Origin: Eledone cirrhosa
Taxonomy: Eukaryota
Length of the DNA stretch: 64,000 nt
Direction: 5' to 3'
Assembly: GCA_964016885.1 (NCBI GenBank)
Contig: OZ024743.1
Coordinates: 149,606,001-149,670,000, forward strand
How positions within the stretch are numbered: the stretch's first letter is position 1; each line of letters starts with the position of its first letter. The notes beneath the pieces were generated by a model. The model did not search any database and was not told the origin of the DNA. It saw only the letters and a list, made by a program, of their open reading frames with translations. Both the position numbers and the translations under genes were made by a program. This document shows positions 1 through 64,000 of the stretch, piece after piece.

Positions 1-305
1 TATTACTGTTGAAAACATATAGTGTAGTATAGTATTACTGTTGAAAATATATAGTATAGTACAGTATTACTGTTGAAAATATACAGTATAGTACAGTATT
101 ACTGTGGAAAATATATAGTATTACTGTTGAAAATATATAGTATAGTATTACTGTTGAAAATATATAGTATAGTATTACTGTTGAAAATATATAGTATAGT
201 ATTACTGTTGAAAATATATAGTACAGTATTACTGTTAAAAATATATAGTAGAGTATAGTATCACTGTTGAAAATATATAGTATAGTATAGTATTACTTTT
301 GAAAA
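1..305. repeat. Minisatellite, 27-32 bp unit AGTATTACTGTTGAAAATATATAGTAT(AGTAC)
   Basis: About 10 near-identical tandem units visible; runs off the window start. Confidence 0.9.
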
Positions 306-541
306 TATGTACACGAATATATAATTATATATATAGTATTAAGGATACTATTTATGGTTATGTATGTAATAAAACCTTTTATGGTTATATATTTTTTATA
401 CCAACCCTAAATAGTGAAAGATAGTCATTAATTACTATCTTATTACCAGTAAGATAAATAGCTCAATGTAATAACATCGGTTGTTTTACAGAGCAGTTAT
501 ATAGAGATTACAATAATCAAAGTTCAGTTTAAATCATTTAT

Positions 542-590
542 TTGCTTACAATTCTTTCCTCCAAACCGAGGTTTGGATTCTTCGGAGCAA
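542..590 (-). ncRNA. Type I hammerhead ribozyme motif, CCGAAGA core
   Basis: Reverse complement reads TTGCT-CCGAAGA-A-TCCAAAC CTCG GTTTGGA-G-GAAA-GAATTG-TA-AGCAA. Confidence 0.65.
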
Positions 591-1306
591 CTATTTAGTG
601 ATCTATTGACCTCCTTTTCAACACAAGAGACATATAAAAACATATGCACATATTGACCCACAGTGGGATGACATCCATCAAAATGATATAGCATGGCAAT
701 TTACATATAAAGGTTAAAGGATAAAAATAAAAATAAAAATAAAAGTGAAAATGAAGCATTGGCAGTTTATGAAGATAAAGCAAGAGGAAAGTTTAGAGTA
801 GTCAGTGTATGAAACTCTCACGTGTAGCATGCACGCGTGTCTTATTTATACAGGATTAGAGTGCGTCAGATTGTTACTTGCAGGGTCAGGCAGTTGAAGC
901 AGGCAATCGATATTATTATGTGGGCTGAATTATTAAATCATTTTTTCGCATACACCTGTATGATATACAATCCCGAATGTAGAGAAACACCAAAATATCA
1001 AAAATATCAAACATATTATAAAACATATTATAGCGCAGGCAAAACAGAACCACTGTCTTCGCGCACACCACCACTCACATAATCCACGAGACGCAATATA
1101 TAGACCACGGGTCTATCATATAATCCACGATGGTTCAGCATATAACCAAGTTATAAACCATATCTTGTCGATTCTTAATTAATAGATCATATCTCATGGA
1201 TTATGTGAGTGGTGGTGTCATCCCACTGTGGGTCAATATGTGCATATGTTTTTATATGTCTCTTGTGTTGAAAAGGAGGTCAAGTATGTTATAGATCACT
1301 AAATAG

Positions 1307-1355
1307 TTGCTCCGAAGAATCCAAACCTCGGTTTGGAGGAAACAATTGTAAGCAA
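1307..1355 (+). ncRNA. Type I hammerhead ribozyme motif, CCGAAGA core
   Basis: TTGCT-CCGAAGA-A-TCCAAAC CTCG GTTTGGA-G-GAAA-CAATTG-TA-AGCAA: 5-bp stem I, 7-bp stem II, palindromic stem III (ACAATTGT), GUA site. Confidence 0.75.
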
Positions 1356-1789
1356 ATAAATGATTTAAACTGAACTTTGATTATTGTAATCTCTATAATT
1401 ATATATATATATATATAATTAATTAAAAGTTGGTTAGAAGCGAAGTCAATGCAGACAGGCATTATAAGCGAGCGACGTTATAGCTATGTATCTATCTAAA
1501 AAGACAGAGTAAGAAAGAGAGAGGAATGTCGTATTATATATATTCTATATAATAAAGTACCAGTAATGTACTGGAATAATTGCTGGCCTTGTGCCAAAAT
1601 TAGAAACAATTATACTTCTTTTTTATACAACTGTAAATAACATGCTTATGTATGTATATATACGTATATATATGTATAAAGGAATGCTGTAATAATGCAG
1701 ACAGCCAGACATACAGAGACATATTATAAGGGCGCGACGTTGTAGCCATGTATCTATCCAAAAAGACAGACTAAGGAAGAGAGAGGAAT

Positions 1790-2004
1790 GTCGTATAACC
1801 GCAAGTGTTGACATTTGAAAATTTTAAAGAAGTGAATATTTAAATAATATCTTTAATTTTTTAACACATTTTAGTAGACAAAATTACGCTCACTTTCTTA
1901 CTTGGAAAAAGTTACATCTATGGTGCAAATTTGGTGCCGTTTGGTTCAACCGTTTGGCGAAAAGTTTGTTACATACATACGGCCGTCAGCTTTATTAGTA
2001 TAGA
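1790..2004 (-). mobile_element. Non-autonomous Helitron-like fragment (5' part)
   Basis: Minus strand starts A|TCTATACTAATAAAG; shares AAGTGTTGACATTTGA.AATTTTAAAGA with the 22050-22704 element. Confidence 0.45.
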
Positions 2005-2029
2005 TTATACATTGAGTTTGCACCGATTT

Positions 2030-4130
2030 CATTCATGGAGTTGACTTTGCCATCCGGAACGAGTTAGTTGTCAAGCACAATCTCTGCCCGACGCCACAAA
2101 TGACCTCCCCAACACTAATCTCGGAAGGTAATATAAAGGAAAAGTTCTATCACTAACTCTCCTCTCTTATCTCTATGGTTCCGATGAGTGACAGCTTCCT
2201 CGTCCTGGGAGACTTCAATGATCGAGCTGGACGAAATTACCAACTGTCGTCTTGAGTTCTTTGTAAGGAGGATGTGGGAAACTGTAATGCAAGTGGTGAA
2301 CTCCTACTCAGGTCTTATAGAACACAGCCTCACAATAACTAACACCGTATTTCGTCTCAAACAACACTTCCAGACAACTTGGAAGCATCCAAGATCAAAG
2401 CACTGGCATATGCTCGATTATATCATCACAAGAGAGCAACACAGAGCTGAAGTTTTAATCACGTCGGCCATGCTAATGACGAACGTGCGCCTCAAAATAA
2501 AATCAAGGCCATTCCACCGAATAAACAAACCATAAAAAACGTTGAACACTACCTCTTCTGCTGCAAACAATGAAACCATCTTAAAGAACATAAGAGACGC
2601 CCCAGTAGCAATCACCTTAATTGGAAATGAATGGAGCACCATCAAAACCATTAATGGAAAGGCTGCTACTGAAACTCTGGTGTTTAAAACCAGGAAACAT
2701 CAAGGCTGGTTCTGTGAAAATAATGTTATCACTGATGCTATTGAGACCAACAGACAAGCTCGGTGGAGTGGGAGGCGGAAAATGCTCAAAAGCCCAAAAG
2801 AAACGTTTCCAAGAAATCAATGCAAGATGCCAAAACCTTTTGTGAGAGACAGAATATGTGGTGACAAGAAATCCAAGCTTATGCAAACAGCAAAGATTCG
2901 AATAGATTCTATAAGGCCACCAAGCAATTCTATGGGCCAACACCCTTATCATCAGGCGCACTCCTAACACACTGATAACACCACAGTACCCCTTTCTATC
3001 ATTTTTTCTATTTTGGTCTCTATTATCAGAGCATTCCACGATGATATGGTGAGCAGGGTGGTACACAACAACCAAACCATCGAAACTTTCCAGATCAATT
3101 GTGGTTTAAAACAGGGTTGTGTCTTGGCACCTACCCTTTCTCCATCTATTTAGCAGCCATGAATTTTGACATCTTCACTACCGGCTTTTAATGTGATCCT
3201 CTTCAATACTACCCTCTTTCGATCTAGGAGAAATGCCACAGCATTCAAAGTGGCTGACCTTCAGTTTGTCGATGATATGGCTCACTTAGTCAGCAGTTGG
3301 GACGATATTGAAAAATTTGTGAGGAATTATACGAATGTATACCAGCGGTTTGGTCTCACAGTACATGTGAATATGACTAAAGCCCTGCGCCCTCCCCGCC
3401 TCGCTGGATTAGGTGGACTTGAACCCAGCATCAAAATCCGAGGGATAGAGATAGAGTATATGTCTCAATTTCCTTACCTTGGGGCCGTCATTGACGAGGA
3501 TGCAACATCAAGCAAAGACATCGAATGTAGGATCCAGGCAGCAAGTGTTGCATTTCGGCGACTTAACAGAGAGTCTTCCAGAACACAGATTTGAGAAGGG
3601 AAACAAAGCTCATCGTATATAAATCTGTGGCACTTCCCACACTTTTATATGGTTGTGAGACCTGGACGTTGTACAAGAAAGATATAAAAAAACTGGAAGC
3701 CTTTCATCAGAGGAAACTCTGATGCTTCTACTGACAGAGCTGCATCGAAAACACCGTAATGTTATAAAGCTTGCGACGAGAGGGGCATATCAAACGCATG
3801 AATGACTGCATACTACCCAAGGAAATTTTCTAGAGTGAACTGACTTCAGGAAAACGCCATCTTAGTGTACCAAATTGTCGTTACAAAGACCCACTTAAGC
3901 GAACACTTAAAAGCTGTGGCCTGGACCAAAACAACTGAGAATCTGATGTGTAGGACAGGGAGCTTTGGAGGACGAAAGTGAAAACAGGCACTGCATATTT
4001 TGAGTTGGCGAGGAAACGATTCCCTTGAGGCGAAGAACCGTGACAGACTGAACAAAACCCTGCACCCCACCCTCGCCACATATTCAATACCCAAATTGCC
4101 CTCGGCTCATTTGTGCACGAATTGGACTGA
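2030..4130 (+). mobile_element. Decayed RTE-clade (BovB-like) LINE
   Basis: APE remnants (HGVDFAIR, TWKHPRSKHWHMLDYII), RT remnants (GLKQGCVLAP, LQFVDD, FPYLG, LLYGCETW); many stops and frameshifts. Confidence 0.88.
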
Positions 4131-4190
4131 ATGAACCTGATCCTCTATACTCTGGCAAGAGTGAAAAGTTAATCATATTTTTACACAATC

Positions 4191-4249
4191 GCTGTTATAC
4201 GTATTTCGATGGTAAATGTTATGTAACAGTTAAGTCTTCATCAGAGAGC
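4191..4249 (-). ncRNA. Type I hammerhead ribozyme motif (family B)
   Basis: Reverse complement reads GCTCT-CTGATGA-AGA...TGTT ACAT AACA...TC-GAAA-TACGTA-TA-ACAGC; palindromic stem III ATACGTAT, one stem I mismatch. Confidence 0.65.
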
Positions 4250-5260
4250 CATTACGTGAACAGAAATTATATGCATAAAAATGATATGAATAAAATAACA
4301 CGAACAAAAATAAAGATAAAAATTATTCAGTGTTTTCATTCAGTGATATGCCACTGACAGGTTGTTGATGTTGCTCCCTCAAAGTCCTGCTGACAGTTGT
4401 TAGTATTAACAACCACACAGCATCATCACAATGGGTGTAAAAGAAACATAGCTATTGGTTGAAGATAGTTCCAAACCCACATCCTCCTAGTCTTCATGAA
4501 TTCCCCAGTCACGTTAATGTCTAAGATCGTTCACTCACTCTAGTATCAGTTAATTTGTAAATTCTTTACATGATTGCGGTGGTGAGGAAAGATGAAGTTA
4601 ACTGTCACCACAGCAACAATAACGATCAAAGCTGCAAAAACCAACATCTCAGTTGAATAGGAGGAAGTAGGGATCGGTATCAATGACTAGCTGCAATAGT
4701 AGTAATGATAACATAATCAAGCTAAGCTACTTCATAACATATATTAGAGGGACAGGCACAAGTGAGAATTAAGGTTGAAAATAAAGGTTGAGGATAGAAC
4801 GAAAATCAGTAAATAAATAATACATAAAGAATGTATAAAGGAAATACATAAAAGGAAAGGAGAAAATGGAAAAAAGTTAATGGTGAAGTATAGGAATAAA
4901 GGAGGGAGAAGAAATACAAAATCAAAGAAACAAAAAGTGAGATATGTGAAAAGTATCAAGATACGATTATGCCAACACCTAATATATATATCACATATAT
5001 TGCTGGTCATACAGATATATTAAATAAATATGTTTAAAATGTAGCACCACATAAACTTCTAAAGGTGGGGGGAGAAGAAAGGGATTCGATGTATTAATAT
5101 AGCTAATGAAATGTGGATAGTATCGTAGGAGTTTAGTGTTCCTAATTAGTTGGCACGACGAATGTTGTCAGCCATAGGTCTCAACCGTAATCCTGAAGTA
5201 TGGGCTTGTTCCATGTAAATATATATATATAATAAATGTAATCTGAGTTTTTCGAATATT

Positions 5261-5447
5261 AATAATTGTTTCTACTTTTGGCACAAGGCCAGCAATTACC
5301 CAGTGCATTACTGGTACTTTATTTTATCGCGCCCGTAAGGATGAAAAGCAAAGTTAATCTCGGCGGGATTTGAACTCAGAATGGCAAGGGCCGTAACTCT
5401 ATACGTCAAAGCATGGCGTCCGACCCACTACCAATACTGCCAATCCA
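5261..5447 (-). mobile_element. tRNA-derived SINE (octopod-like)
   Basis: Reverse complement of the 22432 and 34694 copies; A-box-like TGGCAGTATTGG and B-box GAGTTCAAATC. Confidence 0.85.
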
Positions 5448-5726
5448 TCGATTCGTTTGCAATTATGCAAACAGCCTCTTTTAAAGCCATGTCAGTAGAA
5501 TGACACCGCCATTCTTGCTCTTGTATTGGCATGTAAACAGAACTGCAGTATACTGCTTACCTGTTAACTGTCAGAGCTAGTGAAAATATATATTTTCTGA
5601 AATATACAGTGACTGATCGGCCTGGTTTGCATATATTGTGGTAGAACACTGGGAGGTTATATCCGTTGTAAGTAGAACACTCAGTCCATAGGATGAGTTC
5701 CGTATAAAGTTAGTTCCACAACACAC

Positions 5727-5771
<45 letters not shown>

Positions 5772-6240
5772 ATAAGAATATTTACGTTTATGTATGTTTG
5801 ATACAACTATAAATATGGAGGGTAGTACTAAGTACTAGCCGGTTACCGGTATGACAAAAGGCTCAATGCAAATTTTCAAGTGTTTTACAGAGCCGAGATA
5901 CAAAGTGTTAAAACGATCAAATTTCAGTTTAGAATATCTATTTGCTGACAATTGTTTCTTCCAGTGAGAATGCTGGATTCATCGGAGCATAGGGAATGTC
6001 GAAACATGTTACTAAAATCCTAGTCATTAAGAACATTTAGGGTACATAATTGTTTTTAGTGTCTTAGGTAACATGTGGAGAGTCAGGAGTTAAAAAAATG
6101 TTCTGCTTGAAAGAACACAATTACAGGCAGCACTGGTTGAAAGTGTAAGAGGTATAAGCGAAAAGCACATGCACAAAAAAAAAATACAGGCAAAAAAGTT
6201 ATAAGCAAGGAAAACACCAATTTTCCTTGCTTTATATATA

Positions 6241-7265
6241 TCTACTATATAAATTGGAAGTGGTCGGACGTTGTATATGTAGGTGTAGTCGGATGAACGT
6301 CGAAACGGCTTGGTGGAATGCAGCGAAAATTTACGCAGTTATGCAGAATGACCCGAGGAGGCGTTGGGTCGACTTTCAAGCTACAAGTTTCCATGGTTAC
6401 GGAGAAAATCGATGAAACAGGAATTTCCCATTCAAATTGAACTGAGAGTAATCTGTGAACGCAGAAGTAAATATTTCGAGAAACGTTGCAACCGAAGGAA
6501 AACAGGAAGACAATATTTTGGTTCGTGAAGACGTTCCCTGGTAATGAACGGGAAAAAAGCGAGGATAATACGTCATTATGTGGATCGAGAAGAACAATTT
6601 CATGCAAAGACAAGACCGAGTTTATGGTATAAATGGAGTCGTTAGACTAATATTCTATTTAAAATAACAGAATGATTTCCAGCCCCGGAGTTTAAGAATG
6701 ATGTAAATAAAATTGAAAACGAAAATGACAGAGGCTATTAAAATAGTAAAAGTAAATAGTGAAGATTTAGGTCAGTACATACGTATGCCCCGACGGACAC
6801 ACACACACACACACACGCACGCACGCGCATGTATAAACCTTATGCATTTCTACAGTATTTTCATCAAACTTAAGACACAGGTTACTTATGTACTCCGGAT
6901 GGTCATGGGCACTTTCATTTTTCCACATATTGATTATAGGGCCTCCCGGCAGATAACCCCCTTTAACCATTTCCTTGGAGTCGACTGAAGCACTGCAGTG
7001 CAATGCAACAAAACGTCATAACTTCTGGAGTTCGCAACCGATTTTCAAAAAACTTGACACATGGGCTACGTTTATCCTACAGATGAATGTGAACTCTCAG
7101 AATTGGCACATATTGAGTAGGGGACCCCTGTGGGCAGGAACCCCCTTTTGTAAAAAGCCGATGATTTTGTAAAAGTATAGTTTTCGAAGCAGCACTGAGG
7201 TATTGACATAAATGGTATACACAACTACTAGTTAATACCCGAGCAACGCCGTGTAACTCTGCTAG
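6241..7265 (+). mobile_element. Non-autonomous Helitron (with possible nested element ending CTAG at 7231)
   Basis: 5' A|TCTACTATATAAA; 3' hairpin CCCGAGCAACGCCG + CTAG like the ends at 52136 and 55773. Confidence 0.7.
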
Positions 7266-7284
7266 CATATAATGTAAACAAAGA

Positions 7285-7471
7285 GGGTGTGGTAAGATCC
7301 CAGGTGGACCATGACGCACCAGAGTACTCGATACTTGGGTTATTAGTGTGGGTAATACGAAAGGATTCAGGAACCCGACGGCTGAGCTCCGGCTGTTTCC
7401 AAAGCTAGATCCGTACTCAGTTTAGATCTAGCTGTCGAAACGGCCGGAGCTCTGCTTTCGGTATCTTGAAT
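7285..7471. repeat. Unclassified interspersed repeat ending in a long fold-back, then (AT)n
   Basis: 7285-7360 is homologous to 21482-21552; imperfect hairpin at ~7365-7471. Confidence 0.6.
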
Positions 7472-7511
7472 ATATATATATATATATATATACAGTTCCA
7501 CAACATATATA

Positions 7512-8058
7512 CAGTGGTGGACTGCCCAGGTCGTCAGTTTGGCTGATGACAAGTGGACCACTGGGGGGCCCACGGTAGTAATTTAGGGGCCAATGCAAAA
7601 TCTTTGCTTTCAAAGAAATTATCAGAAGTCCTAGAAAAAGAATAACAATTTAAGAAACAAATAAAACAATTAAGCAAAACAGTTGGTCAAACAATTCCCA
7701 TGCATACATGAAATACATACAAACAAAGAAACGCACACATACACTTGATTTAACCTACACGAACGAAATTTTATATATTGAGTGTGAAAGACCAAAGCTG
7801 ATTATTGCTGGATTACTTTGTGGGTATGTATATATCACAAGAGTCTTTTTTTATTGAAGAAGGTGAGAAATTCTTAATATATTCTAAATAATCCGTATTT
7901 TTAATTTACAATTTTACGGTCAATTGCATAAATTGAAATAGAGGACTTTTAGAGAATTCATTTATTCGTAATAAAAATCAAATGACAGCATTGTAGTTGT
8001 GGGTATTCCCTTTTGTCTCCTCCTGGGAACTAATATTTTTAGACCCAGTTCGCCACTG
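7512..8058. mobile_element. MITE / non-autonomous DNA transposon in a (TA)n site
   Basis: TIRs CAGTGGTGGACTG and CAGTGGCGAACTG (reverse complement), flanked by TATA. Confidence 0.65.
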
Positions 8059-8722
8059 TATATATATATATATATATATCTTTATAAATAGGGTAATTTT
8101 TTGAAGGTTTATCTCAGATTTTGGTACATTGACCTCAGAGTTTTAAACTAAACATATGGTCATTATTGAGCAAAGGTATTTTCTCACATTATATATCTAT
8201 GTCTCATTCATGAATATTGATATTTACATTCTATTACCCAGTTCATATGAATTGATAATTCAAATTGATATGACATGACGTAAAGATGTAACTGTATTCT
8301 CTCTCTCTCTAGATATAGCTCTTTCTCCTCTCTCTTTATATATGATGAAGTTTTATGTATCTGTCGCTTTGATTTTGCCTGTCATATTTCTCTCTTATTT
8401 CTCTCTTGGCTTTCACCTCCCCCTATATAATTATATTTTCTCTCCCTCTTTCTTTTCCTCCCACCTCTCTCTCTTTCTGTTTTCTCTTTATCTCCATTTT
8501 TTCTTTCTCTCTGTCTTCTCTCTAACTGTGCTTAACACTATAACTAAATAATTACTGTACTCTCTCTCTATATAGTACTCCCTCTCTCTTTCTCTCTCCC
8601 CTATTTCTCTCTGTTTTTCTTTACATCCATTTCTTCTTTCTCTCCGTCTTTTTTTTCTAACTGTGCTTAACACTATAACTAAATAATTATAAACACTTCA
8701 CTACCAAGCCAGCCTCCTATCT

Positions 8723-8974
8723 TAATGGTCGCTTATATTTATGGTACGTCAAAATTATTTATAAAACTGTTTATATATTGTATTTTATCTGACGAAGGCA
8801 TGCCATATTTTTAATATGGTATCCCTGAAATATGTATAATGAAATAAATATGGTTTTATAAATATAGTTTCCATTTGTTTAATATCGTATATCTACTCCA
8901 AAAACTTGTCGAGTGCTTTATATCGGTTATAAAATATTTACTTGTTGTAACCCAACAATTTTAAATAAAACTTT

Positions 8975-8977
<3 letters not shown>
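8723..8977 (+). mobile_element. Solo PLE-type pseudo-LTR (family C) with hammerhead motif at 8781-8845
   Basis: CTGACGA-AGG..TGCCATATT TTT AATATGGTA..CCT-GAAA-TATG-TA-TAA; homologous to the 58277-58713 copies; ends in (AT)n. Confidence 0.7.
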
Positions 8978-9011
<34 letters not shown>

Positions 9012-9015
<4 letters not shown>

Positions 9016-10250
9016 TGGCTGCCCCATCGTTATCAAGTATGGCCATTGCACTATATACTCTTATTAATAATTATTAATTAATTCTATCGTGCAATGCCTG
9101 TGCGTGAAGATATATTTTAAAGTGAGGAAAGATTGTGCACTGAGCCAATCCCACTCTCGGAGCAACAGTAGCTATAACCCGAAAAGAAGAAAAGGCCAAC
9201 ATTATCGGTAACTACTGAGCCGCAGGTTTTATATCGGAGTTATCCCAGTTTCCTGAGTTGCCTTCTCCTAGAACAAAGGTTCTCAACGGGGGGCATGTGC
9301 ACCCCCGGGTGGCGTTTCAGAACTCCAGGGGGGGGGGGGGGCGTTTGGAGCTGGGAGGGGGTTAGGGGGCGCTAGAAGGCTCTTTATTTTGGTAAGTTTT
9401 ATAAGCCATATTTGTATGTCTTTGAGACAGCCAGTGTGAATGCATTTGAATGAGCTTGCAGACAGCATAACTATAGTCTGACCGCAGCTGTGAGCAGGTG
9501 TGCAGGCATGTCCGGTAATTGAGACGTTAACTGGTAATTGAGATCCTAAAAATGGAAAAACCCACAGTCAACTGGGTCAAAGACACTTTGAGCGCAGCCA
9601 GTTAGAATCTTATTTTTTCTTCACCGATAACAATGTATTTCATGTCTGAAATTATTGACTCAACTGTAAGGAGTTAACACTATGTAGATCTATTTTATTC
9701 CCTATTGTATAAATAATATTACAAATAAAAAAAAAAAGAAAAGAAAAAACAGAAGCGAGTAGCACACACATCTAGGACCACATACAACACATAATCACAC
9801 ATCTTTGGAACATTGTTAATCAATTTTTTAGTAATCTACTGATATAAAAATCAGTAGTATATTGAAAAAGGGAAAAATGGGGGAGGGGGGCGTTTCGTGA
9901 TTTCGAGGGACAAAAGGGTTGGCCTAAATGGGTTGAGAACCTGTGTCCTAGAAGAATGCCCTGAGAAGGGCTAGGGTTCCTTCACTCCCAGTGGTTTAAC
10001 CGCGCGATCGGGTATCCAGCCCGACTATTTCTGTCCCCGCGCATATACATATACATGCTCCCATGTATATACACATATACATACATGTGTATATACATAT
10101 TTACACACTTTTGGATGACCGTTGACTTCCGCCCTTTGTCAGGTTTTGTTTTTTGTCCTGCAGGATGTCCAAAATCACACTCCTCACCAAGTAAACATGC
10201 GACAGGTTGTACTGGGTTACATGTTACCAGTAGCACTCAAGAGTGGCCCG
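9012..10250 (-). mobile_element. Non-autonomous RTE-related element (SINE-like) interrupted by a MITE
   Basis: Shares a 5' block (GGACATCCTGCAGGAC..AAAACAAAACCTG.CAAAGGGC), CTAGGAGAAGG and a 3' end (TGGCCRTACTYGA..ACGA..GGCAGCCA.CAT) with 10978-11458. Confidence 0.55.
9274..9945. mobile_element. hAT/Charlie-type MITE
   Basis: TIRs CAAAGGTTCTCAAC and CACAGGTTCTCAAC (reverse complement); 8-bp TSD TCCTAGAA at 9266-9273 and 9946-9953. Confidence 0.85.
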
Positions 10251-10317
10251 ACATATACATACATACATATATATACATACACATATACATATGTATATAT
10301 ATATATACATACATATG

Positions 10318-10348
<31 letters not shown>

Positions 10349-10506
10349 TTATATATATACATGATGATGGCTGCCCCCTCGTTATCGAGTATGGCCATTG
10401 CACGAGGAGAAAAAAAATTAATAAATAAATAAAAAATAAAATAAAATAAAAAAAAAGGAATATATACATACATATATATATACATATACATACATATATA
10501 CATATA

Positions 10507-10547
<41 letters not shown>

Positions 10548-10554
10548 TCTTTAC

Positions 10555-10822
10555 CTAGCGGTCATCCCCCATGCGCATCACATGTCCATACCATCTCAGT
10601 CTTCTCTCCTGCACACCACAATTTATCCATCTTATACCCAGTATCTTTATCAACTCGTCTATGCTTGGTCGTTCACTTACCTTGACGTTGGACATCCAAC
10701 GGAGCATGCTTGCTTCATTTCTCTCCAGCCGTCGCATATTCCCTGCAGGTGCTGCCCATGTCTCACTACCATGCAGCATCGAGCATCTCACACAGGCATT
10801 ATATAACCGTCCTTTCGTACGC
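10555..10822 (-). mobile_element. RTE LINE 3' fragment, same family as 30400-33460
   Basis: [22 protein letters not shown]...[12 protein letters not shown]. Confidence 0.85.
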
Positions 10823-10853
10823 ATATATATATATATATGTATATATAAGTATG

Positions 10854-10912
<59 letters not shown>

Positions 10913-10977
10913 ATATCTATATATGTATGTATGTATATATCTATATATGTATGTATGTATATATCTATATATGTATG

Positions 10978-11458
10978 TGGAGGGTGACTTTGGACATCCT
11001 GCAGGACTAAAAACAAAACCTGTCAAAGGGCAAAGGAGCTCTTTAGAGTCAATGGCCATCCCAAATCACTGGGAGAGGCAGAATTCTAGGAGAAGGAAAA
11101 CTCTGATATAACACCTGCAACCCTGATGGTATCCAATGATGTTGACTAGTTCTTCTTTTTGGTAAATATTATCTTGGTTAAGAGAGTGGGACTGGCTTTG
11201 TGCAGTGCCTTTGCTCACTATAAAAGCTTCACGGCACAGGCATTGCTTTATATCTGGAGATCTCTCTGCACTTGTCGTCACATGGTACCATGGGCCCAGC
11301 ACTATGTGTCAATAATTGTCACAAGTGTAGTGTTTGTACCAGAGTTTTCAAGTCGCTGGCTGCACTAAAAAGTCACACTCGTTCAGCGCATTGGTGGGGG
11401 TTCTCCTACATGGATATAAAGTAGTGGCCGTACTCGAAAACGAGTTGGCAGCCACCAT
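10978..11458 (+). mobile_element. Short non-autonomous RTE-related element between (AT)n tracts
   Basis: Terminal blocks homologous to 9012-10250; no coding capacity. Confidence 0.55.
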
Positions 11459-11559
11459 ATATGTATGTATGTATGTATATATCTATATATATATATATGT
11501 ATGTATGTATATATCTATATATATATATGTATGTATAAATCTATATATATATATGTATG

Positions 11560-11598
<39 letters not shown>

Positions 11599-11627
11599 AT
11601 ATCTCTATATATATATATGTATATATC

Positions 11628-11660
<33 letters not shown>

Positions 11661-11809
11661 GTATGTATGTATATATATATATATGTATGTATATGTATGT
11701 ATATATATGTATGTATGTATGTATATATATATATATATATGTATGTATATATATATATATGTATGTATGTATATGTATGTGTATGTATATATATATATAT
11801 GTATGTATG

Positions 11810-11840
<31 letters not shown>

Positions 11841-11951
11841 ATATCTATATATATATGTATGTATGTATGTATATATCTATATATATATGCATGTATGTAT
11901 GTATGTATGTATATATCTATATATATATGTATGTATGTATATATCTATATA

Positions 11952-11987
<36 letters not shown>

Positions 11988-12062
11988 TGTGTGTATGTAT
12001 GTATATATCTATATATATATATGATGTATGTATATATATCTATATATATGTATGTATATATC

Positions 12063-12099
<37 letters not shown>

Positions 12100-12200
12100 A
12101 TATCTATATATATATATGTATGTATATATCTATATATATATATATATGTATGTATATATCTATATATATATATCTATGTATATGTCTATATATATATATG

Positions 12201-12255
<55 letters not shown>

Positions 12256-12420
12256 ATATCTATATATATATATATATATGTATGTATATATCTCTCTCTC
12301 TATATATATGTATGTATATATTTCTATATATATATATATATATGTATGTATATATCTCTTTCTATATATATATGTATGTATATATCTCTCTATATATATA
12401 TATATGTATGTATATATCTA
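11459..12420. repeat. Long compound (AT)n/(ATGT)n/(ATCT) microsatellite
   Basis: Directly visible. Similar tracts at ~10250-10545, 10822-10977, 12660-12805, 16074-16527, 19910-20050, 21095-21472, 45200-45440, 55774-56010, 62238-62660, 63209-63922. Confidence 0.97.
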
Positions 12421-12660
12421 TTGGCAAGCTATTTAGAACACTGGTTTGACAACTTTACTTCCCTCTGAAGAAGAGATATTATCTCGAAAATTAAGGACAT
12501 TTAAATAAATCTAAGGTAAAAGACTAATTGTCAACAATATCTTTTGCATTTGCATTCTTTATTCTATGTCCATACCTGCATTGTTTTGGCTTTATTATAC
12601 ATATACAAACGTTTATACCTTATTACACAATGCTTCAAGTGAACTATAACCTCCTCCATC
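12421..12660 (+). mobile_element. Solo PLE-type pseudo-LTR (family D) inside an (AT)n tract
   Basis: 240 bp of non-repetitive sequence flanked by (AT)n on both sides and containing a hammerhead motif. Confidence 0.65.
12462..12496 (+). ncRNA. Ultra-minimal type I hammerhead motif
   Basis: CCT-CTGAAGA-A-GAGAT ATT ATCTC-GAAA-AT-TA-AGG; palindromic AATT stem III. Confidence 0.75.
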
Positions 12661-12698
12661 TATATATATATATATATATGTATGTATATATCTATATG

Positions 12699-12747
<49 letters not shown>

Positions 12748-14608
12748 ATATATATGTATGTATGTGTATATGTATGTATATGTGTATATATATATATATA
12801 TGTATTTCGTTGACAAATATATCAATATGCCCAGAAATGCCGATATATTGCCCTTGGTATGACAGTGTGGTTTTAGCTCAATGTAGGATAACTAGTATAC
12901 TACAGAGCTGTTATAGTTATAGGAATAACCAGTACAAAAGTACAAAAATACAGGGATAAGAAAAGAGATAAATATAAAAATACAAAATAATAAAAGAACA
13001 AAAACCCCGGAAACCCCCCCAAAATATAAGACAAAGCACAAGCTGTGCAAAAAGAGGGTGTACAGGCAGATTAAGAGAGTTTGCAAGCATGAGTCTGTGA
13101 AAAGAATAGTTGGTTAGCAGTGGTGCAGCCTTACATGTATGATAGTCCATATGAGGGATGGTGTACTCCAATAATATCGCCTTGTAACAGGTCGATTCTC
13201 CTTATCATATCCGCACCCTACGAACCACATCGATATGTTCCAGTTCCGAACGTTAAGTGAGATAACACTATTTTTCCAAAACCTATACCCAGGGGATTTA
13301 TCACCATAGGCGGTCTGGGATATACACCTAAAATCTAAAATAAAAAATAAAAGTAAGTATGACGAGTTAAAGAAATGTATGGTACATATACAGCCGGCAC
13401 AGATGTGAGGAAATTGAAAACACGCCAGGTCCGCAGAAACTGGCATTCCCCAAAATCCTCACGTTCGGTCGCTCAATCCAAAGTGCCAGATGAAATTCAC
13501 TGTATGTCCAAGTTGGTGTTCAACCAATGTATCGCACCGTATACAACTGTACCACAGTAAATACAAATTGTGATGGTAATCCCGTTACATATAGAGAAAA
13601 AGTGTATATAGGAAACTCCGCTTCCAGAATCACATATGGCAGAATGAACATATATTGTTATAATAATAGGCGGGTTTATTATAGTGAGTGCAAATTTCTG
13701 TAGAATATATAGATATATATAGAAAAGAGAACTCATAACCAAACCTGTCAATGTTATTTATATTTCCGGCACGTGGTTTTCGTTTAGATTATTGGCTCCG
13801 GAGGTTGCAATCCATTCACAGTCGGGTGTGACTCCTCCTGGGTCGGCGAGTTTTCAATATCCACTGCTGCACTTTGCCTTGAGTGTGGTTCTATAATTCA
13901 TCGAAGCTGGATCACAATTCATATTCAACTAACTCCAACTTTCAAAGATTAGTCTCTCGCTAGTAACACATAAGGGTAGTCGGAATATAAACACAGGAAG
14001 TCGTAGTGTACGTATGAAAGGTATGGGAGGCAATTCATTAGATATCCAATGGGATGCTAGGGGCGAGTCTCTTGTTTGATTCGAAGCCCTCGGCGATCAA
14101 CCTTCCCTTCGCCCTAGGGCTAGGTCGATTCAGCGACGCCCAGCCCACACGATTTGCTACCATAGTTCACTATACTAGGTTAGATCTATTACACACTTTA
14201 GAGTTAAGGTTAACTAGACCCCGGGTGCCCAATTCACCCGCTTTATAGCTGCGGCGGGGTTTTCTGGGCTTTCGACAGACTATTGTGCTGTGCTATCAGT
14301 TAGTCACAATGGGTGTGTTTATAAACCATACTAACATGGTTAGTTTGGGTACGTGCCTATATAGGGTCAAGCTGTGCTAGGTATAGTGAAGAGCCTTAAG
14401 TAGGTTCTACCCCAGGGTTCTTGGCTTGTGGTCCAATAAGATGAACTAGGGAAGAGAGGAAGAAAAGTAAGTGAGGGGGAGAAGAGAAGAGGTATTAGAG
14501 TAGTCTATATACACCTAAAAGGCAGTTATCGTCACAAAGGAACCAAGATGCAGTGCGACGTGGTTTTACGTAGGTCAGACAGGACGGATGTATGCAGGTC
14601 CTACGGCG

Positions 14609-15410
14609 TTAGCTAATTGGTCTAAAATAATAGAAGGAGCTAAGATTTATGTGCGGGCAAGAAGAGAATATCTCCGACTTCCTATTTAGCAGGTTCAGTT
14701 TGGAGTGTATTATGGCGTGTGATTCAGAGAGACAAAGGTCACAGGTCTTGTTAGGGGGTCTGTACTGCGATGATTTAGTGATGATTCTCCAATCAAACGT
14801 GTATTGAATATCAGTGTTCTTCAGGAGGGATATGTAACTAGCTAGGGATGTAGTATTCTTAAGTTTATCATCTCTTAATGTATAGCGATGGGAGTTGTAT
14901 CTAGTCTTAAAGGGGGTCGATGTAGACCCTATATATGTTTTGGAGGAGGTCCGAGTTGTAACATCACATGCGTAGACAATATTGTTTATAAGGCATTGTC
15001 CCTTTCGTCTGCAGTTACATTTTCGGTGTATGTGAGTCTGCGGCACAGGAGATGTTTGGTTTTCCGTGCGTTCCAGATTTGGCAACCGTACATCAGATGT
15101 GTGGATAGTATTGCTGGGTGACGCCGCATCAGGTCCATCTAGTGGTTGCCGGTATGCCGAAGCTGCAATGGTATCGAAACCCTTTCTAATTTTTCTGTTG
15201 TTCGTTATGGCTCGGTGACGAGCTAGATTTGGAGTAGTGGAGAATGATAGCTTAATTGTGTTTTTATTAATGATACTATGGTATTTACTACCGGGGGGGG
15301 GGGGTTCCAAGATCGAGAAGCTTGCCTTTGGTATATTGGTTGATACCTCCGAGTTGTAAGGTGGATTAAAGTAGGAATTAGATCGTCTATTTTTCCTATT
15401 TTTCGTACTA
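14609..15410 (-). mobile_element. PLE 3' part with GIY-YIG endonuclease, Hydra-clade-like
   Basis: YFNPPY, CNC, NIVY..YIGSTSTPFKTRYNSH, CDLC..E..LLNRKSEIFSSCPH; no RT core retained. Confidence 0.85.
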
Positions 15411-15979
15411 GGGGAAGAGTTGGCCCTGGGCATAGACAACCCATCTTCCGTGGTAGAGAGAACCTGGGGTGGTAACTTTACCCGGAGGGGTTCACAGGCT
15501 TCCCAGTCTTTCCTATTGCACTTCAATTTGCTGCTTTTATCCTAGTGTTAGTATTATTGCCATACCGATGAGGCGTGTTAAATGGAGTCCCTTGGGGTTG
15601 GTGAGAGCCGCCTAAAGTACCCGTGTAGTTCCTATTTTTGTGTCCGCTTCTATTAGGCAAAGCCATATTGTGTGTGATTGCACTTTTTTTAAAAATTATT
15701 TTATTATTGTTTCCGATCATGCTGAGTAATACCCTCACTCATCCCTTGCTACCCTCTCCCAACCTCTTTATCATCTATTGCACCATTTAAGTGATACACT
15801 TTTGGTGTAATATTTAATATTTAATTTTTAAATTTTTGAGACATTTTATGACATTATGTCCATCATGTATTCTGTCTTTTTCAATATAGCGCTGGCCTCG
15901 GGACCCCCTGCCGGTCATTTAACCTTGTTCTGGTGACGCAGCTCGATGGAGCATGCAACTACTGATATACTCATGTTTA

Positions 15980-16029
15980 TAGGGTCTGATGATTCCTGCA
16001 ATGGTGTATGGATGAAACACTGTTAGCTA
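15980..16029 (+). ncRNA. Type I hammerhead motif (family E), ~45 bp upstream of (AT)n
   Basis: TAGGGT-CTGATGA-TTCC..GGAT-GAAA-CACTG-TT-AGCTA; stem I imperfect. Confidence 0.55.
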
Positions 16030-16115
16030 ATAAAACAATGTATTTCTAAGCACTCTTTGGTTATTCCTATAACTATATATATATGTATGTATATATGTGT
16101 GTATATGTGTATGGT

Positions 16116-16148
<33 letters not shown>

Positions 16149-16205
16149 GTTTATATGTATGTGTATGTAAATATACATATATGTATATATATATATATAT
16201 GTATG

Positions 16206-16241
<36 letters not shown>

Positions 16242-16331
16242 TGTATGTATATATATATATATATATATGTATGTATATAAATATGTATGTATATATATAT
16301 ATATGTATGTATATATATATCTATTTATACA

Positions 16332-16531
<200 letters not shown>

Positions 16532-16689
16532 CACATACCCGATCATTTTCAAACGTTTGTGAGACAGCTATATGTTTACGGATTCGATCACAATGCTTGT
16601 CATTTGAGGTTAAATTCATTTATTGTAGCATCGAGTTGAGTAATATCTTCAGAGTGAAATTTCCTTAACGGAATTTGTACAGAGCGTCG

Positions 16690-16930
16690 CAAATATGCGC
16701 GTGCCTACAAGTTCATCTATGCGTGAGTTCAACACCAGCAACATGTTATGTCCTTGAGCAAGACACTTTTTTCATGTTGTTGCAAACCACTCAGCTTAGA
16801 AAGTTAGCTTTACATATATTTCACAAATCCGGACTTGTTACACATTGTATTACGCTGAATCTCCCCGAGAATTACTTTTAGAGTATACGTGTGTATAGAA
16901 TACTCAGTCAAACTAATTTCACGAGCAAGC
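16690..16930 (+). mobile_element. Diverged SINE (second family)
   Basis: B-box-like GAGTTCAACAC followed by TGTCCTTGAGCAAGACACTTT..CCACTCAGC, recalled as a SINE core found in cephalopods. Confidence 0.55.
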
Positions 16931-17099
16931 TGTTTCGTTGTTCGAATAACTGGAATACACGTCATCGGAACCGATTGAAGTCCTGCACACACACATCTAT
17001 ACAGACCGGTGTGTATATATGCATATATGTATGTGTGCGCACTAGCCTGGTAGCCATGTCTGATTTCCTGAAAATATACGAACTTCTTGTATTCATTTA

Positions 17100-17140
17100 C
17101 TAGCAGTGGTACCCGGCGTTGCACGGGATAAGGTATTTTG
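17100..17140 (-). mobile_element. Helitron 3' terminus
   Basis: Reverse complement CCCGTGCAACGCCGGG-TACCACTG-CTAG|T. Confidence 0.7.
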
Positions 17141-17356
17141 GAACTTGGGCCGCCAACAGACCTAATCGTGGAAAAACTGCATGCCTGGACAATATGTAAA
17201 GAAAATAAACCGAATACTCTGATGGCTGGATAATCTAAGATTTTCCTCAATGAAGCAGGAAAAAGGCAGGTTTTCACCTAGGGGATCAAGAAAATGAATT
17301 TTTTTAATGTGCATAATATGCCTTGAAATTTCGGGAAAATCGGCTAGAAGTAACGC

Positions 17357-19904
17357 CTCAAAAAAGCCCTGAAAAGCTGAAAAAATGAAGAGATATGGAG
17401 AGATAGCATGCTTTCCAACAGACAAGTCTGGCAGAATGTCGGTTGACAGTCTGCCAAACTACATCCAGGCAATGCAACCCCACATGACTAACACAAGAGA
17501 AGTAATACCACAAGAGCATGAGGATAGAGAAAAAGCCCTCAATGCCCATATGGTGATGTGGACAAATATAATGCAGCCCAACAAAAGGACTGCCAACAAC
17601 TTCCAGGCCTGGAACAATGACGTGCCAGCGTTGTATGGGCTTCTAAAAGACCATAAAACGGCAGTGACCCTATCACGGGTCCACCAACACGCCCAGTCTG
17701 TGGAGCTAACATTGCTAGTAACTACAGACTTTTCTACTTCCTCTCCCTGTTCATACGCCCCATCATTGAAATGTCCCCAGATGTATGTGACAGCACGGAG
17801 GACCTCCTCAGCAGAATCGGCGAGAGTAACCGATCTAGGGACCTAACAAACTGCATAATAGGTAGTATGGATGTTGTGTCCCTGTATCCATCTATTGACG
17901 TGGATTTTGCTGTGGAGAAATGCGTAGAAATGATCAGTGAGAGCAATGTTGAGTTCCGTGGGATTGATACCAGTGAGCTGGGACTCCTACTTAAACTTAC
18001 CTATAGTAATAATTACCTAGACACATATGACCTTAGCAGCCTGTGCCCTACAAGACCAGCCAAAGGCAGACCACCTACCATTACCTCAATGGCCAAGAAA
18101 GCCTACACAGATAGATGGAACGGGTGGACCAGAACCATACGGACCCCCGAAAACCACGATGAACTAAAGAAAATGATTGCACATGCGGTGGGGGCCAGCA
18201 TAAAATTAACCCTTAAGGAACATATGTTCAAATTTAATGGAAAAACATATGCCCAAGAGGAAGGAGCAGCCGTTGGTGTTAGCATTGCAGGCGACATAGC
18301 TAACTTATTCATGGTATGGTGGAACAGTAGACTTAAACTTAAACAACAATTAGAATACCCCTTAACCCTGATAATGTACTCCTGCTACGTTGATGATATA
18401 AACATCGTAGTTAAAACACCCCCACTAGAGAACAGTCAGGAACTAGAGAAAAACACAATGGAAAGCATCCAGCAAATAGCTAACTCCATCCACCAGAGTA
18501 TGAGAGTTACTATAGACTACCCAAGTAAACACGCCAACCATCGATTACCTGTACTAGACACACAGCTCTGGTTAGATACCATTAATAACAAAAAACAAAT
18601 CCTCCATTCCCAGTATGCCAAACCCATGACTTCCAAATATCTAATCCACCGAAACTCAGCTGTTTCGGACCATACTAAAATCAACATACTGATTGCGGAT
18701 TTGGGACGGGTGATGAGAAACGTGTCCCACATGTGCAACCCCGAAGAACTAGAGAGACACATACAACACTTCATCCACCGTATGCAGTTCTCTGGTTACA
18801 ATCAGAGAGATAAAATCAGAGTGTATAGGGGAGCCAGAACCAAAGGGGAAAAATGGTAAATAATGACACAAATGGGACCTGCCCCTTGTATAGGAGCAAA
18901 TTTTGGAATAGAATAGAAAGAACTAGGAATAAGGCTAATAGAATAAACTCATGGTATGATAGCAATAAATACCAGAGTGTAATGTTCATCGATACAACCC
19001 CTAGAGGTGAATTAGCTTATAAATTTAGAAGGGCCCTAGATAAACATAAACTCAATATTAAGATAGTAGAAAGACCAGGTACCTCCATAAAAACACTTAT
19101 TAGCAAGATATACCCTTTTCAAAGACCCCCCTGTATATATAAGAAATGTATAACCTGTAAATTAAGCCCCCCTATTAACTGTAAAACTAGAAATGTAGTA
19201 TATAGCATAAGATGTACTGAAGGACAATGTAGAGACAAAAATATAGTGTACATAGGTGAGACAGCTCGTAGTGTAGGGGAACGGATAAATGAATACTGGC
19301 GAGACCTTCAAGATAGTAAAGAATCATCTGTACTCTACCAACATGCTAAAATAGAACATAAGGGTAAATTAGAGAACATAGAAATAAATATAGAATCTAC
19401 ACACAGAAAAGACGCAATGTTTAGACAAATCACAGAGGCAATAAACATAAAAGAATTACAACCAAAATTAAATAGAAAACATGAGTGGAACAGCAATATC
19501 ACAACTTACAATTAAGGACAAAATGAAAACATACACGCACATAGAACAAACAACCAACCTGTAACATGTAAATAAACAAATAAATAAACGAATATAAACA
19601 CACACAGACACCTGGATGTGGCGCATGCGCAGACTGAGCACACAACACTCACACAGAAACAAGATGGCGTAGGACAGAACAAAGGAGAGGCACAAAAACA
19701 AAGAAAATAATCCCCAATCACTGAAGAGGTCACAGAATGTGTGACGAAAGAACTTTGACAATATATAAACAACCATCTGGTTGTGGAACCAACCAACCAA
19801 CCGGAAACTTATAAATTCCTAAATTTATAAATTTATTATAATAAATTGAAGTGAAACAACTGGTGCGTGTGTTTCTTATTGGCAACATGACCCTCCCAAA
19901 GTAT

Positions 19905-19910
<6 letters not shown>
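17357..19910 (+). mobile_element. 5'-truncated Penelope-like element (RT + GIY-YIG + pLTR), tentatively Nematis-like; frameshifted
   Basis: TDKSG, LYGLLKDHK, MDVVSLYPSI, QEEGAAVG, YVDD, LPVLD; CxxC linker; NVVY..YIGETARS..R..H..E..LN; ORF pieces 17385-17660, 17771-18859, 18853-19515; ends in (AT)n. Confidence 0.93.
19716..19760 (+). ncRNA. Hammerhead motif in PLE pLTR (family F)
   Basis: TCA-CTGAAGA-G-GTCACA GAATG TGTGAC-GAAA-GAAC-TT-TGA. Confidence 0.75.
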
Positions 19911-19994
<84 letters not shown>

Positions 19995-20124
19995 TGTATG
20001 TATGTATGTATGTATGTATGTATGTATGTATGTATGTATGTATGTATATGTGTGTTTTCTACGCTCTCTCCCTTCTTTTTTCTCTCTATCTGTATATATG
20101 TCTCTCTGTCTGTCAGTTTATATA

Positions 20125-20536
<412 letters not shown>

Positions 20537-20744
20537 AAAATTAAGATAAATCAAATGAATTTAATCTAAATCAAAATTATGGGTGTCATGCCAGAAAGAC
20601 ACGCGCCATATCACCCGCAAAATAAGCTCTAAGATTCTAACGAGTAGGTCCGAGCATTTTATAATAACTAGAAATTGATTAACATATAAATAAACATGAA
20701 TAATCACAGGAGATAATTTTTACAAGTGTGTAACCACGCATAGC

Positions 20745-21199
<455 letters not shown>

Positions 21200-21215
21200 A
21201 TATATATATATACAC

Positions 21216-21472
<257 letters not shown>

Positions 21473-21481
21473 ACGAAGGAA

Positions 21482-21588
21482 ATGTGGTAAGGAACCAGGT
21501 GGACCATAACGCACCAAAGTACTCAATACTTAGGGTAGTAGAGTGGGTAATAGGAACGAGTAGGACCGGGGGTCCTACTCGTTCCTAT
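21482..21588. repeat. Second copy of the 7285 repeat, ending in a perfect 18-bp-arm hairpin
   Basis: ATAGGAACGAGTAGGACC-GGG-GGTCCTACTCGTTCCTAT (21550-21588), flanked by (AT)n. Confidence 0.7.
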
Positions 21589-21671
21589 ATATATACATTA
21601 TATATATATATATATATATACACATATATACATATATATACATATATATATACACACATACACACACACAC

Positions 21672-21723
<52 letters not shown>

Positions 21724-22049
21724 TACAGAGAGAGTGAGAGACACATACAGATATATAAAAAAGAGGTAGTGAGAGAGGGGAAGAGAGAGGGTGAGTCAGA
21801 TGTGAGACCGGCAGACAACAAACGAAATAAAAAGTAGAAAAGTTTCAGTTAATTAGAGAAAGGTTGTGGATTGAGTGAGAGCTGAAGTACTTTTTTATAG
21901 AGAGCATGAGAGACGACCAGCCAGTAAATTCTCCCTTAACTCCCACTCCCATTCCATCTTTAGAAAATAAGTCGACAGTCAGCTTGATGGAGGTCAGATT
22001 AGTTGAAAACAGGATAAACCTTATTTATTATCAATTGTAATTAGTGTTA

Positions 22050-22704
22050 CTAGCAGAAAAACCACCCTACAGGTGGTTTTCTGCTAGCATGTGTAGTGTG
22101 TATATTGATATTATACACAAATATATATGCATGTAAATATGATACATCAAATAAAATTGTAATTGACAATATTCACCGAAATTGAACAAAGCCTATGTTA
22201 CACTGTCTTCTGTAATCAGTAATCCATGATATATTAAAAAAAGACGACATTATATATAAACTGCATTAGGAGAAATTTAGCGACGGAAATATATGCGATT
22301 ATAAGTGTTATAATATAACGGCCGCTAACCGGAAGTGTTGACATTTGATAATTTTAAAGATTAAGCTATAAAATATATTTAATCAACAGCCACGACATTT
22401 AGCACATAAATTATGTAATAATCCTTCATTATTGGCAGTATCGGTAGAGAGTCGGACACCATGCTTTGAAGCTTAGAGTTACGTCCCTTTACGGTCTGAG
22501 TTCAAATCCCGCCGAGGTTAACTTTGCCTTTCATCCTTACCTGGTCGATAAAATAAAGTACCAATAATACACTGGGTGATTGCTGGCTTTGTGCCAAAAG
22601 TAGAAACAATTATTTATTCAAAGTAATCCAACTTATTTTACAAACGGAGTAAATAAATATATTCTGGACGCAATCCCGCAGACCTTCCTTTATTATAGTT
22701 AAGA
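22050..22704 (-). mobile_element. Non-autonomous Helitron interrupted by a SINE
   Basis: Minus strand 5' A|TCTTAACTATAATAAAG; 3' hairpin + CTAG|T at 22050; internal homology to 1790-1840. Confidence 0.55.
22432..22612 (+). mobile_element. tRNA-derived SINE (octopod-like)
   Basis: TGGCAGTATCGG..GAGTTCAAATCCCGCCGAGGTTAACTTTGCCTTTCATCC..GTGCCAAAAGTAGAAAC; 3' fragments also at ~1550-1612 and ~22815-22862. Confidence 0.85.
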
Positions 22705-22726
22705 TTAACGGTCAACGTATATATAT

Positions 22727-22788
<62 letters not shown>

Positions 22789-23989
22789 TAGTCCCGTCAA
22801 CTTATTATTATTATACACTGGGTAATTGCTGGCCTTGTGCCAAAACTAGAAACAATTATTATTATATATATAAAAAATAAAGAAAGAAACCATTACTATA
22901 TATACCGATCCCCCACATTTCTATCATCAGGATCATTATCATCACTACTATTAATAATTATCTGTTATGCGTTACATCACCGACGTACCGTCTGAGGAAC
23001 TTACGAGTTGCACACAATACGCTGGCGTTTGTCCCCGTTCCTAGAGTGCTTGGAAAAAAAATCCCAATTTTCAATATATGAATATACTTGGTATGGTTTG
23101 AGAATTCTCCGGATTTTGTGGAGATGAGGGCGTCATTATCTCTGTTTTATAGAACGCCAAACCACACTTTTCCTTCACAATACCAACACACACATATTAG
23201 TGAGAACTAGATCTATTATTTTAACTAAACATTGGCAATAAATGATATATATTTATATTTTATCTATATTTACCCATAATTTATTTCTAACTTTTTAATT
23301 TAATTTATACCGTTTATACTTTTTAATTCATACTTCTTTTCTGAATGTAGTTTGTACGTAATGTATTCTTTCATAATTCCTTTTCATACATTTACTAAAC
23401 AGCCCATCTTTCATGATATATTTTTTTGAAACATTTTATAAGTTTATAAATTTTTATAACCTGACTCAATAGAAAATATCTTCTGTAACCCGATCTTCTT
23501 CACCGTCACTCTTAGCTGGTTTTGGCCAGTAGATATTCACAATTAATCCCTTGCCTCTCACCTATGTAGCTATTCTCCGAGTGGCTAGCCTTACCTGTAT
23601 CTATAACAACAGGATATGCAGTGCTAATTTACAAGCTCTACACGTATCTTAGTTGCGCATACCAAACCCACAATGCATTGCATTGACAAGCTTGTTATCC
23701 GGAGATGGTCTGTGGCAACAATAATACCTACTTCGTAGGCCATATCCGAATCAAGTATTTTCTCTATTTTCTCTGCCTATATTTTCTCTCTTTGTGTTTG
23801 CCGTAATTCATTTATTGAGTAACTAATTATGTAATACAAATCTGACTATGTCGCCAGGATCTTACGCAACCTGGCCATTGGAATATATATAGTGTTTTTG
23901 CAACAATAAAACTTTAAGTGAACTTCACCAGTCCGGCCTCCTGTTAATTTAATCAAATTAATCTTTCTCTCTCTCTCCTCTCTATATTG

Positions 23990-24084
<95 letters not shown>

Positions 24085-25050
24085 GATTGAATAGCGTCAG
24101 AAGTATCGAAGAAGTGCTGATCGATTTGGGTCAGAGTCTCAACATCCTGCTGCTGGGAGATTTTAACCTTCCCAAGGTCAGGATACCCAAATAGCTTGCT
24201 AGACCGTTCGAACGTAGACGTGATATATCTCGACTTTGTGAAAGCCTTCGACAAGGTTGATCATGGAATGATGTGTCACGAACTATGTAGCTTTGGCATA
24301 GCTGGAAAACTAGGTGAATGGCGTCATGATCTCTTAAAAGACAGAATCCAGACTGTTGCAGCGAATGGTGCCCTCTCAAAGGAAACATCAATAACAAGCG
24401 GTGTGCCCCAGAGAATCGTCTTGTGGTCATTACTGTTTGTGGTGGCTCTCTCAGACATGCCCTCTGTAATACGAACAGCCTCCCTCACAAGCTATGCTGA
24501 TGACACGAAAGTATCATAGACAATCAAGAAACAGGCTGGTGTTATTCTCTTACAACAGGATTTAGATGCCATATACGAATGGGCTGAAGATAACAATATG
24601 CAATTTAATGTCACAAACATAGTACGACCACAACAAAGGTACACTGGACTAGGAGGAATCGAAATCAATACAGAACCCGGGTATTGACTTGAGCAATGAT
24701 GCGCCGTTTCATACACACATCATCAAAATGACTACAATGTGCAGACAACTAGCAGGTTAGACTTTGAGGTCTTTTAGGACAAGAGAACAGGAAACCCTGT
24801 TGGTTTTCTGGAAGACTTTCGTCATTAGCCGACTGGACTATTGTTCTCAGCTGCAGTCGCCCCACAGTTTCAAACTAACCGCAGAACTTGTAGTAATTTA
24901 ACGAAGCTACACCAAGAGGATTGTCTAAGGGAAAGAGGTGAGCTACTGGGAGAGGCTAAAAAAACAAAACTTTACTCTCTGTAGTGAAGACGGAAGAGCT
25001 ACGCAGTGATATTCTGGAAGAGCTAACATCAAACTTCGGCATCGAAGGCA
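24085..25050 (+). mobile_element. CR1/L2-group LINE RT fragment
   Basis: VDVIYLDFVKAFDKVDH, SGVPQ, YADDTK, LQQDLDAIYEWA, LDYCSQL, SYWERLK. Confidence 0.85.
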
Positions 25051-25069
25051 AGACCTCAAAAAAAAAAAA

Positions 25070-25832
<763 letters not shown>

Positions 25833-25855
25833 GAAGGCCTGAATAAATATATATG

Positions 25856-25954
<99 letters not shown>

Positions 25955-26054
25955 GTGTATGTGAAGAGAGAATAGACTCATTTTATAACATGTTATCCAT
26001 GTGCAACCTGCAGTATTCTTCTCCCCATTTTTTCACATATATTAACTGCGATTC

Positions 26055-26085
<31 letters not shown>

Positions 26086-26564
26086 TACTGCTCCCTCGTT
26101 CTCTCTGTTTCTCTTACTTTCTTTCGCCCCCTCTGTCATGTCAGTTAACACTTTCTCTCTACTGACCTCTTCCTCACACTTCCACTCACTCACTCACTGT
26201 TTCTCCCCTTCTCACTTCACCCCGTTCGCGACGAAAACAATTTCCTTCTTTCTTACATTGGATTCATCTCGAAAGGTCTATTTTATACGCACTCATATAT
26301 TCACCCAGCTTATGCTGATAGAATAACTATGTAGCTTGTGCCTCTTCCTATCTACGGTTAGCTTTTCTCTTTGTTGTTTACTTGTCTCATTCGCTTTACG
26401 CGTTTTAATTGTCCTAATAACTTAATTTAGTTATTATTGCACCAACGTGAGGTATATGATTTTTAATGCAATGAAATATCTATGATCGTCGGCAAATCAC
26501 TGATGAGGGACTCATTTTATAACATGTTATCCATGTGCAACCTGCAGTATTCTTCTCCCCATTT

Positions 26565-26634
<70 letters not shown>

Positions 26635-26699
26635 ATATATGTGTGTGTGTGTGTGTATGTGAAGAGAGAAGAGAGAAAAAAGGCGCAAAGCAGAAAACG

Positions 26700-26925
26700 A
26701 TACAAACACAAACGCACATATAACACAAACACACACACAGACGAAGGCGCATGCGCAGACACGAAACACGAAAAACGCAGGCGAAGACGAGATGGTGTAG
26801 AAGTTTAAAACTAGGGGAAAAAGGAGGCACAAAACAGATAGTCATTGGAGTCACATAATTTGTAGCGAAAGAATTTTGACAAGTTAATGAATAGTGAACA
26901 ATAAAGATGAAGATAAAGTGAAAAA

Positions 26926-26935
<10 letters not shown>
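26700..26935 (+). mobile_element. Old diverged relative of the family F pLTR
   Basis: GGCGCATGCGCAGAC, AGATGGTGTAG, GAGGCACAAAA and a relic GTCACA..GAAAGAATTTTGAC in the same order. Confidence 0.6.
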
Positions 26936-26974
<39 letters not shown>

Positions 26975-27064
26975 ACACTTTGAATTAGCAATTGAACTAA
27001 AACCTGTTGATAAAGTGGCTTCCTTGTTCAATTGTTCCTTGTTCCTTACCAGAAGCCTAACATT

Positions 27065-27360
27065 ATTTATGTAAGCGGACAGTACTTGATTTAGGAGTCG
27101 CAGAAACCCAAATACTGGATTTTACCAACCTTCCAGGGGTCCGGGTAAATTTTCAATCACATATATTTTTATTGTTTGACCTGAATTACTTGGTCGTTTC
27201 TTTGGCTGTGCGGATGTTTGTTTAACCATTCTCAGTGTGTTTGGCCTTTAACGTATGTTGTAGCTCTGATTCATCTGAATCATCGAGCGCTTGCCACACA
27301 TCTCGGAAGTTGTTTTTCGTTAATTCCTAAGCCGAAATACGATTCTCGCTAATTTATATT
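27065..27360. repeat. Unclassified repeat, homologous to 45885-46210
   Basis: Shared TAAGC.GAC.GTA.TTGATTTAGG.GTC..AGAAAC, TGGATTTTA, TTTGACCTG, GCCGAAAT.CGATTCTCGCT; both end in (AT)n. Confidence 0.6.
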
Positions 27361-27394
27361 TATATATATATATATATAGACCCAGCCTTCACAA

Positions 27395-27680
27395 CAAGAA
27401 AGATGAACAGATTGTTTCAACACTTAATTTTAAATTAAAAAAAAACTATTTATTCTTTTTTATTCTTTTTAATTATAATATTCAACATTCGGTGAGATAG
27501 TTTACACTGATACATCGAAACCGGTTATATTTTATATATTTTATATACATTATAAAACCTTTTTTAAAGAGAATTGTTCCTCTCCATTTTTTCAATAATG
27601 TTACTTTGACGAATCAAAGAAGAAAAAAGAAAAACAGATCCTTAAATATATTTTCCGTGCTATTTCCAATTCCACCTTTT
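27395..27680 (+). mobile_element. Second copy of family G
   Basis: Aligns to 20125-20405; CATC-GAAA-CCGG-TT retained, 5' core degenerate. Confidence 0.6.
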
Positions 27681-27727
27681 CTCTATAATCCCTGTTTTGT
27701 ATAGAACTTTACTCTCTTTTCATATAA

Positions 27728-27788
<61 letters not shown>

Positions 27789-27819
27789 TGTCTGTATGTG
27801 TGTGTGTGTATATATATAT

Positions 27820-27900
27820 ATTGTTATATTTGGGGGTGGTCATGTTGCCAATATTGCCAATAGAATAAATACACGCACCATATGATTTTCACTTTATCTT
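27820..27900 (-). mobile_element. 3' end of a PLE related to family F
   Basis: Reverse complement TGGTGCGTGT..GGCAAC-ATGACCACCCCCAAATATAACAAT-(AT)n. Confidence 0.7.
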
Positions 27901-28204
27901 TATCTTTTTTGCTTATCTTGTTTGCTTTTCCCATATATGATTTTATTAGACTCTGAATCTGTTGATTTTATTAACTCATTCATTGAACCAAACTTAGTAT
28001 CAGTTGGACGATCTGTATGTATCTATACTTGTATTTATACTCGTGTAGAAATATATGTACTTCTTCATTTAATATACAATACACTCCCTTATGCTAGGAT
28101 CAAAATTTGGCCGAATTGAACTACTTTCTAGTACTACGTAGCCAGTCATTGTCCACATTTACTACCCTCCTGTTGGTCACTTGTCACGTGATCATTCTTC
28201 CAAT

Positions 28205-30350
28205 CGCTATTGCGTAATCTCCTTAGAATATTTATCCTTTCTTCAATACATAGTCCACAAGACGGATTGCCTCTTGCGTATGTCTTGGACTTAGTGATAG
28301 CTTTCCATTGAATGGAGTAGTCTATACCTGAGTCTTCGAGGGACCTTACGTGGCTTGCGAGCTTCGTGTATGATCGTTTGTCCGGGTACCTAAAAATCGG
28401 CTGATGGTTCAGGAAGCGTTCCTTAAACCGGCCCTCCGCCATACCCACATAGGATTTGACTTCCTGTGGTTGATTTGGTCGGTTGGAAGTGACCACAGCT
28501 TCATAAACTACAGCGAGTGTTGCATTACTGTTGAATAGGACAAGCTTCAGCCTTTCAGCAAGAGCATCCTGGTGGGGTGCCGCTCTTAGGACTGTTGGTG
28601 ATGTGGGCCTTCATATTATTTACGCAGGAGTAACCTAGTTTTACTCTGTGTCTGTTAAAGATGGAGCGGTATTTGTGGCCTATGGGAAAGTGTCTATCTT
28701 AGAGGGCTAAACATTTTTTTCCTACATTAGTTTTAATGTTGAGTGAGAAGGGAAGAGAGAACGAGATAGTTTGTCTATTGTTACGAATTGTTTTCTTATT
28801 GCTGTTGTTGTTAGTGGGGGAGTAAGTAATTGGTTTCGAGAAGCCGCTGATAGCTAACGCCGTGTTATAGTAGGAGACCGCTCTGTCAAAGATTGCCTTA
28901 TTAGAGGAGAGGTTAGAGATTCTAGTACTGATATTATTTACGAAGTTTCTAAAAACAGTAGGAGGGTGGCATGAGTCCTTGTGTAAGTAATTATGTTTTT
29001 TTGTTTAGCTTATGGAAGGGTCTGAAGGTATGTGTTCGAAGGTTTAAATTAATGTCTAAGAAGTCTACGCTAGAGAGGTTGGTAGCTACTGTTATCCTAA
29101 GTCCTAACTCATTAAAAGTAGAAGTTAAATATTTTTTAAACCGGTCAGGTCGTGACTACTTTTATGGCTCGATAATTCAGACCATCGTCGCAGTATATTC
29201 CCGTGTGGAAGTCCAGGAATCTAACACGTAATATATCTAAAATAAATAAGCCAACCAAGTCGCATACGTCAGCACTGTCAATCGATCCCATGGAGTCGTC
29301 GAATAGTTCTGAAGTGGTTGACTTCTTTGCCCAGGCTAGTCCGTTTTTGATGAGGCGGGTTTTCCGGCAGTGTGCAATGATCTCCCTGTCTAAAACATGG
29401 ACGGTAGTGTAAGTGGTAGCAAAGTCCAACGCTTTGTTTAACAGGGTCTCTGAGATCGACGGGTAAAAATCTACAATGTCGAATTGCGTGAACTTCGCTT
29501 TTTTGGAGTTGAAGGAGTTAAACCACTTAATGATGGAGTCGCTGTTCTCCCACTGGGACAGGTTGGACTTGGTCCTAATGGTCTTAACTATCTTTCTAAG
29601 TATGGCCTTACTGACTAGTCCCATTTCTGTGCGTGCCGGGTTTATTAGTCTACACGTGGGATTACAAGCAAAGTCTACCTTGTGATCCTTCAGGGTGAGA
29701 AACGCCTCACGTTTAGCTAAGCATTGTAGTTTCTCATCTACCTTAAGGGCAGCAGCAAGGTCTTTGGCTTCTGTATTGATGTCGTAGTAGGCCGTAGAGT
29801 TAGCCTTCTTATATTTAGAAGTTATGGCGTTACGCGCCAAGTGGCTGTAAGTAGTGTTGTCGACTTCGTAAATATTATTGGTTTTGTCAGAAAGAACGAA
29901 AGTGTTATTGGAAGACCTAAATTTCTTAATATCATTTCTAAGTTTAGTTTGGAAGGTGTTAGAGTGTTTGTGAAAGGAAATGTTAGGTCCGCTTCGAAAG
30001 GAGCGAGTTCAGTTACCTTAGGAAGGTAGGCTCTCGATTTCAGATTGAAGGTGTTACTGGTGCCTGTAATTTTGCCGTCAAAAGCTAGGGCTCGCCATCT
30101 TAAGCGTCTAACGATATCTTCCATCTTTTGTAGGAGAAGCTTTAGGTAAACATGGTTGGGGGTATTGGGAATATTTTTCAGAGAGTAATTCAGTTCGTAT
30201 AAATCTATTCTGACGTTGTTGAGACGCAAAGTTGCGTAGGACACGAGGATATAGAGAGGGCCCACAAGGTGGAAAGCCAAACTCCCACGTGGTGAAGAAT
30301 CTGCTAAAAGCCAAACTTCCACGTGATGAAAAGAATCTGCTGACCGGTGC
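28205..30350 (-). mobile_element. Near full-length decayed PLE, Hydra-clade-like
   Basis: NYSLKNIP, RLRWRA, TLKDHK..NPTCRLINPA, FDIVDFYPSI, MGS.D.A.VCDLVG, YCDDGL (mutated catalytic motif), YVGMAEGRFKERFLNH, CGLCIEE. Confidence 0.9.
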
Positions 30351-30358
30351 TGGAGACG

Positions 30359-30391
<33 letters not shown>

Positions 30392-30399
30392 AGAGAGGA

Positions 30400-33300
30400 C
30401 CCATGAGTCCAGTAAGACATCCTCTCTAGCGGCTGGTGGCACGAATAAAAGCACCCAGTCCATGCTGTAAAGTGACACTGGTGTTAGGAAGGGCATCCAA
30501 CCAGTGTATCAATGCCAAAAACAACTATAAGCACAGCAACAAATATATAGGAACAACAAAAATATGAAGACGTCGCATCTCAGAGTTGCAACACTTAATG
30601 TTGGCACTCTCACAGGTAGATCCGGTGAAATAGTTGAGATGCTGGAGAGAAGGCTTGTGGATGTGTGCTGCGTGCAAGAGGTGAGATGGAGAGGCGCCTC
30701 TGCGAGACTAGTCGCAGGCAAACATCTTAGCTATAAGCTTTTCTGAGTAGATAAGGATGATGGGTTAGGGGGAGTAGGCATTTTCCTGGCTGAGAGATGG
30801 ATCAATAAGACAGTAGAGGTAGTTCGAGTTAATAATCGAATAATTAAGCTTAGTCAGGAGACTACTGACAATCATCTCTGCCTATGCTCCCCAAGCAGGC
30901 CTAGGCAAAGAAGAGAAAGACTGCTTTTACGAGCAACTTTTACAAATAGCCACAATGACAGAGAACGGAGACATCGTTATGTTAGCAGGGGATTTCAATG
31001 GTCATGTTGGACATCTCCAGGATGGTTACACTGGGGTACATGGTGGGCACGGTTACGGCTCAAGAAATGAAGGAGAGCGACTTGTTGAATTTTGTGATGC
31101 AAGTACACTGACTATTTGCAACACTAACTTCCAGACACCTACCAACCACCTAATAACCTACAAATCAGGCGAGCACATAAGCCAGATTGACTTCTTACTA
31201 GTTAGGCAGCGGGATAGGCAGATGGTATCAAATACCAAGGCATACCCTGGGGAAGAATGTACCCCACAGCATAGGTTAGTCGTTAGTGATATCTTAGTAA
31301 GCAAGAGATGGAATGAGACATACAGGAAGGCGTGGAGAAGAAAGGTCTGGAAGCTAAAAGCCCTTTCACTAAAATACAAATTTAGGAAAGCCCTTCAAGA
31401 TGTGCATGACGAAAAAGAAAACGATTTAGAGTCGTATGACATAGATAATAACGGGAATTTCTTACGTGACAACTTACTGCAGGCTAGTGATGAAACTTGT
31501 GGCTGGAGCAAAATTCCAACCAGACAGAGAGTGACCTGGTGGTGGAACAGCACAGTAGATAGGGCCATTAGAGACAAAAGACTAGCATGAAAGGCTTGGA
31601 AAAAGGGTGGGAGTCGAGAAGGATATACAGCCGCTAAGAGAGAAGCTAGCACGCAGGGAGGCTGAGAGTAGGAGGTTTGCCAATGTTCTACGACGGGAAG
31701 ATCAGAGGCGTGCGGTATTCCACATTGCAAGGCAGTGTGTCAATGCAAATCAGGATGTTGTTGGAGATAAATGTGTCCGGAATGATGCCGGTGCACTTAG
31801 TGTCACGAATTATCAAAAAAAGGAGGCCTGGAAATGTCCTTATGAGAGACTGATGAATGTGGAGAACGAATGGGAGAGAGAGAAATTACCCTCAGTAGAT
31901 CCGACATAGGCACCAGCTATTGAGATTGACGAATATAGGGTCGAAGAGGCGATTAAGGAAATGAAAAATGGTAAGGCTGCTGGACCGTCGGGGATAGTTG
32001 CTGAGATGCTGAAGGTGTCAGGGGACGTAGGCACTAAACTGGTTGCACGCATCATCAATTAGGCTATATATGGCGGTGTCATACCCAAACACTGGTGCAG
32101 CAGTATTCTCATAAATTGCTACAAAGGTAAAAGGGATGCTCTGGAGAGGAACAATTACAGGGGTATAAAACTGAAGGATCAGGTTGTGAAAGTGGCAGAA
32201 AGGATATTAACACAACTAATTAGAGAAAGGGTCAAACCAGATGAGATGCAGTTTGGTTTTGTGCCTGGGAAAAGTACAACAGATGCCCACTTCTTGGTGA
32301 GACAATCACAAGGGAGGTTCTTAGAGAATAATAAGCCACTATACTTAGCCTTTGTTGACCTAGAGGAGGCCTTTGATAGGGTACCCCGATCTGTCATCTG
32401 GTGGTCCCTAAGGAAACTAGGTGTTGAGGAATGGCTTGTGAGGACATTGCAAACTTTGTACGGAGGTACTCTCAGTAAAGTCAGGGTAGGAATGGAGTTT
32501 AGTGAGGAATTCCAGATACAAGTAGAAGTACATCAAGGTTCGGTCCTCAGCCTGTTCATGTTCATTATAGTCCTCCAAGCCATAACAGAGGAGTTTAAGA
32601 CTGGCTGTCCATGGGAACTTCTCTATGCTGATGATCTGGTTCTTATAGCAGAATCAGTAGAGGAGCTAGAGAATAAATTCTGGCTATGGAAACAGCAGTT
32701 GGAAGCAAGAGGACTGAGAGTGAACCAAGCTAAGACAAAAGTGTTGATGAGTAGAAAAGAGGACAAAACTCTGATTCCGTCAGGGAAATGGCCATGTTCG
32801 ATATGCAGAAAATGAACTGGCATAAATTCTATAAAATGCACACAATGCAGATTCTGTGTACACAAGAGATGTAGTGGGATAGCAGGAAAACTAACAGGTA
32901 GGGAGAAATACGTATGCAGTAGATGTACAGGGAAATTAGAGAGTAGAAGTCGCATTGATAGACACATTTTTCAAATGCAGGCGGGTGCTATAGAAGTGGT
33001 GGATAGCTTCCGGTACCTAGGAGATTAGATTATCATGGGAGGGGGTGTTCCGAGGCTATAGTATCTAGAATAAGGACGGGTTGGAAGAAGTTTAGGGAGC
33101 TGCTTCTGCTGACGAAGAAGGGTGTCTCCCTGCGTACGAAAGGCCGGTTGGAGATGCAGGACATGGCAGATTATCATGGGAGGGGGTGTTCCGAGGCTAT
33201 AGTATCTAGAATAAGGATGGGTTGGAAGAAGTTTAGGGAGCTGCTTCCTCTGCTGACAAAGAAGGGTTTCTCCCTGCGTACGAAAGGCCGGTTGTATGAT

Positions 33301-33460
33301 GCCTGTGTGAGGAGCGCGATGCTGCATGGTAGTGAGACATGGACAGCAACTGCAGAGGATATGCGACGGCTGGAGAGAAATGAGGCAAGCATGCTCCGTT
33401 GGGTGTGCAATGTGAATGTGTATGGCGACCCAGCATGGATGTGTTGAAAGAGAAACGGTG
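30400..33460 (+). mobile_element. RTE-clade LINE (APE + RT + Cys/His-rich insertion), decayed
   Basis: LRVATLNVGTL, VQEVRW, GDFNGH, QIDF, QFGF, FVDLEEAFD, LLYADD, CSIC..CTQC..H.RC..CSRC; 5' UTR block TTAGGAAGGGCATCC; internal ~125-bp duplication 33027/33168. Confidence 0.92.
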
Positions 33461-33469
33461 TCTGAGAGG

Positions 33470-34690
33470 GATAGTGTACACTTTCAGAGCCATTTTCCGT
33501 GAAAAACTGTGTAAATGAAGGCAACCATACTTGCACCCACTCAGTTCTCCATCTACTTTGCCGTGCTGCTGATATTTGCCTTCAAAGACTTTAAATACTG
33601 TGTATACTTGCGAATAAGAACCCCTGGCAAAATGTTTAATCTAAGCCGCTCAACACCAAATCCCAAACCTTTGTCACGCTTGTTAAGGCGTTCTATTATA
33701 TTGATGATGCAGATTTTGCGGCACTCACTGTAGAGGACATGCAGTTGATATTGGACACCTTTTCCAATGCATGCACTGCTTTTGGGCTTAATATTAGTAT
33801 AAAAAAGACAAATGTCATGTACACTCCACGAGTTGGGGAAGGGTATGTGGAGCCAGGCATTTTCGTGAGAGGAAAAAAGCGCTTGAGGTGGTAGACAGCT
33901 TTGTGTACCTCGAAAGCACACTTAGTAGACATGGTCCCCTTCATGCTGAAAAAGATCACAGGATTTCGAAAGCGAGACATGCTTTCGGGAAGCTTGAGAA
34001 GCGAGTCTGGTCAAATCGGGTTATCACGAGAAACAAAGCTCTCTGTGTATGAGGTCTGTGTTCCTCTAGACCTGCGATTTGGATGCGAAACGTGGACAAA
34101 CTACAGGCATCACATCAGGCAGCTGGGAATCTTTCATCAGCATTGTGTCCGGTGCATACTGAACATCGAGTGGCCCTCTTACACACATGATGCTGCTGTA
34201 TTTGAGAAAGCGGGCAGCACCAGTATTGAGAGGGAGATTATTCTAAACCAGATACGTTGGGCTGGTTATGTAGCCAACATGGAAGATGGAAGGCTGACTA
34301 AACAGTTATTTTATGGGGAGCTGACCAGAGAAAAAAGACTACAGCATAAAACAAAGAAGTGGTTTAAGAATGTCATAAAAGACAATCTTAAAGCTCTGAA
34401 GATTTATAGGGAAAACTGGGAGAGACTGGCTGAAGGCCATATATTATGGGAAATGAACATCAAGTATGTATGTGATGTCTTTGAGAAAAAGCGAGTGGAG
34501 TATGCTGTTTTGAAGCGTTCACTCAGTAAACGGGACCCAAGTCCAGTGCCTGCAAAATTCCAGCAAGAATTTAGTTGCAATGTATGTGGCTGATTTCTTC
34601 TAATAAGAGGTGGATTTGTCAACCATCTGAAATCACTTGAACCAGGGAGAAATCGAGCCACCTGTGAGATAGTTCTACCGCCACACATTC
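33470..34690 (+). mobile_element. RTE (BovB-like) LINE 3' half
   Basis: LAPTQFSIYF, YIDD-like motif, FGCETW, QIRWAGYV..KQLFYGEL, terminal CNVCG. Confidence 0.85.
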
Positions 34691-34693
34691 AAC

Positions 34694-34883
34694 AGGCGGA
34701 TTGGCAGTATCGGTAAGGGTCGGACGCCATGCTTTGAAGCATAGAGTTACCTCCCTTTATGATCTGAGTTCAAATCCCGCCGAGGTTAACTTTGCCTTTC
34801 ATCCTTACGGGGTCGATAAAATAAAGTACCAGTAATGCACTGGGGTAATTGCTGGCCTTGTGCCAAAAGTAGAAACAATAATT
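34694..34883 (+). mobile_element. tRNA-derived SINE (octopod-like), full length
   Basis: GGCGGATTGGCAGTATCGG..GAGTTCAAATCCC..AGAAACAAT. Confidence 0.87.
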
Positions 34884-35115
34884 ACAACGAGTGTGACTTA
34901 ATTTGCAAGTCAGCTGATGAAATGACAGATTTTTTTGCAAGCAAACAGCCTTATAACGCCATGTTTTTGTTTGTTTGTATTTATGATCATCGTCATCCGT
35001 TCGTTCTAGCAAACGAATCGAATGATCTTATTATTCGATATAAAATCATAAATAAGTTTATGTAATCCACTATGTGAGAGCGAGAAATAAGATTCCAATT
35101 TTGTACTTTCGCGCG

Positions 35116-35202
<87 letters not shown>

Positions 35203-35583
35203 ACACACACACACATTTCTTTTTTTTCGCCTCCTTATTCCTGAGAGGGTCGTGGTGGAAGAGTCCTCGAGCTCGCGCTCCAGCGGGTCATGTCAGAAAC
35301 AACCTACTGAAGTTCATATAGCTAGACAGGCAAGCGGGACTAACCGATTTCATGGATATTACCCAACCCCTGGTCCTCCTGTAAAATCTGTCCAGCGATT
35401 ATTTCCTGTGACATTCTAACCATATGTCCGTAATATTGGACTGTGATTTTTTTAATTCGGAGACGTAGCTTCTTTACCAGGAGCGACTCTCTGGTCTCCG
35501 GTCTGCGTACTCTATCGACTAACGTTACTCAAAAGACTCTTAAGGCGCTTTAATTTGTGGTCGTATTCGTATAGGTAAAGGTT

Positions 35584-38500
35584 CCCGACGGCATTGCTCT
35601 GACACTACCCGTTGCCACCGCCCTGCTGCATTGAGGAGGGGTTGGACTTTCGGTTCCTGGTAGGGCCACCCAAGGCGGATTGGTCTGGCACCTAGCGGTA
35701 TTAGGGCGGCAACCCGGCAAAAGGGGCTCTGGTGAAAATCCAAGAGGTGTCTGTTCCGGCAACCGGCGGCTTCGGGTCGTTTCTGTCTCTGCGTCTGTGG
35801 AGAATCTGCGGCAAACAGGACGTTTTTTCCTCTCGTTCGGGATATACATGCGGGTTTTGGGGGGACCGCTTGTGAATTCACTACTCCCATGACACTTTTT
35901 CCATGAATCCTACAAATACGAGCTATGAATACGAATTGCCTTCCCGCTACGAACGCAATGCAAAACAACAACGCTCCCACCGCTAGAGCTCTACAGACTA
36001 CTCTCGCAGTAGTCCCGTTCTTCAGACGAAGGAATGAATTGAGAGTGGCGTGCTGGAACGTCCGAACACTTCGGGACGACGATGTCCAGGCACTTACAAT
36101 GAAGGCTCTGCACAGGTACTGCGTTAGTGTCGCTTGCCTTTCAGAAGTTCGACTTCTCGATGTTGGTCATCTCCGATCAAAGTTCCTGGCGAGGACATCT
36201 ACCACTTGTACCATAGTGGCGTGACTGACAACAGTGGCCTTCACGGGGTCGCTGTAGCGCTCAGCCCCAACGCGCAAGCGGCTCTGCTAATGTGGCAGCC
36301 GATTTCACATCGACTCGCGCTGGTTCGATTGAAGGGTCAAATCTCCAACGTCAGCGTAATTGCCGTCTACGCTCCTACACTCAATGCGGACGAGGCGGAC
36401 AAGACGCAGTTCTATGCCGATCTCCAAACATCCGTGGATGGCGTCCCCTCCAGTGATATTCTCATTGTCGCTGGGGACTGGCATGCGCGGACAGAGCCGG
36501 CTGATGATACAACACGGCATATACTAGGACGCTTCATCATAGGTGTACGCTGTGACAATGGTGAACAGCTCGTATCCTTCGTGGCTGCCAATCATCTTAT
36601 CGTCACCAACACCCGGTTCCAACATCCTCGACATCACCTCGTCACGTGGCGATCCAATGACGGAAGAACGGCCAATCAGATTGACTACATCCTGGTCAGA
36701 TCTCGTTGGGCCAGCACAGTGATGGACTCGCGTGCGTATCGAGGGGCTGATACGGGCAGTGAGCATGGATCAGCCCATACTCTTGATCGAGCAACCCTTC
36801 GTCTGCGGCTGCAGGCGAAACCTCCTCCCAACCGCCAGAAAAGGATCAACATCTCGCGACTCAAGCTCGATGCTGGAAATGCTTTCCGGCTAGAGCTGCG
36901 AAACCGATTCCAAATGCTGAGTAACGAAGTGGAACAGTAACCGGAGCAGGAGTTGAACGCGCTCAGGGCGGCGATGGTTGAGGTGGCCAGAGAGCATCTC
37001 GGATCGACCCAAAGACGCCATCGGGACTGGATCTTCGGCGGCACTCTTGAACTCGCGGAGAGGGCGAGAGTGGCCCGACTCGAGGGTGCACCCAACTTCG
37101 AGATCTCCGACGTCGCACATATCGGGCTATTCGGGCCGATCCGAATGCACACTGGCGCGAATTTGCGGAGCAGACGGAGAGGGCAGCAGCCTGTGGTGGC
37201 TCGCGCAAGCTCTACCAACTGGTGAAGCGAGCCAGCCGAAGCAGTACGGGTATCAGCGAGACGATCCGTGATCGGAACGGGGCGGTCATTACTAATCTTA
37301 ATGACCGGCTAGTCCGATGGCGGGACCATTTCTCCAAGCTGCTCAACCACCCGCCCCCACCCATGCCAACCTACGTGCCTTCCGCCAGAGAAGAATACGG
37401 GTGCAGCACTGCCCCTCCAACGATCGAGGAGGTATATAGTGTCCTGACATATCTCCGGAACAACAAGGCGTTCCAGCTGAGGTCTACAAGGCCGAGCCTG
37501 ATGTCTTCGCAGCTTAGCTCCACCAAGTCTTCTCCTCGGTGTGGGCGACGGAGCGGTTCCCTGGTGAGTGGAGCGAGGTAATTCTCCTACCCTTCTTCAA
37601 AAAAGGCGACAGGAAACTGTGTTACAACTACAGGGGTATCAGTTTAATTGACGTTGCTGCCAAAACCTTCGCAATCCTTCTGCTGAAGAGGTTCCAGGCC
37701 ATCCGTGAATCCGTACCCGTCCTTCTCAGGGATGCTTCTGTCCGGGGGGGGGGGACGTTGATCAAATCTTCATTCTCCAGCGTGTCCTGGAACAACCGTG
37801 GGCACATCAACAGCCTACTGTCCTCTTCTTCATCGACTTTGCAGCTGCCTTCGACTCGGTAGATCGGGAAGCCCTATGGCGTATAATGCAGGCGGACGGC
37901 ATCCCAGTGAAGCTGCTTAGTCTCATACATGGCTAGTACCGGTCGACTCGGGCTCAAGTCAGGGTCTATGGTGGGGAGACGGAGTCGTTCGATGTTGGGA
38001 CCGGTGTTCGGCAGGAGTGTGCGCTATCGCCAACTTTCTTCAACTACGCCATTGACTACACTCTCAATACAGCGCTCCGGGATTACCCAGGCGTAGAGGT
38101 CGGGAGAGGAGTCGTGGTGACGGACCTGGCCTACGCGGATGACATCGTGCTGATGGGCGCTAACGGGACAGATGTACAGGGTGCTCTCGAAAAGGTGCAC
38201 ACTGCAGCCGCCGCTGTTGGTCTACGAATCAATGCTGCCAAGTCGAAAGTCATGACGTCACCGGTCTCGCCTGATGCCTGGAAGCCAATATCTCTTGAGG
38301 GCGTGGCCCTGGTGGATGTGGATTCCTTCGTTTACCTGGGCTCAACCTGGGACAGGGCGCAGCCGAGGTCAAACGTCGCATAGGTGCTGCCAGATCCGCT
38401 TTTTGTCTGTGGGACAGAAAAGAGATCACCTCGGCGACCAAAGGGCGTATCTACCAGGCCGTCGTTCGCACTATCCTCCTCTATGGCTGTAAAACATGGC

Positions 38501-38985
38501 CTGTGAGGGTAGTCAATCAACGAGGGCTGGAGGTCTTCGAAAATGACTGTCTCCGCCGCATTCTTCGCTGCCGACGCGTTGATCGGGTACCTATCACCAG
38601 TCTTCGTCTTCGCCTGAATCTTCGACCCCTTCCTTCAGTGATTCTGCAACGGCGCTTGAGGTGGTTTGGTCACGCAGCCCGGCGCCCTGAGGGTGAACTG
38701 ATCCGCGATGTTCTCCTCCCACCTCCACTCCCTAACTGGCGCAAGCACGTTGGCGGGCAGCTGAAGACCTGGGCAACGACGATCAAGGAGGACCTCTACG
38801 AACTCTCAGGTTCGCAGGTGGTCGGCCTGCGCCGATGGAACCGTGACTGGCTCGCTATCTCCAGTGACCTAACCCGGGACCGTCGTGCGTGGGCTGCCAT
38901 GGTTCGGGATGCCGTCAGGACAAGGGAAGAAGCCGGCTCAACCCGTCCAGAGTGAATGTCGACACAAGTACAAGTACATGTACAA
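35584..38985 (+). mobile_element. Full-length GC-rich RTE LINE, frameshifted ORF ~35925-38955
   Basis: ACWNVRTL, YAPT, GDW, QIDYIL, NYRGISL, FIDFAAAFDSV, LAYADD, RRLRWFGH; (CAAGTA)n tail; flanking direct repeat GTAAAGGTT at 35575-35583 and 38986-38994. Confidence 0.93.
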
Positions 38986-38999
38986 GTAAAGGTTGGCTC

Positions 39000-40600
39000 A
39001 AATACCAAATTGAATGTTTTCGACTTAGCACCATTTATTCGAACACAAATACTAAGACATTCGTACAGAGACATCAGGGCAACAGAAAGATCCCTATTGA
39101 CCCCATGTTCCGTCAGAACCTTTCACAGAAGGTCCCGTGGAACAAAGTGATATACCTTTTCAATGTCTACGAAACCAGTATATACTTCTTGGCAATACTC
39201 CCTTTACATGAAGCAGTGTGAATATTTTGTCGACTGTGCTGCTTCCGGAGCGAAAACCACTCTGTTCGTCAGCTAGCTTGAACTCGACAATATCCTCACA
39301 TCTCTTTGCCAGACACTTAGCATAGACTTTACCAGGTAGACTTGACAAGGAGATCACTCTATAGTAATTGGAGCAGTCTTTCTTGTATTTTTATTTTTTT
39401 AAGATTGGGATTTTCACTTCCAATTGCTATTCTTTATGTGCCTTTCTAAAGATTAAGACCATCAGGCACACACGAATCAGCCAGTGAATACCTTCTCTAT
39501 TTAAGGCTTTTAACATCTCTGGCCGAATTTCATCTTCCCGAGCAGCCTTTCCACATTTGATCTCTTTAATTCTTGCTCACAGATGCACCTTGTGTACATC
39601 AAAATATGCTGTTGTGACTGGGTTCTGGAGATCATCAAAGTATTCTCTCCACCCCGCCAAGACGCACTTTACCGAAGAGAAGAGAAGCTCAGATGCATTC
39701 CTCATAGAAGGCGTGAAAGAGAACTTATTATTAAGACGTTGGTGGATGGTCTGTCAGAAAAATTTATTTGCTGACCTGACGTTAGATCCAGCTTAACCCC
39801 AAAGTCCTCCCTTGTCTTAACTTTGGGCACCTTTACTGTCTCTGCAGCGACCTTTCGCGTCCACTTGTTCTGCAAATGCAAGACAGAGGACCTATTTCCA
39901 AGCCAACTTCTCCCCTCCCCAACACTTCTTTGCTCGGATGACATATTTGATCTCTTGATTAAGCCAAGGGGGCCTCCTGCCACCCGGTGCCTCACCTGAC
40001 TATGCTGCTTTCTCCCACAGAATTAATAGCTGAAGTAGAAACTACCGAGCTGAAAAGCTCTCACTTCCATTTAACGCCCTCAGTTTGCTAAGGGAGTTCT
40101 CCGAATATGGATGCAGTAGTATCCGCATACGTGGTCCTGATTCCCTTATCAACCAATGCTTCCCCCTTTATCACGTAGGTCGACCTGGACCTGTCAATTG
40201 CGTGGGCTTCTTTGTCTTTGTGTAGTTGCACGTTGTAGAAGATAACTAGATGAGGATTAGTTAACAACTCAGCCTCTCTCTTAACTCGGAGTCACAGCAC
40301 AGAATCGAAGAGATCAGAGACAAAAACAAAATCAATTGTTAATCTCTGTCCTTGATTCTCCTTATACCATGTGTATTTATGGATGTCTTTATGCTGAAAG
40401 AAAGTATTCATAAGTGTTCATTACTAAAACCTCTCTAATAAGGCCTCTCCATTCGTATTTAGATCGGGATTGCCGTTCCTTCCGACCGCTCCATTCCATG
40501 TCAGGTGGTAAGGTGTTAGCATGTACATTGAAGTTTCCGATCAGCCTATATTATTCATTCTTAACTATATCTAACGCCACAGTGACTTCATCAAGGAAAG
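39000..40600 (-). mobile_element. Decayed RTE-clade LINE (APE to RT); further APE piece at ~41665-41890
   Basis: ISLSSLPGKVYAKCL..EQSGFRSG.STVDKIFTL; NTFFQHKDIHKYTW; WKLHDSG..AR.GILI. Confidence 0.75.
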
Positions 40601-40719
40601 ACTTGTCTTCAGACTTGTTTTTTGGGGGAGAATGTGTGTGCGTGTGTGTGGTGGTGGTGGTGGTGTGTATGTGTGTGTGGGGGGAGTTTGTATAAGCATG
40701 CATTATCCTCAGTGACCTT

Positions 40720-41645
40720 TTTTCTTTTTTTTATTACCCTAAACTCCGCCAGTTGCAGACTGCGCATCAACATGAGATATTTTTCTCCACAGAGTTCGAT
40801 CACCACCAGCAGAGTTTAAAGAGCGAAGATCAAGTCCAGTCCATAAGTTGACATTATCATGCCATCGTTTTGGCTGCCGGCCTCTGCTTCTCTTACCAGC
40901 CAGCCTTCCTTCTATGCATAACCTACTCACACCACGAGTTGGTCTTTTTATATGACGGTATAGTTTGAGTACTCTTGATTTGACAATTGATATAATTGGT
41001 CTAAGTTTGGAAATGTTGAGCAACTCACTGATACAGATGTGGTCGCTGAGCCGCTTGCCAGTCATAAGTCTCATGATGTGGTTCTAGAATGTAGAATTAA
41101 CACAGCCCAATTAATACAGCCCAGACCAAATAACACAACTGGTAGGATGTAAGTATCGAAGTTCTTAGCCTTAAAATTAGCCTTTTCATGAGTTTCATTG
41201 CAGCACGAGTGAAGTCAGACCTTTACGCCACATTTCTTGGAACACGAGCTGCGTATCAACCTGGAAGATGCACCATTGAGCAGATCCTAGCTATTGAATA
41301 AATCATTGAAAAGTTAATAGAATTCAACAACCCTGTGCACATCACCTTCATTGATTTCACAAAAGCTTTCGACAACGTGAAACTACCCAGCTTGTGGCAA
41401 CTCTTAAACAATACCTCAATTAACAAAAATACATGAACCTACTGAAAGCAACTTACACCAACTCAACAGCATATATCAAAACAGATTTGGGAACTCCACG
41501 CTGTATAGACATCTTGAAGGGAGTTAAGCAGGGGGATGTATTATCAGCACTTCTTTTCTGTATAGTTATAGCTGCACTTATCTACCAAACTGAAGAAGAA
41601 TGCTCGTCTGGCCATCAAATAGGAGGTAAAATCTTATCAGTAACC
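40720..41645. mobile_element. 5'-inverted LINE (RTE-group): 3' end on - (40720-~41215), RT core on + (~41220-41645)
   Basis: Minus: GKRSRGRQPKRW..DRTLWRK plus A-rich tail; plus: FIDFTKAFDNV, GVKQGDVLSALLF. Confidence 0.7.
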
Positions 41646-42094
41646 TACCTTACAGCTAAAACTTCAACAGACAAATTCACCCCCCACTAATGGGATGCAG
41701 TCCATAACAAATTCTGACAGTCGGGATTTTATGAGTATACCCACTCTCGCCTGTACAGTTGTTTCTGGTGGCATGCCTGAATCGTGGAGTTTCCATCCTC
41801 TACGCAAATTTACAGTACCAGTGGCACGACTATATCTAGCCGATAGCACCAAACCCCTTCCACTAGTTCTTACTCCTTACCTGTAAGAGTTATGATTTTC
41901 CAGGTTACAATTGTCAAGGTTTGCTCCAACGTTTGTGCGTCCATTCCATGACTCCCATGACAGTTCACAAGTCCATCGGCAATTTTTTAAAGCATAAAAC
42001 AGAGACTGCAATATATTTTTCTTTCTTGTGTCAGGCCGTATTGCAGTGTTTTGGTGGTTATTTTCGGACCCACGAAAATAAAGATGGATATTTC

Positions 42095-42168
<74 letters not shown>

Positions 42169-42244
42169 AAAAATAGTTTAATTAGGAATAAGTATAAATT
42201 AGTATAAATAAGTATTAGTTAGTATTTAGTTTTAGTTTTAAGTT

Positions 42245-44280
42245 TTTTAATACAGGGATGTTCTGGAGGATGGTGTCAAAGGCCTCATTGTTGAGGGGGT
42301 TGTGTGTGGAGATGTATGGAAGAGCTTTTAGTTTCGGTTGATTAACTTTAGGGTGTCTAAGGTCCTGGGTACTGAGTTTTAGGGCACGTTGGATTCCATT
42401 GTCAATTAGTGATGCATGGTAGTCCCTGCTTATGAGTGTGTCCTTTATTTCTTGTAGACGTAAGGTGTTTTTATTGGAAACTATAGTACAGATTCTCCTG
42501 GCTAAGTTGAAGGGAATATTAATTTTAACGTGTCTAGGGTGGCATGAATTGAAAGGAAGATATTGCTTGGAGTCTGTGGGCTTGTAGTATATGTCTGTTT
42601 CTATTTTTTTTGTTATGAATCTTAATGAGGATGTCGAGGAAGGGGAGTTGTTGATGGCTGTATTCTATTGTAAAATTAATATTCGTGTTGAGCCCATTTA
42701 TAAGGGTGTGAAATTCTTTAAGTTTCTAGATGTTTTCGTGCCAAAGGAGGAAGCAGTCATCTAGATATCTCTTCCAGTTCTTTTCTATGTGTAAGTGTTT
42801 CCAAATTTGTTTAGTACTTTAGTGTAGAGGGTGATTTCCAGGTATCCCATGACTAGGTTGGTATAAGTGGGGGCCGTTTTCGTTCCCATAGCGGTCCCAG
42901 ATTTCTGCCTGTAGAATTTGTTATTGAAAACAAAGTAATTATTCTCCAAGATAAATTTGAGTTCTTCTATCACGAATTCTTTTTGGGAGTTCATTGGGGG
43001 TAATTATCCAGCCAGAATTGGATAGCTTCTATTCCTATGTTGTGGGGGTTGGGGGGTTGGAGTATAGGTTGACTACATCGAACGTCACTAGTAGGGTTTG
43101 TTCAGTAAGGGGTATATTAGGGAGGTGGTTGAGCATATCTAGGTCGTCCCTTATGTAGCTTTTAATGTGTTTGAGAAAAGGCTTCAGAAGGGTATCAATG
43201 AAGTTGCTAAGGCGGTGGGTTTCGCAAGCGGGGCCTGCTATTATAGGTCTTAATTTGAGATCATTAGGTGAGGGGACATTGATGACTATGTCTGTGGCTT
43301 CCTTGTATGCCTTACTTATTAGTTCGCTTTTATGTACTTTAGGGATACCGTAGAAAAGGCTGGATTTACTTGTGAAGTCTGTGATTAAGCTGAATTCCTT
43401 GTTAGTGAGTCTTTCTTTGTATTGGTTGATCAGAGGTTTTAGGTTTCTCATATTTTTCTGTTGATTGTAGTGTTCAGCCTTTTCGTAGTGTGTTTCGTTT
43501 TACAAAGTGGGGAGCGTTAAGTTGATATAGAATTCTGTCTCCATTAGGACTACTGTACTCCCTTTATCAGCCTCTTTAATTGTAATAGTTCTGTCGGTTT
43601 TTAATCTATTTAATTCTTCCCATTCTTTCTTATTGAGGTTTGGCTTGTGTTTTTGTCTGTGCAAGTGTTGGTAAGGGAAGATTGTGATGTTTTCACAGAA
43701 TTCGTCCAGGATTTTATTTCTACCTTTTGATGGGGTGTTAGTTGCTTCTATTTCTGGCTAATGATTCATCCTCTCTGTACTGGTCGAATAGTTCTTCACT
43801 GAGTCGTAACTTTCTACAGTATTCTGTGATGTCTTCCTTCATTTCATAGTAGTTTGGACGTAGGGAAGTCGGTGTGAATTTAAGACCTTTGGAGAGTAAG
43901 TTGATAAGGTTGGGAGTTGGTTCTGCACTAGTTAAATTGATAATTTTTATTACTCTCGGTTTCTCCTCCCTGTCTTGTGTTATTTCGTTTGCCTGTATCT
44001 GTGTGTTGTGTCTAAAAAATGGTTGTTAAGTGGTCTCATGTGTTCGTTATATTCCTTGTTGTAAAATGTGTTCGGGTTCGTGGTTGTGGATTGAATGAGG
44101 TGTTCCTGTATTGCGAGTATGGATGTGTGTTTCTATGTGCCATGTTGGATTGTGGTGTTATAGCTGGCCTACGTTGCTGGTTGTATCGTGCGGGGTGGGT
44201 TTGTTGTGTATTGTGGAAGCGAGAGTTGAGAAAATGGAAATTACCTTGCTGTCGCCTTGTGGTGGGGAAGTTGTTACGTC
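42245..44280 (-). mobile_element. Decayed PLE RT, tentatively Neptune-like; endonuclease missing
   Basis: KGLKFTP, IKEADKG, FYGIPKVHK, RPIIAG, FDVVNLY, QKSGTAMG..AP, RYLDD, LPFLD, YYKPT, SCHP; bracketed by AT-rich sequence and (AT)n. Confidence 0.9.
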
Positions 44281-44290
44281 TATCATATAT

Positions 44291-44322
<32 letters not shown>

Positions 44323-44585
44323 TACTTTTTACCTGTTCCAAGCGAATGGCATTGGCCATGCTGGGACACCGCCACTGCCGCTACAACTTCTATAGCCAGC
44401 CTTACTTGGTTGGCAATTGATGTAAGAGGGACTTTGGCAATATCAAGGTGCCGCATTATTTCAACTCGGGGATTTCGATTCTACATGGTTTAGTGTAGCT
44501 TAGTTTTAGTGACCTTGTACTTGCTGGTTAATAGTGGAGCGCTTGAAGTATATATAAATTACATACATGCATACTTACATACATG

Positions 44586-44675
<90 letters not shown>

Positions 44676-44848
44676 GAGAGAGAGAAATAAAAAGAGGGAG
44701 AGAGAGAACGAGAGTGTCTGCGGTGTTGAGATAGGGGAAACCATTAATCATGGGGGAAATAAATGCAGAGTGTATATATAGATAGAGATAAGTAACATTC
44801 CGACAGCGGTATCAAGCGGTTTCGGGATCTGACCCAGTTGGGAGTTTA

Positions 44849-44937
<89 letters not shown>

Positions 44938-45002
44938 ATTGTTTATATATATATATAATAATACAAGGACGATTTGTTAAACCTTCATTACGTTTAATGA
45001 TT

Positions 45003-45081
45003 GGTGACGGGCGTTTCGTTATTGATCAGCTAGCTCAAGGTTCTATCTGGCCCGACTCTGGAATCAAAAGCTCGTCGGACC
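45003..45081 (-). ncRNA. Type I hammerhead motif with CCGACGA core and long stem II (family J)
   Basis: Reverse complement GGT-CCGACGA-G..TTGAT..ATCAA..C-GAAA-CGCCCG-TC-ACC; lies in a ~260-bp island between (AT)n tracts. Confidence 0.6.
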
Positions 45082-45213
45082 TCTGGTGTGGAAATGACAT
45101 ATAAACACATTAAAGTTTAGAGATATCTGTAACGATCCACATTCATTTATGGTGGCCAGTTCTTGTTGTTTTGATTGGTGGTTTTGCTATAGGAAATGTT
45201 TTGTATATATATG

Positions 45214-45261
<48 letters not shown>

Positions 45262-45353
45262 TGTGTGTGTGCGTATGTATATATATATGTATATATATAT
45301 ATATGTGTATATATATATATGTATATCCATATATATGTATATAGGTATAAATG

Positions 45354-45387
<34 letters not shown>

Positions 45388-45444
45388 AATATATATATGT
45401 ATATATATATACATTTATGTATATATATATGTATATATATGAAT

Positions 45445-45778
45445 ATAAGTATGTATACGTACATACATATATGTATACAGACGCACAATAGTATGTATAT
45501 ACATACATACATGCACACATATATACATGTACGTATGGATTTACGAACATTTATTATATGCTCGGTTTGTTTGTAAACAAACAGCCCGAATTATTAGACG
45601 TACAGTGTTCGGCAACCATTGTTGTCATTTTGTTCAACACTGACAAAGGAACGATGAACTAGTTTCTAGCTTATTAGATGTCATTAGCACCGTATACCTT
45701 CCTGTCAGTTGATTGAACGTTTGAAAGTATATACTTTCCTTATGCATATTAACGCCTGAGCAGCCTAATTTGCATATC
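45445..45778 (-). mobile_element. Family H element, colinear copy; hammerhead motif 45653-45691
   Basis: Reverse complement GGTG-CTAATGA-C..AGCT-A-GAAA-CTAG-TT-CATC; homologous to 20745-21098. Confidence 0.7.
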
Positions 45779-45884
45779 GAGTGAGTTAGTCGGCCGGGCG
45801 TACCGAAAACGATAGCCGTACTAAGAGTGAAAAATGAAATTTCATTTTTTCCATTTATATATATATTCCTATACACAAAGCTTA

Positions 45885-46210
45885 TATTTTTAAGCAGACT
45901 GTATTTTGATTTAGGTGTCATAGAAACTCTACATTGGATTTTAACAGCAATTCCGGGAGTCCAGGTCTGGTTATCATTTATTTTTTATCATTTATTTTGT
46001 TTTGACCTGTTTAGCTTGATTTGGTTTTTGGCTTGGGTGGTTAATGCCTTCTTGACCCCCTTTTCAGTTTTTTATGGCTTCTTAACACATTGTTTAGCTC
46101 TGGTTTTTAACTATGGAGCACTTTGCCAGTATCATTTCTGATTTTTGCGTTAAGCTTCGCTTTTCCTGCCCGCCGAAATGCGATTCTCGCTGAATATACA
46201 AATAAAGATT
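45885..46210. repeat. Second copy of the unclassified 27065 repeat
   Basis: Colinear similarity to 27065-27360. Confidence 0.6.
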
Positions 46211-46256
<46 letters not shown>

Positions 46257-46292
46257 TGTACATATATGTATATATAAGTACATATATGTATA

Positions 46293-46359
<67 letters not shown>

Positions 46360-46364
<5 letters not shown>

Positions 46365-49300
46365 GTAAAACGGTAGATGTCTGTCTGTGTGTGTGTATGA
46401 TTTTTATGCATTTCCACATTTCTCTACCGATTTTGATGATTTCTTTTTCAATGTGCTCCAAATTTACCAGGGCAGGTCAACGCGTAATTACGTTTGCCAA
46501 AAATGTCCTGCTTCTATGAAAAAAAATCGATAAAACTAAATACATGCTGTAACCCTCTCTCTTACACGCTTCATTCCTCTCACTACCCTCAATCTCCTCC
46601 GCAACTCTCTTTAAAAGGTTACTGCCTCCGTCTCTGAAGGAACGCGACACAAACTTTGATAACCATCTCTCTTACACGCTTCATTCCTCTCACTACCCTC
46701 AGTCTCCTCTGCAACTCTCTTTAAAAGGTTACTGCCTCCGTCTCCATTACAGTTTAGAACAACGACAAATCTTCTCTCTCTATAATAGATCATTCACCCT
46801 CTTCGTTCGTCATACATCAAATATCAAAATTTAAAAAGCCTATAACACTAAATACATACTGCTCTCTCAACGTTACATTTTACATCAAATAACAAATATT
46901 CAAAAGCAACATATGAATTTATAAAACAACAAACGTAACAATAACGACGCTTAAGCGTTCATTTACTTGAATCTCAACAAAGACATTATATTTTATTGTT
47001 GTCCTTTTTGTAATTTTTCTTTCTTTTTTTTTTCTCAATATGAGACAAAAAATTAATGAGAAAACTTTTTTAACGAACATCCGATTTCGATGATTTATTT
47101 TCCAGTGTGCTCCAAAATAACGCCCCTGTTTACGCTCTTTTGTGCTATAACTCAGACAGGCTTGGCTTACAGGTTTGACCTATTATTTGACGTGCATTCT
47201 TCATAGATCTTACTTAGTACTTACTTTCCACTTACTAACCGTTCAATTGAAAGTTTTGGCTACTCCCCCTTTCATGCTCCATTACCTGCATAAATATTTA
47301 CGTGTTCGGTTCTGCTACAATATAGTACTCACTTTAAACTAATTCAAAGTTCATTTGAAAATTTTCTCTACCAAACACATTCTTTGAATCTACGGTCATG
47401 CCACCCAAAAAAAGACCACGACTTAGTCGCCAAACTAAAGCTGCTTCTACTGCCAAACGAAGAAGAGCTACAGAGTTGTCCGTAGAAAAATTGACTCGGT
47501 TGTCACAAATTGCAACTCGAAATGCAATTACCCGGGCAACCGAGACAGAAAAAAAGAAGAGCATTCGGCTTTTCAGAACTGTAGTTGCACGTGCAGCGCA
47601 AACTGATGAACAACATTCTCGACGACGAAGCAAAAATGCGGCCTCTACCGCTGCGGCACGTTACGGTGAGGACGAAGAACACCGTTACAGTCGATGACGA
47701 AGAGATGCCGCCTCAACTGATGCGTCACGTGCTGCCGAGGACGAAGGGCAGCGTTCCAGACGTCAACGTACGGACGCCGCTTCAACAGCTTCCGTTCGCG
47801 CATCAGAGACTGCGCAAATTCAATTACAAAGGCTAAACGCCAACGCACTCCGCAGGAGTGCTAAACGAGGTACACAGAGGATCAGTTGCACTCAGTGGTC
47901 TCATAAGACTTTCCACTATGACCCAACAGTAAACTATGCACTGATGCCAGAAGTTCAGATTGGATCCATGTCTGTCATTTGCCAATATTGTCGGGCAAAA
48001 AAATGGCCTGGGGAGACTTCAGGGATGTGCTGCTCTAACGGCAAAGTGAAACTGCCTCCTCTACAGGAACCACCACAACCTTTGAAGTCTCTACTGACCG
48101 GTGTCACAGCGGAGTCGGAACACTTCCTTCGATGATCCAGGAGATACAACGCTGCCTTCCAAATGACCTCTTTCGGAGCTAACATCATACGCGAGGACGG
48201 CTTCATGCCTACCTTTAAAGTTCAAGGACAAATTTACTACAGAATCGGTTCGATACTGCCCACGACAGACGGACAGCTCTAGTTCCTACAGCTATACTTT
48301 GGCAATGACTATTTGGACCAAACGGAATGACGCGCTTCAATTTCGCCTGGCACAGACATGAAAATTCTGTTGCAAATCCAGAGAATGCTGCACAAAAACA
48401 ACAACTACATTCGCAGTTTTAAATGCGCATTGGAGGCTGCTCCGTTGCCAAATTTTGCTGTTATAACCGACGCTGACAGAAAACCACCAGGCACCCACGC
48501 CAGACGTTTTAACACTCCCAGGTGCAATGAAATAGCTGTGCTTCTTCATGGAGAACAGTACAACAAGCGGGACATCATACTTCAGTGTAGGGACAATAGT
48601 CTGCAACGGATCAGCGAGACGCATAGGTCCTACGACGCATCCCAATATCCCATACTTTTCCCATTCGGTGACGACGGATACCACTTTGGAATTCCTTTGT
48701 GCAACAGCAACAAAACTGTTTCCTCTATGCAATTCTACACCTACCGATTCATGGTCCGCGAATGCTGCTTTAACCAACTCCACCGTGCAAAAGTACTCTT
48801 CAACCAGCTTGCTGTAGACGCGTGCGCAAAGATGGAATCTGAAAGGCTGTGCTACATAAGGAACAATCAAGCACGCCTTCGTTCGGACAGCTACATTCAC
48901 TTACAGGATGGAGTAAGGAAGGACGTCGATCCCGAGAACCTAGGAAAACATTGTATCCTTCCGTCAAACTTCATTGGGAGTCCCCGATATATGAGTGAAC
49001 GCACACAGGATGCTACGGCAGACCGGATCTCTTCATCACTTCAACATGCAACCCTAAGTGGAATGAAATTACCGCGGAATTATTCCCCGGACAAAGGGTG
49101 TCAGACAGACACGATCTTACGGCACGAGTCTTTCACTTGAAGTTGACAAAACTTATTGAACTCCTAAAATCAGGTAAGGCCTTTGGACCTGTTAGGTGCT
49201 ACGTATACACCGTTGAGTGGCAAAAGAGAGGCCTGCCACACGCTCACCTACTCATTTGGCTGATAACGAAAATCAACGCAAGCAACATTGACAGCATCAT

Positions 49301-52136
49301 TTCAGCAGAAATACCCGACCCAAAATTGGACAGAGAACTCCACAACATCGTCACTGATCACATGGTTCATGGGCCATGCGGAAACGATTTCAACATGAAT
49401 TCTCCATGCATTAAAGAAAGAAGGTGCACCAAGAGGTATCCTAGGCCATTCCTCCGAGAAACTCGGACGGGTGGCGACGGTTATCCATTATACCGCCGTA
49501 GGGAGCCAGCGGACGGAGGAATTGTTGCGAAAACACCACATCACAACGTCAACAACCGGAGGATTGTACCCTACTGCCCACTTCTGCTTAAATTGTTTAA
49601 CGCCCACATTAACGTTGAATACTGCCACTCGTCAAATTGATAAAGTACGTCTGCAAGTATATCAATAAGGGGTCCGATGCTGCGTCCTTTGGTCTTAAAT
49701 GGAGAAAAACCGAGACGAAGTAACTCGATACCAGGTCGGCCGAAACATCAGCAGCAATGAAATGTTCTGGCGATTCTTCCACTTTGCAATACACCATAAC
49801 TACCCCCCAATCAAACAGTTGGCGGTGCACCTTGAAAACGGTCAAAGAGTCTACTTCACCGCCTCCTCCGCTGCTGAGATAGCAGAGAAACTCAAGGACA
49901 CCACACTTACGGCATTTTTTAAGTCATGCCGAAACGATCCCTTCGCCAAGACCATCTTCTACTCTCAGGTGCCATCATACTACACATGGAACACAGATAA
50001 CAGAATTTGGTTAAGAAGGGTGAAAGGACAACCCGTCGAGAGACATCCAGACATTAAAATGTCCCCTACCCTTGGGAGAGTGTACACCATTCATCCTAAC
50101 CAACAGGAATGTTTTTATCTCCACCTTCTACTGCATGAGGTGGTAGGACCGATATCTTTCGACGATCTGAAAGCAATCAACGGAGAGCTTTGTACTTCAT
50201 TCCGCGCAGCCTGCCTTACACGGGATCTACTGGAAGATGGCGCTCAGTGGAATGCGACATTGGCGGAGGTAGCTACAATACGCTCAGCGCGAACTCTTCG
50301 GCAACTCTTTGCGGCGATACTGCAGACATGCGAGTTAAGCGACCCTGCATCCTTATGGGACAAATACAAAGAGGACCTTTCCGATGACTACATACACCAA
50401 GGACAACTGCTACTCCCTCATTCCATCGTACGACTCAGCGACGAATTCTTCAACAATGCTCTCATTGACATCGAGGACATAATCCTAACTGCTGGCGGAA
50501 ATGACCTTCCATTCTATGGACTGCCAAAAGTTCAGCGAACGGGCTCCGACAAACTTCCGACGGGCATAATTCAGGAATCTGCCTACGACGTCCACGCCCT
50601 CGAACTGTTCATCAACGAAAACGAGCCGAAATTGTTGCAGGACCAACGGCAGGCGTATGACACAGTTTGCACTTCCATTCGTCAACGCAGAGCAGGTATC
50701 TTCTTTTTGGACGCACCAGGAGGAACTGGTAAAACATTCGTCAATAAACTTCTCCTCGCCAAAGTGCGACAGCAGAAAGGAATCACTCTGGCTGTGGCTT
50801 CTTCTGGCATTGCCGCAACTCTGCTGCCCGGAGGTAGGACAGCTCATTCAACACGACTTCAGACGACACAATAACCTGCAACATCACCAAGGACTCTGAC
50901 AAAGCTGAAGTCTTGAAAAGATGCCACCTAATTGTATGGGACGAATGCACAATGGCTCATAAAGGGTCCCTTGAGGCGTTAGACAGGACCCTACAAGACA
51001 TCAGGGAATGCAACCGGCCGATGGGAGGAGTACCTCTACTGCTGTCTGGCGATTTTCGACAAACTCTTCCAGTTGTTCCAAAAGCCACCAGGGCCGACAC
51101 TGTGGGGCTTGCATTAAGTCATCTCCCCTGTCGCAGGAAGTGACAATCCTGACCCTCACAACAAACATGGGAGCCCAACTGCTCGGCGACCACTCAACAG
51201 CTGACTTCTCAAAGGACCTCTTAACAGTTGGTGACGGCACTGCACCTTCAGATGCAGCTGGAGAATGGCAGTCTCGCAAGTAGGCACCGTTGTCGACACT
51301 GTTGACGACCTCACAGCCTCGGTCTTTCCCGATATGGCGACAAACTACAAAAACACGAGTTGGCTATGCGATAGAGCCATATTGGCTCCACAAAATGTCT
51401 CAGTTGCAAAAATCAATGAGGACCTTCTGCAACGCATTCCTGGAAACCCCCGTACCTACAAATCTGTGGACAAAGATGAGGTTGACGATTTTCCAACAGA
51501 ATTCCTCAATTCCTTGGACCTCTCTGGACTGCCACCTCATGAACTGCGTGTCAAAGTTGGGACTCCAGTGATGCTGTTGAGGAACCTGGAACCACCGCGT
51601 CTCTGCAACGGAACACGGTTAGTGGTAAGAAACCTCCTGCCGCATGTAATTGAAGCCACAATTCTCACGGGCTGCGGCGCTGGAGAAAACGTCTTCATAC
51701 CCAGAATACCATTAACTCCATCAGGTACGGAAAACCCCTGTACTCTGCGCCGACTTTCCCGTTAAACTTTGCTTCGTGATGTCAATCAACAGGTCCCAAG
51801 GCCAAACGCTATCAACGGCAGGCCTGCATTTAGCCCAGCCGTGCTTCTCACACGGCCAATTATACGTCGCATGCTCAAGATTAGGATGCAAGCAGAACTT
51901 ATTCATACTTTTACCCAAAGGCAGAACAAAAAATGTGGTCTACATAGAGGTGTTGTGACTCTTCTATTCAGCACCACTGCAGTCTTGCCGGTCTGACATA
52001 TAGTGAGTAGATGCTATTGTATATTTTCAAACTTACCCGTATTTACTTTCAATGCCTTAATATTCATAATTGAGTGGAATCATTAAAAGTACTTTAAAGC
52101 AATTAAACTCCGAGCAACGCCGGGCACTTCTGCTAG
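46360..52136 (+). mobile_element. Helitron, formerly autonomous
   Basis: RepHel pseudogene; 3' CCGAGCAACGCCGGG-CACTTCTG-CTAG|T; 5' boundary lost in (AT)n. Confidence 0.93.
47398..51958 (+). pseudogene. Helitron RepHel (Zn finger, HUH Rep, PIF1-like helicase), multiple stops and frameshifts
   Basis: CQYC..CCSNGK, PDLFIT.TCNPKW, VEWQKRGLPHAH, KYINKG, DAPGGTGKT, WDECTM, GDFRQ, INRSQGQ, HGQLYVACSR. Confidence 0.93.
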
Positions 52137-52168
52137 TATATATATATATATGTGTATATATATATGTA

Positions 52169-55100
52169 TCTATATATACAAATCTGAGGATGTGTGTGTT
52201 AAGGTTTGTAACGTATGCACGTCCACAATTTCCAACGGATTCTATTCAAAGTCGGAACAATTATTGCTTTTGGTCAGGAAAAGGTCATGAGGCAAAGGAA
52301 AATTTCAAATCCATCAACAATAAGGGCAAAAATCGATCATGATCATTCCCCCTCTCTATAATTTAACTTCTTTGCTCTCTCTGTCGCTCTTCACTCCCTA
52401 TATGACAACACTGTAGAGAGAGAAACAGTGTGTTTGATCAAATGGAGCGTTCCGTATATTCCCTCTCTCTATAAGTCAACTGCTTTACTCTCTCTGTCGC
52501 TCTTCACTCCCTATATGACAACACTGCAGTGGAGCGTTCCGTATTGACATACGGCTTATCTGGGGCATTTTCAATCGGCTTATTGCAAATAACAACCCGC
52601 AAAATAACACTTCATATAACAGATTAATGCTATAGACATATGAATCAGAATGTAACCCGTGAACTTTTTCCTGGGCAAAATTATTCGAACAGACATGACC
52701 TCATTGCCAGAGTGTTCAAACTGAAACTGGCTAAACTCATGGCTTTAATCAAAAAGGGTCAGGTATTTGGGGCTGTAAAATGTGACATGTTCACCGTCGA
52801 ATGGCAAAAACGAGGGCTGCCACATGCTCACATTTTGATTTGGTTAGCTGATAAAATCAATTCAAATGCCATAGACAGCTTCATTTCGGCTGAAATCCCT
52901 AACCCAGCAACTGACCAGGAATTACATGACATCGTCAAAGCTAACATGGTCCGTGTGTGTTGGGTTCTAATGAGCATCACACGTGTCTGAAAGGGGGGTC
53001 GTGCAGTAAGGGATACCTAACAAAATGTGTTGACCAGACTCAGACTGGTGGCGACGGGTACCCCATGTACAGGCAGAGACGGCCCGAGAACAGTGACTTC
53101 ACCACAACAGTAAAGGGAGGTCAAGTCGACAATAGATGTGTGGTCCCTTACGTCCCGCTTCCCTTGAAGATGTTCAACGCCCACATCAATATTGAGTTTT
53201 GCAACTCCGTCAAGTCGATAAAATACATATGCAAATATGTAAATAAGGGCTCTGATGCCGCAATGTTCGTATTTCAAGCTGAAAATAGCAGGGACGAGGT
53301 CACAGAATACCTGGCGGGGCGGTACATCAGTAGCAATGAAGCTTTTTGGCGCCTATTTTGTTTACCCCTACACCAACGGCACCCCGCCATCGTACAGCTT
53401 GCGGTACATTTGGAAAATGGGCAAAAGGTTTACTTTACGGACCAAACAGCCACCAAGTTGGCCGCCGATCCGAAAGAGACCACTCTGACGGGTTTCTTCA
53501 AACTTTACCAGTTCGATACATTTGCGCAAACAATTGTGTACCCCCAGGTTCCATCCTACTTTATATGGTCGAAAAACACTTGGATGCGAAGAAGTCAGGT
53601 CAGGCTGTTGAAAAACATCCTGGTGTAAAATTTGACAGCTGTCTTGGAAGTACCCCCCAAGTCAGCATGAGTGCTTTCATCTCCGCCTTCTTCTGCATGA
53701 AGTTGTAGGCACACAAAGTTTTCAGGACCTCAAAACTGTTGATGGAGAAATATGTGATACGAAGACTGCTTTAAGCGAGGTCTTTTGGAAGATGATTCGC
53801 AATGGGATTCCACTTTAGCAGAGGGTGCTTTGTTGAAATCACCTAACCTAAAGGTCTACGAGAACTCTTTGCCATTTTGCTTCAAAAGTGTGAATTGGGT
53901 GATCCCACCCCCCAATAAAAAACGGACCCCCCCCCCCCAATAAAAAATGGACCCCCACCCCCCCAAATAAAAAACGGATCCCCCCTAAATAACGGATCAC
54001 CTCCTTATAAAAACCGGACCCTTCTCCCCCCCCCAAATAAAAAACGGATCCCCCAAATAAAAAAGTGAGCTCACCCCAATAAAAACCGGATCCCCCCAAA
54101 TAAAAAACAGACACCCCCCAATAAAAAACCGAGCCCCCCCCAATAAAAAACGGATCCCACCAAATAAAAACGGACCCCTACCAATAAAAAAACGCCCCCA
54201 CCCCCATAAAAAACGGATACCCCCCAAATAAACCCCCATCCACCCAATAAAAAACGCACCCGATCCAATAAAAAACGGACACCCCCAAATAAAAAACGGA
54301 TTCCCCCATAAAAAACGGCCCCCCCCCAAATAAAAAAGGACTCCCCCAATAAAATAAACGGACCCCCCCAATAAAAAACGGACCCCCTATAAAAAACGGA
54401 CACCCTCCCAAATAAAAAACGCCCCCCCCCCCATAAAAAACGGACCCCCCAAATAAAAACGTCTCCCCCCCCCCCACATAAAAAAACGCTCCTGGGGGTA
54501 CCGGAAAAACATTTGTAACGAAATTTGAATCTCGTTAAGATTCGTCAGGAGAAAACAAAATGCGTTGTCCGTTGCATCGTCCGGGATCGCTGCTACATCT
54601 GCCGGGAAGCAGGACAGCACATTCAATCTTTAAACTCCCTTTGGATTTAGTAAAAGCTGAGACACCAACATGCACTATCAGCAAGAGTTCACACAAAGCT
54701 CTGGTTCTCAAAAGATGTTGCCTCATTGTTTGGGATGAGTGCACAATGGCACACAAGGGTGCCCTTGAGGCATTGGACGAGACCCTGAAAGACATTAGGG
54801 ATTCTGCGGCTCCTATGGGTGGCGTAACCCTTCTGCTATCAAGGGATTTTCGGCAAAAGCTGCCTGCATCCCCAAAGGGACAAGAATTGAGGAAGTGCGT
54901 GCCTGCCTTAAGTCGTCCATGTTGTGACTCCAGGTGAAGAGTTTTTATCTGAGCACAAATATGCGTGCTCATTTGTATGGTGAGAAAATGTCTGCAGCAT
55001 TTGTTCAGAACATTTTAGCACTTGGTGAGGGCAAGGTCCCTGCGGATGACAAGGGGCTGTCCCATTATGCTAATAAGGAACTTGCGTCCACCAAAGCAGT

Positions 55101-55773
55101 GCAACGGTACTCGCATGGTCGTCAAGTCACTAACACCCCACTTGATTGAGGCCACCATTGTAACGGGGTGCGGAAGAGGGGAGAATGTTTTCATTCCAAG
55201 GATGAACCTTTTCCCCTCGGCGTCAGATATCCCGTTCGATTTCCGGCGATCCCAATTCCCGGTGAGACCATGTTTTGCCATGTCCATTAACAAGTCACAA
55301 GGGCAAAGATTGTCGGTGGCGGGCATCCATTTGGGGGAGCCATGCTTCTTGCATGGCCAACTTTATGTTGCCTGTTCCCGCGTAGGGAGCAGGAATGAAC
55401 TTTTTGCTTACACTCCTCAAGGGATGACACGCAATATCGTCTACAAAGAGGTGCTATAGATGTTGGTGCAGGTGTTAGAGCTCTGCCGTCTGGAACACTA
55501 TTTCCTGGTAGGGTATCCCATGACAGACAGATCTGACACCCAGCGGCATCAGGGCCACAATCTTGCAACTTTGATCTACTAAATTCGCTATTGGAAGATT
55601 ATTAACCCATCATTGATTGACCAAAATACTAATTGGTTCGTAACTTTTAATAACCGCTTCAACTGCTTTATGCACTTAATTGATAAGCTTATTCGCTTTC
55701 AAGCCACGTTTACCTGTATGTAACTTTTCATAGCAAATGAACAAACCCGAGTAACGCCGGGCTAAACTGCTAG
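52169..55773 (+). mobile_element. Second Helitron, internally deleted (RepHel pieces 52640-53900, 54485-55459)
   Basis: 5' A|TCTATATATAC; VEWQKRGLPHAH, YICKYVNKG, APGGTGKT, AMSINKSQGQ; 3' CCCGAGTAACGCCGGG-CTAAACTG-CTAG|T. Confidence 0.92.
53903..54490. repeat. Degenerate ~20-bp tandem array, consensus CCCCCCAATAAAAAACGGA
   Basis: About 29 units with variable homopolymer lengths, inside the Helitron. Confidence 0.9.
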
Positions 55774-55827
55774 TATATATATATATATATGTACATATAT
55801 ATATGTGTGTACATATATGTATATATA

Positions 55828-55876
<49 letters not shown>

Positions 55877-55881
55877 GTGTG

Positions 55882-55912
<31 letters not shown>

Positions 55913-55927
55913 GTACATATGTATATG

Positions 55928-56018
<91 letters not shown>

Positions 56019-56931
56019 GTGAGGTTTTTTTACAAAATGAAAAATAACCGAGGTGTCCTACACCAGTGAAAGTATAAAGAAAAAAAGATGAAATCGAAAA
56101 TGCAACTGGAGTCTTATTTAAAAAAAAATATATATATTTATTTGGTTGAGATGGAGGATCTGTGGTTTTTCTTACAGATGTAAGAAAAACCACAGACCCA
56201 GTGTCTGTCCTTGGTGCATCAACATACGTTAACCTAGGTTTTCCTCTTCCAGTGTGGCTTTATTGTAGCACCGGCTCAGAGCAGGAGAGTTAAGCCGAAA
56301 AGGATATCGGATGCTGAATTTGCGGACGACGTAGTTTTGGTGACAAATACAGTGAAGGAGGCAGAGGATTTGATGCAAGAGGTGGAGACTGTGTCGATGA
56401 GTGTGGGACTGAGAATGAATGAGACTAAAACAAAATATCTGGTAGAGAATGTTGAGAAGCCAGAGGGGATCACTAATGCAGGCGGGAAGCCGCTAGAATT
56501 GGTTGAGGACTTCCTGTATTTGGTAGCAAAGATTGGGAATACGGAAGATGATGTGGTTGAGAGGAAGAGCAAAGCCTGGGCGGCGTGCCACAGCTTGAGA
56601 TCGGTGTGGAAGTCGGACCTTCGTAAAGACCTGAAAATCCGCCTCTTCATTGCTGTAGTGGAGTCTGTGCTGCTGTACGGGTCTGAGACTTGGACACTGA
56701 CCAAGAAACTCACTCAGATGGTGGATGGGTGCTACACGAGAATGCTGAGGATGGCTCTAAACATTAATCAGTATACACTGATATATATTTATATATTAGA
56801 AAGTGAGGTTTTTTTACAAAATGAAAAATAACCGGGGTGTCCTACACGAGTGAAAGTATAAAGAAAAAAAGATGAAATCGAAAATGCAACTGGTGTCTTA
56901 TTTTTAAAAATATATATATATTTATTTGGTT

Positions 56932-56969
56932 CCTTTACCCGTTTCGCAGTTCTTCTGCTTTTCAAAAGT
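56932..56969 (-). ncRNA. Hammerhead motif with U3-A8 core (family K)
   Basis: Reverse complement CTT-TTGAAAA-GCAG AAGAA CTGC-GAAA-CGGG-TA-AAG. Confidence 0.6.
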
Positions 56970-57008
56970 AGAGTTGAGATGGAGGGTCTGTGGTTTTTCT
57001 CACATATT

Positions 57009-57110
<102 letters not shown>

Positions 57111-57957
57111 CAGAACTATGTCGTCGGCAAATTCAGCCTCCGATATCTTTTTCGCCTTAACTGTCCTGCTCTGAGCCGGTGTTACAGTAAAGCCAGTGTC
57201 CTGGTATTTCTCCAGCGCAAGGCGCATAAAATAGTCCACTAAAGGGGGCAGAGGATTTGATGCAGGAGGTGGAGACTGTGTCGATAAGTGTGGGGCTGAG
57301 AATGAATGAGATGAAGACGAAGTATCTGGTAGAGAATATTAAGAAGCCATAGAAGATTACTAATGTAGGCGGGAAGCCGCTAGAATTGGGTGAGGACTTC
57401 CTGTATTTGGGAGCAAAGATTGGGAACACGGATGATGATGTGGGCGAGAGGAAGAGCAAAGCCTGGGCGGCGTGCCACAGCTTGAGATCGGTGTGGAAAT
57501 CGGATCTTCGTGGAGACCTGAAGATCCGCCTCTTTGTTGCTGTAGTGGAATCTGTGCTGCTGTACGGGTCTGAGACTTGGACACTGACCAAGAAACTCAC
57601 TCAGATGGTGGATGGGTGCTACACGAGAATGCTGAGGATGGCTCTGAACATTAATCAGTATACACTAAGGATGAAGAACTCAGAGCTGTACTGGAGCCTC
57701 CCAAAAATCAGCTCGAGAGTGGCACAGAGGAGACTGATGTAAGCTGGACATGCTCACCGACATCCAGAGTTGACGCTGCACTCAGTGGTCCCGTGGGAGC
57801 CCCTACATGGACACACTGAAGCGGATGACTGAGGTTAACATATGTTGATGTCCTAAGGACAGACACTGGTCTCTTGGAGACGCAGGACATGGCCACGACA
57901 ATGAGGGACAGAGACCGCTGGAGAGAACTCGTCCATGGATCTCGGGTATTTTACCCT

Positions 57958-58020
<63 letters not shown>

Positions 58021-58055
58021 TGTGAGAAAAACCACAGACCCTCCATCTCAACTCA

Positions 58056-58093
58056 CCTTTTGAAAAACAGAAGAACTGCGAAACTGGTAAATG
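58056..58093 (+). ncRNA. Hammerhead motif with U3-A8 core (family K)
   Basis: CCTT-TTGAAAA-ACAG AAGAA CTGC-GAAA-CTGG-TA-AATG. Confidence 0.55.
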
Positions 58094-58224
58094 AACCAAA
58101 TAAATATATATATTTAAAAAAAAAATAAGACTTCAGTTGCATTTTCGATTTCATCTCTTTTTCTTTATACTTTCACTCGTGTAGGACACCTCGGTTATTT
58201 TTCATTTTGTAAAAAAAACCTCAC

Positions 58225-58276
<52 letters not shown>

Positions 58277-58279
<3 letters not shown>

Positions 58280-58713
58280 AAAGTTCTATTTAAATTGTTG
58301 GGATACAACAAGCAAATATTTTTATAACTGATATAAAGCACTCAACAAATAATTGGAGTAAAAATACGATATTAACAAATGGAAACTATATTTATAAAAT
58401 CATATTTATTTCATTATACATATTTCAAGGACACCAAGTTAAATTATGGTGTGATTTCATCAGATAAAATATAATATAGAGCAGTTTTATAAATATTGAC
58501 ATACCCTTAAAGAATGCAACCATTACTCAGTATATACTTTATGTTACTGAGTAATGGTTGCATTCTTTAAGGGTATGTCAATATTTATAAAACTGCTCTA
58601 TATTATATTTTATCTGATGAAATCACACCATAATTTAACTTGGTGTCCTTGAAATATGTATAATGAAATAAATATGGTTTTATAAATATAGTTTCCATTT
58701 GTTAATATCGTAT
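58277..58713. mobile_element. Fold-back of two family C pLTRs: 169-bp arms 58364-58532 and 58545-58713, 12-bp spacer; hammerhead motifs 58407-58471 (-) and 58606-58670 (+)
   Basis: Near-perfect palindrome; CTGATGA..ACACCA..TGGTGT..GAAA-TATG-TA. Confidence 0.85.
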
Positions 58714-59414
58714 ATATATATGGTTGTCTCGTTGCTTTCGTTCTTGTGGCTGGGTCACCGGTCGCAGTTTTCAATTTGTCAAGCTTTCTAATGCATGTTA
58801 TTACTCTAAGGTGACACAACCTCATAGGGTGCTTTGCTGCTCATTCCTGACTGTATATTGTTAGCTTGGCCACAGCCAATATATGTATATATATATGTAT
58901 ATATATATGTATATATATATATATATATGCATATATAAAAGAAGTTAATATGCCCACGGGTACTAAGTACCCCTGGAAATATATAGGTTTTCTATGATAC
59001 AGGGTTGTTCAATGGTATTAATTTGACATACCAGAACTATAATATTGAGATAAGCAGAACAAGCAGAAATTAAACAATTTTTTTAATAAATTAAAAAATA
59101 TAATTTAAATATTTACCTACTCTCAGTTGCTCTTACCGATCGGTTTCCCTTTACAAAACATTAGAAATCCATAGGATTTCCAATGGAAAAGCAAAGTTCA
59201 TCAGAGAAGCATTTTCCTTTCCTAGGGCTAAAGTCCCAGGAACGGCAAAATATATTGCCATCTGCCAGCTAGCACAAGGTCGAGTGAGGTAGAAAAATGA
59301 CCTGTACATGAACCAGTCCGTAGCAAAAGCGGAAGTAAAACATAGACGTACATATACACATAAATATATATGTACATACATGTATATATATATATGCATA
59401 TATATATTTATGTG

Positions 59415-59489
<75 letters not shown>

Positions 59490-59495
<6 letters not shown>

Positions 59496-60617
59496 ATACT
59501 TTGGGAGGGTCATGTTGCCAATAAGAAACACACGCACCAGTTGCTTTCACTTCAATTTATTATAATAAATTTATAATAAATTTATAAATTTATAAATTTC
59601 TGGTTGGTTGGTTGGTTCCACAACCAGATAGTCGTTTATACATAGTCATAGTTCTTTCGTCACACACTCTGTGACCTCTTCAGTGACTGGGGATTCCTTT
59701 CTTTGTTTCTGTGCCTCTCCTTTGTTCTGTCCTACGCCATTTTGTTTCTGTGTGTGTGTTGTGTGCTCAGTCTGCGCATGCGCCACATCCGGGTGTCTGT
59801 GTGTGTTTATGTTCATTTATTTATTTGTTTATTTACATGTTACTGGTTGGTTGTTTGTTCTATGTGTGTGTGTGTTTTCATTTTGTCCTTAATTGTAAGT
59901 TGTGATGTTGCTGTTCCACTCATATTTTCTATTTAATTTTGGTTGTAATTCTTTTATGTTTATTGCCTCTGTAATTTGTCTAAACATTGCGTCTTTTCTG
60001 TGTGTAGATTCTATTTTTATTTCTATGTTCTCTAATTTACCCTTGTGTTCTATTTTAGCATGTTGGTAGAGTACAGATGATTCTTTACTATCTTGAAGGT
60101 CTCGCCAGTGTTCATTTATCCGTTCCCCTACACTACGAGCTGTCTCACCTATGTACACTATATTTTTGTCTCTACATTGTCCTTCAGTACATCTTATGCT
60201 ATACACTACATTTCTAGTTTTACAGTTAATATGGGGGCTTATTTTACAGGTTATATATTTCTTATCTATACATGAGGCTCTTTGAAAAGGGTATGTCTTG
60301 CTAATAAGTGTTTTTACGGAGGTACCTGGTCTTTCTACTATCTTAATATTGAGTTTATGTTTATTTAGGGCCCTTCTAAATTTGTAAGCTAATTCACCTC
60401 TAGGGGTTGTATCGATGAACATTACACTCTGGTATTTATTGCTATCATACCATGAGTTTATTCTATTAGCCTTGTTCCTAGTTCTTTCTATTCTATTCCA
60501 AAATTTGCTCCTATACAAGGGGCAGGTCCCATTTATGTCATTATTTACCATTTTTTCCCATTTGGTTCTGGCTCCTCTATACACTCTGATTTTATCTCTC
60601 TGATTGTAGCCAGAGAA
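59490..60617 (-). mobile_element. PLE 3' arm (GIY-YIG ORF 59889-60617 + pLTR), family F
   Basis: Reverse complement of ~61050-62178; ends in (AT)n. Confidence 0.93.
59644..59688 (-). ncRNA. Intact type I hammerhead motif (family F)
   Basis: Reverse complement AGTCA-CTGAAGA-G-GTCACA GAGTG TGTGAC-GAAA-GAAC-TA-TGACT. Confidence 0.85.
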
Positions 60618-60618
60618 G

Positions 60619-62238
60619 ACCCCTTAACCCTGATAATGTACTCCCGCTACGTTGATGATATAAACATCGTAGTTAAGACACCCCCACTAGAGAACAGTCA
60701 GGAACGAGAGAAAAACACAATGGAAAGCATCCACCAAATAGCAAACTCCATCCACCAGAGCATTAGAGTTACTATAGACTACCCAAGTAAACACCCCAAC
60801 CATCGATTACCTGTACTAGACACAGAGCTCTGGTTAGATACCATTAACAACAAAAAACAAATCCTCCATTCCCATTATGCCAAACCCATGACTTCCAAAC
60901 ATCTGATCCACCGAAACTCGGCCGTTTCGGACCATACCAAAATCAACATACTGATTGCGGATTTAGTACGAGTGATGAGAAATGTGTCCCGAATGTGCAA
61001 CCCCGAAGAACTAGAGAGACACATACAACACTTCATCCACCGTATGCAGTTATTTGCCTACAATCAGAGAGATAAAATCAGAGTGTATAGAGGAGCCAGA
61101 ACCAAATGGGAAAAAATGGTAAATAATGACATAAATGGGACCTGCCCCTTGTATAGGAGCAAATTTTGGAATAGAATAGAAAGAACTAGGAACAAGGCTA
61201 ATAGAATAAACTCATGGTATGATAGCAATAAATACCAGAGTGTAATGTTCATCGATACAACCCCTAGAGGTGAATTAGCTTACAAATTTAGAAGGGCCCT
61301 AAATAAACATAAACTCAATATTAAGATAGTAGAAAGACCAGGTACCTCCGTAAAAACACTTATTAGCAAGACATGCCCTTTTCAAAGAGCCTCATGTATA
61401 GATAAGAAATGTATAACCTGTAAAATAAGCCCCCATATTAACTGTAAAACTAGAAATGTAGTGTATAGCATAAGATGTACTGAAGGACAATGTAGAGACA
61501 AAAATATAGTGTACATAGGTGAGACAGCTCGTAGTGTAGGGGAACGGATAAATGAACACTGGCGAGACCTTCAAGATAGTAAAGAATCATCTGTACTCTA
61601 CCAACATGCTAAAATAGAACACAAGGGTAAATTAGAGAACATAGAAATAAAAATAGAATCTACACACAGAAAAGACGCAATGTTTAGACAAATTACAGAG
61701 GCAATAAACATAAAAGAATTACAACCAAAATTAAATAGAAAATATGAGTGGAACAGCAACATCACAACTTACAATTAAGGACAAAATGAAAACACACACA
61801 CACATAGAACAAACAACCAACCAGTAACATGTAAATAAACAAATAAATAAATGAACATAAACACACACAGACACCCGGATGTGGCGCATGCGCAGACTGA
61901 GCACACAACACACACACAGAAACAAAATGGCGTAGGACAGAAAAAAAGGAGAGGCACAGAAACAAAGAGAGGAATCCCCAGTCACTGAAGAGGTCACAGA
62001 GTGTGTGACGAAAGAACTATAACTATGTATAAACAACTATCTGGTTGTGGAACCAACCAACCAACCAGAAATTTAGAAATTTATAAATTTATTATAAATT
62101 TATTATAATAAATTGAAGTGAAAGCAACTGGTGCGTGTGTTTCTTATTGGCAACATGACCCTCCCAAAGTATAACAATATCGGTTTCAACACACGATTTC
62201 AGATAAAGAATCTTGCTAAACAAATTCAGAAACGAAAT
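60619..62238 (+). mobile_element. 5'-truncated PLE (uninterrupted ORF 60636-61778 from YVDD through GIY-YIG) + pLTR + tail
   Basis: YSRYVDD, LPVLD, CITC, NVVY..YIGETARSVGERINEH; highly similar to 18357-19910. Confidence 0.94.
61980..62024 (+). ncRNA. Hammerhead motif (family F)
   Basis: AGTCA-CTGAAGA-G-GTCACA GAGTG TGTGAC-GAAA-GAAC-TA-TAACT (one stem I mismatch). Confidence 0.8.
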
Positions 62239-62333
62239 ATATATATATATATATATACATAGATATATGTATGTATATATATATGTGTATATATACACAT
62301 AAATATATGTATTTATATATATATATATGTACA

Positions 62334-62399
<66 letters not shown>

Positions 62400-62519
62400 T
62401 GTATATATATGTACATATATGTATATATCTGTATATATATGTATATATATGTATATATATACACATAAATAAAAATATATATATGTATATGTATATATAT
62501 ATGTGTAGATATATGTAGA

Positions 62520-62596
<77 letters not shown>

Positions 62597-62660
62597 ATAT
62601 ATATATATGTGTGTACATATATGTATATATGTATATATGTACATATATATATATATATAT

Positions 62661-63208
62661 GTAGCAGCGATGAATTAGTTTTGCGAGGTTTTTTATATGA
62701 AATCGTGTGTCGAAACAAATATTGTTATACTTGGGGAGGGTCATATTCGTGTAATATTGCCAGAATTAATAACAGAACACACTCACTGTTTGGTTGGTTT
62801 TCGCTTCTCGCTTCTGTGCCTTTTATATCGGTAATCTAACTTACTCGGTCCTCAATGTTGCCATTGACTGACCGACGGTAAAAAATAATACAGATACAAT
62901 ATAGACACAAACACATATATATAGTTTATCATAAATCTTTCGTTGCACATCTGCAACATCGTCAGTGGTGCTATATTTTCCTCCTGTTGTATTGTATGTC
63001 TACGCCATTTTTATGTCTATATTGTGTCTATGTTGTATCTGTATTATTTTTGACCGTCGGTCAGTCAATGGCAGCATTGAGGACCGAGTAAGTTAGATTA
63101 CCGATATAAAAGACACAGAAGCGAGAAACGAAAACCAACCAAACAGTGAGTGTGTTCTGTTATTAATTCTGGCAATATTACACAAATATGACCCTCCCCA
63201 AGTATAAC
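62661..63208. mobile_element. Fold-back of PLE-related ends: arms ~62724-62910 and ~63022-63208
   Basis: Reverse-complement arms, both ending in ATGACCCTCCCCAAGTATAAC; (AT)n on both sides. Confidence 0.85.
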
Positions 63209-63303
63209 TATATATATGTAGATATATGTATATATATATACAGTATATGTACATATATATGTGTACATATATGTATATATGTATTTATGTATATATGTAC
63301 ATG

Positions 63304-63354
<51 letters not shown>

Positions 63355-63638
63355 ATATGTATATATATGTATATATATACATATATGTGTACATATATGT
63401 ATATATGTACACATATATATGTATATATGTATATATGTACACACACATATATATATATGTACATATATGTATATATGTATATATGTACACACACATATAT
63501 ATATATGTACATATATGTATATATATATATATATGTACATATATGTATATATATATATATGTACATATATGTATATATATACATATGTATATATGTATAT
63601 ATGTACACATATATATATATATATGTACATATATGTAA

Positions 63639-63669
<31 letters not shown>

Positions 63670-63880
63670 CATATATATATATATGTATATATGTATATAT
63701 ATGTATATATGTATATATATGTATATATGTATATATATGTATATATGTACATATATGTATATATATATGTATATATATGTATATATGTACATATATGTAT
63801 ATATATATATACATATATATTATATATATATATGTACATATGTACATATGTATATATATATGTACATACGTATATATGTA

Positions 63881-63922
<42 letters not shown>

Positions 63923-63924
<2 letters not shown>

Positions 63925-64000
63925 AATGTAAGTATGCATGTATACGTACATACATATATGTATACAGACGTACAGTAGCATGCACATATATATATATATA
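63923..64000 (-). mobile_element. Tail of a third family H copy
   Basis: GTATACGTACATACATATATGTATACAGACG matches ~45453-45483. Confidence 0.5.

Follow-up and report, generated by a model that had tools for sequence, protein, structure and literature searches.

The window, by which we mean the whole stretch of 64,000 nucleotides that was analyzed, lies on contig C4 of the 3.0-Gb genome of Eledone cirrhosa and harbors several Penelope-like elements (PLEs). A 5'-truncated arm of a family A PLE at 60614..62240 (+), which is 95-98% identical to intact family A copies, comprises the C-terminus of the reverse transcriptase (RT), the thumb, a CX4CxxC linker, the GIY-YIG endonuclease (EN; stop codon at 61776-61778), the 3' UTR/pLTR and a long tail. 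Based on its sequence and on the folding of stem II, a putative minimal type I hammerhead motif was located at 61980..62024 (+) with its core at 61985; stem I of this copy has one mismatch. Assuming the hammerhead consensus and its numbering, cleavage would presumably occur after position 62019, 135 nt 5' of the ATG. An Rfam scan of the window gave no hammerhead among the matches listed (150 of 235), which were miRNA matches only, driven by microsatellites and below the gathering score. The tail at 62155..62240 (+) corresponds to nucleotides +1 to +86 of the element's own open reading frame (ORF), and its final ATAT is common to the tail and to the adjacent (AT)n array at 62237..62660, an array that also flanks the long end of a family B element. 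The inverted partner arm of the family A insertion, at 59488..60612 (-), has its ATG at 59513, a hammerhead with an intact stem I at 59688-59644, and a short end that passes into (AT)n at +26. Both family A arms are 99.3% identical over 1,123 nt and form one inverted insertion.

On the other side of the array, a family B arm at 62661..63011 (-) consists of a partial pLTR with a hammerhead core at 62965, an ATG at 62744 and a long end at about +83, and its inverted partner at 63024..63208 (+), with the ATG at 63188, has a short end at +21 that runs into the AT array at 63209-63964. A separate 5'-truncated family A copy at 17395..19912 (+) contains RT, EN and pLTR (hammerhead core at 19721, ATG at 19887) and has a short end at +26, and a decayed A-related pLTR fragment with a hammerhead remnant at 25068..25284 (+) ends at +21 into (CT)n(AT)n. 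At 27818..27903 (-) lies a stub of family C, a third, older and related family, formed by a pLTR end with its ATG at 27843 and a short end.

The preliminary description had reported seven such ends carrying the peptide MTLPKYNN or a variant of it, and all seven were found where it had placed them, including those at 62155 (+) and 62744 (-), which differ over 25 codons by 11 substitutions (8 at third positions, 6 synonymous) and no indels. The seven are not independent, given that 59513 (-) and 62155 (+) belong to one inverted insertion and 62744 (-) and 63188 (+) to another, and the decayed copy at 25264 is indeed present but carries ATC instead of ATG. The end at 27843 is not the tail of the neighboring PLE; it belongs to the family C stub of about 85 nt, which adjoins that unrelated PLE and whose anchor has 56 matches in the genome.

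Other repeats were also seen. Fragments at 28146-30508 (-) and 14609-15541 (-) match the Hydra clade as described in PMC8557442 in having DKT, an SCPH motif, a linker of the form CxCX5C and a CxxC that precedes the EN glutamate. A PLE-like RT fragment with the motif YGIPKVHK at 42215-43499 (-) lies outside the MTLPKYNN families. Further hammerhead-like cores (CTGATGA...GAAA) at 8789, 58463, 58614, 15986 and 4244 belong to a different repeat, those at 58463 and 58614 forming an inverted pair. Several frames at 47359-55459 encode what we take to be Helitron-like Rep/helicase fragments. Elsewhere in the genome, a family A copy on contig C72 (L031) has a hammerhead core region in its downstream pLTR that is apparently duplicated locally.

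Classification of the elements

By their architecture, rather than by an RT tree, these elements are assigned to the EN+ PLEs of the Neptune/Nematis type, whose traits are given in PMC8557442, PMC3846280 and PMC4209133. A single ORF encodes an RT followed by a C-terminal GIY-YIG domain, with the motifs DKSG, YPS, YVDD, VYSIRC and YIGET. Support from Pfam was weak (RVT_1 with an E-value of 2e-4 on a window fragment and no match on full proteins), and a sequence search of the PDB gave weak RT matches only (E-values of 0.056 and 0.17). The CCHH motif of the EN is visible in the translation as two cysteines after VYSIR and two histidines downstream, and a CX4CxxC linker starts at residue 1077 in family B and 1102 in family A. 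The pLTRs derive from partial tandems, an inverted 5'-truncated arm is present, and the tail occurs on one end only in 49 of 51 inverted pairs. A predicted minimal type I hammerhead is found in the pLTR of families A, B and C, where the core and stem II are present and an unpaired base precedes stem II, as described in PMC4209133. A bias toward microsatellites is evident, as most 3' ends and 6 of 11 non-inverted 5' ends lie at (AT)n. An assignment to the Penelope/Poseidon clade was discarded due to the Cys-rich RT-EN linker, and one to Naiad/Chlamys due to the C-terminal EN and the hammerhead motif.

The likeness to Neptune/Nematis elements extends to the single ORF with RT then GIY-YIG, the CX2-5CxxC linker, the microsatellite bias, the minimal hammerhead in the pLTR and the partial tandem and inverted structure; in contrast to their tails of 30-40 nt, the tail here measures about 60 nt (about 45 nt for one family B sub-site), and complete arrays of up to 3+3 units occur. 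The Poseidon element PAc from Anolis carolinensis (PMC11167929) similarly ends within the start of its ORF, the gap between its two starts equals the tail, its targets are rich in AT, and cutting and extension take place on both strands. However, PAc belongs to the Penelope/Poseidon clade, and its starts are reported from around nt 111-118 of the ORF, within a stem-loop that lacks homology to the cut DNA, whereas the sites described here lie at about +26 and +84-86 and match the target over 2-4 nt of AT, and folding revealed no stem-loop at them. Pen2a_Av from Adineta vaga (PMC3846280) has the first 12 codons of the ORF in its pLTR and a tail that extends to codon 22 on one inverted pLTR; it is represented by one copy, whose tail measures 31 nt, whereas tens of thousands of ends are available here, which makes the rule of one short and one long end countable. 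Non-LTR retrozymes and the proposal of PLE circles (PMC4209133; PMC7761336; bioRxiv 10.64898/2026.07.22.740005) share with our elements the spacing of type I hammerheads by one unit, the tandem arrangement of genomic copies and a circular RNA put forward as template. Retrozymes are non-coding, 150-300 nt long and reported as circles, whereas here the unit is autonomous, coding and 4.1 kb long, and a circle is suggested by genomic DNA copies only.

The ORF start at the 3' ends

Exact anchors of 25-26 nt ending at the ATG gave 24,350 matches in the genome for family A and 7,193 for family B; reversed control anchors gave none, so that the recurrence is not due to chance. The proposal that the tail is the start of the element's own ORF proved correct, since MTLPKYNN opens intact RT–GIY-YIG ORFs of 1,206–1,235 codons in families A and B, in frame with RT and EN. 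Locus L065, for example, has an unbroken frame of 1,206 codons leading from MTLPKYNN over DKSG, YVDD and the CX4CxxC linker to YIGET in a unit of 4,078 nt, and the intact frames of family A (1,227-1,235 codons) also start with MTLPKYNN. Among 56 frames of at least 1,150 codons with YVDD in the fetched loci, 51 start in this way, one starts with MTLSKYNN, one has a methionine six codons earlier and three are frameshifted in the first codons; these loci were chosen with an N-terminal protein query and the count thus reflects continuity with the RT rather than the survival rate of the N-terminus. Among named homologs, the one closest to the RT-EN region is a protein from Octopus vulgaris (68% identity), and the distant homologs P0013 and P0020 (about 43% identity) have a similar peptide motif near their N-termini. 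In L065 and L190, ORF codons of about 250-430 form a long Asn-rich stretch of low complexity whose length differs among copies and which resembles the N-rich inserts of Adineta PLEs (PMC3846280).

Purifying selection on the tail, also anticipated, is indicated by a dN/dS of about 0.2 for codons 1-28 in the comparison of family A with family B. Synonymous divergence between the families was 0.44 in codons 1-28 versus 0.67 in the rest of the ORF, and with uncorrected P-values of 0.03-0.07 this is only a hint at RNA-level constraint. Codons 6-9 had been thought to be a conserved site shared across families; a similar peptide motif is retained in distant relatives, and the same P-values leave constraint on the RNA itself unsupported. 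Folding at both start windows revealed no conserved RNA structure (z of -0.24 and 0.39).

When 121 ends were scored with anchors upstream of the junction, 60 fell into a short window (+19–32), 60 into a long window (+67–87) and one was an internal deletion, so that 120 of 121 lie within two windows. Codons 6-9, where the ends had been placed from the seven sites, account for one window; the second, at +67 to +87, is equally used. Ends of family A are at +26 (19 ends) and +85-87 (25 ends), and those of family B at +26, +69-71 and +84 with a few at +75-79, so that family B has two long sub-sites. Diverging inverted pairs combine one short and one long end in 49 of 51 cases, the other two being long with long and none short with short. 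After removal of 15 pairs from loci that had been chosen for a long tail, 35 of 36 pairs were short with long (P of 5e-10), the sole exception lying inside a nest of insertions, and a hand count of junction listings covering partly the same loci gave 38 of 40. No rule tying the long end to the longer arm was seen in the inverted loci compared. A tail at one end only has been described (PMC8557442; PMC3846280), and counts of this rule were not found in the accessible portions of these papers. It should be said that the tail as ORF start (PMC3846280; PMC11167929), the two internal RT start sites within the ORF (PMC11167929) and a possible circular template (PMC4209133) have all been published previously.

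Each main end site has 2-4 nt of alternating AT that merge with the flank, in agreement with the earlier idea that microhomology at codons 6-9 primes cDNA synthesis, although these codons are one of two windows and junctions without any match occur, namely at +21 and +81-83, where ends have little or no AT match and are also found on non-AT targets. As a determinant of the site, AT microhomology fares less well: in family B the longest match, the 5-nt ATATA at +47-51, is joined to (AT)n in 26 copies, whereas a 2-nt match at +70-71 is so joined in 599, an approximate ratio, as the two 24-nt probes differ in anchor length and the second matches one of two variants at its site. Microhomology as the sole determinant was therefore rejected. 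From the use of weak matches and the match-free ends we conclude that the window is set by position and that AT pairing likely picks the exact base within it. Most 3' ends run into (AT)n, and since 6 of 11 non-inverted 5' ends also adjoin (AT)n, the target predates the insertion in at least some cases; de novo synthesis of (AT)n by the RT is thereby disfavored, and the RT may extend an existing (AT)n array. When contigs from sequencing runs were aligned to two loci, no empty-site joint was among the matches listed. In runs X1, X3 and X4, one contig connects position +152 of the ORF with position -50 of the pLTR (L190:999 to 4935; L201:3982 to 7903); with a shorter side of 25-26 nt only, this joint could represent a short tandem derivative of about 200 nt.

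Head-to-tail arrays and 5' ends

A young subfamily of family B, in which many frames measure about 1,217 codons, forms full head-to-tail arrays. It came to light in a protein search in which 150 of 2,667 candidates were scored; exact read-through patterns matched just 4 and 3 copies owing to the copy-specific bases in them. At least two units were counted by hand in 14 of 133 arms, and three of these 14 have three. The C6 locus has three full units in each inverted arm without any arm-specific substitution among the full units, and most of its units show singleton variants or length differences of 1-3 nt. In an alignment of 51 units from 14 multi-unit loci and 15 solo copies, the median number of substitutions per unit pair was 1 within loci (36 pairs, 10 of them without any substitution) versus 9 between loci (1,239 pairs, some of which differ by 0-1). 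Twenty-four locus-private substitutions, spread over 11 of the 14 loci, occur in every full unit of their locus, and lineage alleles, i.e., alleles common to several loci, were fixed within arrays in 38 cases and mixed in none. The junction of one 143-nt deletion has exactly three matches in the genome, which are spaced by 3,991 nt and lie in successive passes of one arm; it is absent from the other arm, which has five private substitutions in common with the first. This pattern points to one template reread three times and to a sibling RNA for the other arm. In 16 solo loci, 30 private variants (one locus accounts for 16 of these) were shared by every overlapping copy, and eight were present in one copy. 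Every unit of the arrays L171-L172 and L174-L175 carries an identical premature stop or frameshift, which suggests mobilization in trans.

Some loci depart from a single template. At C3_90M a variant of both full units is absent from the upstream partial unit, at C1_181M one allele is common to the minus arm and the upstream partial unit of the plus arm (the switch at this locus maps within the ORF and not at the pLTR), and L194 has one mixed allele. In family A, with a median divergence between loci of 3.4% in coding sequence, the upstream partial and downstream units differ by 3.9-7.5% in 4 of 11 loci, and L162 and L240 look chimeric.

Among about 35 5' ends in a first set of arms, a hand count placed 5 between -251 and -195, near or just upstream of the hammerhead. 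This cluster was not repeated in a second set of 40 upstream regions, of which 38 were mapped and one ran into another full unit. In the second set 27 of 38 5' ends were joined to the inverted arm, none of 37 was found at 15 nt or less from the predicted hammerhead cut, and 36 of 37 lay beyond it. Arm lengths fit a constant drop-off (KS P of 0.60) with a chance of passing a unit of 0.19 (CI 0.05-0.59). Homogeneous arrays, private variants and the distribution of 5' ends together bear out the earlier suggestion of a template that is longer than one unit or circular, and the units of the young arrays were, judging from their variants, likely copied from one monomer. Use of private variants of PLE arrays to infer the template was not found in the accessible literature, in which subscription journals are poorly covered.

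Candidate mechanism and its alternatives

On balance we favor rolling reverse transcription of one unit-length RNA, which has most likely been circularized at its hammerhead sites. The more complete proposal, in which the element's own hammerheads give a 4.1-kb RNA circle for rolling-circle reverse transcription by an asymmetric pair of RTs, which would each use a separate circle and would start on the two strands of the (AT)n target from fixed sites some 60 nt apart, seems to us as apt to fail as to hold. A transcript from upstream to downstream pLTR would be cut at both hammerheads and ligated, which would put EN, pLTR and ORF start on one continuous template. Both strands of the (AT)n target would be nicked by the GIY-YIG nuclease, as the flanks suggest, and cDNA would begin in the short window on one target 3' end and in the long window, about 60 nt apart, on the other, the exact base in each being chosen by 2-4 nt of AT pairing. 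The end positions are observed, and the presumed priming has a precedent in vitro (PMC11167929). Each enzyme would then pass through pLTR, EN and RT and go round again until random drop-off, so that the product may be a short fragment, a partial tandem or as many as three full units, and both cDNAs would finally be joined head to head. The two arms may use different RNA molecules, and switches between sibling RNAs appear to happen. A circle as template for more-than-unit reverse transcription has been a tentative proposal since 2014 (PMC4209133), and circles and oligomeric transcripts have been described (PMC6765202). However, cleavage in vitro was low (PMC4209133), hammerhead mutations had no effect on the (short) insertions obtained in vitro and no RNA-seq reads ended at the cut (PMC11167929). 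By inspection, stem I of the family B hammerhead has 2 bp only. Short reads joined at the hammerhead would be undiagnostic, since the ligated cut sites would, from the anatomy of the element, rebuild the ordinary pLTR sequence.

Homogeneous arrays and tails would equally be expected if the RT started within the ORF start of a linear monomer, reached the RNA 5' end and, in each round, used pLTR homology for one jump to the 3' pLTR of that RNA or of a partner, like retroviral strong-stop transfer. Such a jump would agree with the template switches of chimeric loci and with the weak 5'-end cluster that the first set of arms showed between -251 and -195, and ribozyme activity would be unneeded, as in PMC11167929. 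Yet it would have to be nearly perfect in every round, with none of 37 5' ends at the cut and 36 of 37 beyond it, the arm lengths fit one drop-off rate, and the switch at C1_181M lies inside the ORF and not in the pLTR; few or no stops at the pLTR favor the circle, even if DNA copies separate the two incompletely, and we regard strand transfer as unlikely. A single round of copying from a linear read-through RNA of existing tandem arrays, a scheme outlined for PAc (PMC11167929), has in its favor that full arrays are present in the genome and could be transcribed and that unprocessed RNA functions in vitro (PMC11167929). Copying alone would only shorten arrays, however, and should transmit unit-to-unit differences, in conflict with lineage alleles mixed in 0 of 38 cases and with own variants in every unit at 11 of 14 loci; also, the assembly holds no parent with the thrice-repeated deletion, although such a parent could sit on an unassembled haplotype, and this route is distinctly improbable.

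Direct repeats invite unequal crossing-over, and arrays might have arisen apart from cDNA synthesis by this process or by gene conversion between pLTRs, by nested insertion, in line with the explanation of tandem arrays by new copies inserting into old ones (PMC6765202), or by assembly duplication. Chimeric family A loci and the 10 of 36 within-locus pairs lacking substitutions are what these processes might leave behind. Independent insertions, however, would mix lineages, which was seen in 0 of 38 cases, three separate pLTR regions cannot share one deletion event, and at the C6 locus the 3+3 units lack arm-specific substitutions among full units while most carry singletons or length differences of 1-3 nt, making such an origin very improbable. 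We give still less credence to the suggestion (PMC8557442) that the two end positions mark staggered cuts by an endonuclease in an element-derived DNA intermediate instead of RT starts. One long and one short end would follow automatically from such cuts, and both sites are AT-rich like the target; against this, RT starts were mapped to tail ends in vitro (PMC11167929), the ends spread over several bases with two long sub-sites in family B, and a few junctions duplicate the last bases of the element, as expected for slippage at priming.

How PLEs rebuild their pLTRs and what role their hammerheads play are stated open questions (PMC8557442; PMC7761336). The genome contains one family that is very young and has many intact copies, and the private variants of its arrays record the template of each insertion. 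What appears new, as far as the accessible literature shows, is the genomic evidence for rereading of one monomer. The earlier proposal of a circle becomes testable on this active family, the young intact copies being a natural substrate for direct tests. If true, the reading of a 4.1-kb circle would give the PLE hammerhead a function and would provide one mechanism for pLTRs, tails and inverted arrays. The RTs of PLEs are the sister group of telomerase, and a process in which one RNA is copied again and again onto a 3' end of simple repeats would bear on the origins of telomerase.
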